Part shown: piece by piece, positions 1 through 54,273 of the stretch
Position numbering within the stretch: position 1 is the first letter of the stretch
Layout: each line of letters begins with the position of its first letter
Source: an uncultured virus (IMG/VR IMGVR_UViG_3300017613_001373)
Lineage: Duplodnaviria > Heunggongvirae > Uroviricota > Caudoviricetes
Strand: one strand, 5' to 3'
Virus record (IMG/VR): IMGVR_UViG_3300017613_001373
Length of the DNA stretch: 54,273 nucleotides
Notes under the pieces: generated by a model
What the model was told of the DNA's origin: nothing
The model's database searches: none
The model's input: the letters and a program-made list of their open reading frames with translations, nothing else
Program-made: the position numbers and the translations under genes

Positions 1-383
1 GCTGTTCCCGCGATACGGGGAAATTTGGGTCGTAATCTAAATGATAATTTTATGGAAATAATATCGCCTGTTTCTATTTCATAATTATTGCTAGAAACCT
101 TGATATTACCCGTTATCCCATCACCGCTATTAAATTCTCGTAATCGTAACGTACCTACATTTTTACTATTAACACCTTGTCCGATCCAAACTTCGCATCC
201 TTCTCTGATCAAACTCACGTTGCCGACACCAGTATTGAAGTCGATAACATCTGAAAACCTATCGGGATTTATTCCAACGATTGCGCTCCAAATTGTTTCG
301 GGTTGCTCCACTGAAATGTATGTTGACGAAGTGTGTAAATTCCCTCGTAATAGTTCTAATTCTCCGCTTGAAAGTATTGTCAT
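1..383 (-). CDS. N-terminal part of a probable virion/tail protein (runs off the window start)
   Basis: Open minus frame from ATG at 383 (MTILSSGELELLRGNLHTSSTYISVEQPETIWSAIVG...) to base 1; TATAAT 7 nt upstream (leaderless); beta-rich composition. Not in the ORF track. Confidence 0.6.
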   Translation of the reverse strand, partial: MTILSSGELELLRGNLHTSSTYISVEQPETIWSAIVGINPDRFSDVIDFNTGVGNVSLIREGCEVWIGQGVNSKNVGTLRLREFNSGDGITGNIKVSSNNYEIETGDIISIKLSFRLRPKFPRIAGT

Positions 384-453
384 ATAGAGAATTATAACTT
401 ATTGTTCAACTGTTATGTTTTAGGATTGGCGTGTTTGTCACATTAAATATTCA

Positions 454-873
454 TTAAACAGGAATTAGATTATTGATCACGAGAGTGATACTAGAGTACA
501 CCACACCCCTGCCGAACACTTGTTCCTGCTCTTGGGGGTTTATCGGTTGCACAATCCCAGAAAATTCACCAAATGTTCTTCCCACGAACTCTCCATTATT
601 TATAGGAATAGTGATTAAGAATTCTCGATCATTGTTTATCGCGTTATCAACAAGTTTCTTCAAGTTATATATTGTTTTTGAACTCGGATTCACCCATGTA
701 TATGTGCAACTCGAAAACCCGTGCCGAATCCCAAAGCCCTCCCCAACCTCAATAATATCGCTGAAACCTTGGTAATCGAAGGATTCTGGGGGCGAGATAT
801 TTCTAACAAAGATCGGTGCTTTAGTTAGTAAGGTTGTTCCAATGGCAAATTCACAAACTTTAGAATCAATCAT
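454..873 (-). CDS. Hypothetical protein, paralog of 873-1313, possibly a tail component
   Basis: 139 aa; aligns by eye with its neighbour (NIxPP, TWxNPSS, GRGxVYxSxTL). Confidence 0.75.
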   Translation of the reverse strand: MIDSKVCEFAIGTTLLTKAPIFVRNISPPESFDYQGFSDIIEVGEGFGIRHGFSSCTYTWVNPSSKTIYNLKKLVDNAINNDREFLITIPINNGEFVGRTFGEFSGIVQPINPQEQEQVFGRGVVYSSITLVINNLIPV

Positions 874-1313
874 TATACGACTCCTAAAATAAGTACGTTA
901 TTTAGTGTAAGTGTCAACGATTGGTACACGATTCCACGCCCTGTCATCTTAGCTTGCTCTCGGATAAGAAGCGGGTAGACATTACCTACAACATTATTAA
1001 ACTGTCGTGAGGCGATGGTTTGACCTGAGTTAAGTGGGATACTCATATAGAGTTGTTTAGATCCGCTTAGAGCGGATTCTACAAATTTCTTTATACGAAA
1101 CACGCTGATGGACGACGGATTTGCCCAAGTCATTTCTACTCGACGATACCCTTCTTGTATGATTCCACCATCTGATTGTGATTGGGTAGCACTAAAGGGT
1201 GTATATTGTGACGTATTTGGTGGAGCAATGTTGGCAACAAAGAAGTTTGTCAATTCTGCTTCCGAAATACCTATTCTGAAATTGCATAAATTACTCTTAA
1301 TTATGTCTGTCAT
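873..1313 (-). CDS. Hypothetical protein, paralog of 454-873, possibly a tail component
   Basis: 146 aa; TATAAT 7 nt upstream of ATG; stop overlaps next start. Confidence 0.75.
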   Translation of the reverse strand: MTDIIKSNLCNFRIGISEAELTNFFVANIAPPNTSQYTPFSATQSQSDGGIIQEGYRRVEMTWANPSSISVFRIKKFVESALSGSKQLYMSIPLNSGQTIASRQFNNVVGNVYPLLIREQAKMTGRGIVYQSLTLTLNNVLILGVV

Positions 1314-1334
1314 GTTTTCAATTATACACCAGCG

Positions 1335-1505
1335 TTATCCCCACAAGTAAAAAGCACAATTCAAAATTACAGCAATTGGTAGTGAATGATAAAACGGTAT
1401 TATCCCCATTATGTCCAATAACCCTATTGTTACACCGCTAAAAACTATTAGAAGCCCAATAGAATATCTTTTGATAATTTGTTCTTTCGTTCTAAACATC
1501 GTCAT
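1335..1505 (-). CDS. Small two-TM membrane protein (56 aa)
   Basis: MTMFRTKEQIIKRYSIGLLIVFSGVTIGLLDIMGIIPFYHSLPIAVILNCAFYLWG; two hydrophobic segments; below ORF-track cutoff. Confidence 0.5.
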   Translation of the reverse strand: MTMFRTKEQIIKRYSIGLLIVFSGVTIGLLDIMGIIPFYHSLPIAVILNCAFYLWG

Positions 1506-1518
1506 AGTATACCTTAAT

Positions 1519-1551
1519 GCAAAAATCCCATCATTTAGATGAGGTTTTTGT
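1519..1551. terminator. Intrinsic terminator-like hairpin
   Basis: GCAAAAATCCCATC-ATTTA-GATGAGGTTTTTGT, flanked by A and T tracts. Confidence 0.5.
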
Positions 1552-1580
1552 AATTTTTTACAATTTGATCATCTGCCATA

Positions 1581-1811
1581 TTAAATAACTCTCATCGTAT
1601 TAAAATCTATAACATCTTTTTTATATGCTTGAATCATTTTCTGAATATCTGTCCTCAACTCGTCCATATCTTCTCCGAATGGGGATTTTGGCATATCGCC
1701 GATGTTTATCACAAGACCGTTGATTAAGGATACCTCATATATGCCAAAATAATCGTTATGTTTAACTCGTTTTCTAACAATCCTATATTCCCAATAAATT
1801 TCTTTTTTCAT
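1581..1811 (-). CDS. Hypothetical protein
   Basis: AGGAG RBS before ATG at 1811 (MKKEIYWEYRIV...). Confidence 0.7.
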   Translation of the reverse strand: MKKEIYWEYRIVRKRVKHNDYFGIYEVSLINGLVINIGDMPKSPFGEDMDELRTDIQKMIQAYKKDVIDFNTMRVI

Positions 1812-1812
1812 T

Positions 1813-2103
1813 TCACTCCTTTTCTTGTATACCCATTTTGGTCCTAATCTCAAATAATATCACATTGACCCATTCGGATGAGATTTTAAACCATTCACCT
1901 TTTAATTTCTGCTGTCGTCCTATTATATCAGGTCGTAACTTATCGTGAATTATCTTTTCCAAGTCTCTATCACCGTACCATTGTTTAATTAAAATCAATT
2001 TTTCAGCGTTACCTGTTTGTAAGGTTTTCAATCTTTTCTCTGGATTTTTTGAAAAACCAACCTTGTAAATATTTGTACCGTCTCGATGTATTAAATAAAC
2101 CAT
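1813..2103 (-). CDS. GIY-YIG family (T5orf172/MUG113-like) protein
   Basis: VYLI...YKVGFSKNPEKRLKTLQTGN...LEKIIH...GEWF signature; leaderless TATAAT-N6-ATG. Confidence 0.85.
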   Translation of the reverse strand: MVYLIHRDGTNIYKVGFSKNPEKRLKTLQTGNAEKLILIKQWYGDRDLEKIIHDKLRPDIIGRQQKLKGEWFKISSEWVNVILFEIRTKMGIQEKE

Positions 2104-2227
2104 TATATGATTATACCTTATATATTGTATTTTTCACACTAATAGGTTTGTTACCAGCGTACTATTGTAAAAAATTACAATTAATACTACAATATATTTA
2201 TTGAAACTTATTCAAGGAGAAAATACT

Positions 2228-2524
2228 ATGGGTAATATAATCCAAAATATTATATCATTACAAGAACAGATAATAATCCAATTCAATGTTCTCAATCCAC
2301 AATCATCATTATCTATTGTGGATCACACTGGGATGTTTTGGAAAAAGTTTGCTTTGGACAATGGTGATACATGCATCGAAACAAATGAACTAATTGAATA
2401 TTTAGGATATAGAACACGGTACAATTATGATGTTGAACCAATTCAATATGAAGATTTATTATTGTTCTATGACATATACCGTCATATAGGAATAATTGTT
2501 GATACAAACAAGGAGGTCAAGTAG
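2228..2524 (+). CDS. Hypothetical protein
   Basis: AAGGAG RBS before ATG 2228, downstream of a class A promoter. Confidence 0.7.
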   Translation: MGNIIQNIISLQEQIIIQFNVLNPQSSLSIVDHTGMFWKKFALDNGDTCIETNELIEYLGYRTRYNYDVEPIQYEDLLLFYDIYRHIGIIVDTNKEVK

Positions 2525-2528
2525 TCCT

Positions 2529-2819
2529 ATGAGATACGAATGGAATGGTACAGGGATGACGGATAGAGACGCATCAATGATTATTGATGACGCTGTTAGG
2601 ATTTATGACAACTATGCTAAATTATTAGACGTAATTCATAGATACATTGAACATCGCTTTCCCTACATGTTTTTTGATGGATTTGAGAATATCGCAATCA
2701 ATACAGGTACAGAGTTGATTGTAAAAGGGATTGATTTTTATACAAATACTCGTCATTACTTCACATTAAAGTTTGATGACGCAGAGATAACACTAATTAA
2801 ACACAGAATTTTAGATTGA
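2529..2819 (+). CDS. Hypothetical protein
   Basis: AGGAGG upstream of ATG 2529. Confidence 0.65.
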   Translation: MRYEWNGTGMTDRDASMIIDDAVRIYDNYAKLLDVIHRYIEHRFPYMFFDGFENIAINTGTELIVKGIDFYTNTRHYFTLKFDDAEITLIKHRILD

Positions 2820-2843
2820 TAAACAACTTTATAGAAGGATACT

Positions 2844-3101
2844 ATGACATTATATAGAACAAGTTTTGAAAGAACTAATTTTTCATTCACGCCACCATTG
2901 GAACAAAAAGCAGATGTGGTATTTGAATTTGATGGGGATATAGATGATTTAGAATTACATATTGATGCGGCATATGAAGCATGTTATGAACAGAACCCCC
3001 AATGGCGTGATCCTTCATCACCAATTAAAGGGTTTGGAGGATGGTCGTCGGTGTTATGGGATCATAATATTGTTGAAGCCGAATTGAGGATATTGAAGTG
3101 A
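2844..3101 (+). CDS. Hypothetical acidic protein
   Basis: AAGGA RBS; ORF in gene run. Confidence 0.7.
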   Translation: MTLYRTSFERTNFSFTPPLEQKADVVFEFDGDIDDLELHIDAAYEACYEQNPQWRDPSSPIKGFGGWSSVLWDHNIVEAELRILK

Positions 3102-3280
3102 CTGGAGTTGTTGGATGGGAGGATAGAACAATTGCGAAGATGCGTGATGAGTATAGTTTCAAGGATCACCATATTTGTGATATATTCCCATACTGGTTGA
3201 GATAACAGTACTTTTAACCTATTGTAAAAAATTACAATTTTGTTACACTATCCTTATTGAAGTCAAAGAAAGGAGATATT

Positions 3281-3538
3281 ATGAAAGAATGGCAAATTAA
3301 ACTTATGATAAAGGGATTGTTCGCAACACTGGTTGATCATGTTGACTATGCTATTGTTTATGACTATGATCCTAATACTATAATTACAGGACATGGTGTG
3401 AATACCAATACCGCATTTCAGCTAGTCGTTGATGCTGACGAAGATGATGGTGTGTATCTGAATGTTCTGGATATTGATAATGATTATGCTATCATATATC
3501 AAGGTGTTTTCACAGATGTGAGGAAATTTTTGAATTAA
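3281..3538 (+). CDS. Hypothetical acidic protein
   Basis: AAGGAG RBS before ATG 3281; class A promoter. Confidence 0.7.
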   Translation: MKEWQIKLMIKGLFATLVDHVDYAIVYDYDPNTIITGHGVNTNTAFQLVVDADEDDGVYLNVLDIDNDYAIIYQGVFTDVRKFLN

Positions 3539-3556
3539 TTTAAGGAGAAAAGACAA

Positions 3557-3736
3557 ATGACTTTTGAAGAATGGATGGTAGCGGTGGACGAGGTGGTTGG
3601 TAATATTACATTTGGTTTAAGTGTTCATGATTTACCTGATATGGCATTTCGTGACTTATATAATGATGGTTCAACGGCACAAGACGCGGCAGAAGAAGCA
3701 CTGGGAAATGCAGATTTCCCAATGGAGATGTTATAA
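3557..3736 (+). CDS. Small acidic phage protein (59 aa)
   Basis: TAAGGAG RBS; MTFEEWMVAVDEVVGNITFGLSVHDLPDMAFRDLYNDGSTAQDAAEEAL...; below ORF-track cutoff. Confidence 0.75.
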   Translation: MTFEEWMVAVDEVVGNITFGLSVHDLPDMAFRDLYNDGSTAQDAAEEALGNADFPMEML

Positions 3737-3924
3737 TGACTATTTTAATATTTGTAAGAATTGTTGTAATCCCATTGTTTTACTGTTTCGTGGGTAAAAC
3801 ATGGTATGATTCAAACAATCGGAATAAACATGTTCGTAATATTATTGCGACGATTGGATTTATCATCGTGTTTGATGTTGTGGGTATTTTGATAGATGAA
3901 CTTATACGGGAAGGATTACTATGA
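3736..3924 (+). CDS. Small two-TM membrane protein
   Basis: Two hydrophobic segments; GGAG RBS; start overlaps upstream stop. Confidence 0.65.
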   Translation: MTILIFVRIVVIPLFYCFVGKTWYDSNNRNKHVRNIIATIGFIIVFDVVGILIDELIREGLL

Positions 3925-4151
3925 GTAAAGTGCAAAAAGATCCGAAATTCAAGGTGGAAGTTATTGAAACCCATGAAGGATATTTTGTCTATAAGCGTGA
4001 TGGACAACGTGATAGATGGATTTGTTACAACACTGATGTATTACCAGATACATTGGAGGTTGTTGTGGGCAAATCTTATACGGGACAAAATATAATAACT
4101 ACCGAAAATGGCACGTTTGTTTCGTGGAAACGGGAATTTAAGGCGAGGTAA
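3921..4151 (+). CDS. Hypothetical protein
   Basis: ATGA overlap with upstream gene. Confidence 0.65.
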   Translation: MSKVQKDPKFKVEVIETHEGYFVYKRDGQRDRWICYNTDVLPDTLEVVVGKSYTGQNIITTENGTFVSWKREFKAR

Positions 4152-4231
4152 TAAAGTACAATAGTACTATTGCAATAACCGATAATATATGGGATACTAT
4201 AAAAGTATTGAAAACTGATAGGAGAGACAAA

Positions 4232-4690
4232 ATGAAAAACGATGGAATTAAAGATGTGATTTTTGAACTTAGCTGTACAAGCTGTACAGCAGAATTGGTA
4301 ATGAATGATGAGGATATTTTGGGAGCTATTGCACAACTCCAATGTGAATATTGTAAATCAGCGTTTGTATATATATTACCTACACCAGAATCCGATACTG
4401 TTTTTAATCAAGAAGGACAAACTGTTAACGGTATTCAAGTTAATGGTAATGGTGGCATCTATGCAAATACCATCACAGCGAAGAATGTTGTACAAGGTTC
4501 ACAAGTTAATGGGATAGTACATGTAGACGGTGATTTTGTTGGTGGTGATAAAATTATTGGGGATAAAGTTGGTGGCGAAAGGTTAAGCGGTGATAAGATT
4601 GTTATCGGAAATATTTCTGGTCAAAAACGCGGTATTGCAATTGGGCGCGGTGCAACAAGTGTTGTTCAAATTAATTACAATACGGATTAA
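4232..4690 (+). CDS. Zinc-ribbon protein with C-terminal G/N/Q/V/I-rich amyloid-signalling-like motifs
   Basis: CTSC...CEYC followed by FNQEGQTVNGIQVN, GGIYANTITAKNVVQGSQV, GDFVGGDKIIGDKVGG..GDKI, IGNISGQKRGIAIGRGATS; AGGAG RBS and own class A promoter. Confidence 0.75.
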   Translation: MKNDGIKDVIFELSCTSCTAELVMNDEDILGAIAQLQCEYCKSAFVYILPTPESDTVFNQEGQTVNGIQVNGNGGIYANTITAKNVVQGSQVNGIVHVDGDFVGGDKIIGDKVGGERLSGDKIVIGNISGQKRGIAIGRGATSVVQINYNTD

Positions 4691-4785
4691 ATCATGAACG
4701 TGAAAAAATCAACAGGAAATTTGTTTGGTATTGTTTTCGCCATTATGTGTATTTTGGTTGTGATATTGGGAAATTAATAAAATAA

Positions 4786-4849
4786 AAAAACTATTTAATA
4801 AATAATATTTTTACAATCATTATTATTTTTTATTTATTAAATAGTTTTT
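4786..4849. repeat. 20-bp perfect inverted repeat in a very AT-rich intergenic tract
   Basis: AAAAACTATTTAATAAATAA (4786-4805) / TTATTTATTAAATAGTTTTT (4830-4849). Confidence 0.8.
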
Positions 4850-5311
4850 GCTTTATGCACACGAGTACACGCTTGATTCAAGTAACATTTTTCAGACGTT
4901 ATTTAATGGGTTTGATTAAATATTTAATTAAATGTTAATTGTTCTCAGAAATAATTTAATAGTGTTTATTTAATTTAAGAATTAATTTAATCGGATTAAT
5001 AATAGAAAGAAATAAATTTAATGAGGATGTAATGGGTTTAATTGAAAAAATGTATAATGAGGCAAGTGCTAATTGGTTGGAGTTGGATTATATAATTGTT
5101 AGTAAAAATTTTTGGGATAGTTGGTTAAGGTATTTCTTCGACGCATTTATTATAGATGATCAAATGATTTTTATCACAAAGACAGATTGATAATATTACT
5201 GTTCACTTAATGGAAGGAAATATTGTAATTGGTGCGGCTAGTGTTAAATGTAAAATATCAGATGAAGTAGATAGTTATAATATTATATTACGGAGTGAGA
5301 GGTAGGTATTA

Positions 5312-5812
5312 ATGGAAAAAGATCAAACATATGGTTATCAATATACGATACCTAATAATCATTTCAGGAATGATTTAGAATATAAAAAATATTATATTGA
5401 GGCAGAAGAAAAACGAGCAAGAACAATTATTGGTGAGCAATTATTTGATATGGTGAAGACTACAGAAGATGGTGTTTGTTTTTGGTTGAAACGAGAACAA
5501 AGGGATGATTATAGTCCGATGTATGATTATAGTCCGATGTATGATGACATTTCATTCCCTGTATATAATCCATATGATAGTATAGAACCAAATCAAAGCG
5601 TGACCTATCGCGTTAAATGCGAGGTTGTGCAATATCATAATCCAATTAAATATAGACTTGAACCAAGCTATTATCCAACCGCATTACCTAAAGGTGAAAT
5701 CAAATATACAAAAGCTACTAGTATGATTAAAGAATTATTTAATAGAACAATTAAACCGTTTACGAAAAGTTTTAATGATGAATTAATTATACAGGCGAGA
5801 AAAGGGTTATAA
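5312..5812 (+). CDS. Hypothetical protein with an internal 18-bp tandem duplication (DYSPMY x2)
   Basis: 166-aa ORF; GAGG upstream. Confidence 0.7.
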   Translation: MEKDQTYGYQYTIPNNHFRNDLEYKKYYIEAEEKRARTIIGEQLFDMVKTTEDGVCFWLKREQRDDYSPMYDYSPMYDDISFPVYNPYDSIEPNQSVTYRVKCEVVQYHNPIKYRLEPSYYPTALPKGEIKYTKATSMIKELFNRTIKPFTKSFNDELIIQARKGL

Positions 5813-6070
5813 TGATAAATCAAAATGTATTAAAAGACATTGGGTTTGAACAATCTTATTGAAACATTATTTGGCAAGGTTGAAAACATGTCGCATTACT
5901 TGTTAAGTGGTGTGATTGACAATGGTTCTCGTTGGGCTGAAATTCATCGCTTACAACGATTTATGAGCAAACATGGTCGTATGACAGACGAACTACAATA
6001 AAACAGGAGAAATGTATGGAAGAAGATGAAGAAGTGATTGTTTTTGATTGGGTTGATGAAGGAGATGAAT

Positions 6071-6988
6071 ATGAGTTATGATAGTTTTTATTTAGTGCCA
6101 AGAATGAGTATTGTTGAAAGTAGATCGCATTGTGATACAAGTGTGATGTTAGGTGGACATACGTTTTCATTGCCGATCATGCCAAGTAACATGTCCAGCG
6201 TCGTAGATTTTAAGTTATGTGCTGAGTTGGCACGTAATAATTATTTTTATGTAATGCACCGATTTTGTGATTACAGCGATATTTATGATTTCGTTGTTGA
6301 TATGGATAATGATGGATTGATTAGTTCTATTAGTGTCGGTGTTAAACAACAGGATTATGATCTTGTTGACAGATTGATTAATGCAAAATTGGACTATATC
6401 ACACTGGACATCGCGCATGTGGACGCAATTCTTGGTAGGGATATGATTAAACATATTAAAAAAACATTACCCAATACTTTTTTAATTGCGGGTAATGTTG
6501 GTAGTGTCGATGGTGCAAAACGTGTTGAATCTTGGGGTGCAGATGCTTTGAAGGTGGGGATTGGTAACGGTTCAAAATGTTTGACAACTCCAAATACTGC
6601 TTTCCATTGTCACCCCGCTGTTTTGTTGCAGGAATTACAAGGTGAGGTTAGCATACCAATTATTGCTGATGGTTCAATTTATGATATTGGTGATATTTGT
6701 AAAACCCTTGTTTTAGGTGCTGATATGTGTATGATTGGTGGGATGTTATCAGGATTTGATGAAAGTCCCGGTGAAACATTTGAAGTTGATGGAGAACTAT
6801 GTAAAATTTATGCTGGTTCTACTGCTAACAATACAACTCATATCGAAGGTGCGAGTAGTAATGTACCATTAAAAGGGTCGCTGTGGAATTATTTGGATAT
6901 TATTGGTCAAAATCTTCGTAGTTCAATCTCTTATGCTGGTGGGAATGATTTACGAGCTTTTAATAAGGTAGAGATCAAGTTTCATTAA
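6071..6988 (+). CDS. guaC: GMP reductase (IMPDH/GMPR family)
   Basis: PIMPSNMSSVVD, YFYVMHRF, ISVGVK, YITLDIAH, IAGNV, KVGIGNGSKCLT (catalytic Cys), PIIADG, IEG, LRSSISYAGG; no CBS domains; GGAG RBS before 6071. Confidence 0.9.
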   Translation: MSYDSFYLVPRMSIVESRSHCDTSVMLGGHTFSLPIMPSNMSSVVDFKLCAELARNNYFYVMHRFCDYSDIYDFVVDMDNDGLISSISVGVKQQDYDLVDRLINAKLDYITLDIAHVDAILGRDMIKHIKKTLPNTFLIAGNVGSVDGAKRVESWGADALKVGIGNGSKCLTTPNTAFHCHPAVLLQELQGEVSIPIIADGSIYDIGDICKTLVLGADMCMIGGMLSGFDESPGETFEVDGELCKIYAGSTANNTTHIEGASSNVPLKGSLWNYLDIIGQNLRSSISYAGGNDLRAFNKVEIKFH

Positions 6989-7025
6989 GTTTGACACATT
7001 TTTGATAAAACGATATACTATGTTT

Positions 7026-7112
7026 GATATTACTCTCCGTAATATTGTTCTATATAAAACGCCCCACCATTGTTATATTCATACTTAAACAAGGCTGGTG
7101 GGGTGTTTTACT
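7026..7112 (+). ncRNA. Candidate ~85-nt small RNA with an anti-SD loop and an antisense loop
   Basis: TTGACA(6991)-N17-TATACT(7014); hairpin ATATTAC-TCTCC-GTAATAT; long hairpin 7055-7110 ending in a T-rich run; no ORF. Confidence 0.65.
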
Positions 7113-7145
7113 TCCTCTGTAGAACAAATGTGTTATAATATAGGT

Positions 7146-7403
7146 ATGAATATAACAAATAAAGCCGATTTTTATATAGATGAAGAAACTTCCTTAATAT
7201 ATCTCAACAAGAATACAATTGTGGAACCATTTGTGAATATGAAGTGGAATGGTGCAAATAAACAATATTATACGTCGTTGGGGTATAGTTTTACACAAAT
7301 GCGTGATAGTTTCATGACTGCCATTCAAGATTTATCACATGGTTGTGGTGTAAGGGTTGGTGCAATATGTCCAATATGTAAAGCCCAACGTAATGTGGCC
7401 TGA
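7146..7403 (+). CDS. Hypothetical protein, leaderless, C-terminal H/C zinc site
   Basis: TATAAT(7134)-N6-ATG(7146); HGC...CPIC. Confidence 0.65.
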   Translation: MNITNKADFYIDEETSLIYLNKNTIVEPFVNMKWNGANKQYYTSLGYSFTQMRDSFMTAIQDLSHGCGVRVGAICPICKAQRNVA

Positions 7404-7517
7404 AATTAACAACATCCCAATACTTGATTGGACATACTTTAAGAAAAGTACTAGGACATGGCATTACTTGTGGAATGATGAATTGTGGGTAGATGAAACA
7501 GAAAATGAGGTGAAACT

Positions 7518-7973
7518 ATGAAAATTGTATCCAGTGTAATAGTGACTGAGAATGGGATTAAATATTACTTGATTGTTGAAAAAAACCGTGCAGGGTATTT
7601 TGTATGTGTTCGTAATGCTAATGGCTTTTCCCCGATGTTTGTGTTACCATCTACCCGTGATACTATATATAATAGTGTAGAAGAAGCACTTGAATCGTCA
7701 AGACATTACCTCACCAATAAGTATAATCAGATTGTTATGCCGTTTGAAAGGCGATATGGACAGGTGTTTCGTCCTGAATCCCGCAAGGGTTTTCGTATCG
7801 CACGAGATTTAAATGAACCATCACATCGAGATGTGGTTGTTTTCATTCTAAACGATTATGACAATGAGGATGATTACTATTGTTTTTATGCCAATGATTC
7901 TGATTGGGAAGAATTGTATGATGAAGAGTTATATTTACAACTGCCAGTAATTAGTAAAAAAGTAGGAGAATGA
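7518..7973 (+). CDS. Hypothetical protein
   Basis: GAGGTG RBS. Confidence 0.7.
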   Translation: MKIVSSVIVTENGIKYYLIVEKNRAGYFVCVRNANGFSPMFVLPSTRDTIYNSVEEALESSRHYLTNKYNQIVMPFERRYGQVFRPESRKGFRIARDLNEPSHRDVVVFILNDYDNEDDYYCFYANDSDWEELYDEELYLQLPVISKKVGE

Positions 7974-8251
7974 ATATGAAAGAATATACAGCAACATTTT
8001 CAAACGGTAAAGACGTATTCTTTATTGTGGCCGAACGATATTTTGCTCAGACAAAAGAAGTAGCGGAAGAGATTGGGAAAATCACAGAAGATCTTGAAGG
8101 GCAAATTCAGAATTTTAAATATATCGAAGTTATTGAATTTACAGATCGTCAGATTTATCATCACGTCGGTCATCTTGGATCGATCACGCTTGGTTTGTTA
8201 TCGGGTGAAATGTTCGATGCCGCTGAAATTAGAAGTAAGCGTGGTCGATAA
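7970..8251 (+). CDS. Hypothetical protein
   Basis: AGGAG RBS; overlaps upstream stop. Confidence 0.7.
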   Translation: MNMKEYTATFSNGKDVFFIVAERYFAQTKEVAEEIGKITEDLEGQIQNFKYIEVIEFTDRQIYHHVGHLGSITLGLLSGEMFDAAEIRSKRGR

Positions 8252-8563
8252 ATGGTACTAAAACAAGCACGACAACATGCTATGGTTGCCGCATTTACAC
8301 AAGTGATTGAAGACACTGATGTTCAATTGGAATATGACGGTGATAAAACGTGGTTTAGCAATGATTATTCAGTTCAAGACATATTATCAATGATGTCAGA
8401 ATATCTTAAAAAATATGATCGTCATATGAGTATTGTAGAAATTACTCTTGCTTTCGATATTGAGATTGATTACGATGAAGCAAAAGACGCTCTGGAAGCA
8501 CAAGGTAGCGTACACGAAGCGATTGTAGAAATTTGCAAACTTCGTAATATTGGGGGTGTATGA
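8252..8563 (+). CDS. Hypothetical acidic protein
   Basis: Abuts upstream gene. Confidence 0.65.
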   Translation: MVLKQARQHAMVAAFTQVIEDTDVQLEYDGDKTWFSNDYSVQDILSMMSEYLKKYDRHMSIVEITLAFDIEIDYDEAKDALEAQGSVHEAIVEICKLRNIGGV

Positions 8564-8859
8564 TGTATAAAATCAGTATTATTGAGAATCCGACAATTCC
8601 GATTCTTGTTCCAACGAAGTTTTCAGGAACAAGTAGACCAGTTCTCCAATATCGTGTAAAAGCCCGTGTTGGCGATGTTGACGCATTATTACAGCGTATT
8701 GATGATGCACGAGATGAATGTGACATGTGTTATTTTGAATACAGAGATATTCATGGCGAGGAACAATCGTATCCAATTGTTTATGCTATGACAAAGGTTG
8801 AACAATTCGATGATGGTACTGACATGAATGTACTATATCTGGACTTTATCGTATTTTAA
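8560..8859 (+). CDS. Hypothetical protein
   Basis: ATGA overlap. Confidence 0.65.
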   Translation: MMYKISIIENPTIPILVPTKFSGTSRPVLQYRVKARVGDVDALLQRIDDARDECDMCYFEYRDIHGEEQSYPIVYAMTKVEQFDDGTDMNVLYLDFIVF

Positions 8860-9089
8860 TGTTGACAATAAAAGAGATTATAAAATATAATAATAATCCC
8901 TCTGAATGGTCTGGAATTCTTGTAAATAATGAATTGTTCTATATTGTTTATAAATGGGGATTGCTAAGTATTACTATCGGTTCATCCACAGCTAGTGTGG
9001 ATATTGGTGATCCATATGATAACAAGATGAGTACGGAAACCTTAAAAGAATTGACAAAAGTGATATTTAATTGGGATATGATAAAATGA
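8859..9089 (+). CDS. Hypothetical protein
   Basis: TAATG overlap. Confidence 0.65.
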   Translation: MLTIKEIIKYNNNPSEWSGILVNNELFYIVYKWGLLSITIGSSTASVDIGDPYDNKMSTETLKELTKVIFNWDMIK

Positions 9090-9565
9090 CTACTGATAAA
9101 ATTTTATGTTATGGTGAACCCGCAATCATTACAGATTCATCATCTACACAATATCTAATACGTTATGAAGACGATGTTAAAGAGTGGGTTGACAAAGATA
9201 ATCCCGAATTGATAATACTTGGGAAATCAAGCCGTAAACAACGTAAACCATTAAAGCGCACGAGAATACCCAAAGTTAATAAAAAACGTCGTAAGGAACG
9301 ATTTGAAAGGGATTTCGGGACATCTGAGCGTGTCCTTGCTATTAAAGCAATGGATTGTTCTGTGAGTGGTTGTGTTAATCGAGATATTGTAAACGCACAT
9401 TTAATTAGCAGAGGGTCAGGCGGATCTTATGAAGATATTATCCCACTTTGTAATTTTCATCATAACGAAGAACACAGTATTGGAACTAAATCTTTCTTAA
9501 CTAAGTATGGATTAGATGCAGGGGAAGAAATTAAACGAGTTCGGACATCATTGGGCGAGATATGA
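9086..9565 (+). CDS. HNH-type nuclease (DUF968/Ref-like)
   Basis: CSVSGC...AHLISRGSGG...IIPLCNFHHNEEHSIG..F..KYG. Confidence 0.7.
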   Translation: MTTDKILCYGEPAIITDSSSTQYLIRYEDDVKEWVDKDNPELIILGKSSRKQRKPLKRTRIPKVNKKRRKERFERDFGTSERVLAIKAMDCSVSGCVNRDIVNAHLISRGSGGSYEDIIPLCNFHHNEEHSIGTKSFLTKYGLDAGEEIKRVRTSLGEI

Positions 9566-9647
9566 CCAAAGTACTATTGTAGAAAATTACAATCCTCTCT
9601 ATAATATTATCTATTGAAACTATAAAGATTACTTAGGAGAAAGATAA

Positions 9648-9857
9648 ATGACCATTGATCAAGTATTAACAAATCAAAGTCAGACATGGTTCTACCCCGT
9701 ATTTCAAAGACCAGATGGGCAAATCGGCGTGTGATTCGCATGTGACACTAAACAAGAAGTTATAGAATATTTATTGGATAGGGATGAGAACTTAATACAG
9801 CCAGATGTGAGACAATGGATAAAGATTACAAACATAAAGTATGATGAGGTGTTTTAA
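9648..9857 (+). pseudogene. 69-codon ORF interrupted by an in-frame TGA (9732-9734)
   Basis: Class A promoter and AGGAG RBS; frame stays open after the TGA until TAA at 9855. Confidence 0.55.
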
Positions 9858-9994
9858 TGTCGTTTCACAAATACAGCGGTATTACAATGTGGATGGTGAA
9901 ATAGTTATAATGATTATTACCAACTCGCCCAATAAATACGGTACGCGAAAATACTGGACAGTTAAATTCAATGAGAAAATGGAGATTGTAGGAT

Positions 9995-10951
9995 ATGAGT
10001 GAAATGAAATTTAGCGATAAATATGCTCCCACTGGGATTGAAAATATTTTAGGCAAGAGTCAGAAAAACGCTTGTCGAGTAATGATTAAGAATGAACCAC
10101 AGATTGTTTTGTTGACAGGTGATAGTGGTGTGGGTAAGACAACGACAGCAAAGATTTATGCGTCTCATTTATTAGACTGTTCTGCAACCGATTTAAAAAA
10201 TGAATTTGGTTATAGATATATTAATGCGCGAACAAATTCAGGTGTTGACTTCTGGAAGGGTATTGAGGCTGAGTTTGCATACTCTCAAACGGGACGATCA
10301 GTATTCGTTGTAGATGAGGTGGATCAATTATCAACAGCTTCACAGAAAAATCTCAACAGTTTATTTGAATCAAATTCATTACCTGATTCAGTATTTTTCA
10401 TATTCTGTACGTTAGACCCATATGCATCTAATTTTAAACACGATTTTAGAGATCGTTTAACACCTCGTTTTCAATTAACATCGCCGACTGTCAAAGAACA
10501 AAAACATTTTATGATAGATGTATTTAAACAAGAAGGTATGGTTATCGGTAATGAACCCACTGCAATTAAGAATATTACGCCAGAACAGGCCAATGATGTA
10601 TTTGAGACATCTGATGGTTCTATTAGAGTATTATTGGATAATATTCAGGCGTTATTAGATGGTCATTTTATTAGCGGTGGTGGGGAAGAAGCCGATAATA
10701 TTGTAGATTTGTTATTAGGTGGTGAGCAAGACTTAGGGCGAATTTTAAAGTCAATTAAACATGTATCGAGTTTCACATCTATTCCAAATGCAATGTGTCG
10801 GAGTGTTATTAATAATTTGAGTTATAAAGGTGGGAGAGATAGTGAGCAAAATCGGAAAGTCTTGACGGTATTTGGAAAAGGACTCGATCCCAATGTTGCA
10901 CCAAAGGTCAGTTTTGTCAGATTGGTGGTTGAATTCCTTGACTTGTCATAA
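9995..10951 (+). CDS. AAA+ clamp-loader subunit (DnaX/RFC-like)
   Basis: FSDKYAP N-terminal motif, Walker A GDSGVGKTT, Walker B VFVVDEVDQL, FIFCT sensor 1, DGSIR sensor 2. Confidence 0.8.
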   Translation: MSEMKFSDKYAPTGIENILGKSQKNACRVMIKNEPQIVLLTGDSGVGKTTTAKIYASHLLDCSATDLKNEFGYRYINARTNSGVDFWKGIEAEFAYSQTGRSVFVVDEVDQLSTASQKNLNSLFESNSLPDSVFFIFCTLDPYASNFKHDFRDRLTPRFQLTSPTVKEQKHFMIDVFKQEGMVIGNEPTAIKNITPEQANDVFETSDGSIRVLLDNIQALLDGHFISGGGEEADNIVDLLLGGEQDLGRILKSIKHVSSFTSIPNAMCRSVINNLSYKGGRDSEQNRKVLTVFGKGLDPNVAPKVSFVRLVVEFLDLS

Positions 10952-11006
10952 TAGTGTTGATATACTATTGACGAATTGAAATAATAAATGAAGGAGAAGT
11001 AAAATT

Positions 11007-12287
11007 ATGAATCTATTAACCGAAAGTGATTATGAATTGTTGAGATTATGTGTCAAAGAAGATGTTGCAAAATGGCAGGGACAATTGCCTAATTGGAAAC
11101 TTATCGGAGATCGTTTGGGTAGAACCAATAATGCGGTAGGGAAGCAATATCGCAAACTTGCAAAACGTGTACACGATGCGGGTACAACTATTGATGCACA
11201 ATTGTATGCATATGATCATCAAACAATTAGCGATTATGTAGAAGTCGATCCTCCTAGTGTGACTAATTATGATGACGTTGAAACTATGCATTATGGCACA
11301 ACTATCACTAATACACCTATCGAACAAATGATGATTAACTTAGGTCTTGAACCTAATGAATTTGAAGTAGTTACGGGTAAGTCGTGGGGTTCTCCTACTA
11401 AGCCAATGTTTACTGGTAAATTTGATCGTAAATTGCCCGATGATAGTATGTTCGATAATTTGATGAAACGTGTCTCTGATTTTAATTTAGATTTGCCAAG
11501 TTACACGCGACAAGACAATACACATCGTATGGCAGTTGTAAGCGTGTATGATGTTCATCTTGAAAAATTGATGATAGATGGTACTGGTATCAATGAAACC
11601 AGCATTGCGTATAAAAAAGTTATTTCTGAACTTATAGCCAAGATTCGACAAAATGGTGGTGTTGATAAAATTGTGTTCCCTGTTGGTAATGATTTTGGGA
11701 ATACTGATAATGCGTTGAATACGACTACGTTAGGAACACCACAGCAAAATAGTACAACATGGAAAATTGGTGTTGATAAACAAGCAGAACTCGCTACATA
11801 CGCTATTGAATTATTACGAACAATTGCACATGTAGACGTGATCATGATTGAAGGGAACCATGATCGGTATTCTAACAAATGGTTAGGGAAATTCTTAGAA
11901 GGCTATTATCGCAATACAGATGATGTTGTAGTAGACAACAGTAATAATTCACGAAAATATACACGTTTCGGTAAAGTTGCCTTGATGTTCACACATGGTT
12001 CAGACCTTGCACCAGCCAAGCGACCAATGATTTTCAATATTGAAGCCTCAGAAATGTTTGGACAATGCAAGTTCCGTTATGTAAATAGTGGACATCTGCA
12101 TGGTCGTAAAGATACGGCTATTATGTTATCGGAAGAACATGGTGTTATTGACCGTATTCTTCCGGGATTGACTGGTACTGACCAATGGCACTTGCTAAAG
12201 GGTTATATCGAAAATAATCAAACAGGTGTTGCAACGGTTTATGATGCTACGAAAGGTATTAGTGATGAATTTTATGTTCATGTTTGA
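11007..12287 (+). CDS. N-terminal HTH plus calcineurin-like metallophosphoesterase
   Basis: DVH, GND, GNHD, FTHG, GHLH motifs; WKLIGDRLGRTNNAVGKQY HTH-like segment. Confidence 0.8.
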   Translation: MNLLTESDYELLRLCVKEDVAKWQGQLPNWKLIGDRLGRTNNAVGKQYRKLAKRVHDAGTTIDAQLYAYDHQTISDYVEVDPPSVTNYDDVETMHYGTTITNTPIEQMMINLGLEPNEFEVVTGKSWGSPTKPMFTGKFDRKLPDDSMFDNLMKRVSDFNLDLPSYTRQDNTHRMAVVSVYDVHLEKLMIDGTGINETSIAYKKVISELIAKIRQNGGVDKIVFPVGNDFGNTDNALNTTTLGTPQQNSTTWKIGVDKQAELATYAIELLRTIAHVDVIMIEGNHDRYSNKWLGKFLEGYYRNTDDVVVDNSNNSRKYTRFGKVALMFTHGSDLAPAKRPMIFNIEASEMFGQCKFRYVNSGHLHGRKDTAIMLSEEHGVIDRILPGLTGTDQWHLLKGYIENNQTGVATVYDATKGISDEFYVHV

Positions 12288-12308
12288 TACGATCTAAATA
12301 AGGACATT

Positions 12309-12340
12309 ACAAAAACCTCACTGATTAGTGAGGTTTTTGT
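12309..12340 (+). terminator. Intrinsic terminator
   Basis: ACAAAAACCTCACT-GATT-AGTGAGGTTTTTGT. Confidence 0.8.
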
Positions 12341-12408
12341 GTATATGACCAACGTACCATTGTATGGATTGACCATGAGTGTATAATAAAGTTCAAACGG
12401 AGGTTATT

Positions 12409-12699
12409 ATGGGAAAATCATATAAGAAAGCGGTTGGGAAATATGCACCAGAAGGGAATTGGGGCAAGAAAGAGGCAAATCGAAAAGTGCGTCGAACAAA
12501 AAATATACCTGATGGTAAAGCCTATCGTAAAATATTTTGCTCATATGACATCCATGATGATGTATGGGATGGTCGGTATAGTGAATTGGATGATATGCGT
12601 TGGGAATTTGATACTGGAAACTACGTCCGACCTGAAAAATGGATTAGTGAAAAACCTAATAGTAAAAGAATCAATGGGTGCTGGTATATTAACAAATAG
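12409..12699 (+). CDS. Basic hypothetical phage protein
   Basis: GGAGG RBS before ATG 12409; MGKSYKK...KKEANRKVRR. Confidence 0.75.
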   Translation: MGKSYKKAVGKYAPEGNWGKKEANRKVRRTKNIPDGKAYRKIFCSYDIHDDVWDGRYSELDDMRWEFDTGNYVRPEKWISEKPNSKRINGCWYINK

Positions 12700-12772
12700 G
12701 TAATCTTGTTCTAGCGAAACAGGACTTTTATCCTATTGTAGAAAATTACAATATCCTATATACTTATATTTA

Positions 12773-13033
12773 ATGGATGCAGAACGTAATAGTATTCAAA
12801 TGTTGGCACGAACATATTTTAGTCATAAACAATGTGATCGTAAGAATACGAATATGTTACAAGAGATGTTGTTCAATGAGAAAGGTCTTAATTGGAGTGA
12901 TGTAGATACTCAATTCAAACGTGGTAATATTGTTACTAAAGACGGTGTTAACAATGAAATCCCACGTATCAAGGATGATCGTCAATGGTGGGAAGATTTG
13001 ATCTTTGGTAATTGTGTATACTGGGAGAAATAA
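12773..13033 (+). CDS. Thg1 (tRNA-His guanylyltransferase) C-terminal domain only; catalytic N-half absent
   Basis: DAERNSIQMLARTYFSHKQ..K....LQEML..EKGLNW......KRG matches the Thg1 C-terminal pattern. Confidence 0.75.
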   Translation: MDAERNSIQMLARTYFSHKQCDRKNTNMLQEMLFNEKGLNWSDVDTQFKRGNIVTKDGVNNEIPRIKDDRQWWEDLIFGNCVYWEK

Positions 13034-13035
13034 TA

Positions 13036-13344
13036 ATGAACACAGCGTTTATAACAGATTTACGAGGAACAATAAATGAACCTAAGAAAATGATTGAGCT
13101 TGAACATTACGAGTTTAATGACTTGGTGAACAAAGTGTTTCCATTTCTGGATTATGAGATTGTTGCAACAGGAGAGTTGAAGAATTATTCAAAATTCACA
13201 TCGGATGGATATGGAGACATAGACATTTGGGGGTATAACAAGTTGTTTGAGGGTGATCCTAACACTCATGTTTTAGTTCAGCTTATGATAAACATGGGTA
13301 TATTACCTGATGGATATGAATTCATAATTAGTGTAAATTACTAA
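13036..13344 (+). CDS. Hypothetical protein
   Basis: GGGAG RBS before ATG 13036. Confidence 0.7.
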   Translation: MNTAFITDLRGTINEPKKMIELEHYEFNDLVNKVFPFLDYEIVATGELKNYSKFTSDGYGDIDIWGYNKLFEGDPNTHVLVQLMINMGILPDGYEFIISVNY

Positions 13345-13372
13345 CACCTTCTGGGATGCGAGTTGGGACGAT

Positions 13373-13660
13373 GTGGTAGAGGTGAAAAGCGATGAAGCCA
13401 TTTCAGCAAAACCTGTTGAAGAAGTGGTATTTGAAGATGACCCGATTCAACTTGTCAAAACTGTGTTTCAGCCTACAGACAAGGGTTGGGATATTTTAGA
13501 TAACATCCCTGACGATGTGGATGTGGTGATTGGTTCTATCATCGCGGCACAAGCGTATATCGGTCATATTGTTCGTATGACACCAGCAGTAGGTTTTGAA
13601 CGTGTTCCTGTGGCTGAAAAGCGTATGCGACCTGATAAGTTCACTGTTTTTGGAAGATAG
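13373..13660 (+). CDS. Hypothetical protein, probably N-terminally truncated
   Basis: Frame open from 13337 without ATG or clear RBS; VIGSIIAAQAY...FERVP. Confidence 0.5.
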   Translation: MVEVKSDEAISAKPVEEVVFEDDPIQLVKTVFQPTDKGWDILDNIPDDVDVVIGSIIAAQAYIGHIVRMTPAVGFERVPVAEKRMRPDKFTVFGR

Positions 13661-13696
13661 TACTAACGTACCGTTGCTAACAAATACAGATTGAGA

Positions 13697-13734
13697 TAAA
13701 CTTCTTTCAAGTCACATTGGAAGAAGTTTTTTTT
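13697..13734 (+). terminator. Terminator hairpin containing a promoter -10 (TAAACT); related copies at 14219, 22331, 32921
   Basis: AAACTTCTTTCAA-GTCACA-TTGGAAGAAGTTT-TTTTT with a -35 17 nt upstream of TAAACT. Confidence 0.75.
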
Positions 13735-13756
13735 ATTTAAGGAGAGATGAAGAACA

Positions 13757-14182
13757 ATGTTAGTTTTATATATCGAACCAAAAGAGGAATATCTACAAAC
13801 TGATTTCTATATGATATTGGGACAAAATGAATGGTTTTACAAGGGTGAATATCCAGAACGGAATAAAACCCCGTCTGAAATTTATGATTATTTTATGCGA
13901 GAATTATCACCATTGGTTAATGAAAAAGAAACTTATCTCATTGTCACAGTATCAGAAGAAATGGTGAATGGTATTGGAGTGTTAATTGAAAGGGGGGTAA
14001 TCGAGCCAAATGTGAGTTTATATCTAGCAAACATTGATAGATGGTGTGGTTATGATAATATGGGATGCTTGATAGATTTTCCATATGGGTATTTTAGACA
14101 GTCGCCATTATGGTCTGGTGATAAAGTATTAGATCATATGGATGAGAATCGGTACAGTGGGGATATTAACATGACAGAATAG
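13757..14182 (+). CDS. Hypothetical protein
   Basis: AAGGAG upstream; class A promoter. Confidence 0.7.
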   Translation: MLVLYIEPKEEYLQTDFYMILGQNEWFYKGEYPERNKTPSEIYDYFMRELSPLVNEKETYLIVTVSEEMVNGIGVLIERGVIEPNVSLYLANIDRWCGYDNMGCLIDFPYGYFRQSPLWSGDKVLDHMDENRYSGDINMTE

Positions 14183-14268
14183 TACCAGCGTACCCTTGTC
14201 AACTAAATAAAACAGTGATAAACTTCTTTCAGATTAACGAAAGGAGTTTTTTTATTTAAGGAGTTATT

Positions 14269-15591
14269 ATGTTTATACCAAACGAAATTAAAGAGTTGGG
14301 CAGGTTGGTTGATGATAAAGGTGGACGCTTGTTTGTTGTTGGTGGTGCGATTCGTGACCACGTTATGGGGATTGTACCAGAAGACTTCGACCTGTTGATG
14401 ACGGGATTGGATAAAGATGTTGCGATCCGTTTAATGAATAACCCTAAAAAAGTTATTGGTAACGCACCTGTTTTTAAATGGCGAGGGATCGATGTAGCAC
14501 TTGGACGACGTGAGATAAATACAGGTGATGGGAAACAAGGATTTGATTTCATCGCTGATCCAAACATTACAATCTTTGAAGACCTGATTCGACGTGACTT
14601 TACAGTAAATGCAATGGCTATAGATGTCGTAACGGGTGAACTTATTGATCCATTTGATGGTCTGTCTGATATTCGTGATAGAATTCTTCGGCCTGTCTCT
14701 CCTGCATTTGTAGAAAGTGATGAGAGAGTGTTGCGTGGAGCTAGTTTTGCCGCACGATTGGAAGGGTTTGTAATGAGTGACAGTTTTTGGGATTTTGCTG
14801 AACAGATGTCACCAGACACCATTGCCCCTGAACAAGTTTTTCGGCATTTTGAAAAAGGCATGAAACTCGGTGTAAAACCGTCAAGATGGATTGAAGTGCT
14901 TGATGAGGCAGGATGGCTTGAACAACTTTTTCCCGAACTTCATGCATTGAAATTCTGTGAGCAAGATTCTGAATGGCATCCTGAGATTTGGGCATTGGAA
15001 CATACCATGCACGTTTTGGATGAATCAGAAGGTATTTTGATGAGACTTGCCGCAATCTGTCACGATTTGGGAAAAATTCATTGTACTGTGATTGTTGATG
15101 GTAAGATAACGAGTCCAAGACATGAAAAACATATTGCACCAACTATTGAATTTCTGGATCATGTGGGGTGTTTCGAGACTGACATTAGAGAAACCGTTAT
15201 TAGTTTGGTTAGAGAGCATATGATTCACTCTAATTTCAAGAATAGTCAGAAACCGTCCAAACGCGCTGTACGGCGATTGTCTCAGCGATTGCGTCCTGCC
15301 ACCATTGAACAGCTATCCGAGTTGGTTAGAGCGGATGTAAGCGGTAGACCACCATTACCTAAACACATGCCTGAAAGCATGATTGACATCTTGGAGATTG
15401 CCAAAAGAGAAGACGTGACAATTAAACCATTCGAGCCGATGATGCAAGGCCGACATCTCATCAAACTGGGAATGAAACCGTCAAAACAATTTGGAATTTG
15501 GTTGAAACAAGCAGAGGAAGCAGAGATAGATGGTGTTTTTGACAATATCGACGATGGGATGGATTTTTTGAGAAGTTTAATTTTTGACTAG
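14269..15591 (+). CDS. cca: Class II tRNA nucleotidyltransferase (CCA-adding/poly(A) polymerase family) with HD domain
   Basis: FVVGGAIRD...EDFDL, DLIRRDFTVNAMA, IDPFDG..DI, ERVLRG..FAAR, Q..EWHPE...EHT, ICHDLGK. Confidence 0.9.
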   Translation: MFIPNEIKELGRLVDDKGGRLFVVGGAIRDHVMGIVPEDFDLLMTGLDKDVAIRLMNNPKKVIGNAPVFKWRGIDVALGRREINTGDGKQGFDFIADPNITIFEDLIRRDFTVNAMAIDVVTGELIDPFDGLSDIRDRILRPVSPAFVESDERVLRGASFAARLEGFVMSDSFWDFAEQMSPDTIAPEQVFRHFEKGMKLGVKPSRWIEVLDEAGWLEQLFPELHALKFCEQDSEWHPEIWALEHTMHVLDESEGILMRLAAICHDLGKIHCTVIVDGKITSPRHEKHIAPTIEFLDHVGCFETDIRETVISLVREHMIHSNFKNSQKPSKRAVRRLSQRLRPATIEQLSELVRADVSGRPPLPKHMPESMIDILEIAKREDVTIKPFEPMMQGRHLIKLGMKPSKQFGIWLKQAEEAEIDGVFDNIDDGMDFLRSLIFD

Positions 15592-15616
15592 AAGATGAAA
15601 GATGTTATAATACAAA

Positions 15617-15682
15617 AAGAGTTGTAGAAACACCTTGTCCTTCTATGTTCATACTAAGAAAGGGATAAGGTGTTTTTATTTT
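15617..15682 (+). ncRNA. Candidate ~65-nt terminated small RNA
   Basis: TTGACT(15584)/TGtTATAAT(15606) promoter, then hairpin AAACACCTTGTCCTT...AGGGATAAGGTGTTT with T tract. Confidence 0.45.
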
Positions 15683-15721
15683 TGATATTAGAATAATTGT
15701 GCTATAATAGGGGGATAAGTT

Positions 15722-16468
15722 ATGAAGCATTTAGTAAGAAATTATGAACAGTTTAACAGGTTTGTCAATGATGTATTACCTGATTTACAGAATGATGAGG
15801 TATACTTCTTGTCAATGTCGGCACGGAAGAAATACTTAACCTTAGAGGAACGTGAAAAATATCAATTAGCGAGGACAGAAATGATGCTTCGCAAGATTGT
15901 TCACAGCAAGGATCAACTTCATCACGCCATGAATGAGTTGTCTGCACAAATTTCAGTACGGACAACTAAGAGTGGTTTGATAATGCCTGAAAAGGCTCTT
16001 GTGTGTTATATCAACGTTAATCCATCTAGTATGATCAAAGCCTTGACAATGTTTAAACGAGATATGAATCACGAACTCGCACAAGTAATGAGTGCATTAA
16101 TGGGTGATGGTCAACCAAATTACGATTCAATTAAGTATTCGACACGGAAATTTATGAATTGTGTGCAGAAATCTAAAGGTACACGACATTGGTTAGATAT
16201 TGATGTTGATTCGTTGGATGTAACCTATCGTAATATGCTGGTTCGTGAATTGTCAGATATTGAAAGTCACACAATTGAGACTCATGGTGGGTATCATGTT
16301 TTAATCAATCGGGAACAATTGAACCAATCAAATATTCAATTACATAAGGTTGTTAAAGATATTGATACACAACTTAAACTGGTTGGTGGGGAATGTATCT
16401 TTAATAAAAACGCGATGATCCCTGTGGCTGGAACGTTACATGCAGGAAAATTGGTGTTATTGAATTAG
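15722..16468 (+). CDS. Hypothetical protein with AEP (primase-polymerase)-like motifs
   Basis: WLDIDVD (DxD), IETHGGYHVLI, PVAGTLH. Confidence 0.55.
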   Translation: MKHLVRNYEQFNRFVNDVLPDLQNDEVYFLSMSARKKYLTLEEREKYQLARTEMMLRKIVHSKDQLHHAMNELSAQISVRTTKSGLIMPEKALVCYINVNPSSMIKALTMFKRDMNHELAQVMSALMGDGQPNYDSIKYSTRKFMNCVQKSKGTRHWLDIDVDSLDVTYRNMLVRELSDIESHTIETHGGYHVLINREQLNQSNIQLHKVVKDIDTQLKLVGGECIFNKNAMIPVAGTLHAGKLVLLN

Positions 16469-16545
16469 TACCAAAGACCTATTGTAAAAAATTACAATAG
16501 GTCTTACACTTGTTTCATACTATTTAATAAAAAGGAGAAATTATT

Positions 16546-17811
16546 ATGACAACAAATCAAGCAATTGTGTGTCGAATCAAAACACGACCACATCCAAAAG
16601 CAGATCGACTACAATTAGGTACAGCAATGGGGTTTCAGGTTGTATTAGGATTAGATGTTGAAGACGGGACATTGGGGGTATTTTTTGACAGCAATCTGCG
16701 TCTCTCTGATGAATTCTGTATCACGAATGACTTATTTCCACGATATGATGAAGATGGTAAGAAAATTGGGGGTGGTTTTTTCAACCCTAAGAACGCTCGG
16801 GTAAAAGCACAAACTTTTCGTGGTGAAAAATCATTTGGATATTGGACTTCGTTGGAGTCTTTAACTTTTGCTGGAGATGTGTCGAAACTACGCGAAGGTG
16901 ATCAATTTGATACTTTTAATGATATTAAAATTTGTGAAAAATACATTGTCCCAGTTAAATCAAATACACAAGGTAAGAAACAGCATAGCAATCGTATTCG
17001 TGGTACTAAAATGATCCCTCGTCATTATGATACTGAACAGTATAAATACAAAAAAGATCGTATCGAAGTGGGCGATTTAATTACTATCACTTTAAAAATG
17101 CATGGTACATCGGGACGTTATGGGTTAGTTATTTTACCGCCGCAAGAACCAACTAACATTTTCTTAAAATTGTGGCATAAATTATATCCACAAGAAGATG
17201 TTTATGGATACATTCATGGGACACGAAATGTTTTGTTAGATGACAATGAGGGTGGTTATTACGGAGACAATGGATTTCGTGACAATGTTGTACGTGATGT
17301 GATTCTCCATCAAGGTGAAACAATTTATTTTGAAATTGTGGGTTGGGTCAATGACGAAAAACCGATTATGAATTCTGTCCCGACCAAAACTGTTGCTGAT
17401 AAGAGTTTTAAGAAACACTATGGTGATACTATGACATTTAAGTATGGTTGCCCTGCGGGGACACAAGCTATGTATGTGTATCGTATTACTCGCAGTACTC
17501 ATGATGGTACAGTTACAGAACTATCGTGGAATCAGGTTGTAAATCGCTGTAATGAACTTGGTATCAATCATGTTCCAGAACTTCGTCAATATGTCTTTGA
17601 TGGTGATTTTGAATCATTAGAGATGTATTTAGATGACGTGCATGAGGGGGAAGACATGATTGATCCTTCACATATCAAAGAAGGTGTTGTGGTTCGGGTT
17701 GATACAAAACAGGGTGAACATTATGCTTTGAAATACAAATCATATCTTTTCTACGTTCTTGAGGGAATTGTCAAAGATCAAGGACTTGTGGATATGGAAG
17801 ACATTGCGTAG
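16546..17811 (+). CDS. RNA ligase (DRB0094/Rnl5-like) with N-terminal OB domain
   Basis: HPKADRLQL N-domain; motif I LKMHGTS; FEIVG; EGVVVR; LKYKS. Confidence 0.85.
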   Translation: MTTNQAIVCRIKTRPHPKADRLQLGTAMGFQVVLGLDVEDGTLGVFFDSNLRLSDEFCITNDLFPRYDEDGKKIGGGFFNPKNARVKAQTFRGEKSFGYWTSLESLTFAGDVSKLREGDQFDTFNDIKICEKYIVPVKSNTQGKKQHSNRIRGTKMIPRHYDTEQYKYKKDRIEVGDLITITLKMHGTSGRYGLVILPPQEPTNIFLKLWHKLYPQEDVYGYIHGTRNVLLDDNEGGYYGDNGFRDNVVRDVILHQGETIYFEIVGWVNDEKPIMNSVPTKTVADKSFKKHYGDTMTFKYGCPAGTQAMYVYRITRSTHDGTVTELSWNQVVNRCNELGINHVPELRQYVFDGDFESLEMYLDDVHEGEDMIDPSHIKEGVVVRVDTKQGEHYALKYKSYLFYVLEGIVKDQGLVDMEDIA

Positions 17812-17898
17812 TACCAAAGACCTATTTCCAACTAATAAAACAAGTGATACAATCTTATTAGTTGGAAATAACTTATATAAATTACAGGAGAAACAAAA

Positions 17899-18285
17899 AT
17901 GACAAAATTTCATGGTGATGTGACAGTAGACAATATTGAAGAAATTCGAGAAATGATTTTAGAAATGTTAGAGGACAAAACGTATACTTTCGTGTCTGTA
18001 AATGATTGTTTCGATTTCCCTCATATGACAAGTGTTCGCACAAATCAACAAATGGACGATCATCGAACATCTGTATACTACGGTGAAAATCGTGAATATG
18101 CAGGGTTTAATATTGCTGATAGCTATGGCGTATGGGGATTATCAACCTCTGTTCGACATAATCAGGACAGATCTGGCGAATTCAATAACCCGTATATTGT
18201 TATTGATTGGACAACTATTAAAATCACATATCGCCTTGATCTTGGTCACTTAGTTCATTTGCAGATCAAATTACAGGAGGGTTAA
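17899..18285 (+). CDS. Hypothetical protein
   Basis: AGGAG RBS; class A promoter. Confidence 0.7.
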   Translation: MTKFHGDVTVDNIEEIREMILEMLEDKTYTFVSVNDCFDFPHMTSVRTNQQMDDHRTSVYYGENREYAGFNIADSYGVWGLSTSVRHNQDRSGEFNNPYIVIDWTTIKITYRLDLGHLVHLQIKLQEG

Positions 18286-18624
18286 ATGAACGAGGAATTA
18301 TCAGAAGTCAAAGATGGTACAAATTCAGAATATGCTACAGCATCGGCCAAACATATTGATGGTGAAACGATACGTGGCGATGATGTGATTGAAACAGGGC
18401 GCATTTATTACCCTTTCGTAATTGGTGGAAAAAGTGGTAAATATTATTTAGATCATTTGCCGTCAGGATTTAGTATGCGGAATTATACATGGCGAACATT
18501 AAGAATCGCTGTGAATGTGATTGAACAACTTCGTGATGTGGCAGGATGTGAGGATGAAAATATTTTAGATAACAACCTGAATACTATTCCAAATTTTGCA
18601 GGTGTTATTCGGGATAATTTATAG
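18286..18624 (+). CDS. Hypothetical protein
   Basis: AGGAGG RBS. Confidence 0.7.
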   Translation: MNEELSEVKDGTNSEYATASAKHIDGETIRGDDVIETGRIYYPFVIGGKSGKYYLDHLPSGFSMRNYTWRTLRIAVNVIEQLRDVAGCEDENILDNNLNTIPNFAGVIRDNL

Positions 18625-18666
18625 GAGATTTTAAAAAGATATTATATAAATTAAACAGGAGAGTTA

Positions 18667-19107
18667 ATGACACCATTTATATTACGATTAATGTTGCTTT
18701 TCGGCATTGCTACAACACCATCATATGAGTTTCAAGATACTGGGACGGTGAATGATCGACCTATTCGGTTTTCAATGTATGACACTGATAAGGGTGGTAT
18801 TAATTGTGGGATCAACGGTTGTGCAGAAAGGATTGTACGGTATCAGAACGAGATTTCAGATATTTGTTATATTGCCGCACCACCCGAAATCCCAAGCGGT
18901 TCAACCTTGACGATTAAAGGTGTTCCTTATATTGTTGTAGATCGTGGCCCATTTATTCAAACCATTAAAGAAGGTGAGTATGACCCTGCTTTAGATAGTG
19001 TGGCCGAGTTTGAATATTTATGGGTTGATATTTTAAATAAAGATGGATGTTTAGCAGAAGAATTTAGTTACGGCTGGTTAACGTGGGATTGGGCTTGGAG
19101 TTGGTGA
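18667..19107 (+). CDS. Secreted 3D-domain (double-psi beta-barrel, lytic transglycosylase-like) protein
   Basis: Signal peptide; YIAAPPEIPSGSTLTI...YIVVDRG..I...WVDI. Confidence 0.7.
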   Translation: MTPFILRLMLLFGIATTPSYEFQDTGTVNDRPIRFSMYDTDKGGINCGINGCAERIVRYQNEISDICYIAAPPEIPSGSTLTIKGVPYIVVDRGPFIQTIKEGEYDPALDSVAEFEYLWVDILNKDGCLAEEFSYGWLTWDWAWSW

Positions 19108-19695
19108 ATGAAAGATTCAAGTAAAATACTATTAAAAGAGTTTTACGAAAAACATCCTATTATCTATTCGCAAGACTGGATGGATCAACGTCAGGTAATC
19201 ACCTTTATGGGTAATAATTACGATACAAATCGTATGTTCCTATGGCGGCATCAAAGAAAAGAGGAACCAATAACAACGCTTACCTTGTGTCCTAATGATA
19301 CAGGGAAAAACGCAAAGATATTATACTTGCGTAAAGAAGTTGAAGACCTTGTTAAAAAAATTGCAATAAAAAACGGTAAATATAACGCTCTTGAGTTTGA
19401 AAAAAAGAAACTCACAGCAGTAAAATATTATGTTTCTACAAAAGATTTTATCCCTACCTGTTGGATGTTTAAACTATCAGAGGGATATTTCAAAAAACGT
19501 ATGAAATATTATTTAACAAGTAAATTGGATCATCAGATAATAAAATCAAAGAAAGTATTTAATATGGATTGGTATAATGTCAAAGACATTGTATATTACA
19601 TCATCGAAGGGAATTCAATACCTATGAGAACGGAAATAACAAATATCGGATTAGGAATTAATGTACACGAATTACAAAAACTTGTTGACAAATAG
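19108..19695 (+). CDS. Basic, putative DNA-binding protein (repeated excisionase/MerR-like HTH)
   Basis: K-rich; WMDQRQV...LYLRKEVEDL and YVSTKD...WYNVKDI repeats. Confidence 0.45.
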   Translation: MKDSSKILLKEFYEKHPIIYSQDWMDQRQVITFMGNNYDTNRMFLWRHQRKEEPITTLTLCPNDTGKNAKILYLRKEVEDLVKKIAIKNGKYNALEFEKKKLTAVKYYVSTKDFIPTCWMFKLSEGYFKKRMKYYLTSKLDHQIIKSKKVFNMDWYNVKDIVYYIIEGNSIPMRTEITNIGLGINVHELQKLVDK

Positions 19696-19771
19696 TACAA
19701 ATGTACTGTTGACAAGTGTTGGGTATAATAATATACTATTAGAGATACTAATGATTAAAGGAGAATAAAAT

Positions 19772-20047
19772 ATGGATGTGTTTTTAGCAGTTTTGGGCGT
19801 TACCATCATGCTTATTGGGAGTGTTATAGTATTCACTTCAATGGAACATGAATACTTCGGTGTTGGGGCTATTATGATGGTAGTTGGTTTACTAATTTCA
19901 ATCGTAGTGACTTTTATTCATGATACAAATTTGCCAGATTATCAAAGTACCTGTTTCATCAATGGGGAAACAGTATATATGGAAACTTCGTCACAACTGC
20001 CTGATTTTACGAAATACGACAAGTGTACAATTAAAACGCTTTATTAA
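19772..20047 (+). CDS. Two-TM membrane protein
   Basis: Two hydrophobic helices; AAGGAG RBS. Confidence 0.7.
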   Translation: MDVFLAVLGVTIMLIGSVIVFTSMEHEYFGVGAIMMVVGLLISIVVTFIHDTNLPDYQSTCFINGETVYMETSSQLPDFTKYDKCTIKTLY

Positions 20048-20056
20048 AGGAGAACT

Positions 20057-20572
20057 ATGAGAAAATCATCGTTTAATGACTATGTACCACAAAAGAAATT
20101 GGTCGAAATGTTGGCTATAAACACATATGGTTTCAACAAGAAATACAAAAAACATTTACCAGAACCAATACGGTTAACAAATAATCGTATCCCTATTTAT
20201 AAATTACAAGATATTAGTGATTTCCACGAGAGTGTTGGACAAGACTTCACAGCGTATGAAAAAGCATTGCGATATTACCGTAGTGAAATGTCGCAACTTG
20301 ATACTGGATTTGATGATTATGTTACGGTGAATCAAGCCTTAGATATTGTTCCTTTTAAGAAACAATCTTTGAGTCAAGGTTCACAGATTGGTATTATTTC
20401 AAAAATTAATGTATGGAATGTTGACTTCTACCATCGTGCATCCCTAAAAGAATGGGTAATGGATAATGAACGCCTAGACCGTATTCGTGAAGGGTGGGAG
20501 CAAGGTACAAGTCCTGTACATGCAAAATATAAAACGTATGGGCAATGGCTGAAAGCTATGAGAAAATGGTAG
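20057..20572 (+). CDS. Putative DNA-binding protein (two HTH_17/MerR-like repeats)
   Basis: YVPQKKLVEML...IYKLQDI and YVTVNQALDIV...FYHRASL repeats; AAGGAG RBS. Confidence 0.5.
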   Translation: MRKSSFNDYVPQKKLVEMLAINTYGFNKKYKKHLPEPIRLTNNRIPIYKLQDISDFHESVGQDFTAYEKALRYYRSEMSQLDTGFDDYVTVNQALDIVPFKKQSLSQGSQIGIISKINVWNVDFYHRASLKEWVMDNERLDRIREGWEQGTSPVHAKYKTYGQWLKAMRKW

Positions 20573-20654
20573 GACTGATGTACTATTTACAGGATTGTAA
20601 AATTCTGCAATAATATATCTATTGAAGTTGACAAGAGGACAAAAGAGGTAAAAA

Positions 20655-20867
20655 ATGAAATTTAAAATTTTAATCATTGATGAACGTGACAATGTTAGAG
20701 AGGTCGAGGGATATTCTGTCCCTCAAATCGGATCGAGAATTGATATGGGCTATTCACCTCTTTGTGCAGTGAAATATGTGATAATGTATCCAACACCACA
20801 AACGATGGATACATTATCACGATTTGGTGTAACTGGTGAATATGAAGCAATTGTAAGTTGTGGGTAA
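20655..20867 (+). CDS. Hypothetical protein
   Basis: GAGGT RBS; class A promoter. Confidence 0.65.
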   Translation: MKFKILIIDERDNVREVEGYSVPQIGSRIDMGYSPLCAVKYVIMYPTPQTMDTLSRFGVTGEYEAIVSCG

Positions 20868-20877
20868 GGAGAAAGAA

Positions 20878-21162
20878 ATGAATAAACCAGATTTGAAAGA
20901 TGTACAAGAATTGATTAAAATCAAAGAACAAATTGTAGCGTTATATGCAGAGCAAGATGAATTGCTCAAAACGCTATTTGAAAAACATGGTGAAGGACGT
21001 TCTGATTATGCAGTTGATGACGCTGAACACCCGTATTTAAAGTTTGTGATCATTGATGTTATGCGTCAATTACAAGCAGGTGAGACGGTATGGAAAAGCA
21101 CCGCTGTAAAAGGTTTAACATTTGAGTCACGAGCATTGAAACGTAAACCAAAAGGATTATAG
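20878..21162 (+). CDS. Hypothetical protein
   Basis: TAAGGAG RBS before ATG 20878. Confidence 0.7.
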   Translation: MNKPDLKDVQELIKIKEQIVALYAEQDELLKTLFEKHGEGRSDYAVDDAEHPYLKFVIIDVMRQLQAGETVWKSTAVKGLTFESRALKRKPKGL

Positions 21163-21236
21163 TAAATTGGAATGGGGTTTTAAATATTCTTTAGTAGCTA
21201 GAAACAACATTCATGCTTGTATGATAAAATACAGGC

Positions 21237-21980
21237 ATGAATGAAAACAAATTAGAAATTAAATATATACCACTTACACATATCGTTCCAACATATCAGA
21301 ATAGTAAACTGCATGACATTGGCGGCTTAATCGAGTCGATTTTTCAATACGGTTTTAAAGTTCCTATTTCAGTTCAATCTGTGATTGACTTTGAAACGCT
21401 TGATAGTCACTATTTAGAAATGTTGAATAATGGTGAAGAAATTTATGCGTTATTAGCGGGTAATGGTCGTTGTGAAGCTGTTACGGAAATAAACAAATTG
21501 GTTAATCGTGGCGATAAAGCATTGCCAGATGGTTTAATCATAAAAGATGGTCTTATATCCATACCCGCTGTACTTGGTATGGATTTAGAAACAGTTGAAT
21601 TATTTGAATCGTTTTCGTTAGATGATAACTTAATACCACTATCAGCATCAAACATGACACCGTTAGAGATGTCTCAACTGTTTGATGCTGATGATTTTCT
21701 AGCAATGTTAAAGCGGAATATCAACACCGTTCAATCAATTGACGGATCAGATTTGGACTTATTGTTAGAACTTCACAAATCTGATATGGAAGAACCGTTA
21801 GAATTTGATGAACCAGAACCACCAATAGATGATAAACCAAAATCCTATGCATATAGTGTCAGGTTCGACACAGAGATCGATTTGCAAGATTTCAAGCAAT
21901 ATCTGGTAGACAAGCGTGAAGAGTATCCATCAAATACAAATGACGCTTTTATTATCCTGGATGCAATCGGACTGGTTTAG
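21237..21980 (+). CDS. ParB/Srx N-terminal domain protein (leaderless)
   Basis: IKYIPL..I.P...N.K.HD...LIESI..YGF..PI...LLAGNGR; TAAAAT-N6-ATG. Confidence 0.75.
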   Translation: MNENKLEIKYIPLTHIVPTYQNSKLHDIGGLIESIFQYGFKVPISVQSVIDFETLDSHYLEMLNNGEEIYALLAGNGRCEAVTEINKLVNRGDKALPDGLIIKDGLISIPAVLGMDLETVELFESFSLDDNLIPLSASNMTPLEMSQLFDADDFLAMLKRNINTVQSIDGSDLDLLLELHKSDMEEPLEFDEPEPPIDDKPKSYAYSVRFDTEIDLQDFKQYLVDKREEYPSNTNDAFIILDAIGLV

Positions 21981-22063
21981 TACCAATATCCTATTGTAAA
22001 ATGAAAAATATGCGGGTATAATTACATTATATTATTAATTAGTTAAATCAAAGGAGAAACAAA

Positions 22064-22294
22064 ATGAGTACAAAACCAGTATATACAGAACGAATTTATA
22101 TTGAACGTACAACTAGTCCTGAGTCACATCTTTTAAGACTTTACATCAACAAAGAAGATCATTCGTTGATCGAAGACTTCGGATTTATTGATAAACTTAA
22201 TGGAAATCTTGTCCATTTACATGTGGATAAACGTCTTGATATCAATAATGTTATTAAACATATTCAGAGTTTTAATGATGAGGTGTCAAGCTAG
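22064..22294 (+). CDS. Hypothetical protein
   Basis: AAGGAG RBS; class A promoter. Confidence 0.7.
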   Translation: MSTKPVYTERIYIERTTSPESHLLRLYINKEDHSLIEDFGFIDKLNGNLVHLHVDKRLDINNVIKHIQSFNDEVSS

Positions 22295-22384
22295 TACCAA
22301 AATACCATTGTCAATCGAATAAAACAATGATAAACTTCTTTCAGATTCAAATGGAAGAAGTTTTTCATTATAAGAGAGGTTATT

Positions 22385-22729
22385 ATGCAAGATTATAAAA
22401 CAAGAGCTTTTGTAAATTCAGACTATGTGAAACAAGGCCAAATGGTCGTGTTTCAAGTACGTGGTGAAAACTTTTTTGTAATGAAGGTGACGGATACTGA
22501 AATCGTTCTATTTGGAGAATGTGGTGTGATAACACATAAAAAAGGTGTAGGAATCTACTACACTATCGTTAAGGGCGATGTCGAGCCAATCAAAATGATG
22601 AATGTGAAATCTAACATTTCTCATTGGATCAAAAACGGTAAAAGTTTATGCGGTACGGTAGGTGCATTTAGCGAGATGACAAGTGCTGATACTGTGACAT
22701 GTGGACATTGTTTAAAAAATATGGAGTAA
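22385..22729 (+). CDS. Hypothetical protein with C-terminal H/C zinc finger
   Basis: SHW...LCG...TCGHC; GAGG RBS. Confidence 0.7.
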   Translation: MQDYKTRAFVNSDYVKQGQMVVFQVRGENFFVMKVTDTEIVLFGECGVITHKKGVGIYYTIVKGDVEPIKMMNVKSNISHWIKNGKSLCGTVGAFSEMTSADTVTCGHCLKNME

Positions 22730-22731
22730 TA

Positions 22732-23019
22732 ATGTATCAACTAATTTATGCAAAACGTAAATATTTTTATGGTCAGTGGGTTGGATGGACTACACATCAA
22801 TACACGTATGGTGATTTAAAATCGGTTCAAAAATCGTACTTAGATAGGCGAACTAAAGGCGTGAAGTGTTTTATGTCTACACCCACTATCACCAATACAT
22901 TGTTCACCCCTCTTTCTGAAAGAGTGTTTAGCGATGGGCAGATTGTGGGATGTAAAGATGAATTGGTTCGTTTGAACTTACATGATGTATTAAATGAATT
23001 AGGTACGGATTTTCTATAA
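22732..23019 (+). CDS. Hypothetical protein
   Basis: GGAG RBS before ATG 22732. Confidence 0.65.
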   Translation: MYQLIYAKRKYFYGQWVGWTTHQYTYGDLKSVQKSYLDRRTKGVKCFMSTPTITNTLFTPLSERVFSDGQIVGCKDELVRLNLHDVLNELGTDFL

Positions 23020-23036
23020 AGTAAAAGGAGTTTACA

Positions 23037-23255
23037 ATGAGTAAGATTAACGTAAATACAGCAAATTATTTGCAAATGGAAAAATGGATTGAAGAAGGTT
23101 CGGCGAGTATTAACGATTTGATTGAATATGGTCAACTAAGACGTTTATATCAGTCTGAGGATGATAATTATGCTATGGGAATGTTACATGCTATGTTGGG
23201 ATTGGCACGTTTGATGGGACAGGTAGAGACTGAAAACGCACAGGTGGATAGTTAA
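23037..23255 (+). CDS. Hypothetical protein
   Basis: AAGGAG RBS. Confidence 0.65.
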   Translation: MSKINVNTANYLQMEKWIEEGSASINDLIEYGQLRRLYQSEDDNYAMGMLHAMLGLARLMGQVETENAQVDS

Positions 23256-24295
23256 TGAAAGTTAATAAAAAGGAATTAGTGACTGCTCTGAAACATTTTA
23301 GTTTTATCAAGGCTAAAATGATCCCGATGTCAAACGCGAATATCCGTATGACGCTGGAAAATGGTGTTTTAACGCTATTGGGGCATGATTTATACAATAG
23401 TGTAGAAGTAACACTAAATGGTATTGAGGGTGAAAACTTTGATCGCATTGTGGCATATACAAAGTTCAAATCGTTATTGAACACTCATCGGGAAGATGTC
23501 ACTATTACATTTGATGAAACATACTGTACAATAAGCTCTGCGAAGATTAATAATAAATTGGTAGTAGGACAAGGCAAATTCCAAAATAAGCCGTTACAGC
23601 AAGGAAAACAAACCTTAGAGATGGAATCTGAGGTATTGGTTACGGCAGTGAAAAAAGCTGTTGTCGCATCGTCTAAAATTGGTGGTAGACCAGAACTTGA
23701 GGCGATTCTATTTTCAGATGCTATTGTGGGTTGTAACACCTACCTTACGGCAATCAGTGAGATAGATGCGGGTTTGGATTTCTTGTTGGGGCAAACATCT
23801 GTTAATCTGATTAAGAACCTTAAAGGCGATGTTTCAATTTCTTCTGATGATATATATGTAACATTTGAAACTGAAACACACACATTGTTTTGTCGAAGAC
23901 TAGCAATAGGTTACGTGCCATATACAACCATGATAGCGGATAATGTAAAAGCCGCTGTGAATGTTGATTCATCATTGCTGATTGACATGTTGAAAAACTG
24001 TAAAGCAAATAATGATGAAAAAGTCACCATTCGTATCGGTAACACATTGGTTTTGACATCATTTGGACGTAGTGGTTCTAGTGATATTAAAATTACTACA
24101 GAACTTGATCCAGAGCTATCAATGAGTGGCTCGTATTCTATCAATGTGTCACCTGTGGATATATTATCAGGTATTGGCGCAATGAAGAAAAGTAAAAGAA
24201 TTGGTTTTGAAATGGGTATCAACACTACTCATAGAAAAAAGTCAATTATTATTTTTGATGATGGTGGCACGTTTAATATTGTTGAGAAGCGTTAA
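23255..24295 (+). CDS. dnaN: DNA polymerase III beta sliding clamp-like protein
   Basis: 346 aa; MKVNKKEL..AL, LTL.G.DL, A.S....RPEL.AI, L.CRRL...YVPY..MI; three-domain length typical of DnaN. Confidence 0.75.
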   Translation: MKVNKKELVTALKHFSFIKAKMIPMSNANIRMTLENGVLTLLGHDLYNSVEVTLNGIEGENFDRIVAYTKFKSLLNTHREDVTITFDETYCTISSAKINNKLVVGQGKFQNKPLQQGKQTLEMESEVLVTAVKKAVVASSKIGGRPELEAILFSDAIVGCNTYLTAISEIDAGLDFLLGQTSVNLIKNLKGDVSISSDDIYVTFETETHTLFCRRLAIGYVPYTTMIADNVKAAVNVDSSLLIDMLKNCKANNDEKVTIRIGNTLVLTSFGRSGSSDIKITTELDPELSMSGSYSINVSPVDILSGIGAMKKSKRIGFEMGINTTHRKKSIIIFDDGGTFNIVEKR

Positions 24296-24322
24296 AAATT
24301 GCAGAGTGTTATAATTGTAATT

Positions 24323-24559
24323 ATGACTAATTTAACTATTAACTATCTGAAAACAGGTGATAAATTCGTATTAGAAAACATCATTTATAAAAAATTACAA
24401 TTACGACGTTCTGCAAAAAGTGGTCGCACAAATGCTCAAAATTTAGCGACGAAACAGAAACGCTTTATTGCAGATGGTGTGATATTGACACCATTGACGG
24501 AAGGTTACTTAAATCGTATCACCCCAATTCAATGTCGTTATATCCCTAACCAAAGGTAA
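24323..24559 (+). CDS. Basic hypothetical protein (leaderless)
   Basis: TATAAT(24310)-N7-ATG(24323). Confidence 0.6.
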   Translation: MTNLTINYLKTGDKFVLENIIYKKLQLRRSAKSGRTNAQNLATKQKRFIADGVILTPLTEGYLNRITPIQCRYIPNQR

Positions 24560-24762
24560 ACAGAGTTTACACATGTCCCGATTGTCGTGGTGATGGGGAG
24601 TACTATAATATTGGATGGTGGTATGACTGCCCTTATTGTGATTGTGATGGTTGTTGCTACTGTGATTGGTACGGAGCAATTTATCATAATGGTTATTGGG
24701 AGACATGTTTCAACTGTAAAGGGCATGGTGACATTTGTGTTGGCTGGTTTTTTACAAGGTGA
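24550..24762 (+). pseudogene. DnaJ-type Cys-rich zinc-finger frame with no start codon, in the -1 frame of the upstream gene
   Basis: PKVNRVYTCPDCRGDGEYYNIGWWYDCPYCDCDGCCYCDWYG...TCFNCKGHG. Confidence 0.55.
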
Positions 24763-24911
24763 TTTTAATATCTCAATCATGTCGAAGATTGATATTGAGG
24801 AATAAATTAGAAGTGTTGACAATATAGTACTAATATCCCATAGTCAATTGTAAAAAATTACAATATACTCCCTTTATCTTATTAACGAAGCGGAGAATTT
24901 ATTGAGGAACA

Positions 24912-25160
24912 ATGGGAGCAAGAATTATGCGTGGAGACAAATATGTATACAATGAGGATGGTATCAAAGTTGGTATGGAATTCGACGGTGATGGTCGTGT
25001 GGTTTTAATTTTCGGCCTCATAGATAATCGTGAAGTATTGATCATCACAGAACAGAATGGTGAATTTAAAGTTGACATGATTGCTGGAATCCCTTTCGAT
25101 CTGGTTAAAATGCGTCGCTACATTACTTGTTATGATGCGGCATTGTCAATGATTGAATAA
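24912..25160 (+). CDS. Hypothetical protein
   Basis: GAGGA RBS. Confidence 0.65.
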   Translation: MGARIMRGDKYVYNEDGIKVGMEFDGDGRVVLIFGLIDNREVLIITEQNGEFKVDMIAGIPFDLVKMRRYITCYDAALSMIE

Positions 25161-25174
25161 TAAAGGAGGAAAAT

Positions 25175-25603
25175 ATGAATTATTTAGAAGAACTTATTCA
25201 AGGGAAGGGTTCTACAATTGAAGTAATGGCAGGTGGATATGAACACAAAAGTATCTCGAAAGTTGTCATATGTAAGGACGGTACACAACTGAGTGTGCAA
25301 GGTAGTACTACTCACTATTCATCACCAAGAAATAATCATGGTGTATATTATGAGATGGAAGTGGGTTTTCCAACTGTTGCACCACCTGAAACATGGGCTA
25401 AACATTTTGACGGAGATTGGGAATCAGGAGATCTCACAGGTAGTGTATATGGTTATGTCCCTGTAGAATTAATTCGAGAATTTGTTGAGTTACATGGCGG
25501 TATTGAAACCTCTGGCGAGACATGGAATTGTCATTACTGTCTTGGTACGAATGATACAGATGATGTTTGTATATCTTGTGGTAATGCGAAAACAGTGTTG
25601 TGA
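25175..25603 (+). CDS. Phage hypothetical protein with C-terminal zinc ribbon
   Basis: CKDG..LSVQ...HYSSPR...EVGFP...VYGYVP...HGG; WNCHYC...CISCG; AAGGAGG RBS. Confidence 0.75.
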   Translation: MNYLEELIQGKGSTIEVMAGGYEHKSISKVVICKDGTQLSVQGSTTHYSSPRNNHGVYYEMEVGFPTVAPPETWAKHFDGDWESGDLTGSVYGYVPVELIREFVELHGGIETSGETWNCHYCLGTNDTDDVCISCGNAKTVL

Positions 25604-25658
25604 TTTTGTAAAGTTTATTAAACCCTTGACTTATTTCAACAAATTGCTATAATACTTT

Positions 25659-25757
25659 GTGTGGCACGAGTTAACAACCAAATATTTGCACTAATCCTCA
25701 TATTTCTCCCCGCTTTATCTAATCATTTTGCATCCGAGATATGGGGATTTTTGTTTT
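25659..25757 (+). ncRNA. Candidate ~100-nt terminated small RNA with an antisense loop
   Basis: TTGACT(25626)/TGcTATAAT(25648); 14-bp stem AATCCTCATATTTC/GAGATATGGGGATT followed by T tract. Confidence 0.6.
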
Positions 25758-25809
25758 ATAATAACATCGTTTGAGTTGACACCATTCGCTCTTATGTTAT
25801 ACTATGTAC

Positions 25810-26350
25810 ATGATTAGATACAAACAACTTGTAATAAAAATAATAAAAATTTGACCTAATCCGAATAATAATCGGATTATGGCCTCATGTTGCCAGACCG
25901 ATTTATATAAGGTGTAAAAACCAAGCCGAGTGTAAAAACTCAATAGGTTCTGTAAACTGCAAATCAACCAAGCCATAAAACATGAGATAAAGCAGGTTAA
26001 AAGCGTCGCCTAAGACTATCAAACAGGTTATAGCGATGTGATAACCCAGTATCCTCACGAATTTCCCTGAGAAACCGCCCGTCCTAGTGAAAGTAAAATT
26101 TCAGGTGGAGTATGGAAACTGAATGTACAATAGTGGCTATTTTTCCGTGTAAGAACGGGTTGACAATGAATATAGTCGCGTATTCAGTGGTGATAAAGCT
26201 AGACCGTGACACCAAACCATTCCATAAATTGTGTTTTCAACCCCAATTCAACGACGAATTTATACAAACGTTAATGAATCACACATTTCATCCTTCCAAT
26301 AATAATTATATTATCAGATTATTATTGTGATGGGTGGAGTGTGTCTTTTT
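25810..26350 (+). ncRNA. Candidate large structured RNA preceded by a 14-codon leaderless ORF
   Basis: TTGACA(25776)/TATACT(25798); many complementary stems; terminal hairpin 26281-26344 plus T tract; no credible long ORF. Confidence 0.55.
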
Positions 26351-26489
26351 CCACAACTTCTAAAATTACCAAACGTTAAAGAGAAAACAAAGTTAGAAAA
26401 ACAGTACTAAAGACCTATTGTTAAAACACAGATGATAATCTATACTATATTCAGTTGGAACAAACATTTAATAAAAAAAACGGAGAATA

Positions 26490-26792
26490 ATGATGGGTGA
26501 AATTGAACAATTAATACTAATTAGTTTAACCGAAGATGATGGTTTTCACAGCGAACCTTTAATACCGTTAGAAATTACGGTAACACCAGATGATATGTTT
26601 TATGAAGTGACAATGGTGATTTCACGGTTTAGTGGATTTATGTTAGAATCCCTCAAGCACACTTTTGACATATTCCGTGTTGGGGATCATGAACTAATAT
26701 TGAATACACAGAATTACGGTGTATATCCCAACGGAGAATATGTTAAAGTTGTTTTGATTTTGACAGTTAATGATGAACATGTAGATGGATAA
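26490..26792 (+). CDS. Hypothetical protein
   Basis: CGGAG RBS; class A promoter. Confidence 0.65.
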   Translation: MMGEIEQLILISLTEDDGFHSEPLIPLEITVTPDDMFYEVTMVISRFSGFMLESLKHTFDIFRVGDHELILNTQNYGVYPNGEYVKVVLILTVNDEHVDG

Positions 26793-26870
26793 TCCTGAAA
26801 TTACCATGTTTATAATATGTCTATTGAATATTCAGTTGGAACAAACATTTAATAAAAAAAACGGAGTGAC

Positions 26871-27374
26871 ATGATACAATTCGGAAAAAATCAATCAGAA
26901 AGATATAGTAGATGGGAAGATATTAAATTTGGTCGTCAACAAGCGAATGAAGACGAACAAAAATTGATGGATTTAGTTAAACAAGGATTAGATAACGGTA
27001 TTTTTTATCAAGATGATTTGTTCAACTATGTCAAAGATCATGCTGATTTTATTCCAATTGACGCATATTCATTAAACAACAATACTAAAAACGGTGTTGT
27101 TGGAACGCATGTATATTGTGCTAGACAAGCAGTTGAAGAGATTAGAAAATATAGAATGAATAAATCAGCGGTATCAAGTTTACACATCGGTCAAGTATTG
27201 GGGACAATTTGTGTAAGGAATAAGCGTTATTTCAAAGCTCGTATTTTTGATATTGACGGTACTCTTGTGAAAATTGAGATGCAAACAGGGAAATATAGTT
27301 ATAAATATGAAATTGTTGCCAGTGAAGTTGAGATGCTTGTTGGAAGTGCTATTCGGCGTGGTTGGAGAAAATAG
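26871..27374 (+). CDS. Hypothetical protein
   Basis: CGGAG RBS. Confidence 0.75.
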   Translation: MIQFGKNQSERYSRWEDIKFGRQQANEDEQKLMDLVKQGLDNGIFYQDDLFNYVKDHADFIPIDAYSLNNNTKNGVVGTHVYCARQAVEEIRKYRMNKSAVSSLHIGQVLGTICVRNKRYFKARIFDIDGTLVKIEMQTGKYSYKYEIVASEVEMLVGSAIRRGWRK

Positions 27375-27453
27375 TACAAATTGGCTATTTCAGTATCTTA
27401 AAAATACTGTAAACTTATATTTATTGAAACATTAACCATACGGAGAGTAAAAA

Positions 27454-27675
27454 ATGAGCGACTTAATTTTTGGTAAAACTTGGGGACAAATTCAAGAAAT
27501 GCAACAAGGAACATGTCAAAAGAGTGTTGTGTCAGGTGAGATAAATAAACCAGTAGCGACAAAGGGCGATATTAAACTTCTCAAAGAACATGGTTTAGAC
27601 GGATTAAAAGAGATGCGTTTTGATGGTGTTATTGATCGTTTGAATACATCTGGGCTTTTATATGGGCTTTTATAA
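27454..27675 (+). CDS. Hypothetical protein
   Basis: ACGGAGAG RBS; class A promoter. Confidence 0.7.
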   Translation: MSDLIFGKTWGQIQEMQQGTCQKSVVSGEINKPVATKGDIKLLKEHGLDGLKEMRFDGVIDRLNTSGLLYGLL

Positions 27676-27983
27676 CTTGTGAAAACAACATTGGGTGGTG
27701 ATGGATATTATATGGATAGTCCTGAAATCACCATTGAAATAAGGTGTCCTGAATGTAAGCGGGTTAACATTTGTGATGGTATTTAAATAGTACTAATTTC
27801 CCATTGTGTCAAACACGAGTAACTGTATAATACTATTATTAAGTAAACGTATAAAGAAAAGACAAACGTAAGGAGTATGATGAACAAACTTTTTGAAGCG
27901 GTTGTAGACCATGAGGGTAAAGTCGTTAAGGTAGTATTACTTGTGTTGGTTGTTATTGCAGTATATTTTAATTTTTTCGCTTA

Positions 27984-28325
27984 ATGGGAGATAATATGAG
28001 AGATCACACAAACAGTATTAGAGGGTTTCACTGGTTAAATAAAGCATGGTCGTATGAAAACCGTCCTGATGATGAAATTGTATTCGGCATGTATGATGAG
28101 ATTGAGGGTGTTACAAGTGGTGAAATGAAGATGGAATGGGTTCGGATCGGTTCAACCCTTACACCTCAACTTCGTGCTTATGATGATTCTTGGAGTGCGC
28201 TATCTTTATTCAGCGATCTCATTCAAGAGATGGCAAAGGTTGATAATCAAGATATCACAGCAGAACGTTTTGTTAATATGTTACTAGAATGTGGTTTTAG
28301 AGATTTAACGAACTATAAACGTTAG
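27984..28325 (+). CDS. Hypothetical protein
   Basis: ORF in gene run; GGGAG RBS suggests the second Met as start. Confidence 0.7.
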   Translation: MGDNMRDHTNSIRGFHWLNKAWSYENRPDDEIVFGMYDEIEGVTSGEMKMEWVRIGSTLTPQLRAYDDSWSALSLFSDLIQEMAKVDNQDITAERFVNMLLECGFRDLTNYKR

Positions 28326-28386
28326 GACTTTTGTCCCATTGTAAAATTTTACAATTTTGTTAAGATATGTTTATTGAAACGAGATT

Positions 28387-28731
28387 ATGGAGGATTTGAT
28401 GACACATTTAAATTCTATTGAAACAACAAGATCGTGGTTGCTCAAAAAGGGTGTGCCGACAAACGAGATTGATATTATTGTAACAGAGCAAGAAAAACGT
28501 ATCGGTTTCACTTCTGGTATTCCAACAACAATATATCGGCGTTATCACAACAAATATACAGAACCAGAAGAATTTGAGGAAATGTATCGTGATGGCTGGG
28601 TTGTTGATATTGTAGATGGTCAAGTAGTTTATGGGACAATTGATGTGAAAGATATTCCCAAAATTATAGAAAGTTACAAAAAGATTCAACAGTATTGTCT
28701 TGAATATGGAAAGACATATAATAGTGTTTAA
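28387..28731 (+). CDS. Hypothetical protein
   Basis: Class A promoter; GGAGG RBS suggests start at 28399. Confidence 0.65.
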   Translation: MEDLMTHLNSIETTRSWLLKKGVPTNEIDIIVTEQEKRIGFTSGIPTTIYRRYHNKYTEPEEFEEMYRDGWVVDIVDGQVVYGTIDVKDIPKIIESYKKIQQYCLEYGKTYNSV

Positions 28732-28764
28732 TCGGATAACCAATTGGTTACGAGGATATTAATT

Positions 28765-28977
28765 ATGGAATTTGTATTATTTTATTATGATGATATGGGA
28801 TTGAATTTTTGGATGGGTGATGGGATTTTTAGCGGAAGGTTGGATAAGGCTAAGAAATATTCTACATGGCAGACTGCTCAAAACTGGTCGGAAAGAATGC
28901 CAAAACGCAATCTTCGTTATGCAACAGTTGATGAAGTTAAGCATTTTTGGAAAACGGGTCATTGGGAGGCTGTATGA
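28765..28977 (+). CDS. Hypothetical protein
   Basis: GAGGA RBS before ATG 28765. Confidence 0.65.
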   Translation: MEFVLFYYDDMGLNFWMGDGIFSGRLDKAKKYSTWQTAQNWSERMPKRNLRYATVDEVKHFWKTGHWEAV

Positions 28978-29081
28978 AACATAGTTATTTGACAACTTAC
29001 GTGTAGTACCAATTTCCCATTGTATTTAACCTAGAGATTGTTATAATGGTATCAACTTAAACATTAAACACGGAGAAAATA

Positions 29082-29375
29082 ATGTATTTCAACACACAAA
29101 AAACTTTTTCACGCGATTTGGAACTGTTCGAGGAATTAGGATTCACACCTTTTGAAATTGATACCCATAAAGATCATTATGTTGGTACGTTTAATTACAA
29201 AGACGGTTCATATATTAAACTGCATGTACATTGTATGCCAGCAATGTTCTGGACTGTTGAGATTTATTGTGATGGCAGTGAAGAAGTACACAATTTAGAA
29301 ACAGGTTCAGGTGCATTGTCTGACTTCTGGGACACCTTTGAATTATTTGCAACGGGAATGATTGGAGCGATTTAG
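29082..29375 (+). CDS. Hypothetical acidic protein
   Basis: CGGAG RBS; class A promoter. Confidence 0.7.
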   Translation: MYFNTQKTFSRDLELFEELGFTPFEIDTHKDHYVGTFNYKDGSYIKLHVHCMPAMFWTVEIYCDGSEEVHNLETGSGALSDFWDTFELFATGMIGAI

Positions 29376-29387
29376 AGGGTATTGATT

Positions 29388-29660
29388 ATGATAACTAAAG
29401 ATATGGTGGACAGTGCTGAAATAATTTTTAGTGGTGAGGTATACGCAGGTAGATTAACAACAGATTGGCCTGATGCTGAAAATTATAATTATTTTTTAGC
29501 AAATGACATATTATATGAATTTGTTGGTGGGGTCATGAATGATTCGGAATATGTCGAAGTTATTCAATCTGATGCTGAAAATATTGTTTTTGACAATGGT
29601 CATATTGGCACGGTGTATTTGTATCGCTTGACGAATGGTAAGATATGGTGGGAATATTAG
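29388..29660 (+). CDS. Hypothetical acidic protein
   Basis: GAGGG upstream; stop lies in the next operator. Confidence 0.65.
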   Translation: MITKDMVDSAEIIFSGEVYAGRLTTDWPDAENYNYFLANDILYEFVGGVMNDSEYVEVIQSDAENIVFDNGHIGTVYLYRLTNGKIWWEY

Positions 29661-29741
29661 TACCATTATCCTATAGACGATTGTAAAAAATTACAATACA
29701 ATTCTTTCATAAGTCAATTAACAAAACGAGGAAACAAAAAC

Positions 29742-30002
29742 ATGAAAAAAGTGCAATTAAATTTAGTGGGAGTGTTTCGCCAACAAGCTAAACGTGAAGA
29801 CTGGGCAAATAAGGAAATTGAAGATGTTTTGAACGAAGCTATGAGTGGTGATTATCAACACCTGTTAAGAACGATCCTAAAACATTGTGAAGAATCTAAT
29901 CATGGTGATGATGTTTGTAGTGGTTGTGAGGGTGATGGTGAAGTATATGATAGTCACGATCAATGTTGGTATAATTGTTGGCAATGTGACGGGTTGGGAT
30001 AA
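29742..30002 (+). CDS. Phage hypothetical protein with C-terminal DnaJ-type zinc finger
   Basis: EAMSGDYQHLL motif; CSGCEGDG...CWQCDGLG. Confidence 0.7.
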   Translation: MKKVQLNLVGVFRQQAKREDWANKEIEDVLNEAMSGDYQHLLRTILKHCEESNHGDDVCSGCEGDGEVYDSHDQCWYNCWQCDGLG

Positions 30003-30099
30003 AAAAGTTGGGATAAAAAAGCGGTACGATAGTACTATTTACAGACATATAAACCGTTGATATACTATTCTTATCTTATTTGATAACACGGAGAACAAA

Positions 30100-30540
30100 A
30101 TGTTTGGATCAGACCAATTTTTTCCAGTAAAAAGCTACAAAGGATATACATATCGACAATATCGATCTTCTTTTGAAGGTGGTGGTGTGAGTAATGGTTA
30201 TAAGGCTGAAATACGTCAACCTGTTGATTATCATAGTAGAGGTTTGTTCATCTGTTTTACTACACAAACAAATCGGACACTACGCGGTGCAGAACTGGAT
30301 GCAAAATGTATTATTGACACTTTGATACAAACCTCAGATATGCCCATAAAAGTTTCAATCATGTTAAGTAAAGCGGTAGATTTTGGTATTTTGAACGTTG
30401 ATGAAATAGCAGGGTTGGAGGATGATTATGGTGAAATGACTTGGTTCATTCAAGACCGTCTTAATTCAAAAATGAGTGGTCGTATATCAGACAGTGTACA
30501 ACCCGCAATCAATACAGCGTTATATGATATGACTAAATAA
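30100..30540 (+). CDS. Hypothetical protein
   Basis: CGGAG RBS; class A promoter. Confidence 0.7.
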   Translation: MFGSDQFFPVKSYKGYTYRQYRSSFEGGGVSNGYKAEIRQPVDYHSRGLFICFTTQTNRTLRGAELDAKCIIDTLIQTSDMPIKVSIMLSKAVDFGILNVDEIAGLEDDYGEMTWFIQDRLNSKMSGRISDSVQPAINTALYDMTK

Positions 30541-30626
30541 ATCAGTACAATGGTACTATGGGCAAAGATTAAAACCTGTAGTATCATTTTTGTAGTTAGA
30601 GAGAATCATAGTTACAGGAGATAATA

Positions 30627-31118
30627 ATGGAACTGCAAAACATCTTAGATAATCATTTGGTAAAACGGACTTTAGAAATTGCTTTAATTGGGGATCATTC
30701 AATTTGTTTAGATTTTTCCAAAGGTGATTATGATACCGCTTTACGATTTCAACAATGGGGAATTGAACAAGGTTTAAATATCATTACCAGTCATGAATTC
30801 TTACCAGATTATGACATTTGTTTGACGGTACACAAACCCCGTGAGGGTGAGTTTGTGTCACGAGATAGAGATAGTGATAAGGCACTTTTTCAACGGGTAT
30901 CGAACGCACAAAATTATGAATTGGTTGTTAACTATGATGATGTGACAAAACGATTATTAAATTCGGCTGTAAAAACATTAAATTTGTCTCAAACGCAATT
31001 TGAACAAATTGTAGATGTTGCTGAATCAATCGCTTGTTTGTCGGGTGGGGAATTTGAAGTTGTTCATGTTTGTGAAGCAATTCAATATTCTTATCCAAAT
31101 GTGACAAAAGTACTATAG
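30627..31118 (+). CDS. Truncated ComM/YifB (Mg-chelatase ChlI-like) protein lacking the ATPase core
   Basis: VKRTLEIALIGDHS N-segment and RV..A...LL..AV..L.LS......I..VA.SIA.L.G.....HV.EAIQY C-domain; no Walker A/B. Confidence 0.7.
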   Translation: MELQNILDNHLVKRTLEIALIGDHSICLDFSKGDYDTALRFQQWGIEQGLNIITSHEFLPDYDICLTVHKPREGEFVSRDRDSDKALFQRVSNAQNYELVVNYDDVTKRLLNSAVKTLNLSQTQFEQIVDVAESIACLSGGEFEVVHVCEAIQYSYPNVTKVL

Positions 31119-31173
31119 ACAAATTTTTAAAGTTTGGTATCATTCTTGTATTGAACATGACACGGAGAGTAAC

Positions 31174-31692
31174 ATGGAAAACACATATTGGAATCACAAT
31201 GGACGGTACGAAAACATCGCTGAACAATTGATGGAAAAAGTACCAAATAAAGGACGTTCGGATAATACGAATATTGAGGCGTGGAGGGTAGCTGTAAACA
31301 CATATTATGATTTGTATAATAACGGTATGTGTAATTGGGAACAGAAGAAAGACGATTTTGAAACCCTGTTGACAGTGAAATTATCGAAAAAAGGTCAAAC
31401 ATCATTACGACAAATTTTACAAATTCTTCCCGCAACAGGTGATACAGACGATTGCCCTAACTGTGATGGTCAGGGTGAAGCATGGTATGAAGAAGAGAAT
31501 GACTATATTGTAGATGGTGAGCTACAGTATGAAATTGAGGAATATTCTGAGCATTGTTGGACGTGTAATGGGAGCGGTAAAGCTGATTGGACAGAAACAT
31601 GGGGATATGTCTCTGATTATGAGCATGATAAATTAGCTCCATTATTTGAAGTGTTGATGGACAGCATTATTGAATTTATTGTATTAAAATAG
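31174..31692 (+). CDS. Phage hypothetical protein with an inserted DnaJ-type zinc finger
   Basis: TYWN..G...VP..G...YYDLYNNG.CN; CPNCDGQG...CWTCNGSG. Confidence 0.75.
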   Translation: MENTYWNHNGRYENIAEQLMEKVPNKGRSDNTNIEAWRVAVNTYYDLYNNGMCNWEQKKDDFETLLTVKLSKKGQTSLRQILQILPATGDTDDCPNCDGQGEAWYEEENDYIVDGELQYEIEEYSEHCWTCNGSGKADWTETWGYVSDYEHDKLAPLFEVLMDSIIEFIVLK

Positions 31693-31766
31693 TACTAATA
31701 TCCCATTGTCGAGATTGTAAAATTCTGCAATAATATATTTATCTTATTCACGAACACGGAGAAATC

Positions 31767-32138
31767 ATGATTGACTTGATTGTTTTAGAAAACAGAAAAC
31801 TACGATTGAAATGGGATGGCGATGAGGATGATCGTCACGAGATTTTGGACTATGAGGATGCTAATGGTAGTCAGTCGGCATTGTGTGAAATTCTTGAGGA
31901 CTACTTATGTAACGGTTGGTCATTATTTGATGCAGATCAACTTTTACAACTGTCCTCCGCGCCTGTACTTTGTAACGATGCAAGTTTGGAAGATAATGGC
32001 GATATTACATTATATGGTCAAGGCTGGTATCTCGGTTCATATATGGTTATTAATCCGATTGATGAAATCTTAGATGAAGGATTTATTGATTTTGATTTTT
32101 GGCAGGATTTTGACAATATTGTGATCCCATCTGAATAG
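31767..32138 (+). CDS. Highly acidic hypothetical protein
   Basis: CGGAG RBS; D/E-rich. Confidence 0.75.
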   Translation: MIDLIVLENRKLRLKWDGDEDDRHEILDYEDANGSQSALCEILEDYLCNGWSLFDADQLLQLSSAPVLCNDASLEDNGDITLYGQGWYLGSYMVINPIDEILDEGFIDFDFWQDFDNIVIPSE

Positions 32139-32341
32139 TACAAAAGACCTATTGACTAAATTGTAATTTTTTACAATAATATATCTAACTTAATTGAAAC
32201 ACTTAAATGGAGAATTTTTATGACTAAAGGGAATGGTGAGGCAATTTTATTATTATTCGTATGTATCGCGTCGGGTGGTACAGTAATTCCACTAATTCTA
32301 CTTCTAGCCCTTGTTGCGGAAATGGGAGGGCCAAATAAGAA

Positions 32342-32611
32342 ATGATTCTTGAAAAATTCAAAGACCTTATTGTAGAAGATGATGGCACAGAATTTCAAAT
32401 GTATTTTTTAAGGGAAGGGGAAGATCGACTACGTTTGGGTGATGTCTTCATTCAAAAAAATGAAAAATCTACTTTGGAATATGACATTTCTATTTTTCCT
32501 AGAAATCTGGTTTTGAAACTGGATGGGGAAAGTTGGGAAGATTTAGAGAAAGACGCTTTAAATAAATTGATTGAAATTGATCAAAAAATGAAGTTTGTAT
32601 GGTTGAGGTAA
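32342..32611 (+). CDS. Hypothetical protein
   Basis: ORF in gene run. Confidence 0.65.
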   Translation: MILEKFKDLIVEDDGTEFQMYFLREGEDRLRLGDVFIQKNEKSTLEYDISIFPRNLVLKLDGESWEDLEKDALNKLIEIDQKMKFVWLR

Positions 32612-32615
32612 TATT

Positions 32616-32873
32616 ATGGTAGATTTTATAAAACAATACACGATTGGTACTACAGGGACGTATCATATTTGCATTTGGTCATGGTCATATGCTGATTCAT
32701 ACGGATACCTTGAAATGTTGGTGAATCGTGCAATGACTGATTATCCGACACTGAACAAAGATGATATAGCTGTCAGATTATTGAAGACGGGTGTTTTTGC
32801 AATCGAATTCAACAGTGATAACCTTCCAAATGATGATTACAATCAAATCCCAGAACCACATCTGACTCGATAG
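32616..32873 (+). CDS. Hypothetical protein
   Basis: GAGGT RBS. Confidence 0.65.
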   Translation: MVDFIKQYTIGTTGTYHICIWSWSYADSYGYLEMLVNRAMTDYPTLNKDDIAVRLLKTGVFAIEFNSDNLPNDDYNQIPEPHLTR

Positions 32874-32975
32874 TACAAAAGTCCTATGAAATTGGGCTTG
32901 ACAACTGAAAAAAATTGAGATAAACTTCTTTCAAGTCACACAGAAAGAAGTTTTTTTATTATTTAGGAGAATATC

Positions 32976-33677
32976 ATGAATTTTGTAAAAGAGAATCCAT
33001 TTTTTGTCGTCGTCACCGCAATGGTGGCAATGATTGTGAGTTTTGCATTTGCAATCAGTTTTAAGAGTATGGTGGAAGTTGCGGAGACATTACACGTTTC
33101 TCTACCGTATATTTATCCGTTATTGTTTGAAGTTACGTCAATCGTCGGTGGATCGATCAAAGCATATCTTGAAGTGAAGGGAATTGAAGACCGTTTCACA
33201 CAAGCTCTAGCAAACATCATGTTATATACAGGTGTTTTACTATCTGTAGCATTAAATGTTTATCATGTGGTTGGTTATATGAGTGTCGATACTGTTTTAG
33301 AATCAGTGTTTTTAGTAATTGCCCATAGTGTACCATCGTTGTTGGTTGTGGGTGGCGCAGAAGTGATTATCGCGCTGGGACGACATACGTTTGCTAATAA
33401 TGAAACAACAGAAGCTACATTACAACGTATTCAGGAATTGATTGATGAATTATCAACAACAAATGAAAACCTAGCGACTGTGACAGGGCAGAATACAACC
33501 CTGATTGAACAAAATGAACACAACTCGCAACAACTCCAGCGTTTTGATAAAATGCCTAAACTGCTTAAAGCATTCTTAGCTGTCCATAACGAGGAAATGG
33601 AAGTTGCTGAATTAAATCAGTTATTCGGATTTACACAAGCTCGATACACACGGTTAGCAAAACAGTTTGAAGAATAA
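32976..33677 (+). CDS. DUF2637/SpdB-like four-TM protein with coiled coil and C-terminal HTH-like end
   Basis: ISF...VA......IYPLLFE, SVALNVYH, HSVP.L; coiled coil after the TM helices. Confidence 0.6.
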   Translation: MNFVKENPFFVVVTAMVAMIVSFAFAISFKSMVEVAETLHVSLPYIYPLLFEVTSIVGGSIKAYLEVKGIEDRFTQALANIMLYTGVLLSVALNVYHVVGYMSVDTVLESVFLVIAHSVPSLLVVGGAEVIIALGRHTFANNETTEATLQRIQELIDELSTTNENLATVTGQNTTLIEQNEHNSQQLQRFDKMPKLLKAFLAVHNEEMEVAELNQLFGFTQARYTRLAKQFEE

Positions 33678-33763
33678 GAATCAGTACAATGGTACTATAG
33701 CTTTTGAAACAAGGCTATAGTACCATTATATTTATTGAACAACGAAGTGACAAGGAGAGTACA

Positions 33764-34027
33764 ATGTTTAAAGATGACATCACTGGTAAAGACGTGTGGA
33801 CAATGGACGAGTTTGAACAGGAGGCAATTAAAATGCTTCCTGAGTATATTTCATCTGATGGTTTTTGGGACAAAGTGGGGAAAGAGTGGCATGATGCTGT
33901 TTTTAGTAAGTTTCAAGCAGAGGGTGACACTCATTATCAAGGGCGATTGTTTACAAATGATTTGGTTCATAAACTCCGTAAGGTTTGGGAGAATCGTGAC
34001 GAACATCTAATCAACGAAACGGATTAG
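33764..34027 (+). CDS. Hypothetical protein
   Basis: AAGGAG RBS before ATG 33764. Confidence 0.7.
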   Translation: MFKDDITGKDVWTMDEFEQEAIKMLPEYISSDGFWDKVGKEWHDAVFSKFQAEGDTHYQGRLFTNDLVHKLRKVWENRDEHLINETD

Positions 34028-34036
34028 GAGAATAAA

Positions 34037-34396
34037 ATGCAAACTGAAAAATTAGACCGCCGTAAGAATTCATTATTTGTATATGGTGTTGGTCGGGTAG
34101 ACTGGAATAGTACATATCAAGTTTTTAATAAAAGTGTGAACTACGATCAAATCAGTGTTGAAGAAATTGAAAAACATGGTTTCACATATCACGCAACAGA
34201 ACAAGACTGGTTTAATCTACTGATTGGTAAAGAAGTCATGGTACGAAGTTGGCAAAACACACATCGCGGGATTTTACAAAGTGATCGTGATGGTGTGTAT
34301 TATATCAACAATGCAGATGGGTTTATTGAATTTTCATTTAGTGATGTGACAGAATCAGAGTTTGGACGGATGACGCATATTATTAATTTAATTTAA
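34037..34396 (+). CDS. Hypothetical protein
   Basis: AGGAG RBS. Confidence 0.7.
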   Translation: MQTEKLDRRKNSLFVYGVGRVDWNSTYQVFNKSVNYDQISVEEIEKHGFTYHATEQDWFNLLIGKEVMVRSWQNTHRGILQSDRDGVYYINNADGFIEFSFSDVTESEFGRMTHIINLI

Positions 34397-34406
34397 AAGG
34401 GGTAAA

Positions 34407-34697
34407 ATGAAATCAGAACGGTACTATATTGAAACGGTAATGGATATTATTGACCAATTATCAGCAAGCGATTTACATGATAAAATTCAAGAAAACCCTC
34501 TTGATAATTCGTTATTTAACACAATTTTCTTTTATCCAATGTCGGTAGCAAATGCAATATTGATTTTAGCAGAGTTGGGAATCAATGAACACACACCAAA
34601 GAATTATAAAACAGTGAACGGCGACTATTTTTCAGGTATTATTTCCCGTAATCTGTATATGGAACAGTCTTACGAATTCCCATTGAGTGAGGTATAA
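34407..34697 (+). CDS. Hypothetical protein
   Basis: AGGGG RBS. Confidence 0.65.
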   Translation: MKSERYYIETVMDIIDQLSASDLHDKIQENPLDNSLFNTIFFYPMSVANAILILAELGINEHTPKNYKTVNGDYFSGIISRNLYMEQSYEFPLSEV

Positions 34698-34699
34698 AT

Positions 34700-35017
34700 A
34701 TGAGTATTAAAAAACTGATTATTGAGACATACGAACAAAATCATAATGATGTGGATGTTGTTCTGATTATAATGGAAAAATTGAATGATCAATGGGAACG
34801 GAAAGGGAGTTCTTCACGGGTAATTTGTTTTCGTGGTATGTATGATGTTGTTTTTGGACAGATGACAGAATATCAAACAAGAGAAGCATTTAGAAACCTT
34901 TTTCAACATGATAATGAGACAACAATCGAACATGTCATTGAACGGATGATTATCGCAATGATCCAGCATCCAGAAGAACGCAATAAATCAACTGTGAGTA
35001 CGTTTTTAGGCTCATAG
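34700..35017 (+). CDS. Hypothetical protein
   Basis: GAGGT RBS. Confidence 0.65.
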   Translation: MSIKKLIIETYEQNHNDVDVVLIIMEKLNDQWERKGSSSRVICFRGMYDVVFGQMTEYQTREAFRNLFQHDNETTIEHVIERMIIAMIQHPEERNKSTVSTFLGS

Positions 35018-35188
35018 AAGCGTTTTAAGGCAATATAGGCACAATCTATCACAATGACTTTTTAAGTGGCTTACAGAGCGATTTAAGAAGTCATTGTTGT
35101 TTTAGGACTATTGTACTATTGTAAAGTTGTGAAAAATTGTTATAGTTATATTTATTGAGCGAGATAACTATGACAATGAGGGAATAAA

Positions 35189-35392
35189 ATGACACAAGAA
35201 CAAGTAAATGCAGTACAATCCATGATTTATGCAATTGATGGTACATTACAGGGCGTGAACATGTCCGACGTGCAGTATGACAAAGATGGTACGCCAGTAG
35301 GAGCGATTGACAATCTGTACGCCTTTGATGCTGTGGAGTTAATGGATGCACTTATTGAAGCGAAATTTGTTTTTGGGAATAGTGTTAAATGA
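35189..35392 (+). CDS. Hypothetical protein
   Basis: GAGGG RBS; class A promoter. Confidence 0.65.
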   Translation: MTQEQVNAVQSMIYAIDGTLQGVNMSDVQYDKDGTPVGAIDNLYAFDAVELMDALIEAKFVFGNSVK

Positions 35393-35615
35393 TGAGTGGC
35401 ATCATTTTCAGGGTGTGAACGAGGGTGATTGTCGTGTTGTTTTTGGTGAGTTGAATGGTGATTCATTTGAAACCGCATTATGTTCAGATTGTTTGGGCAA
35501 AGTCGAATCATTGTTGTTCTAAACAGTACAAAAGTACCATCCAAACATCCTTGACAACTAAAAAATATCAGTTATTATTGTAATTATTGAAACGAAACGA
35601 ACAACAGAGGAAACA

Positions 35616-35999
35616 ATGTCAAGAATCAAAGTAAAACATGTGGTCTTATATCAATCAGAAGCATTTAATGGCGAGGTAGTGAAGAAAACTATTTCAGACG
35701 GTGATCGTGTAGTAAAAAGCCGTGTTTTTGCTAGAGATATGGGATTTGCTAAAACAAAAATGCGAATTGTGTTTGACGATGGTGAAGTGGTTGAGACATC
35801 AAGCAACTATAACGAATCGGTGGGCGAGTTTGGCGAATCTGTAAGCAATACTATCAGTATGTATCATAGATTAGTGAAAACTAACAAAATGCCGAAATGG
35901 TATGCTATTTATGGTGAAAATGCCGCTGAAAAATGGTCAGATTTTCGTAATGAATATTTGGATTTTATTGAAAAATATGATTATGGTTTGGGTTTTTAG
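35616..35999 (+). CDS. Hypothetical protein
   Basis: GAGGA RBS; class A promoter. Confidence 0.7.
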   Translation: MSRIKVKHVVLYQSEAFNGEVVKKTISDGDRVVKSRVFARDMGFAKTKMRIVFDDGEVVETSSNYNESVGEFGESVSNTISMYHRLVKTNKMPKWYAIYGENAAEKWSDFRNEYLDFIEKYDYGLGF

Positions 36000-36087
36000 G
36001 ACTATTGTACCATTGCAGGATTACAAAGTTTTGATAAGATTATGATTATTGAAACAGGGCAGATAATTAAGAGAGAGGAGAAATACT

Positions 36088-36402
36088 ATGTCAAATCAAC
36101 CCAAAACAGTATATGTTGTTCGTAGAACTAGTAAAACACTGGCGGTATCCATTGATGAAGCTACGATCACCCGAACCACACCCAAGCGTATTTATTTTGA
36201 AGATGTGATCACTTTATATGGTCGCCGTGATCTATATGCTGATTATGTGAGTAAGGATGAAAAAGGTGTATTTACAGATCGTAAGAAAGCATTAGAGTGG
36301 GGACAGGAACTCGCCCAAAAAAGTTACGATTATTTCAAATACATGGCTGAACAGCGTGGTAATGAAGAATTAGCGATGAAAATGTTAGGGATGTCAAGCT
36401 AG
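36088..36402 (+). CDS. Hypothetical protein
   Basis: AGGAG RBS; class A promoter. Confidence 0.7.
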   Translation: MSNQPKTVYVVRRTSKTLAVSIDEATITRTTPKRIYFEDVITLYGRRDLYADYVSKDEKGVFTDRKKALEWGQELAQKSYDYFKYMAEQRGNEELAMKMLGMSS

Positions 36403-36486
36403 TACTATTATCCTATTTACAAGAAGTGAGATATATGACATAATTCTTTCATCAAACGAAACGAATTAACGAAACGGGGCAATAAA

Positions 36487-36687
36487 ATGAAATTCAAAAC
36501 CATGGAACAACTTTCAAATCTGTCATACGTTCAATTATGGAATCGTCAAACTAAGTTATCAGAATGGGTAACAAAAGCGGGTGGGGGAAAATATCGTGGT
36601 AAAACCGCTGAGGATTTTATGAAACAGCATGATGTAATCACCCAAGTCATTAACGAAAAGACCGCTAGTATTTTCAATCGTTATTAA
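36487..36687 (+). CDS. Hypothetical basic protein
   Basis: GGGG RBS; class A promoter. Confidence 0.65.
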   Translation: MKFKTMEQLSNLSYVQLWNRQTKLSEWVTKAGGGKYRGKTAEDFMKQHDVITQVINEKTASIFNRY

Positions 36688-36860
36688 ATCAGCTAAAGTA
36701 GGGAAGAATTATAACAGAAGAGGTGAGGAGAAAACCCAAATGTATACCGTAACGAATTTGAATATTTTGGATATTAAACGTCAATATGCGAATTGGTTAT
36801 TTGAGACGGAAGGTATTGTTATTGGTATACCTGCATAGTTGACAGGAGATAAAAAAAAAA

Positions 36861-37130
36861 ATGAGAAATGACCGTGATAACGTACAAATTTTAGTGAAAT
36901 GTGGATTGGAAAAATTGAAAAGTATTAAATCCGATTTTCCACAAATGTATGAATGGTTAGCAGAGGAAGAATATTTTCCTCATACATTGGTTGAACTGAA
37001 CATTATGGAAATCGAAGTAAATGAGGCTATTGACCGCATTAACTTTGCAGACCAATATTTAGATGATCCGTTGGACATTGATGAACCAGTACTATCGTAC
37101 TATTGGCTAGTCTCTGATTATATGCAATAA
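36861..37130 (+). CDS. Hypothetical protein
   Basis: AGGAG upstream. Confidence 0.6.
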   Translation: MRNDRDNVQILVKCGLEKLKSIKSDFPQMYEWLAEEEYFPHTLVELNIMEIEVNEAIDRINFADQYLDDPLDIDEPVLSYYWLVSDYMQ

Positions 37131-37172
37131 TTATATTAACTTAAAGCAAACGGATTATTAGAGAGGGTTCAA

Positions 37173-37475
37173 ATGATACAATTAATTTTCGGAAGCGATG
37201 AAGCGAAAGTGCTATTACATCAAGATAGCTTAGAACAGGAAACACGGGAGACAAAAGCGCAGATCGAAGAATTGGAGCATGTTGTTCCTCAATCATTCGA
37301 TACCGCTGTTGAATTATCAGATTGGTTGTTTGATCATAGTAAGGCAGAACCAGAAGATGTGTTCAAGTTGATCCGACAATTGGCATCAAACTATACAGGT
37401 GAATATTATGGTGATGATGATGAAATCGGTAAAATTGGAAATGCTATTATGGCGGCAACAAAGGGTTATAACTAA
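37173..37475 (+). CDS. Hypothetical acidic protein
   Basis: GAGGG RBS. Confidence 0.7.
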   Translation: MIQLIFGSDEAKVLLHQDSLEQETRETKAQIEELEHVVPQSFDTAVELSDWLFDHSKAEPEDVFKLIRQLASNYTGEYYGDDDEIGKIGNAIMAATKGYN

Positions 37476-37699
37476 TGAGAAAAAAGAAATTATATTCAGT
37501 GGCGTTGGTCGCAGAACTAACCAATGGTCAAACAATTACTAATACAACGGCGGTTTGGGGTTACGAAGACCATGATGCAAGATTAGCGGCATTTCATCAA
37601 TGTCAATTGAAATTTCTGGGAGTTGGTTATAGTAATCATCAAGTCACCTTGACGAAAATTGATTTGACATCACTTAATTTGGATGAATTTGAAACATGA
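37475..37699 (+). CDS. Hypothetical protein
   Basis: TAATG overlap. Confidence 0.65.
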   Translation: MRKKKLYSVALVAELTNGQTITNTTAVWGYEDHDARLAAFHQCQLKFLGVGYSNHQVTLTKIDLTSLNLDEFET

Positions 37700-37845
37700 G
37701 AGGTTATCATTGGACGAACTCGCTTTAATGATTTTAGAATTGTTAGACAGGTAAAAAACAGTACAATGGTACTATGGACAAATAATAAAGTCTATAGTAT
37801 CATTTTTGTATTGAAGTCAAGTAAGTAAATGAGGAGAAAACCCAA

Positions 37846-38127
37846 ATGTATACCGTAACATTGCAAGAAGATGATAGATGGTACAGTGGCGGTCAATATG
37901 ACAATACATCAATTGATACCTATGCTAATCGTGTTTACAATATTGTAATCAACGAGAAACGATACGGACTTATCACAATTGAAAAAAACATCCAATTGAA
38001 AGAATTTTCCATTGTGGTTTTATTCTTACCTATGCACAAAGAATTTCGCATGACAACAACAGGTAGTTGGAAAACTGTAATGGAACAGGTTGTTGATTTT
38101 ACCAAGACATCTTGGGAGCAAGTGTAA
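37846..38127 (+). CDS. Hypothetical protein
   Basis: GAGGAG RBS; class A promoter. Confidence 0.7.
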   Translation: MYTVTLQEDDRWYSGGQYDNTSIDTYANRVYNIVINEKRYGLITIEKNIQLKEFSIVVLFLPMHKEFRMTTTGSWKTVMEQVVDFTKTSWEQV

Positions 38128-38249
38128 ACTAGCTTACACTTTGCCTTGACAAGTGAGAAATACCTGCTAAGATTGATTCTATTGACGAACAACTGAACGG
38201 AGAGAATTATGAACGGTTTTAGATTTAATGTTAATTAAGAGGTAACACT

Positions 38250-38546
38250 ATGAAAACAATTTACTGGAATGATGATATAGGATGTTCAGATAATCAAGCT
38301 GAAATGATTGCAGGGTTATTATTGAACCGTGAAAGTATTACAACTGGTAATTTGTCGGTTGTGGATCACGCTCGATTATTACGAGTTACAAACAAAATTG
38401 ATAGTTTAGTCATTAAATTTAATGGTCAAGATATTCCTGTTAATGAATACGGCGCAATTATGGATTGGCCTAGTGATTTTGCCGTCGATGATACACCTGT
38501 GAATATTTTACGAGCGGCAATGAATAAACGAAAAAGTGTAAAGTAG
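38250..38546 (+). CDS. Hypothetical protein
   Basis: GAGGT RBS; stop lies within a class B operator. Confidence 0.7.
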   Translation: MKTIYWNDDIGCSDNQAEMIAGLLLNRESITTGNLSVVDHARLLRVTNKIDSLVIKFNGQDIPVNEYGAIMDWPSDFAVDDTPVNILRAAMNKRKSVK

Positions 38547-38640
38547 TTTACACTTAGGGTTGACAACCATGAAAGAGTGTTTATAATATATATCAAGTCA
38601 AGACAATAGAGTTTGACAAGAAAAACAGTAGAGGTTGAAA

Positions 38641-38856
38641 ATGTTACAATTATATCCAAGCATTGACAAATCATATCACATTGAGGTTGAAAATATTGAT
38701 GATAAAACCGTTCAACGATCTGATTATGGTTCTTATGGTCATGTTGTAATCAAACAGTTTCCTGCCGTTTTGAAAGAATTGAGAGGGAAAAATCATACAA
38801 ATGTGGTGATCAAATTGTATAGTAAGAATGATGTATTAGAAACCGTATCATTTTAA
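38641..38856 (+). CDS. Hypothetical protein
   Basis: GAGGT RBS before ATG 38641. Confidence 0.65.
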   Translation: MLQLYPSIDKSYHIEVENIDDKTVQRSDYGSYGHVVIKQFPAVLKELRGKNHTNVVIKLYSKNDVLETVSF

Positions 38857-38871
38857 GATAACGAGGATATT

Positions 38872-39291
38872 ATGGAAAACACACTTGAAATTTGGGAAGA
38901 AAAATTAGAGGATATGGGATATACCGATCCAACAATTCGTTACAGTGGGTTTTATTCGCAAGGTGATGGTGCAAGTTTTACAACCGAATGGATCGATCTT
39001 GAAAAATGGTTGAAATATCATAAATTAGGGCATCAATTCAAGTCTGTCATGTACTGGTCAAAACAAGATATGACAGATTGTGAAATCTGGCGTTCTGAGT
39101 CACATTATGCACATGAAAATACTGTCTCTATTCAAGGTGAAATGTGTTATGGATATAATCAAAAAGGTTTTGAAAAACTTGACGCAGAAATGGACAAGTT
39201 GAAGCCTATTATTTTGAAAAAAGCACAAGAAACGATGCAAGTGATTTATAGCGATCTTGAGGCTGTGTATGAAAGAGAATGCGAAGAATAG
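38872..39291 (+). CDS. Phage hypothetical protein (YSGFYSQGDGASF motif)
   Basis: IRYSGFYSQGDGASF...HYAHENT motif; GAGGA RBS. Confidence 0.75.
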   Translation: MENTLEIWEEKLEDMGYTDPTIRYSGFYSQGDGASFTTEWIDLEKWLKYHKLGHQFKSVMYWSKQDMTDCEIWRSESHYAHENTVSIQGEMCYGYNQKGFEKLDAEMDKLKPIILKKAQETMQVIYSDLEAVYERECEE

Positions 39292-39392
39292 TACCATCGT
39301 ACCATTGACCAAAGATGTTTAATAATGCTATACTATATCTATTGAACACGAAAACAATAGTGACAAAAAAATAATAAAAGGAGATATAACAA

Positions 39393-39692
39393 ATGTTTAA
39401 GAAATCAGCATATGAAGGTGGCAGTCATTTGACACAACGAATCTGGACAAGTTATGATCAAATGGTCAAAGCATTGGGTCAACCTACAAACGGAATGTGT
39501 GATGGATATAAGGTAGATGTGACATGGGAATTGGAAAATGAGGATGGCGATATTTTGATGATTTGGAATTTTAAAAATGGTCCAAATTATCAAGGTTGTG
39601 GTACATTAGAGGACATTGATCATTTTTCATGCTATTATTTAAATCCAGTTGTTTACGAACAATTAGAAACACTTATTGCGGAAAATCAGTAA
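39393..39692 (+). CDS. Hypothetical phage protein
   Basis: SYDQMVKALGQP...DGYKVDVTW...IWNFKN; AAGGAG RBS. Confidence 0.75.
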   Translation: MFKKSAYEGGSHLTQRIWTSYDQMVKALGQPTNGMCDGYKVDVTWELENEDGDILMIWNFKNGPNYQGCGTLEDIDHFSCYYLNPVVYEQLETLIAENQ

Positions 39693-39735
39693 ACTAGTAC
39701 CATTGTAAAAAATTACAAAAACAGGGGAATAAAAT

Positions 39736-39990
39736 ATGCCAAAAGATATACAGGTTTTAGAATGTCCAAAATGTCTCGGTAGTGTAACATTACCATTACA
39801 TTTAGCGAATAGCAACAAATTATTTGGGGAAAGCGTTGCAATAGAATGTGAATATTGTAGTGTTACATCCATGTATCCCATGCCTATACATGGAAAAAAA
39901 GCAACTCTTATTGTACAACCCAGAGCGGTACATGTTGGTGGAAATGTTCGTGGTTCAATTATCACTGGGTCTAACAATATTTATCGTTAA
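39736..39990 (+). CDS. Zinc-ribbon protein with a C-terminal amyloid-signalling-like motif (architecture shared with 4232-4690)
   Basis: LECPKC...IECEYC then RAVHVGGNVRGSIITGSNNIY; AGGGG RBS. Confidence 0.7.
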   Translation: MPKDIQVLECPKCLGSVTLPLHLANSNKLFGESVAIECEYCSVTSMYPMPIHGKKATLIVQPRAVHVGGNVRGSIITGSNNIYR

Positions 39991-40354
39991 CGGGTTGTAA
40001 TGACGTGTTGAAATACTCCCTATAAGCCACTTAACACGGTTTTATGGGGTTTTGTACATAAACGTGAGGAAAACAGCACATGAAGCGATTTAAGACCATT
40101 AGAGACATTATTGATTATTACAAAGCTATGACAGATGAACGCTTAATTGCTAATTATTTTGAACATACGCTAACCATGTGGAATCCTATCAATAAGGTGA
40201 CAGACGAATATTTACTAGATGAAGAAAATTATTGGGTTTTAACAGAGTAGGACTAAAGTACTAAAGAATTGATCTTGACAACTGGCGAAATTCTGCTAAG
40301 ATTATATTTATTGAAGCAAGATACTATTGAACGAAAAAAAAAGGAAGGTTGAAC

Positions 40355-40693
40355 ATGGGATATTGTACAGATTACACATTGCAATATAAGGAATACGATC
40401 ACAATCCATATCGGGCAAATATTTATTCGCAATTGCACAGTGCTTTTCGGAAATTGGAATCAGGATATGAACTTCAACAACTAGTCGAGTATGGCGAATT
40501 GATTGATGTGAAATGGTATGATCATGTAGAACATATGAAGATTATTAGTGGTCAGTTCCCAAAAGTTCTGTTCACACTAAGTAAAATGGGTCAAGATGGT
40601 GAACAATCACGGGTATATTTTGAAAACGGTAAGGCACACGCAGTAGAATCAATTGTGACATTCCCACCGTTTGATAGAGCTAAATTGAAATAA
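40355..40693 (+). CDS. Phage hypothetical protein
   Basis: MGYCTDYTL...KWYDH..HM..IS.QFP..LF.L; GGAAGG RBS. Confidence 0.75.
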   Translation: MGYCTDYTLQYKEYDHNPYRANIYSQLHSAFRKLESGYELQQLVEYGELIDVKWYDHVEHMKIISGQFPKVLFTLSKMGQDGEQSRVYFENGKAHAVESIVTFPPFDRAKLK

Positions 40694-40872
40694 TTAGTAC
40701 AAAAGTACTATGATAATACTCTTGACAAGTAAAAACAGATAGGGTATTATCATAGTCATAGAGAGATAGAATTAAAAAGAAAGCAATACCGCGCCTACAT
40801 TTTCCGAGCAAATTAGCTTGACCGCTGATATTGTACGAAAATGAGATTAAGTGGGAACAAGAATTAACTTGT

Positions 40873-41036
40873 GGGGGTGTAGCTCAATTGGCAGAGCATC
40901 ACCATGAATATTTCCTTATTATAATCGGAGTGACTACCAATTATTATAAGGACATTCAATCTAGTCAATTGGATGTTAGGGGATTGCCCTAGATATGGAT
41001 TAGTGAAGGTTGTTGGTTCGAGTCCTTCCATCCCCA
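40873..41036 (+). ncRNA. tRNA-like RNA with a 100-nt structured insert in place of the anticodon loop
   Basis: Acceptor GGGGGTG/CATCCCC+A; D-arm GCTC-AATTGGCA-GAGC; TCAC/GTGA stem; T-arm GTTGG-TTCGAGT-CCTTC. Confidence 0.75.
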
Positions 41037-41443
41037 GCACTTAACGTAGATTAGAAATAATTGAACAACGAGGCGACTTTGCAAAAAACCTAACCCAACT
41101 AGGAATCATGTATTCTTAACTGTCCAAAGTCAGTCAAAATGGGGATGGGGAATAAACAATCGAACACGAGTGACAGAGCGTATGCCGCACTTCTCAATCA
41201 GGATGTTCAGGGGATGAGCGTAACCCCTATTAGTACTAATGTACCATTGTCTAATAAAAAGAGTGATGATATACTATTTTTATTGAACGGGACAATAAAA
41301 ACTCAGTGATAGAGTTTTTAACAGAATTTTATCACTGGGCTTTTATTCACTAAAGAAGTTGTGGCGGCGATTCGAGCGCAACTTGACCTAAAAAAGCATG
41401 ACGGTAAGGGACACTCAGCCAAGACGCTAAACGGTTTGGATAG

Positions 41444-41518
41444 TCAGATATAGTTCAATTGGCAGAACATGGTGGGTACGTCCTATCAAGGTTGTTGGTT
41501 CAAATCCTTCTATCTGAT
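41444..41518 (+). ncRNA. Non-canonical tRNA-like RNA (7-bp anticodon stem, 5-nt loop TACGT)
   Basis: Acceptor TCAGATA/TATCTGA+T; D-arm GTTC-AATTGGCA-GAAC; TGGTGGG-TACGT-CCTATCA; T-arm GTTGG-TTCAAAT-CCTTC; CCA not encoded. Confidence 0.75.
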
Positions 41519-41542
41519 AAGTAAAGCTATTAAATCGAATCT

Positions 41543-41579
41543 GGTAGGTATGTTGGAAAGCATACCTACCTATATTTTT
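41543..41579 (+). terminator. Intrinsic terminator after the second tRNA-like RNA
   Basis: GGTAGGTATG-TTGGAAAG-CATACCTACC-TATATTTTT. Confidence 0.7.
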
Positions 41580-41599
41580 ATCTTAAATGGGGTTGTAAA

Positions 41600-41815
41600 A
41601 TGTTCAAAGATATACCAACACAAGCGGCATGGGACAAGATGGATCAAATTATTGCTACAAATCCTGTGCATAATCTGATTAAAAAAGAATGGGGTTATAT
41701 CATTGATTGGAATGATGGTATTTATGGTATTGTTCAGTTTTTCATGTATTATGATGCTGAAACAAGTGAAGTAAAATCAGCGGTATTAAACACTCGTAAC
41801 CGCTGGAAGGTGTGA
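41600..41815 (+). CDS. Hypothetical protein
   Basis: GGGG RBS. Confidence 0.6.
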   Translation: MFKDIPTQAAWDKMDQIIATNPVHNLIKKEWGYIIDWNDGIYGIVQFFMYYDAETSEVKSAVLNTRNRWKV

Positions 41816-41863
41816 TAATATGTTGAACGACGAGAATAAACTAGATAACGAGCAAATAAAATA

Positions 41864-42346
41864 ATGAAGAAAATAGGTTTTGGACGTTTTTCAGACATTT
41901 ATCACAATGGCGATCATGTTATCGCTATTGTAATTGAACAAGATTATACAAAACAGGCACTATCTCAAGTGGTCAAGATGCCCCATGTGCCAGATGTTTC
42001 AAAACTAGCTGAAAACAAATTCAAAATGCCTCTATATCGCTCTCTAAGCGACGCAAACAAGCCAATGGTAGATTTTCTCATAACATCATGGCAAAACTTC
42101 GCTAACCGCAACCCAGTACCATTAGACGGCAACCCTGTAAATTTTTACAATCGTGTTATTGAATATTTGCAATATATCAAGAATATCATAGATGTGAGTT
42201 TATATAACGCTCTTGAGATAATTGTCGAAACCATGAAAAACTTTACAATGAAAATCAATATGGATTTTCATCTGGACAATTTTATGGAAGATGATGATGG
42301 CGATATTATTTTACTGGATGTGATATGGTCGCCAAGTGTAAAGTAG
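41864..42346 (+). CDS. Minimal protein-kinase-like protein
   Basis: Gly loop IGFGRFSDIY, PHVP, KMPLY hinge, catalytic loop MDFHLDNFM, IILLD. Confidence 0.7.
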   Translation: MKKIGFGRFSDIYHNGDHVIAIVIEQDYTKQALSQVVKMPHVPDVSKLAENKFKMPLYRSLSDANKPMVDFLITSWQNFANRNPVPLDGNPVNFYNRVIEYLQYIKNIIDVSLYNALEIIVETMKNFTMKINMDFHLDNFMEDDDGDIILLDVIWSPSVK

Positions 42347-42427
42347 TTTACACTTGGTCTTGACAGGTAAAAAATACCTGTTATTATTAATTCTATTGAC
42401 CGACAATTAACGACAACAAAAGAGGAT

Positions 42428-42757
42428 ATGAAAATGGCTAAAGTATACAGCACACCAAAAGGTTATGATGCACCAGAATTTGACATACACACATACAAAC
42501 AGGATGGTGACAAATACCTTGAAACCTTATCTGGATTTTGCAAAGAGCATAGTAAGTGTAAACATGCTGGCGAAGTAATTCGTTATCCTTGTGGGGATGG
42601 ATATGCCGAATATATGGTATATACATATACCATGTTGATCCATATTGAACTTGGTGATGCTTGGAATTTACCAGATGCACACATACGCGGATTGCGTAAG
42701 GCTGATATTATCAAAAAAATTGAATCTCAAAAGAGAATGGTGGAATTATTTAGTTAA
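42428..42757 (+). CDS. Phage hypothetical protein
   Basis: GEVIRYP.GDGYAEYMV...LIHI..GDAW; GAGGA RBS; class B promoter. Confidence 0.75.
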   Translation: MKMAKVYSTPKGYDAPEFDIHTYKQDGDKYLETLSGFCKEHSKCKHAGEVIRYPCGDGYAEYMVYTYTMLIHIELGDAWNLPDAHIRGLRKADIIKKIESQKRMVELFS

Positions 42758-42861
42758 TCATGTCAAAGTGTAAACTATTTTACACTTTAACTTGACAGGT
42801 AAAAAATACCTGTTATCATTGATTTTATTGAAGTCAAGTACTAGCGAGAGGATAGAACATA

Positions 42862-43125
42862 ATGAGATATGCAATTCAAATCCGCAACATGCACACAGGA
42901 ATACATGAACTTTTTATAGCGGAAGATAAAGAAACCGCTAAAGAATTAAATGAATTGTTTAAAATTCTTGCTGATACTGTTGATGATGATTTTATGTGGG
43001 GACAGATTAATATTCTTGAGTATGATCATGTTGAAATCAATTTTCGCCATGTTGTTAACCAAACGTATCAATATTGGGATGAAACAATAGAGATCTTAAA
43101 TGATCATAAATATGATATTTACTAG
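42862..43125 (+). CDS. Hypothetical protein
   Basis: GAGGA RBS; class B promoter. Confidence 0.7.
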   Translation: MRYAIQIRNMHTGIHELFIAEDKETAKELNELFKILADTVDDDFMWGQINILEYDHVEINFRHVVNQTYQYWDETIEILNDHKYDIY

Positions 43126-43134
43126 GGGGATGGT

Positions 43135-43425
43135 ATGAATAAGCATAATTATATCAAAATATATTTGACAAATCGAAATAATGCTGATAGTTTGGCTATT
43201 TTAGAAGAAATGAAGAAATTAGCTCAAACAGATGACGATTTTGCACAGCGGTTTAATGGATGGTTAGATAGCGAATTATCAACCATTGTTTTGAGGGAAT
43301 TGGTTGAAACTGTGACAGGTAAACGTTATTTTTTCAGTCTGGATCATCAAAATAATGTCGATTCTTTAGATAGTGCTAGTTATTCGTATAAATGCTCGTC
43401 TTATTATTCACCAACTGTTAAATAG
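43135..43425 (+). CDS. Hypothetical protein
   Basis: GGGGG RBS. Confidence 0.65.
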   Translation: MNKHNYIKIYLTNRNNADSLAILEEMKKLAQTDDDFAQRFNGWLDSELSTIVLRELVETVTGKRYFFSLDHQNNVDSLDSASYSYKCSSYYSPTVK

Positions 43426-43510
43426 TTTACACTTACTATTGACAACGAAAAAAAGTGATGATAAGATTATAAACATATTGAGCAAGTTAAACGAATGAGG
43501 GAAATAAAAA

Positions 43511-43876
43511 ATGGATACGGAAGAATTTGAAATGGGACAAGATTTAGCTGATGAATTTGGTCTTGATAATCATATTAACAACTCAGATGAAGATGAATTA
43601 CAGTTGATTATTGATGCTGATTATGATGATATTAATTTGTCATATGTTAACACCCTGTTAAGCGACGCAGGAATTAGCGATCTGTATACGGCTATCGAAT
43701 TGGTACGAGATAGATCAGCCATGACAAAAGAATCATTGTTAGATGTATGGTTAGAACAGATGGATGTTGATCAATCCATTGTTATCTATCTTGATATGGA
43801 TCATGTTTGGAATGATGTTTTTGTCCATAGTGGATTGTGTGAAATGGACGACGGCACATATTTTAATGTACCATAG
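43511..43876 (+). CDS. Very acidic protein with an ArdA-like C-terminus (candidate DNA mimic / antirestriction)
   Basis: D/E-rich with almost no K/R; IYLDMDHVWNDVF..G..E..DGTYF resembles the ArdA C-terminal motif. Confidence 0.55.
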   Translation: MDTEEFEMGQDLADEFGLDNHINNSDEDELQLIIDADYDDINLSYVNTLLSDAGISDLYTAIELVRDRSAMTKESLLDVWLEQMDVDQSIVIYLDMDHVWNDVFVHSGLCEMDDGTYFNVP

Positions 43877-43971
43877 TTGAAAAATACGCCCTGTGAGACG
43901 TTTTAATCGTCTCATGGGGTATTTATACAGAAAACCGTATCAAACCGCTTAGACGGCGAATTTGGAGCATT

Positions 43972-44349
43972 ATGTACGAACCTGATAAAATCCTCTGTGA
44001 GCAATTAATTGATTATTTTTACAACGGTAATTTTCGATTATCAGAAAATGAAAGTGTGGTGATTTTCAAAAATGTTTCACGTTTTCGATTGTGTCCTCAT
44101 TTTGCAAAAACAAATCTTGTTGCATTGGTAGATGTTGCAACAGATAAAGAAGTGAGAGGCGAAGGAATTGGATCAAGTATGCTTGAGGCAATTTGTGAGT
44201 TTTTAGATCATGCAAAATTAAAATGCTTAGTGCATCCTGAATCATACGGAGAGAATAAAAACCAGCGGAAATTAAGAGCATGGTACAAACAACATGGTTT
44301 TAAGCCTGTAACGGGTCAATCTACAATGATTCGTCAGCCACAAGTGTAA
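43972..44349 (+). CDS. GNAT family acetyltransferase
   Basis: VRGEGIGSSML (R-G-x-G acetyl-CoA motif), LRAWYKQHGF. Confidence 0.85.
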   Translation: MYEPDKILCEQLIDYFYNGNFRLSENESVVIFKNVSRFRLCPHFAKTNLVALVDVATDKEVRGEGIGSSMLEAICEFLDHAKLKCLVHPESYGENKNQRKLRAWYKQHGFKPVTGQSTMIRQPQV

Positions 44350-44437
44350 AGTAGTTTACACTTATCCTTGACAGGTAAAAAATATCTGTTATCATTATAT
44401 TTATTGAACGACATAAACAAAAAACAATGAGGTATTC

Positions 44438-44779
44438 ATGAAACAAACAATAAAAGTTAATGGTATCAATGTTTTAGTAAAGACACATCCTAATTGTCCA
44501 ATTATTATGAATATTGGACATAATACACATTATCGAAAAATGCGATACCTTGCTATTGGGGATGATAAAAGCCTAGCATATTGCGAAGGTCAAGGGTATC
44601 ATGTTGTCAGTGACAAAGAGTTTATAGAAACATATGTCGAACATTTGGATTATCCCATTAGTGACATCAAAGCAGATTTTTATGATTTTACCAGTGATGA
44701 TCGCCATAAACCGTTATACGTCCATATGCTTGACGCATATGAATTATTAATAGAGCGTTTTGAAATGTTGTCAATTTAG
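44438..44779 (+). CDS. Hypothetical protein
   Basis: GAGGT RBS; class B promoter. Confidence 0.7.
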   Translation: MKQTIKVNGINVLVKTHPNCPIIMNIGHNTHYRKMRYLAIGDDKSLAYCEGQGYHVVSDKEFIETYVEHLDYPISDIKADFYDFTSDDRHKPLYVHMLDAYELLIERFEMLSI

Positions 44780-44867
44780 GTGAAACAAATGATTATGATC
44801 CATCTTTTATTGGATGGTCATTTTATAAAGAATCATAATGAGGGTAAAATAGGGAGCAATCAGAATC

Positions 44868-45167
44868 ATGACTACAATTGATGTTTTCAAAACCGATGTG
44901 ATTTTTGAAGTCGGCGTGACAAGTAAGGATAGTTTTTGTATTGAAGACAGTAATTTATCGCCCAAAACAATTGAAAAAATTCATCAAATTGTTCGCCTTA
45001 CACAATTCTCAAATGATCCTAATTATGAAGTTGTAAAAAATGCTTGCCCTTTTTTACAGGGTTATAATATTGGTTCTGGATGGATACAGGTTGAATTTTG
45101 GACAATGGATGGTGACGCTATTCAACTATTTATTGATTTTGTAAACGAGGAAATATCAAAACTGTAA
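44868..45167 (+). CDS. Hypothetical protein
   Basis: GGGAG upstream; stop lies in the next operator. Confidence 0.7.
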   Translation: MTTIDVFKTDVIFEVGVTSKDSFCIEDSNLSPKTIEKIHQIVRLTQFSNDPNYEVVKNACPFLQGYNIGSGWIQVEFWTMDGDAIQLFIDFVNEEISKL

Positions 45168-45256
45168 ACTACTTTACACTTTAACTTGACAGGTAAAAAA
45201 TATCTGTTATCATTGATTTTATTGAAGCCAATCAGTAATAACAAGAGGATAGGATA

Positions 45257-45484
45257 ATGATTGAGAAATTTCAAATTAAACAGGTTCACATATCAGAAGT
45301 GCGAATGAATGATACAGTTTTACACAATGGTGATCGACGAACCGTTGGTAAAAACGATATTAATCATGGCGGTTTTATGGGGTCTTCATTATTTGGGGAT
45401 TCGTACCGACTGGGTACAAAACTTGTTAGTTTGGTAATGTTTCCACATTTTTCCAAAGGGAAACAAATTGGATGGAGACGGTAA
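45257..45484 (+). CDS. Hypothetical phage protein
   Basis: VHISEVR..DTVLHNG..RTV...FMG.SLFGDSY; AGGA RBS. Confidence 0.7.
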   Translation: MIEKFQIKQVHISEVRMNDTVLHNGDRRTVGKNDINHGGFMGSSLFGDSYRLGTKLVSLVMFPHFSKGKQIGWRR

Positions 45485-45571
45485 GTGTAAAGTTGTTTAC
45501 ACTTGCTATTGTAATTTTTTACAATCGTGTTTATAATATACTCATTGAATACGAAACAGGATGGAGAAACA

Positions 45572-45811
45572 ATGGATATTATTAAATTAAAAATCGCTCA
45601 AGGTGTTTGTACTGGCGAATATAGTGGTAGTATCAATAATCGTACACCTACTATTTTTAAAGCAATACAACATGATGGACATGTTTTTTATGGATGGCAT
45701 TATGTAGAAATTGGTTGTAAATTAGGACGTACATTTATGACAAAATCCCATGAGTTTATGGGCAAAGATTTTTCTGAATACTCATATATTTGGCAATACC
45801 AACAATTCTAA
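45572..45811 (+). CDS. Hypothetical protein
   Basis: GGAG RBS before ATG 45572. Confidence 0.65.
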   Translation: MDIIKLKIAQGVCTGEYSGSINNRTPTIFKAIQHDGHVFYGWHYVEIGCKLGRTFMTKSHEFMGKDFSEYSYIWQYQQF

Positions 45812-45881
45812 AATATCAATTTCAAAATTGCTCTTGACAACTGATAAAAACCATGCTAGAATTTTTATCAGTTAAGCAATT

Positions 45882-46151
45882 ATGAAATTTACGGAGAATA
45901 ACATGGCAATTCCAACAGCTTTAGAAATTCAAGAAAATATCGCACACAATACGGGTGAAATCCCTCAATTAATTTCCGATCCGTCAACATGGCCGATCAT
46001 GCAACGGGGTATGGAAATATGGGAGCAACAAATTATTGATACAAATGCCATTTTCCAAGTGGCACAGGAGAAATTAACTCCTACAATGACAAAAACAACT
46101 CCGCGTCAAGCGATGGTGCAAGAAGTAACAATATCAGCAAAAGTTTTATGA
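45882..46151 (+). CDS. Hypothetical protein (start may be 45903)
   Basis: TTGACA-N17-TAGAAT promoter; CGGAG before 45903. Confidence 0.6.
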   Translation: MKFTENNMAIPTALEIQENIAHNTGEIPQLISDPSTWPIMQRGMEIWEQQIIDTNAIFQVAQEKLTPTMTKTTPRQAMVQEVTISAKVL

Positions 46152-46164
46152 AGGGATTAAAATA

Positions 46165-46362
46165 ATGGCGAAACGAAAACGTAAGCAAAAAACAGTACCT
46201 TTCCGTACCATTCAAGAAAAAGTTTGGTCAATGAATGATTTTGAACGTATGTGTATTTTACACGATTTTGAAATTGTCTATGAGTTGTACGACAATCTGA
46301 GCAACAAAATCTTAGATAATCTGAATACACAGATGCGTAAAGCAATCATGAATACTGTGTAA
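46165..46362 (+). CDS. Hypothetical protein
   Basis: AAGGGA RBS. Confidence 0.6.
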   Translation: MAKRKRKQKTVPFRTIQEKVWSMNDFERMCILHDFEIVYELYDNLSNKILDNLNTQMRKAIMNTV

Positions 46363-46448
46363 AATCCGCTCTAAGCGTTTTATAACCAGTCAAGCTATGG
46401 ATTATCATATATTGATTATAAAACGCTTAGAGAGCGAATATAGGGGGA

Positions 46449-46664
46449 ATGATGGATAATAATTTATATTCACAGCATGATTTTTCACCGTTCACATTCA
46501 CGGATGATAATGATAATGTGCAAACATTGACAAGTAATGATTTGCCCAAACGTTTTAGACCATGTGATCTTGTTATATTATTTCAAAATCGTTTCGATGT
46601 ATCAAGAGAGACGGCACGACAATTGAAAATTAATTTTCTGGAGCATATCTATAAAAAAGTGTAA
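46449..46664 (+). CDS. Hypothetical protein
   Basis: GGGGG RBS; stop lies in the next operator. Confidence 0.65.
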   Translation: MMDNNLYSQHDFSPFTFTDDNDNVQTLTSNDLPKRFRPCDLVILFQNRFDVSRETARQLKINFLEHIYKKV

Positions 46665-46749
46665 AGTAGTTTACACTTGGTATTGACAACGATTAAAATT
46701 CTGCTAAGATTAATTTTATTGAACGGCAACTAAAACGAGGATATAAAAA

Positions 46750-47181
46750 ATGTCAATTGAAATCACATTCACAATAAAAAACGAAACCATTATCAAAAGA
46801 TGGGATCGTGACAATACCAATTCACGAACATATACAAAGCTAACAGCGTCAAGCTCAAAACGCTTGGGAAATTTCATTGCAGAAAATAAATATGATGACA
46901 ATGGTGTTTTTGGACATTACCATACATATAAATGTATCATTGAACCAATTGCAAGAAAACATTATTTTATGCTTAATCAGGAGTATCAAAAAGGTACAAT
47001 GGTCGGGCGAATTTGGGAAATCAATGAAGACATTTATTGGGATGCGTTAGAATCTTTGTCACCATTAAAATATGTGAAAAACGGTTTTCTCATGCGCGAA
47101 TTCATGATTGGGAATATTACAACAAAGTTCACAAACGTAAATGGGCAATATTATTGTGAATTTGTCGAATTTGGTCAGTAA
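46750..47181 (+). CDS. Protein with a DUF1419-like C-terminal domain
   Basis: WEI.ED.Y...LE.L.PL.....F.M.EF.....T..F....G.YY. Confidence 0.6.
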   Translation: MSIEITFTIKNETIIKRWDRDNTNSRTYTKLTASSSKRLGNFIAENKYDDNGVFGHYHTYKCIIEPIARKHYFMLNQEYQKGTMVGRIWEINEDIYWDALESLSPLKYVKNGFLMREFMIGNITTKFTNVNGQYYCEFVEFGQ

Positions 47182-47295
47182 CTGTAAACAGCTTTACACC
47201 TAAAGTGTAAAATAGTTTACAGACAGAATCGAAAAAAAGGTTTATACTCTATTTAAGTCAAGGCAACAAGCTAAGACAAAATGAGGATAAACCTT

Positions 47296-47661
47296 ATGTC
47301 ACTCCCAAGTAATTTTGTAAATAAGGCAACAAGATTAGCATTATACAAAAACGCAGATTTTCATTGCGTATACTGCGATGAACCAATTGAAAGGGATATA
47401 CGGCAATTATCGCTTGACCATCTTCACGCCAGATCGAAAAATGGCGAAAAAAGTAATCCAAAAAATCTTGTTTGCTCATGTAATGATTGCAATGTAAAAA
47501 AGGGAAATAAAACCGTCTCCCAATTTGCAAGATTGATCGGGCTTCACCCCAAAAAACTCAAAAGCAGAATTAATAAAATCACTAAAAAACCGCTTGATAC
47601 AAAATCAGCGAATAGCGCAATTAGAAAACATGGTTATTTGACTGCAATAGCGATTTTCTAA
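47296..47661 (+). CDS. HNH endonuclease
   Basis: CVYC...SLDHL..RSKNG.....NLVCSCNDCN.KKG; GAGGA RBS. Confidence 0.85.
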   Translation: MSLPSNFVNKATRLALYKNADFHCVYCDEPIERDIRQLSLDHLHARSKNGEKSNPKNLVCSCNDCNVKKGNKTVSQFARLIGLHPKKLKSRINKITKKPLDTKSANSAIRKHGYLTAIAIF

Positions 47662-47766
47662 TAAGTGTAAACTATTTTACACTTTAGCTTGACAACAAAA
47701 AAATATCTGTTATCATTGATTTTATTGAACAACAAACAGCGACAATAAGAATAGAGAGGTAAGATT

Positions 47767-48624
47767 ATGGACATAATAATAGACTATGAACAGTTAAAAA
47801 AACGATGCCAACAACCTGAGAATGAATTAATTGGCAATAAAAAATATCGTTTTTTTGACAATGGTGGTGACGTGCTTGCAGTTGCTCATGTCGATGTTGC
47901 TCCGTCTATAACAAAATATCGAACAATGTTTTATCAAGCTGAGAATGTGACATATTCACCATCATTAGATGATAGATTAGGTGTTTATATTTTGATGGAT
48001 TTATTGCCAAAATTAGGATTGACTTTTGATCTCTTGTTGACAACGGATGAGGAAATAGGTCAATCAACTGCACAACTTTTTAAAACTAAAAAAGATTATA
48101 AATGGATGTTCCAATTTGATCGTTCTGGAGTTGATGTTGTGATGTATGAATATGATACCCCTGCTAATCGTCGTTTATTAAATCAGGTAGGGTTGATAAC
48201 AGGGATTGGCTCATTTTCAGATATTTGTTTCCTAGACTTTTTAGGGTGTACAGGTTTCAATTTTGGTACAGGATACTATAATGAGCATACCCTTCAATGT
48301 CATATGGTGGAAGATGACACGATAAAGATGATAAAAGGATTTATTCTATTTTTTAATCAAAATAGCGATATTTTCTTAGACTATAATCCTGTTGAATATG
48401 AGCAAATCGCATACACTTATGGTAAACAATCCCCATACTTAACTCCAGTGCATGAAGAAACGTATGATCCGTTGGATAATGTTTTAGAATATGATGATTT
48501 AGGCAATATCCTAACCAATCCCGACGAATTATGTGAATATTGTAATCAAGCATATTCCGATCTATATATTGCCGACTTAGACTGTACATTGTGTGATAAT
48601 TGCATGGTATTTTTAGGATTGTGA
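47767..48624 (+). CDS. Zn-dependent exopeptidase-fold hydrolase (M28/M42-like) with C-terminal zinc finger
   Basis: AHVD, SLDDRLG, TTDEEIG, QFDRSG, GYYNEHT; CEYC...CDNC. Confidence 0.8.
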   Translation: MDIIIDYEQLKKRCQQPENELIGNKKYRFFDNGGDVLAVAHVDVAPSITKYRTMFYQAENVTYSPSLDDRLGVYILMDLLPKLGLTFDLLLTTDEEIGQSTAQLFKTKKDYKWMFQFDRSGVDVVMYEYDTPANRRLLNQVGLITGIGSFSDICFLDFLGCTGFNFGTGYYNEHTLQCHMVEDDTIKMIKGFILFFNQNSDIFLDYNPVEYEQIAYTYGKQSPYLTPVHEETYDPLDNVLEYDDLGNILTNPDELCEYCNQAYSDLYIADLDCTLCDNCMVFLGL

Positions 48625-48736
48625 AAAATTACAAAACTGTAAAGTAGTTTACACTTATTCTTGACAAGTGTAAAATACCTGCTACACTTGTCAACATGTC
48701 GCCAATAAAGACGGCATTACAACGGAGAGAAAAATC

Positions 48737-49306
48737 ATGTTAGGTTACAAAACTGGGAAATATGACAGTAACGGTTATCAACACTTATACATTGAGCTAT
48801 ACACTATCGCAAAAGATGGTTACACGACGAGATTTGGTAATCTTTCATGGCAGGGTGATAATAGCAACGATCATTGGTATGGTTTCAAGTATGACAATCA
48901 ATCAAACCATTCAACAGCGTTTGAACAATTCATGAAATTTGGTAAAAAAGTTGTGGATGTATATGGCTTTTCACCATTAGAAATAGTGGAATGGTTGAAT
49001 AGTTTGCGTGGTATGAAGCGATTGATCTGGGATCAACGATTATCAGAATTAATCCCCGTTGATCAATATGTCGCAAGTGAAGGTAAATACGCCTATGAAG
49101 TTTACTGCAATAGTGTGTATGAGGATAAGATTTTAGCAATTGACGAACGAGACGCAAGGGGACAAATTTATAAAAAATGGTTGCGAGTATATCAGGAAGA
49201 TCGTGGATCAGGAAAAATTGAAGAATTTGTTGCAAATGGTCATTTAGTGATGGCTAGTGGGTATTACATCACACCACAAAGTTTCGATGATTTAATTGCA
49301 CGATAG
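48737..49306 (+). CDS. Hypothetical protein
   Basis: ACGGAGAG RBS; class B promoter. Confidence 0.75.
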   Translation: MLGYKTGKYDSNGYQHLYIELYTIAKDGYTTRFGNLSWQGDNSNDHWYGFKYDNQSNHSTAFEQFMKFGKKVVDVYGFSPLEIVEWLNSLRGMKRLIWDQRLSELIPVDQYVASEGKYAYEVYCNSVYEDKILAIDERDARGQIYKKWLRVYQEDRGSGKIEEFVANGHLVMASGYYITPQSFDDLIAR

Positions 49307-49502
49307 ATTAATCTAAAAACGCTTAAAATCGCCATTAGAACGGTTTTAAGCGTTTTTGGCTATCTATCCACATATCAAGCATCTACTCCCCACACAGCCC
49401 ATTTTAACCAATTTTCAAATTGCTCTTGACAGATGAAAAAATGTCTGATAAGATCATATTCAAGTCAAGCAGATAACGTGATTGAAAAAAAAAGGTGAAA
49501 TA

Positions 49503-49853
49503 ATGTCAAAAATTAACGCATATACTCCAGACTCCAGAAAAATCAAACAAAAATATATTGATACGGTATTAGGAAAGTTACAATCTCAAGGTTTGAGCTA
49601 TTCAAGCAAATGGTCTGAAATTGAAAAATGTTTAGATGAAACAGGGTTGCCAACTTTTTGCAAACGTGTAGCTTTACGCGCACGGCAAAATTTAATGATT
49701 GAAGACGTTGTGATCGTTAATGATGGTTACAATGGTGATACTGTTGAATGCTATGCTGATCCAATTGATGAAGATCAAACCTGTTATAAATTGCAGGTTA
49801 AAAATTCACACCTTACCAAATGGATTAGTAAAGAGGAATATAACCAACTGTAA
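49503..49853 (+). CDS. Hypothetical protein
   Basis: AAGGTG RBS before ATG 49503. Confidence 0.7.
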   Translation: MSKINAYTPDSRKIKQKYIDTVLGKLQSQGLSYSSKWSEIEKCLDETGLPTFCKRVALRARQNLMIEDVVIVNDGYNGDTVECYADPIDEDQTCYKLQVKNSHLTKWISKEEYNQL

Positions 49854-49962
49854 ACAACTTTACATCTAAAGTGTAAAATACTTTACAGTTAGAATCAAAA
49901 ACAGTGTTATACTTTTATCAGGTCGCCAACAAGAGCGATAACAATGAAAAAAAGGTGATGTG

Positions 49963-50166
49963 ATGAATAAATTTTATGTATCTTTATGGGGCGAACATGA
50001 CAATAGTGATGTTGAACTATCAGGAGATCATGTTTTCACGCATTATACAGAAATTGAACAATTATTAAAAGACAATCCCATGATCAGCGGTTTTGTGGTA
50101 ACTCATGCACTGGTTATAACATTCGATCATGGGGAAATAGATGTGGAGAAAATAGAAAATGGCTAA
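49963..50166 (+). CDS. Hypothetical acidic protein
   Basis: AAGGTG RBS. Confidence 0.65.
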   Translation: MNKFYVSLWGEHDNSDVELSGDHVFTHYTEIEQLLKDNPMISGFVVTHALVITFDHGEIDVEKIENG

Positions 50167-50389
50167 CGATACGTTTACTCAAAATTTGTTCGATTATGGC
50201 ACATTAGAATTATTTGCTAATACAGAATCAGATACGGCAATATTGCAAATTTCCAATGGTGCGTATGGTTTGCCTTTACGTGTAAGCGTTGATAAACAAA
50301 ACGCATTCTCAATTTATAATAATGCCTGTGTTAATACGCATGAGGAAATGAAAAAAATCATGATGGATAATAGGGTATATACCCCATAG
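50159..50389 (+). CDS. Hypothetical protein
   Basis: GGAG RBS; overlaps upstream gene. Confidence 0.65.
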   Translation: MANDTFTQNLFDYGTLELFANTESDTAILQISNGAYGLPLRVSVDKQNAFSIYNNACVNTHEEMKKIMMDNRVYTP

Positions 50390-50483
50390 TGTAAAGTAGT
50401 TTACACTTGGTATTGACAACGAAAAAATACCTGTTATCATTAATTTTATTGAACGGCAAACAGCGACAATAAAAGAGGATATA

Positions 50484-50792
50484 ATGAAATTCAAATTATC
50501 AATAAAGAAAAACAAAAATCGTGCAATCGCTGAAACAACTTCGCGTTATGATGTGTTATTAAACGGTAAAAAAGTAGGTGAATTGTATTATAACATGCGT
50601 GGTTATACAGGATGTTACCTGCCAACTCCAGACGGTAAAAAATTGGATTGTGGCGAACAATCTATCACACAATGGCGCAAAGATATGGCTCAATTAAACC
50701 GTGAAGCAAAAACAACTGAAACGATTATCTTACCAGTGATGAAAAAAGAAAAACCATATGTGAGTAAACACGTATGGTCAGATGTTTTTTGA
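50484..50792 (+). CDS. Hypothetical basic protein
   Basis: GAGGA RBS; class B promoter. Confidence 0.7.
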   Translation: MKFKLSIKKNKNRAIAETTSRYDVLLNGKKVGELYYNMRGYTGCYLPTPDGKKLDCGEQSITQWRKDMAQLNREAKTTETIILPVMKKEKPYVSKHVWSDVF

Positions 50793-50905
50793 AAAACAAA
50801 ACTGTAAAGTAGTTTACACCTAAACTGTAAACTACTTTACAGACAAGACTTAAAAACCTGTTATACTTCATTCAAGTCACAAGCAATTAAGAAACGGAGT
50901 TTAAA

Positions 50906-51070
50906 ATGGAAAAAATGACAGTTTGGATTTTGGATACTGGCGATGGATATTACAGCTATGCAATAGCAGTATATTCAACCGAAAAATTAGCACAAGCGGC
51001 TGAAAAAAAAGTCAATCAAGAAGACCCTGATTATCACACATTTATTACTGAACATGTTGTAGATGAATGA
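50906..51070 (+). CDS. Small hypothetical protein (54 aa)
   Basis: CGGAG RBS; MEKMTVWILDTGDGYYSYAIAVYSTEKLAQAA...; below ORF-track cutoff. Confidence 0.7.
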   Translation: MEKMTVWILDTGDGYYSYAIAVYSTEKLAQAAEKKVNQEDPDYHTFITEHVVDE

Positions 51071-51176
51071 AGAAAGTGTAAACTACTTTACACTTTAACT
51101 TGACAGGTAAGAAATACCTGTTATCATTAATTTTATTGAAGCAATGATGAAAATAATAAGGAGAGGAAAACATCTA

Positions 51177-51383
51177 ATGACTAACGAACGAATGGCAGAA
51201 CTGGAACGACTTTTACAATTTGCTCTTAACGAACTAAGTTATTTGCGCCCAGAGCAAGACCCAGATTCTGACTTTGATTACTGTACCTCCTGTTTTTCCC
51301 CAGAGTGGGATCACAAAGCAGGGTGCGAAGCAGTTCAATGGGAAGAAGATGCTCGAAAAGTTTTACGAAACTCAATCAAATGA
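51177..51383 (+). CDS. Small zinc-binding protein
   Basis: CTSC.....HKAGC; GAGGA RBS. Confidence 0.65.
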   Translation: MTNERMAELERLLQFALNELSYLRPEQDPDSDFDYCTSCFSPEWDHKAGCEAVQWEEDARKVLRNSIK

Positions 51384-52183
51384 AAAATTACAAAATCCAG
51401 ATCATAATGATCTGGATTTTTTTATTCCCAAAAAATAGAACATTTGTTCTAACAATGAATTTTTTCTTGTCAATGAATTTTTTCTTATTCCCGTATGTTG
51501 ATACACTCAGCACAATTCCCCCATTGCCTTAAAATTCACCCCCTACGCCACACAAAACAAGATCAGGGGGAATGGTAGCAAAAAACCATATAAAACGCTT
51601 AGACGGCGAATTTGACAATAATAGCAAAGTGTAAACTACTTTACAGTTTTTCCCCTTGACAACTCAAAACAAAACAGATAAGATAGTAAGCATTGAACAC
51701 GAAACGAAAAAAAAAAGAGGACAAAATGAGTATTTTAGAAAATGGTCAAAAAATTGTATATGAAAATGATGATTTATATTTTTATGGTAAGATTATAGCA
51801 TCATACATATCACAAAGTAATTTGTTTTATGTAGTCAAATTGGAAAAACCATTTGACAGTGTAGATCATACGCATCATATCACAAATATTTGTGTCGCAG
51901 AATGCTGGGTTAAACCAATTGACAAAAAAGTTGTTTTTGTAGATGAATGGAATGTTGAACGGAATGTTTCTGAATATTTCAATGAAGGATGGAATTGGGA
52001 AAATTTTAAAATTGGTGAAAAAGTCTATATTCAAGATATTGATTTTGAATTTTGCGAAGGGATTCAATGTGTTTTATTCAATGGTATCAAAAACGGCATT
52101 GTTAACTTATTGTAAAAAATTACAAAATCCAGATCATTACGATCTGGATTTTTTATTCCCCAAAAATAGAACAAATGTTCTAA
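51383..52183 (+). repeat. ~70-bp direct repeat (terminator hairpin plus AGAAC-N4-GTTCT box) at 51383-51452 and 52114-52183
   Basis: AAAAATTACAAAATCCAGATCATWAYGATCTGGATTTTTTATTCCCMAAAAATAGAACAWWTGTTCTAA in both copies. Confidence 0.9.
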
Positions 52184-52602
52184 AATCGCTTTCATCTACC
52201 AATGAACCAACTTAGTGTACAATAAACACTTAATACAATCCAACTGCCAATGCCATCAAGATATTTTTCAGAACAAATGTTCTATAAAAATCAATTTCTG
52301 ATACAATGAAAAATTGTAAAATTTTACAATTTGAGGGATGAACTAAAATCAGCCCATATCCCCCTACAATCCCCCACAATCAACGAAACGATAAAATAGG
52401 CGTATTGATACCACTATGCAAAATAAAACGCTTACAACGCGAAAAAACGGCTTAGTGTAAAATCCACACTTAATGAATACTAACTGAAAAAATAATGAAA
52501 AATTTTTCAGCCATACTCTTTGAAAAGGGTTAAAATAAATTTTTAGCAACAAATAGCCGAGTAGAAAACAAGAACAGAATTGTTTTTTAGAACAAATTTT
52601 CT
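51437..52602. promoter_or_regulatory. LexA-type (GAAC-N4-GTTC) boxes
   Basis: AGAACATTTGTTCT at 51437, AGAACAAATGTTCT at 52168 and 52270, one-mismatch copy at 52589. Confidence 0.6.
51726..52115 (+). CDS. Hypothetical protein
   Basis: GAGGA RBS before ATG 51726; class B promoter. Confidence 0.7.
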   Translation: MSILENGQKIVYENDDLYFYGKIIASYISQSNLFYVVKLEKPFDSVDHTHHITNICVAECWVKPIDKKVVFVDEWNVERNVSEYFNEGWNWENFKIGEKVYIQDIDFEFCEGIQCVLFNGIKNGIVNLL

Positions 52603-53009
52603 GTAAAATAGTTTACACTTACATCACTCTTGTCACCATGCCACTATGACAAGATGATACCATACGCCAGAATCGCCCCAAATAGCCTTAAAATCCCCTA
52701 TAAGCGCATTAATAATCAAAAAGGTGAAAATATACCAATGATCGCTATAAAACGCTTAGAACGCATTTTAAGGACTTAGTGTAAAAATAACACCTTAAAA
52801 CTTAGTGTAAAGATAACACTTAATACCCCTATCTCATAACTGCTATTTATACACTTTTGACCATCCCCGTAATATCTCCCCATATCCCCCTAGAATCGCC
52901 CATAACAAGCGCAAACCGTTAAAAGGTGTATTGGTAGCATAAAACAAAAATCGACGCTTAGAACGCATTTTAGAAACTTAGTGTAAAAATCACACTATAC
53001 ATAGATAAT

Positions 53010-53043
53010 AAAAAAGGGTTGCTATTATCAGCAACCCTTTTTT
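53010..53043. terminator. Bidirectional intrinsic terminator
   Basis: AAAAAAGGGTTGCT-ATTATC-AGCAACCCTTTTTT, downstream of the helicase stop. Confidence 0.85.
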
Positions 53044-53063
53044 AAATTGTAAAAAATTACAAT

Positions 53064-54273
53064 TTACACTAAGTATAAATTTGTTTCTGGTCTTGTCATA
53101 GCAACAAAAAGTAAATTCGTTTCTTGAGCTAACCAGAATTCATTATCTCTATTTTTATCGGCAAATTCCAAAAATCGTGCCATTATCACATAGACATTTT
53201 CCGCTTGCATACCTTTTGCTTTATGGCAGGTTGTAAGGGTTGCACCCTTATTAGAATTTGACAATTTTTTCAGTTCGTCTAATGCACCTTGCACAGTATT
53301 GTTTTCTAGCAAAAAGGAATAAATAGCAATCATATCATCATATTTTTCTAAATCTTCACTAGTTGCATTTTCACGCAATGTGAAAATCATGGCGCGTAAT
53401 GTCTCAAATGTTTCTTGAGACGTTTTTGTAATAGTGGGTTTCCCTGCTTTTTTCATACTTACATTGACATTTTTTCCCGTATCTTGTGTGCATTTTTCAC
53501 AACGATAATAATCCCCATATTTACCTTTCAACATGATCATATTTTCGCCACAAATATCATGAACCGTTTCACTACTCGCTCCTATTAACATTGTGGACAA
53601 TTCAGACAATAATTTTTTGTTGGTTAATTGTACTTGCTTATCTGATACAATGGCGCGTAATGCCACAGGGATTAATTCAGCGTTAGTACGTGCAATGATT
53701 AAGCTATCATCTGTTAAGTTTTCAATCATGCCGCTATGGTCAATATCTAACACTTGACCAGCTTTTTCAAAAGCTGGGATAATATTTGTATTGAAACGAC
53801 CGTTTACATAATCAGCTATCGTGCTACCAAAGCGATATGTTTTTGTTAAGCCAAAATTTACAGCATCTTCAATTTCTGCATAATTCCCCGCCCCCCTAAA
53901 CCCATAAATCGCTTGCATATCATCACCCAACAAAACAAGCGTATTTTTCGCCAAACTTTTTGCTAATTCTACTTGCGCCAATGATTGATCTTGAGCTTCA
54001 TCTAAAATGACAAGATCAAACTGTGCAGATACTAATTTTAACTTTACTGGGATATATATCATATCATCAAAATCAATGTTTTTCAAAGTTGTATCAATGA
54101 AATTTAAAGCGTTTTTAGCAAATCCCATATCCTCAGATGATAATTGTAAATTGTAAAAATTTACAATTTTTTCAATATCATCTGTTAAATTTGCTTTACA
54201 CAATGATACCACTTGCAAAATACCTTTTTGATTTTTCGTTTCCTGTTTTTTCAAAAAAGCAGATAAACGCCAA
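53064..54273 (-). CDS. UvrD/Rep-like SF1 helicase (N-terminus outside window) with an inserted topoisomerase-type zinc ribbon
   Basis: VILDEAQD, LGDDMQAIYGFRGA, LTKTYRF, IIARTNAEL, TCHKAKG, ETNLLFVAMTRP; frame open to the window end. Confidence 0.9.
   Translation of the reverse strand, partial: WRLSAFLKKQETKNQKGILQVVSLCKANLTDDIEKIVNFYNLQLSSEDMGFAKNALNFIDTTLKNIDFDDMIYIPVKLKLVSAQFDLVILDEAQDQSLAQVELAKSLAKNTLVLLGDDMQAIYGFRGAGNYAEIEDAVNFGLTKTYRFGSTIADYVNGRFNTNIIPAFEKAGQVLDIDHSGMIENLTDDSLIIARTNAELIPVALRAIVSDKQVQLTNKKLLSELSTMLIGASSETVHDICGENMIMLKGKYGDYYRCEKCTQDTGKNVNVSMKKAGKPTITKTSQETFETLRAMIFTLRENATSEDLEKYDDMIAIYSFLLENNTVQGALDELKKLSNSNKGATLTTCHKAKGMQAENVYVIMARFLEFADKNRDNEFWLAQETNLLFVAMTRPETNLYLV

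Follow-up and report, generated by a model that had tools for sequence, protein, structure and literature searches.

A phage protein with a putative zinc ribbon and a sequence module of Chloroflexota STAND-linked proteins, a possible decoy of NLR-like signalling

The window, that is, the whole stretch of DNA analysed here (54,273 nt of an uncultured Caudoviricetes virus, IMG/VR record IMGVR_UViG_3300017613_001373), belongs to a large phage that encodes a clamp loader, a sliding-clamp-like processivity factor, a repair exonuclease, a CCA-adding enzyme, an RNA ligase and a helicase. One of its small genes, at 4232-4690, encodes a protein (P0001) in which a putative zinc ribbon is followed by a long glycine-rich module. 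The features of this locus are:

4220..4225, plus strand: Shine-Dalgarno-like AGGAGA, 6 nt ahead of the P0001 start codon, read directly
4232..4690, plus strand: P0001 ORF, stop codon TAA included, 152 aa, based on the reading frame and the ortholog P0002
4274..4354, plus strand: putative zinc ribbon, C15xxC18 ... C38xxC41, based on a sub-threshold Pfam match and on cysteines conserved in P0002
4403..4444, plus strand: module part 1, FNQEGQTVNGIQVN, residues 58-71, aligning with (T)FNQEGQTVxGTQVN of the caspase proteins P0013 and P0014
4445..4528, plus strand: module part 2, a variable G/N-rich spacer, residues 72-99, aligning loosely with a variable G/N-rich host stretch
4529..4600, plus strand: module part 3, GD/GDK repeats with a five-residue period, residues 100-123, based on residues invariant in a 16-sequence alignment
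4601..4666, plus strand: module part 4, the core VIGNISGQKRGIAIGRGATSVV, residues 124-145, based on residues invariant in the same alignment
4694..4777, plus strand: 27-aa hydrophobic ORF MNVKKSTGNLFGIVFAIMCILVVILGN plus stop, one codon past the P0001 stop and in the same frame
4786..4849, no strand assigned: perfect 20-nt AT-only inverted repeat, just past the 27-aa ORF

The ATG at 4232 opens a frame of 152 codons that ends with a TAA at 4688-4690, as can be read directly. The protein contains the CxxC...CEYC signature noticed in the initial annotation, its cysteines being C15-x2-C18 and C38-E-Y-C41 in a CxxC-x19-CxxC pattern, and the zinc-ribbon profile match is sub-threshold (Pfam Zn_ribbon_4, E 0.085, 13.2 bits, under the 30.3-bit cut-off). 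The gene had also been credited with its own promoter and ribosome-binding site. The latter is present (AGGAGA, 4220-4225), but a scan of 3800-5100 with the sigma-70 consensus, which may not be that of the host, finds no promoter upstream of the gene, the single site in this interval being at 4975-5003. The GC content of the ORF (36.2%, GC3 21%) is near that of the window (34.5%), a phage-like composition indicating that the gene is not a fresh import.

Searches of Pfam, PHROG, NCBIfam and PADLOC detect no domain in P0001 besides the weak zinc ribbon, which agrees with its earlier description as an effector-less protein, and there is no Pfam match to an EAD domain even at E<=10. An ortholog, P0002 (115 aa, 54% identity in alignment), keeps four of the four cysteines and the entire core. 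It is the sole other protein found that has a zinc ribbon and the module and no sensor, adaptor or effector domain.

The P0001 gene is about the eighth ORF in a long plus-strand block that begins near 2200, and its neighbours are small ORFs without family assignments, a position suggestive of an early or accessory gene. The 27-aa hydrophobic ORF downstream is in frame with it (4694-4232 = 462 = 3 x 154), and a clear ribosome-binding site is not seen for this ORF; read-through of the P0001 TAA would add a membrane-helix-like tail to the zinc-ribbon and module protein. The inverted repeat at 4786-4849 is a possible transcript end, and it goes uncalled by a terminator scan that requires G-C pairs. 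Elsewhere in the window are an IMPDH/GMP-reductase-like dehydrogenase (6038-6988, phrog_9582), a tRNA nucleotidyltransferase (14269-15591), the RNA ligase (16546-17811) and one tRNA-Arg(ACG) (41443-41519), a set that hints at tRNA repair or at functions against anticodon nucleases. Neither megablast of 3000-9000 nor tblastn of P0001 brought up a close relative among GenBank phages, and scans of IMG/VR gave no match. The best phage matches of the window's exonuclease are below 35% identity and belong to phages of several unrelated host groups.

Residues 55-152 consist to 62% of G, N, Q, V and I, and to 6% of K, P and L. The four G/N/Q/V/I-rich segments listed in the initial annotation are present as quoted (F58-N71, G74-V92, G100-I123 and I125-V145). 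Across 16 aligned sequences, 20 positions of the module are invariant, and P0001 keeps 20 of the 20. These comprise the G and D residues of the GD/GDK repeats together with one lysine (G100, D101, G105, D106, G110, D111, K112, G120 and D121), and the GNISG and AIGRGA stretches of the core (G126, N127, I128, S129, G130, A136, I137, G138, R139, G140 and A141).

The segments had been read as several host motif types that the phage joined together, a proposal which the bacterial homologues contradict. Host proteins such as P0013, P0014, P0025, P0035 and P0036 each contain all four segments, arranged as in P0001. In a pairwise comparison, P0013 is 51% identical to phage residues 49-143 (E 1e-18), with the four segments in the same order, while the caspase proteins P0012-P0014 and P0016 are 47-52% identical to residues 55-152 over 88-95% of the query. 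As aligned, residues 55-152 are one colinear module and not a phage-made string of motifs; because the four segments are colinear in single host proteins, the composite would pre-exist in the host and have been taken as one piece.

A phmmer search of 1.84 billion representatives with residues 55-152 returns 52 proteins at E<=1e-3, self counted, and two at E<=1e-10, namely P0001 itself and P0002. When the hits are re-scanned with an HMM of the module, the core GDK..GNISG..AIGRGA is found to be kept in 43 of the 51 non-self proteins, a likeness beyond chance or low complexity. Just eight of the 51 are low-complexity, repeat-only matches (extensin-, HC2-, Calx-beta- or autotransporter-type proteins), and the hits are therefore not confined to structural beta-helix or adhesin proteins. 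In a search among longer proteins with the same residues, five of 176 candidates reach E<=0.01. Peptidase_C14 (Pfam) is present in four of them, the other being a fragment from a contig of 923 nt. A search among proteins of near length returns P0002 and nine proteins that have in common only the GDK..GNISG..AIGRGA stretch, five of which start with EAD7 and one with a zinc ribbon.

The domain content of these relatives is that of conflict systems. A Pfam tally covering 49 of the exhaustive-search hits gives EAD7 in six, EAD1 in three (one of them also scoring EAD7) and EAD9 in one. Effector domains are Peptidase_C14 (four proteins), CHAT (one) and TIR_2 (one). TCAD2, the C-terminal helical domain, is found in four, Zn_Ribbon_1 in two and iSTAND in one, and a single hit is a TPR protein of 1919 aa. 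A further 23 have no family, and six carry unrelated extensin, HC2, Calx-beta, autotransporter or NHL assignments. The usual build is a caspase, CHAT, TIR, EAD or zinc-ribbon domain, or nothing, followed by the module and then by a helical domain of ~90 aa. The initial annotation had placed such segments at the ends of Chloroflexota NACHT, TIR and CHAT proteins. Their occurrence in Chloroflexota caspase, CHAT, TIR_2 and EAD proteins linked to STAND/NLR sensors holds, but not their terminal position, as the module is internal in effector and adaptor proteins. Bacterial proteins composed of a zinc ribbon, the module and the helical domain exist as well (P0011 and P0057); BLASTP finds no zinc-ribbon homology between P0001 and either of them. 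Three other bacterial proteins (P0030, P0031 and P0049; 82-121 aa) are almost nothing but module, and may be contig-end gene fragments or natural host tag-only regulators.

A pattern scan for the module in one genome per species, covering 185,579 prokaryote species, gave 81 matches, from which 19 genome loci were confirmed by tblastn. All 19 are from Chloroflexota: Ardenticatenaceae, Promineifilaceae, Caldilineaceae, Litorilinea, Anaerolineae, Ca. Leptofilum and unclassified Chloroflexia. The pattern was derived from a Chloroflexota-dominated alignment and may miss divergent versions elsewhere. A scan of JGI metagenomes with an alignment of the phage type found one bacterial caspase-module gene only (L034, 57% GC).

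Sub-parts of the module also occur on STAND/NLR-like sensors. When the module HMM was run on all ORFs of the fetched loci, it matched 13 NTPase proteins ahead of their NTPase domain (E 1.4e-11 to 2.9e-4), the next hits having E>1. By Pfam, nine of these are nSTAND1 proteins, two NB-ARC and one NACHT, while the thirteenth (in locus L010) has DUF7779 and a P-loop read by eye. Their C-terminal parts contain WD40, TPR, pentapeptide, FGE-sulfatase or beta-propeller domains. The tags lie within the first 10-60 residues and fall into two classes. The core class is found in L004 (two genes), L008, L011, L012, L016, L019 and L030, and the GD/GDK-repeat class in L006, L010, L014, L029 and L032. The repeats stand alone on the NB-ARC-TPR protein of L006, the P-loop protein of L010, the nSTAND1-WD40 protein of L014 and the NACHT protein of L032, and the core stands alone on nSTAND1 proteins and one NB-ARC protein. 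The tag of the nSTAND1-WD40 NTPase of L011 (residues 10-35, ..GDQIQVGHIQGSKAIAIGRGATAIYQG..) is 59% identical over 27 aa to phage residues 120-146, with which the L016 tag is 57% identical over 23 aa. The expectation that the segments would also be found separately is thus borne out for two sub-parts, on the N-terminal stretches of NB-ARC, NACHT and nSTAND1 proteins. It fails for the FNQEGQTV part, which was found on no NTPase in the five genomes searched and is present only in caspase and EAD7 module proteins.

Tagged sensors and module proteins are often neighbours. In seven loci (L004, L006, L008, L010, L011, L012 and L014), a tagged sensor gene and a module gene share a strand and are no more than ~200 nt apart. 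As judged from gene order, this tag-on-sensor layout is that of amyloid or prion-like NLR signalling. In two further loci, L003 and L005, the module is found inside all-in-one STAND-TPR proteins, beside a caspase or trypsin domain. The first of these is an NB-ARC-TPR-caspase-module protein (L003 2792-10357, a frame of 2522 aa) and the second a STAND-EAD1-TPR-module-trypsin protein (L005 4892-10864, 1991 aa); in both, the module forms the joint between sensor and protease. L004 6791-18711 is a dense Chloroflexota conflict island. It runs from a tagged NB-ARC-pentapeptide sensor through a caspase-module-helical protein, a 621-aa protein with two cores and the same helical end, a metallophosphatase and an EAD7-module protein to a tagged nSTAND1-WD40 sensor, and a C39-like peptidase with LysM is encoded upstream. 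A defence role of these host systems is inferred from their domain content.

An AlphaFold2 model of the EAD7 protein P0007, built from a 30-sequence alignment, shows the module as low-confidence coil (pLDDT<50, residues 91-142), flanked by a confident EAD7 domain and a confident C-terminal helical domain. The modelled coil would fit a tag that stays unfolded until assembly. Using VIA-align wide, the EAD7 part of the model resembles CARD and death folds (Z 6-7), while its C-terminal helical domain shows an unspecific likeness (Z ~7) to harmonin-homology and other bundles; Foldseek finds nothing in the PDB at E<=0.001 for the P0007 model. For P0001 itself, a single-sequence AlphaFold2 model has a mean pLDDT of 33.7 and is unusable. 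A low-confidence Atlas model (pLDDT 0.52) is nearest to beta-solenoid clusters such as bactofilin, DUF2807 and DUF4097, at TM 0.5-0.6 and all 'under the bar', and P0001 has no match to a beta-helix family in Pfam. The beta-solenoid is also the fold of HET-s-type signalling amyloids. Such likeness therefore suits signalling amyloids and structural helices alike, and does not discriminate between the two readings.

The closest known parallel is with bacterial amyloid signalling sequences (BASS). In Dyrka et al. (2020, bioRxiv 10.1101/2020.01.06.895854), which covers BASS1-10, these are defined as motifs common to a partner protein and the N-terminus of the product of an adjacent NB-ARC/NACHT gene, and are described as abundant in Q, N, G, V and I but with few K, P and L residues. 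The available part of Ibarlosa et al. (2024, bioRxiv 10.1101/2024.11.07.622273) reports BASS11 Bab/Agp, and amyloid signalling demonstrated in one E. coli antiphage system. The host module shares with BASS a short G/N/Q/V/I-rich motif on an NB-ARC/NACHT-type N-terminus and on a partner from an adjacent, colinear gene, multicellular or filamentous bacterial hosts, and the occurrence of TIR and CHAT partners. The adjacency by which BASS are defined is found at the seven loci where a tagged NTPase gene and a same-strand module gene lie within ~200 nt of each other. The composition of phage residues 55-152 fits the BASS description in part, the GD/GDK part being charged, and in these charge-rich repeats the module is unlike published BASS motifs. 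It also differs in size, as it is composite and ~90 aa long in contrast to a BASS motif of ~25 aa. In addition, the host module is internal and followed by a TCAD2-like helical domain of ~90 aa, whereas BASS are situated at the C-terminal end of effectors. Its partners are not of the Bell-domain kind either, and Pfam gives no match to a Bell family.

The host relatives also share their domain repertoire with EAD-coupled NTPase conflict systems, which in the available parts of Kaur, Burroughs, Iyer and Aravind (2020, PMC7159879; 2021, PMC8195603) comprises EAD7, EAD1, EAD9, caspase, TIR, trypsin, FGE-sulfatase (FGS) and STAND NTPases. P0001 differs from these systems in having no EAD domain. 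The glycine-rich module is not described in the available text of either paper, and the word 'amyloid' occurs 0 times in that of PMC7159879. A third parallel is provided by the protease-activated effectors EACC1 and Pepco (Evans et al. 2025, bioRxiv 10.1101/2025.11.14.688446), where STAND-based defence, in a Chloroflexota species among others, links a caspase-like protease to a small effector that is helical or pore-forming. In contrast, the C-terminal domain of the host module proteins has no EACC1 match in NCBIfam or Pfam. Neither EACC1 nor Pepco families match P0001, P0007, P0012 or P0056, and P0012 scores 88 bits with the NCBIfam model 'caspase, EACC1-associated type', against a cut-off of 140 bits.

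Animal viruses offer a precedent for the phage side. Herpesviruses block RHIM signalling with RHIM proteins of their own (M45 and ICP6). In tag-only decoys of the vRHIM and vPOP type, and putatively in P0001, a virus carries a homotypic signalling tag of its host without sensor or effector domains. P0001 differs in that it comes from a phage with a bacterial host and belongs to another tag family.

Together, these comparisons suggest that P0001 is a tag-only mimic or decoy of a host NLR signalling module, a reading that is tentatively preferred and given slightly less than an even chance. A jamming role is proposed because P0001 has the tag but no killing domain; lacking the latter, it most likely jams NLR-like signalling of the host. 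In the host, oligomerised STAND sensors would bring their N-terminal tags together, and the gathered tags would recruit, or act as template for, the copy of the module that caspase, TIR or adaptor proteins carry. Assembly would be homotypic, whether by cross-beta templating or another form of stacking, comparable to signalling through amyloids (BASS, HET-s, RHIM) or death folds. P0001, whose gene lies in a block of small, early-looking genes, would present the complete module, with a zinc ribbon where host proteins have a sensor or effector domain. By entering assemblies of host tags, it would cap or sequester these tags and pass no signal on, so that abortive-infection signalling is blocked. 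Since P0001 has both the GDK-repeat and the GNISG..AIGRGA tags, it could engage sensors of more than one class, and both NB-ARC-TPR-type and nSTAND1-WD40-type sensors might be open to its interference. A more far-reaching version of the same idea, that the module is a new composite prion-like tag through which at least two STAND sensor classes template caspase, TIR and death-like adaptor proteins, and that P0001 is a cap which poisons this templating in several sensor classes together, is possible but doubtful.

Several observations count against a decoy. The phage module is matched in only five of 401 sampled Chloroflexota genomes at E<=1e-3 (a tally that includes one unpublished genome), so a cognate system would be rare. 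The GC content of the window is 34.5%, compared with 45-62% in the Chloroflexota loci. The internal position of the host module in effectors and adaptors is not the C-terminal one of BASS pairs. Lastly, many module proteins carry EAD, a known adaptor, and recruitment might therefore run via EAD, with the module as a mere linker.

The main rival to the decoy reading is that P0001 acts as a protease pseudo-substrate. Here, the core would be the cut site of a caspase-like protease that frees the C-terminal helical domain, and P0001 would compete as a substrate of this protease or inhibit it, much like baculovirus p35. Arg and Lys are the residues after which bacterial orthocaspases cleave, and the core has an invariant Arg139 and the GDK repeats a Lys. 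The module directly follows Peptidase_C14 in P0012-14, P0016 and four further hits, follows CHAT in one hit and precedes Trypsin_2 in L005, and it is predicted to be an exposed, disordered linker. According to Evans et al. (2025, bioRxiv 10.1101/2025.11.14.688446), proteolysis at specific sites activates EACC1 and other caspase-linked effectors of bacteria, one of them from a Chloroflexota species. However, cutting a sensor motif that lies in the first 10-60 residues would free almost nothing, and the genes examined in the module-sensor pairs of L006 and L011 yielded no protease domain. More than 40 residues are conserved, G, N, I, S and A positions among them, far beyond a typical protease site, and the C-terminal domain to be released is the one without an EACC1 match in NCBIfam and Pfam. 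A pseudo-substrate role is consequently considered improbable.

The original proposal of a multi-pathway decoy, assembled by the phage itself from separate host amyloid motifs at the ends of different proteins, draws some support from the separate occurrence of GDK repeats and core on different sensor classes. It is nevertheless quite unlikely, as its claim of origin is contradicted by the shared segment order of P0013, P0014, P0025, P0035 and P0036, and as the FNQEGQTV part is on no sensor in the five genomes. The 'multi-pathway' idea could survive in changed form, through the two tag classes that P0001 appears to combine.

There is also a slim chance that P0001 switches host proteins on, triggering caspase or TIR proteins for take-over or for the timing of lysis, or that it belongs to a phage-borne exclusion system, perhaps together with the in-frame 27-aa hydrophobic ORF. 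A zinc ribbon that oligomerises or binds nucleic acid could let a tag-only protein nucleate assembly as well as cap it, bacterial proteins that pair a zinc ribbon with the module and the helical domain exist (P0011 and P0057), and the hydrophobic ORF begins one codon past the P0001 stop. Yet P0001 has neither an effector nor a sensor domain, its zinc ribbon shows no BLASTP homology to those of P0011 and P0057, and early suicide of the host would harm the phage. Activation or hijack, like a purely structural role, is less likely than the pseudo-substrate reading. That P0001 has no link to immunity, its C-terminal region forming a beta-helix or polymer with a structural role or resembling the module through chance low complexity, as the beta-solenoid neighbours of the Atlas model and the eight repeat-only hits might suggest, is very improbable given the specific core in 43 of 51 hits, the conflict-system nature of the named domains, the lack of a Pfam beta-helix match and the surroundings of the gene, which consist of small early-type ORFs and replication genes instead of structural ones.

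In fungi and animals, NLR-like sensors are proven to signal through amyloids or tags. In the literature searched, neither a phage counter-measure against such signalling nor a phage-encoded copy of an NLR tag was found, nor any relevant mention of the motif strings of the module. The homology and gene-layout evidence is strong. It points to an undescribed tag family through which filamentous Chloroflexota may couple caspase and TIR proteins to their STAND sensors. These bacteria are hard to study, and L004 and L011 would supply bench-ready gene pairs. As a near-complete, effector-less copy of the tag found on both sensor and effector, P0001 is a directly testable candidate for counter-defence. 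If P0001 does cap the templating of several sensor classes, it would be to phages what the RHIM inhibitors are to herpesviruses and the pyrin-only inhibitors to poxviruses.

Follow-up and report, generated by a model that had tools for sequence, protein, structure and literature searches.

We identified an 84-residue protein, P0001 (39736..39990, plus strand), in a 54,273-nt stretch of DNA from an uncultured virus (hereafter the window, meaning the whole stretch that was analysed), whose C-terminal tail, to judge by sequence comparison, is a motif of the published bacterial amyloid signalling family BASS6. The motif is present behind a zinc ribbon while effector and sensor domains are absent, and by analogy with known viral systems we consider it on balance probable that P0001 is an effector-less decoy that would co-assemble with host motifs and blunt amyloid-triggered cell death. 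Amyloid-motif mimicry in animal viruses and BASS motifs in bacteria are both already known; a phage-borne BASS6 mimic is the new combination, and no phage-encoded BASS mimic was found in the literature searched, which lay mostly outside subscription journals.

P0001 opens with a four-cysteine ribbon (residues 5-50, 39748..39885, plus strand; zinc binding is presumed from C10, C13, C38 and C41), with the pattern L8-x-C10xxC13 ... C38EYC41 ... Y47-P-M-P50. A 12-residue linker follows (residues 51-62, 39886..39921), ending in a Pro directly before the motif, and alignment to host motifs places this linker where the N-terminal part of the host motif would stand. The BASS6-type motif itself, RAVHVGGNVRGSIITGSNNIY (residues 63-83, 39922..39984), was delimited by profile, pattern and published data set, and is followed by one residue and the stop codon. 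P0001 looks like a credible gene, with a ribosome-binding site (AGGGGA, 39723..39728, plus strand, 7 nt before the ATG) and a codon adaptation of 0.69, compared with 0.69 +/- 0.04 for 34 long ORFs of the window and 0.62 for the overlapping antisense ORF. The tail follows phage codon usage (GC3 of 0.22; host motif loci average 60% GC), which suggests long retention. Upstream, promoter and box scans located an AGTAC-N4-GTACC box abutting a sigma-70-type promoter (39290..39334, plus strand), which probably drives P0001 together with a preceding 99-residue ORF lacking a PHROG match (39393..39692, plus strand), presumably as one transcript. A degenerate box with a -35-like hexamer and no clear -10 lies directly 5' of the ribosome-binding site (39688..39715, plus strand), and was not among the promoter-like sites of the window promoter scan. 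On the 3' side, a possible but weak terminator hairpin (40018..40049, plus strand) appears in the centroid structure only, and the 91-nt region containing it folds no better than shuffles (z of -0.27). A single-sequence AlphaFold model of P0001 reached a pLDDT of 37 and was set aside.

Counterparts of the tail were sought with a degenerate pattern modelled on it and matched exactly against 185,579 genomes, which yielded 55 matches where the calculated chance expectation is far less than 1; the pattern misses P0001 itself because it holds one extra residue between GS and two hydrophobic residues. On a profile of 52 host motifs the P0001 tail scores 27.4 bits, the runner-up among 269 window ORFs scores 2.4 bits, and none of 5000 tail shuffles reaches the P0001 score, although there is some circularity in this test, the host set having been retrieved by means of a pattern built from that same tail. 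At six upstream positions outside the fetch pattern, including a conserved Arg and Val, only 68 of 12,877 windows match or beat P0001 (top 0.5%). What the original prediction observed is confirmed, and its interpretation is supported in part: the tail is no chance low-complexity sequence, and proteins of host signalling do carry a counterpart of it, BASS6. The P0001 tail and the best host copies agree at as many as 15 of 21 positions, which exceeds the 43-56% identity of BASS pairs with experimental cross-seeding (bioRxiv 2020.01.06.895854). The assignment rests on a match by eye of the host motif to the published cluster C09, which the accompanying README equates with BASS6 (PMC8086366, supplementary file 1). 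A RHIM/BASS3 identity was considered and rejected: P0001 has no Pfam RHIM match at E up to 10, and its motif fits C09 and not C03, the BASS3 cluster (PMC8086366). Within the window, no other BASS6 carrier was found among 1186 six-frame segments, nor any effector, NLR or adjacent partner gene for P0001, so that the zinc ribbon alone accompanies the motif.

The core of the P0001 motif is one residue shorter than the commonest host form. This shorter spacing was absent from 301 Anaerolineae-class genomes, and is present in one published BASS6 member (PMC8086366 data) and in five cellular-looking metagenome contigs of 50-69% GC, three of which encode caspase-motif-ribbon proteins, one a truncated ORF with the motif at its start, and one a motif before a SMODS domain. 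The shorter spacing is a natural but minor form of the motif, and the natural host copies weaken the idea that it serves as a phage-specific 'register breaker'.

The bacterial carriers of the motif are concentrated in Chloroflexota, to which 41 of the 55 loci are titled, with the other 14 distributed among Acidobacteriota, Cyanobacteria, Alphaproteobacteria, one actinobacterium, one archaeon and one unassigned source. In these proteins the motif mostly lies a few residues from the C-terminus, near the N-terminus, or ahead of a small C-terminal domain. Small helical (Bell-like) proteins and caspases have it at their C-terminus, and the NLR-type NTPases next to them at their N-terminus. Immune-type domains are borne by 30 of 58 hand-picked carriers (NB-ARC/NACHT/AAA, TPR, WD40, caspase, CHAT, TIR, TCAD2, EAD10, trypsin, Roc-COR, and SMODS), other domains by 3, and none by 25. 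Most of the domain-less carriers (18 of 25) belong to one helical family of ~140 residues that closes with the motif; its predicted all-helical model and its N-terminal hydrophobic helix with Asp2 would fit the published description of Bell (bioRxiv 2020.01.06.895854), although fold searches of this ~140-residue protein gave no clear match. At least two motif-bearing ORFs occur in 19 of the 55 loci, and 20 of 27 C-terminal carriers have a downstream ORF in the locus, with a Walker A motif in 11 of these 20 and an N-terminal motif copy in 8. Adjacent effector/NLR gene pairs are the arrangement by which bacterial amyloid signalling sequences were defined (bioRxiv 2020.01.06.895854), and host BASS6 copies were found in such pairs. 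P0001 thus resembles published BASS6 proteins (Dyrka et al.; bioRxiv 2020.01.06.895854; PMC8086366) in pattern, length, and effector-side position near the C-terminus; it differs in its phage-like context, in having no adjacent NLR gene and no Bell, caspase or TIR effector, in its zinc ribbon, in its replaced motif N-terminus, and in a core shorter than that of the commonest Chloroflexota form.

Several of these loci have unusual architectures. Cellular-looking caspases at L058:272-1708, L059:274-1722 and L062:127-1401 carry a BASS6 motif of the phage spacing followed by a C-terminal CxxC...CxYC ribbon, so that motif and ribbon are joined in the order reverse to that of P0001. At L061:1-1185, a BASS6 motif of the phage spacing directly precedes a SMODS nucleotidyltransferase domain, an arrangement that may connect amyloid signalling with synthases of the CBASS type. 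The Chloroflexota caspases at L019:3446-4996, L042:3017-4534 and L017:3566-4981, two of which end in TCAD2, carry tandem motif types and can be described as multi-motif hubs.

A sibling of P0001 lies some 35 kb away in the same window. P0002 (4232..4690, plus strand; 152 residues) has the same ribbon class and N-terminal layout, as read off both translations and as the original prediction had noted, with a different and longer tail of 100 residues in which host-type motifs are arrayed (BASS2-like, GDKVGG-type, and GIAIG-type). Over 92 residues this tail matches a Caldilineaceae caspase (E of 3.8e-9 among 2459 ORFs) and over 50 residues a second caspase; with three shorter segments of the tail, two matches reach 14-16 bits and one only 8, compared with at most 9.7 bits for shuffles. 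Since the P0002 tail played no part in fetching the host loci, its caspase match is independent of the search pattern. In the Caldilineaceae caspase the matching stretch comes directly after the BASS6 copy, so that both motif sets stand in tandem. P0001 and P0002 thus draw on adjoining parts of a single motif array of the host. At the head of the matching stretch stands a motif similar to published BASS2 members and to an NLR-side peptide of Methanothrix that gave cross-beta spectra and bound Congo red (PMC8086366), and the GDKVGG-type motif is absent from the part of the BASS data set (PMC8086366) that was covered. The homologue search for P0002 returned one full-length relative, P0003 (115 residues, 44% identity including tail features), and ten tail-only matches, of which the two that are named are both Chloroflexota EAD-type proteins. 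Downstream of P0002, a very AT-rich stretch (4690-5030) is unlike the surrounding intergenic cassettes.

The original prediction supposed that a variable tail determines which host pathway is targeted. Two distinct cargoes do exist, but the tails need not address different pathways, because individual host caspases carry the motifs of both in tandem; from the sequences, the tails seem rather to complement each other in covering a single network. By extension, P0001 and P0002 may belong to a panel of decoys in which a zinc-ribbon carrier presents different host BASS motifs, thereby covering the Anaerolineae NLR/caspase array and blocking amyloid-triggered abortive infection, a reading that we put forward tentatively and rate a little short of even.

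The ribbons themselves are less informative about common descent. Those of P0001 and P0002 are 26% identical over 43 residues, and against a profile built from the other two motif-bearing ribbons that of P0001 reaches 21-23 bits, with none of 4999 cysteine-fixed shuffles reaching the leave-one-out score. However, ordinary bacterial ribbons score as well as the motif-bearing ones and pairwise scores tie with those of host ribbons, and thus the shuffle control does not establish a dedicated ribbon family. In a tree of 28 ribbons, the three motif-bearing ones formed a clade in 63% of bootstrap trees, with support of 59/75 and long branches. A three-member ribbon profile recovered no fourth ribbon-plus-motif protein among 1.84 billion representatives; apart from the 3 seeds, its 10 matches were 7 ribbons or repeats with no relation to them, leaving P0001, P0002 and P0003 as the only such proteins found. 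The idea of a modular family is supported as far as one ribbon class with two motif cargoes and a third protein with the cargo of P0002, and a single origin of these ribbons as a conserved family of their own is no more than possible. Against 401 Anaerolineae-class genomes, the profile found 21 ribbons at 14-33 bits, mostly on membrane proteins; these CxxC...CxYC ribbons share the cysteine spacing and flanking residues of P0001, but in none of the 21 loci does a motif of the BASS6 or sibling type score at least 8 bits. One host protein, P0012, does carry a ribbon ahead of a motif array. We also observed a conserved Anaerolineae family of ~123 residues (L129-L133, L135, L139-L141, L144, L146, L147, and L149), with two membrane helices and a C-terminal zinc ribbon ending in EEPKW, which often directly precedes a long secreted-protein gene.

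Relatives of P0001 are scarce. Records of the protein exist for 3 contigs, of which the largest spans 133 kb, while a word search retrieved only the protein itself and no homologue among longer proteins. No relative of P0001 or P0002 was found in IMG/VR, where pattern and profile scans gave chance, unrelated or unconfirmed matches, five distant helicase-sharing virus records gave no match, and the 50,697 phage records of INPHARED contained no homologue of P0001. Likewise, Pfam, NCBIfam, PHROGs, PDB sequences, and the ESM Atlas offered no family for it. Because the family is so small, it yields no conservation signal for selection on P0001.

The window has a GC content of 34.5%, dense small plus-strand ORFs and one tRNA, and PHROG matches among the 34 proteins scanned include a clamp loader, sliding clamp, RNA ligase, tRNA nucleotidyltransferase, helicase, and exonuclease. 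This gene content suggests that the window comes from the part of a large phage genome devoted to early functions and replication, the term phage being itself indirect because no virion gene was identified in the window. An AGTAC-N4-GTACT box occurs at 17 sites at up to one mismatch, compared with 0.92 expected (4155, 13659, 14181, 19694, 20571, 30023, 30544, 32872, 33683, 35104, 35525, 37088, 37760, 39290, 40249, 40696, and 41232), and lies at or near the -35 element of many promoters. The exact box with ATTG is found at 4155, 37088, 39290 and 41232; it therefore stands before P0002, where the box is perfect (4155..4172, plus strand), and before the probable P0001 transcript. The box with ATTG is present in 17 of 101 Anaerolineae-class genomes, ahead of varied genes in the same arrangement, and its reversed-pattern control in 2 of 101; the first 61 of those genomes had served to refine the pattern, and 9 of the 40 new ones match. 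In the three other phyla scanned it was found in 3 of 303 genomes (Cyanobacteria, 2 of 101; Acidobacteriota, 1 of 101; Actinomycetota, 0 of 101). A host transcription factor that has yet to be described, and that the phage exploits, probably binds the AGTAC box. The possibility that it is the Anaerolineae LexA site was rejected, as five lexA upstream regions carry GAAC-N4-GTTC-type boxes instead. The promoter box is a line of evidence independent of the motif matches; taken together, the two indicate Anaerolineae as the likely host, and the LexA-type boxes of the window point the same way. The class sampled is that of the Caldilineaceae genome with the matching caspase, which is Anaerolineae in GTDB.

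Precedents for a virus that copies a host amyloid signalling motif without its effector domain, as P0001 does, are MCMV M45 (bioRxiv 324590) and VZV ORF20 (PMC7375649). For M45, a herpesviral protein, a fragment of 90 residues with the RHIM prevents necroptosis by way of hetero-amyloid (bioRxiv 324590). P0001 differs from these RHIM decoys in belonging to a bacterial virus, in carrying BASS6 and not RHIM, and in being an 84-residue stand-alone protein; moreover, inhibition has been demonstrated for M45, whereas for P0001 it is deduced. In bacteria, amyloid signalling defends E. coli against T5 through Bab/Agp, a host-side system using a motif family (BASS11) other than that of P0001, in which infection turns the sensor motif to amyloid, which in turn templates the effector motif and leads to cell death (bioRxiv 2024.11.07.622273). 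Motif-swapped chimeras of the Bab/Agp type work in E. coli. That amyloid signalling is antiphage implies a selective pressure for a decoy; the accessible text of bioRxiv 2024.11.07.622273 describes no phage-encoded antagonist of Bab/Agp, and that of PMC12261475 mentions neither phage nor virus. In the accessible text of the experimental studies, fibril and prion tests covered BASS1, BASS3 and BASS11, not BASS6 (bioRxiv 2020.01.06.895854, bioRxiv 2024.11.07.622273).

We hypothesize that P0001 would be made early in an Anaerolineae cell from a host-type promoter, and that when an activated NLR nucleates a cross-beta assembly, P0001 would join it and dilute, cap or divert it, such that the effector stays off and the infected cell survives. 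The ribbon, which the original prediction took for a scaffold or cap, might serve as a small soluble carrier that prevents self-seeding by the motif, or it might block fibril growth, which is speculative, and P0002 may act likewise on further motifs of that network. The sequences show what the motif is, in which host contexts it occurs and that P0001 has the signals of a gene; the host, the timing, the formation of amyloid, its inhibition, and the role of the ribbon are the parts of this model that we infer. Points against the decoy model include the one-residue difference from the commonest host form, the replaced N-terminal part of the host motif, the tiny family with its missing conservation signal, and the lack of a CRISPR spacer between the phage segment and the host genomes searched. 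A predicted complex of the P0001 tail with three copies of the host motif pointed neither way.

The main argument against a decoy is that an effector-less motif can also trigger rather than block, because aggregated BASS11 fused to GFP activates the effector Bab (bioRxiv 2024.11.07.622273). P0001 could accordingly seed host effectors, for instance to kill or wall off filament neighbours, exclude competing phages or help lysis, and both the conversion of effector-side motifs by NLR-side motifs and an identity to host motifs high enough for cross-seeding are consistent with such activity. We nonetheless consider this unlikely: P0001 sits among small early-type genes with sigma-70 promoters, early death would abort infection, and the known RHIM mimics of DNA viruses inhibit. 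It is rather unlikely, too, that P0001 and P0002 are captured fragments of host genes persisting without function against the host. Ribbons and motifs both occur in Anaerolineae proteins, hosts fuse the two as well (the caspase-motif-ribbon order in 3 of 5 metagenome matches, and P0012), and only singletons are known. Yet two such genes stand 35 kb apart, both intact and both with translation signals and phage codon usage; motif residues were kept while the ribbons diverged to 26% identity; and P0002 and P0003 are 44% identical, tail features included. Improbable as well is the co-option of the motif for a phage polymer or scaffold that displays zinc ribbons and has no host amyloid target. Zinc ribbons commonly bind proteins or nucleic acid and BASS motifs assemble unaided when fused to other proteins, but self-assembly alone would call neither for a range of different host motif types nor for the host order that P0002 keeps. 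Least credible, very improbable and for the most part already refuted, is a Gly/Val/Asn-rich, beta-solenoid-like tail unrelated to BASS, since the shortness of the motif and a spacing one residue off the searched host form are outweighed by the 15/21 identity, the non-pattern positions, the effector-like C-terminal placement, the independent P0002 match, and the lack of any Pfam repeat family match to P0001.

The BASS paper left open what Bell/NLR pairs do biologically (bioRxiv 2020.01.06.895854). That a phage copies BASS6 and other motifs of its network suggests that such systems are directed against phages in filamentous Chloroflexota, and that bacterial viruses, like herpesviruses, have evolved amyloid mimicry for counter-defence. 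A panel of decoys, if real, would amount to phage counter-defence against amyloid signalling, a bacterial counterpart of viral RHIM mimicry, and would be indirect evidence that the BASS6 systems of filamentous bacteria fight phages. More generally, shared motifs and the shared promoter box could provide a means of assigning hosts to uncultured Chloroflexota phages.

Other features of the window bear on its regulation and host. A search of positions 34300-54273 against 401 genomes found no CRISPR spacer linking phage and host; short matches occurred in 6 of the 401, three of which, on inspection, were a regulatory palindrome, an rRNA promoter repeat and a tRNA, while the remaining three overlap the same tRNA-like stretch of the query. 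This stretch (40831-41040) has a tRNA-like 5' arm (from 40867) and a 3' arm (to about 41040) ~110 nt apart; ARAGORN made no tRNA call there, and it is possibly an intron-split or otherwise interrupted tRNA or a tmRNA-like gene. A GMP reductase or IMP dehydrogenase-like gene at 6056-6988 (PHROG 'dehydrogenase') is a possible auxiliary nucleotide-metabolism gene. Three perfect AGAACA-N2-TGTTCT boxes of LexA type (51437, 52168, and 52270) lie in an ORF-poor region near the helicase and resemble those ahead of five of five lexA genes from Anaerolineae-class genomes; boxes of this type are also used by Gram-positive phyla. Their sequence and position suggest SOS control. Finally, a second palindrome, TGTAAA-N4-TTTACA, occurs at 22 sites compared with 0.93 expected, of which 21 fall in 38123-52617 and one at 21105; it usually stands 8-10 nt ahead of TTGACA, and three times as a tandem pair. 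As an exact pattern it is absent from 61 other Anaerolineae-class genomes, and G140 has one intergenic copy with matching flanks (L079:1501-1532). Between them, the AGTAC and TGTAAA boxes split the window into two regulons.

What the first reader, a model, noticed from the sequence alone, without database searches (positions are those of the whole stretch)
41444..41518. Second tRNA mimic shares a U-U/U-U T-stem, suggesting a family of non-translating tRNA-like RNAs
Seen: the acceptor stem differs completely from the first RNA yet pairs perfectly, and both RNAs keep D-loop AATTGGCA and AGGTT-GTTGG-TTCRART-CCTTC. This places U-U mismatches at pairs 50-64 and 51-63 in both. The anticodon arm is 19 nt (7-bp stem, 5-nt loop). 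Established: T-stem pairs 49-65, 50-64 and 51-63 set EF-Tu affinity, and non-proteinogenic tRNAs weaken them. AAGG in the variable region can also pair with CCTT, offering an alternative fold. Inference: the RNAs are selected to look like tRNA elbows while avoiding EF-Tu and decoding, so they may be decoys or ligands rather than decayed tRNAs.
Basis: partly seen in the sequence, partly recalled or inferred. Interest (0 to 1): 0.75.

Follow-up and report, generated by a model that had tools for sequence, protein, structure and literature searches.

The report
Phage tRNA look-alike with initiator-type arm
A large uncultured phage carries a small RNA gene that keeps the whole tRNA shape but has no usable codon-reading loop; its odd-looking arm is the ordinary arm of many bacterial start-codon tRNAs, which may help keep such look-alikes out of protein synthesis.

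Summary
The RNA is real: a full tRNA body at 41444-41518 with a 19-nt anticodon arm and U-U at 50-64 and 51-63, as in a second tRNA-shaped gene at 40873-41036. The U-U/U-U T-stem is no family badge. It is the normal T-arm of many cellular initiator tRNAs: 106 of 125 matches in cell genomes are whole initiator-type tRNA-Met, none an elongator. Most odd-arm phage tRNA look-alikes have paired T-stems (0 of 71). Yet outside initiators the motif is enriched in bodies with a broken anticodon arm (11 odd to 6 canonical, against 10 to 43 for the paired version; post hoc p 0.0007-0.03), and 16 other double mismatches gave no tRNA body. The gene ends an RNA-only stretch: promoter, first look-alike, divergent twister ribozyme, spacer, this RNA, terminator. 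Best reading (0.5): a non-decoding tRNA-shaped processing handle and stable small RNA with an initiator-type, probably EF-Tu-avoiding arm. No homologous locus or expression data were found. This scan has noted similar mimic-plus-twister units on other phage DNA.

The parts
40722..40750 (+). Sigma-70-type promoter (11 of 12), bracketed by a 16-nt inverted repeat 40707-40722/40741-40756
   Evidence: consensus match only
40798..40843 (+). Hairpin in the ~115-nt leader before the first RNA
   Evidence: z -2.64 for 40755-40872
40873..41036 (+). RNA1: tRNA body with the same D-loop and U-U/U-U T-stem (41013/41027, 41014/41026); about 95 nt inserted in the anticodon arm
   Evidence: Rfam tRNA 41.0 bits; module match
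40903..40997 (+). RNA1 insert: three hairpins; loops 40929-40936 and 40961-40967 are complementary over 6 bases (possible kissing loop)
   Evidence: fold; chance of such loop complementarity about 0.0025 (computed after noticing it)
41087..41152 (+). Divergent type-P1 twister-like ribozyme; predicted cut at 41091/41092, 55 nt after RNA1
   Evidence: RF03160 41.4 bits, E 9e-6 in the whole window, below the 67.2 cut-off; P4 and both pseudoknots show compensatory changes against the consensus in the alignment (read by eye; pseudoknot and cut positions recalled); cleavage untested
41153..41443 (+). Non-coding spacer with a 17-bp terminator-like hairpin (41302-41339) and a weak promoter match (41247-41275); no Rfam family
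41444..41518 (+). RNA2 (the finding): complete tRNA body, U1-A72, A15-U48 Levitt pair, C20, discriminator U, no encoded CCA
41470..41488 (+). 19-nt anticodon arm of RNA2: 7 pairs and 5-nt loop UACGU; no 7-nt loop with U33 and purine 37
   Evidence: arm pairs have probability 0.84-1.0
41489..41510 (+). Variable region and initiator-type T-arm with U-U at 50-64 (41495/41509) and 51-63 (41496/41508)
41543..41580 (+). Intrinsic-terminator-like hairpin and T-rich tail, 25 nt after RNA2
14269..15591 (+). Phage CCA-adding enzyme, a possible source of CCA ends for the two RNAs (link inferred)

Best explanation
RNA2 is a transcribed, non-decoding tRNA-shaped RNA at the end of an RNA-only stretch of a large phage. 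Shown: the acceptor stem, D-arm, T-loop and elbow nucleotides are intact while the anticodon arm is not decodable; the T-stem is the one many bacteria use on initiator tRNA; a twister-like ribozyme and a terminator frame the unit. Inferred: host RNase P and 3' trimming enzymes, with the phage CCA enzyme, read the intact body and cut it out, so it works as a processing handle (fixing the 3' end of the RNA upstream, as the twister fixes a 5' end) and is left as a stable small RNA; the U-U/U-U stem is the one double mismatch the T-arm tolerates and, as in initiators, lowers capture by EF-Tu. The motif is a reusable part picked up several times, not the mark of one family.
For: Intact body and elbow. 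Acceptor and D stems covary among 13 U-U/U-U RNAs (0 of 500 shuffles; expected of any set of tRNAs). Cell genomes: 106 of 125 matches whole initiator-type tRNA-Met, 18 of the other 19 initiator 3' pieces by eye, no elongator; in 5 such genomes all 6 distinct initiator-type genes printed have it and all 4 elongator-type CAU genes have paired stems. Initiator T-stems minimise EF-Tu binding (PMC3239215 section 11). Enrichment in odd-arm bodies. 16 A/C double mismatches: 11 loci, none a tRNA body. Promoter, twister, terminator and no credible ORF between 40693 and 41600. L293 has the same D-loop and T-module with a GAAA-capped 16-nt arm in a tRNA cluster.
Against: No homologous locus, so conservation of this arm, of the gene order and of the spacer is untested. 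No expression or cleavage data. A terminator-like hairpin at 41302-41339 may cut RNA2 off from the twister transcript. Six canonical-looking elongator genes carry the same T-stem, so it need not block EF-Tu; U-U pairs are not in the measured table. None of 5 phage genomes with a U-U/U-U gene has a twister (whose control rang nowhere). The enrichment is post hoc, small, pools two collections, and also fits mere relaxation of EF-Tu selection. The two window copies may share the arm by duplication.
Confidence: 0.5

Rival explanations
1. Decoy or ligand: the released RNA is itself the product and soaks up a host protein that reads tRNA shape (an anticodon nuclease, an uncharged-tRNA or elbow sensor), staying free because EF-Tu ignores it.
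For: Own terminator and possibly own promoter; tRNA-repair enzymes in the window (RNA ligase, CCA enzyme, Thg1 fragment), which PMC7824862 ties to host attacks on tRNA (passages); RNA1 carries a folded domain where the anticodon should be; ACG is displayed in the loop.
Against: No partner identified; no Ro60/TROVE among 115 window proteins or in 5 of 5 phage genomes with such genes; arms of the U-U/U-U look-alikes share no sequence, which argues against one common target at the anticodon.
Confidence: 0.2
2. Relaxed or dying tRNA gene: a former tRNA whose anticodon arm gained two bases; the T-stem came from an initiator-like ancestor or from RNA1 and the RNA no longer does anything.
For: No homolog found; odd-arm bodies are common in phage tRNA clusters (10 of 53 in the control); low Rfam score.
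Against: All 7 acceptor, 4 D-stem and 7 arm pairs hold, with Levitt pair A15-U48 and T-loop intact; random double mismatches are not seen in tRNA bodies; the gene is framed by promoter, ribozyme and terminator.
Confidence: 0.15
3. Atypical decoder: a tRNA-Arg(ACG)-like or frameshifting tRNA with an enlarged loop that does enter the ribosome.
For: ARAGORN calls tRNA-Arg(ACG); CGT is the commonest Arg codon in 10 long ORFs (49 of 135); canonical-looking elongators with this T-stem exist.
Against: No 7-nt loop, no purine 3' of ACG, C at 20 and U at 73 (A20 and A/G73 are bacterial Arg identity elements, recalled).
Confidence: 0.1
4. Charged, non-ribosomal aminoacyl donor, like staphylococcal tRNA-Gly.
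For: Weak EF-Tu binding is the hallmark of such donors (PMC3239215 section 12); a GNAT protein lies at 43972-44349.
Against: No recognisable identity elements; acceptor ends differ between the two RNAs; GNAT link is only proximity (2.5 kb).
Confidence: 0.05

Closest known systems
Bacterial initiator tRNA-fMet (Bacillota, Bacteroidota, Campylobacterota, Desulfobacterota versions)
   Same: Identical T-arm with U-U at 50-64 and 51-63, including the AAGG/CCTT alternative pairing.
   Different: RNA2 has a paired 1-72, pyrimidine-11/purine-24, A15-U48 instead of G15-C48, and no CAU loop.
Phage T4 RNAC and RNAD
   Same: Small RNAs from a phage tRNA region with unknown role (PMC3014915, one passage).
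   Different: No sequence comparison was made; their tRNA-like ends are recalled, not checked here.
Bacillus cereus tRNA-Other and staphylococcal non-proteinogenic tRNA-Gly
   Same: tRNA-shaped RNAs working outside translation; poor charging or polysome exclusion (PMC3399842 passages), weak EF-Tu binding (PMC3239215 section 12).
   Different: Cellular; they keep a readable anticodon; neither is reported in the passages read to use a U-U/U-U stem.
YrlA-type bacterial and phage Y RNAs (RF02553)
   Same: Mimic D-arm, T-arm and acceptor stem; some are cut by RNase P and get CCA (PMC4201824 passages).
   Different: YrlA is permuted and lies beside Ro60; here the order is normal, with no Rfam YrlA hit, no Ro-binding motif and no TROVE gene.
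Theta ribozyme-tRNA pairs of gut phages
   Same: Self-cleaving ribozyme downstream of a phage tRNA gene (PMC10879173 passages).
   Different: HDV-like and cutting within 5 nt of the tRNA end; here a twister type, predicted to cut 55 nt after RNA1.

Membership tests
Canonical elongator tRNA (RF00005) | 7-bp acceptor, D-arm, T-loop and elbow nucleotides | tested here: met
Canonical elongator tRNA (RF00005) | 5-bp anticodon stem, 7-nt loop, U33, purine 37 | tested here: not met
   19-nt arm, 5- or 9-nt loop
Canonical elongator tRNA (RF00005) | Aminoacylation, EF-Tu binding, decoding | not testable with these tools
   needs bench work
Initiator tRNA-fMet | Weak-EF-Tu T-stem of the U-U/U-U type | tested here: met
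Initiator tRNA-fMet | 1-72 mismatch, three G-C pairs at 29-31/39-41, CAU anticodon | tested here: not met
   U1-A72 paired, no CAU loop; features as listed in PMC11231383 passages
YrlA/Y RNA | Permuted T-acceptor-D order, GNCGAAN0-1G motif, Ro60 gene nearby | tested here: not met
   the genome is only partly seen, so a distant Ro60 gene is not excluded
Intron- or insert-bearing phage tRNA genes | Removing an insert restores a normal anticodon arm | tested here: not met
   RNA2 has no insert; for RNA1 the best removal leaves U37 and a Ser anticodon without a long variable arm (read; parser class 'odd')
Proposed 'U-U/U-U family' of non-translating RNAs | Motif confined to, and shared by, non-decoding look-alikes | tested here: not met
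   found on initiators and 6 canonical-looking genes; absent from 24, 22 and 71 odd-arm bodies
Proposed 'U-U/U-U family' of non-translating RNAs | Motif enriched in anticodon-defective bodies | tested here: met
   11:6 against 10:43, p 0.0007; conservative 8:9, p 0.029; post hoc
Twister ribozyme type P1 (RF03160), element at 41087-41152 | P1/P2/P4, two pseudoknots, conserved L1 and L4 | tested here: inconclusive
   E 9e-6 but 41.4 bits against cut-off 67.2; compensatory changes seen; one conserved U before P2' is A

The most novel reading that the evidence does not exclude
The initiator tRNA's U-U/U-U T-stem is a portable 'EF-Tu off' part that phages and some small-genome cells have recruited again and again into anticodon-less tRNA look-alikes, which are released by ribozyme and RNase P cuts and act as stable decoys or ligands for tRNA-reading host defence proteins.
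Probability: 0.2. Interest if true: 0.75.

Novelty: new variant of a known kind. Interest (0 to 1): 0.45.

Why it matters
Large phages carry many tRNA-shaped genes that annotation tools mislabel (here as tRNA-Arg) or miss. This case gives a testable design rule: an intact elbow for processing enzymes, a dead anticodon arm, and an initiator-type T-stem that may keep EF-Tu away. It also points to a simple unmeasured number, the EF-Tu cost of tandem U-U at 50-64/51-63, which bears on initiator/elongator discrimination in many gut bacteria and on tRNA engineering. It corrects the idea that this mismatch is exotic or a sign of decay.

Tried and rejected
Exact 22-nt module in viral contigs: 0 hits. 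blastn of 40700-41600 against phage records: only short matches to ordinary tRNAs. Neighbour protein 41864-42346: no match in phage records, one weak viral locus without tRNAs; sliding clamp no match; CCA enzyme best hits about 30-34%: no close relative, host unknown. No whole genome is held. Sequencing runs: none was listed, no RNA holder listed. Alternative AAGG/CCTT fold as a switch: not distinguished by energy and shared with cellular initiators. Editing to restore the stem: unnecessary, cells use the stem as is. Y RNA reading: rejected. Group I or bulge-helix-bulge intron in RNA1: no Rfam intron hit, no clean motif by eye. First parser left 62 of 101 distinct control sequences unclassified and was replaced (still 22 unclassified and 16 with only a 3' half called; these rows were left out of the 10:43 count). 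Paper searches (listings only) showed no title on a U-U/U-U T-stem or on this RNA; one search returned unrelated papers; supplements of PMC3239215 could not be read and may list such stems.

Full report
Setting. The window is part of a large uncultured phage: dense small ORFs, a clamp and clamp loader, IMP dehydrogenase-like protein, CCA-adding enzyme, RNA ligase and a Thg1 fragment. No close relative was found and no whole genome is held. Only two tRNA-family hits exist in the 54 kb: 40873-41036 (RNA1) and 41444-41518 (RNA2, the finding).

Observation. RNA2 has a 7-of-7 acceptor stem, a 4-of-4 D-stem, the D-loop AATTGGCA, a 19-nt anticodon arm, a 5-nt variable region and a T-stem with U-U at 50-64 and 51-63. 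The shared 22-nt module occurs twice, 0 expected. Elbow and core nucleotides are in place: U8, A14, A15 with U48, G18, G19, G46, the T-loop (numbering and contacts from established tRNA structure, recalled). The arm gives a 5-nt or 9-nt loop with no purine after ACG; C20 and U73 do not fit bacterial Arg identity (recalled), so ARAGORN's tRNA-Arg call is doubtful. The acceptor stems of the two RNAs share 2 of 7 pairs, so 'completely different' overstates slightly.

Surroundings. Between ORFs ending at 40693 and starting at 41600 lie a strong sigma-70 match (40722-40750), RNA1, a twister-P1-like element (41087-41152; E 9e-6, 41.4 bits, under the 67.2 cut-off), a spacer with a long hairpin and a weak promoter match, RNA2, and a terminator 25 nt downstream. 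In the alignment the twister's P4 and both pseudoknots differ from the consensus by compensatory changes (read by eye; pseudoknot positions recalled). RNA1 carries about 95 extra bases folded as three hairpins, two with complementary loops.

What the T-stem is. In 5 of those genomes all 6 distinct initiator-type genes printed carry U-U/U-U and the 4 elongator-type CAU genes have paired stems (genomes chosen for having a hit). So this is a normal, working initiator T-arm. PMC3239215 (passages and sections 10-12) states that pairs 49-65, 50-64 and 51-63 set EF-Tu affinity and that initiator T-stems minimise it, but its table has no U-U value. In viral contigs 33 loci match: 20 tRNA-Met(CAU) by ARAGORN, 5 other plain calls, 3 with inserts, 5 uncalled.

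Is it a family mark? No. Phage tRNA bodies with enlarged arms collected without regard to the T-stem have paired stems: 23 of 24 single genes among 80 loci examined of 122 found; 0 of 22 distinct 19-nt-arm genes have U-U/U-U; 0 of 71 odd or insert-bearing and 0 of 313 canonical neighbours do. In 5 phage genomes with such a gene it occurs once each (4 insert-bearing, 1 canonical Ile) beside 73 canonical and 15 odd genes with paired stems. Six canonical-looking elongator genes carry it. Carriers include phage loci, a cellular locus between uvrD and a sigma-70 gene (L286) and a mitochondrial tRNA-His (L278).

Is it more than chance among look-alikes? Yes, moderately. The U48 version gave 25 metagenome loci: 5 initiators, 3 canonical, 7 odd-arm bodies, 1 permuted gene, and 9 others by the parser. 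L293 is the nearest look-alike: same D-loop and module, arm of 6 pairs capped by GAAA. This is post hoc and mixes collections. A decay control, 16 A/C double mismatches at the same positions, gave 11 loci and no tRNA body by eye. So U-U/U-U is a specific tolerated motif, used by initiators and over-represented where decoding is lost. That fits selection against EF-Tu capture and equally relaxation once EF-Tu is not needed.

How it most likely works. Shown: intact body, dead anticodon arm, initiator-type T-stem, RNA-only unit with ribozyme and terminator. Inferred: host RNase P and 3' nucleases cut the body out, the phage enzyme adds CCA, the cut defines the end of the upstream RNA, and the released RNA stays uncharged or unbound by EF-Tu (0.5). 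The punctuation idea came from earlier notes of this scan on other phages and was not tested by any cleavage data. Rivals: decoy or ligand (0.2), dying gene (0.15), atypical decoder (0.1), aminoacyl donor (0.05).

Comparison with the known. It works like tRNA mimics outside translation: T4 RNAC/RNAD (PMC3014915, one passage), tRNA-Other (PMC3399842, passages), Y RNAs (PMC4201824, passages), and recalls theta ribozyme-tRNA pairs (PMC10879173, passages). It fails membership of canonical tRNA, initiator tRNA and YrlA. PMC11231383, PMC7824862, PMC8007984 and bioRxiv 10.64898/2026.07.01.735769 were seen as passages only. Ten searches (listings only) showed no paper on this T-stem motif in look-alikes; the library lacks most subscription papers and the supplements of PMC3239215 were unreadable.

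Verdict. Observation confirmed; interpretation partly supported. New variant of a known kind; interest 0.45. The boldest open reading, a portable EF-Tu-off stem on decoy RNAs, has probability 0.2 and would deserve 0.75.

Noticed in passing
L284, L365, L369, L424; also L484 and L485 (G003): Apparently circularly permuted phage tRNA genes: the 3' half (anticodon loop, T-arm, acceptor strand) lies upstream of the 5' half, with an ACAGCAA motif before the 3' half. Searches listed no paper on permuted tRNA genes in phages. Potentially more surprising than the finding itself.
   Followed up: partly
L036, L053, L060, L061, L066, L079, L087, L090, L111, L115: Phage tRNA genes with 30-75-nt inserts near positions 28-30 of the anticodon stem; leaving the insert out restores a 5-bp stem and 7-nt loop (Thr, Phe, Asn, Arg, Lys, Ile, Val, Ser). 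Inserts carry ACAGCAA or GAGTTACTTC motifs. Possible unknown intron type; splicing not tested.
   Followed up: partly
window 41087-41152: Divergent twister-P1-like ribozyme below the Rfam cut-off with compensatory changes.
   Followed up: partly
window 40903-40997: RNA1 insert: three hairpins, two with 6-base complementary loops (possible kissing loop).
   Followed up: partly
window 26060-26228: EGFOA RNA hit above the cut-off (42.9 bits, with an insertion) in a large intergenic region behind two sigma-70 matches; family members form oligomers in a 2026 preprint (passages).
   Followed up: no
window 12773-17811: RNA repair genes: Thg1 fragment (12773-13033), CCA-adding enzyme (14269-15591), RNA ligase (16546-17811).
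   Followed up: no
window 40707-40756: 16-nt inverted repeat (94%) bracketing the promoter, operator-like.
   Followed up: no
L294, L296, L297: tRNA bodies with about 110-nt D-loop inserts, a 6-nt anticodon loop and the U-U/U-U stem.
   Followed up: no
L304, L306, L307 and relatives: A 19-nt-arm tRNA look-alike with paired T-stem recurs in 27 of 46 viral loci with compensatory acceptor changes.
   Followed up: no
L022, L291, L299: G3-U70 (Ala-type) bodies with U37 or a 6-nt loop and the U-U/U-U stem.
   Followed up: no
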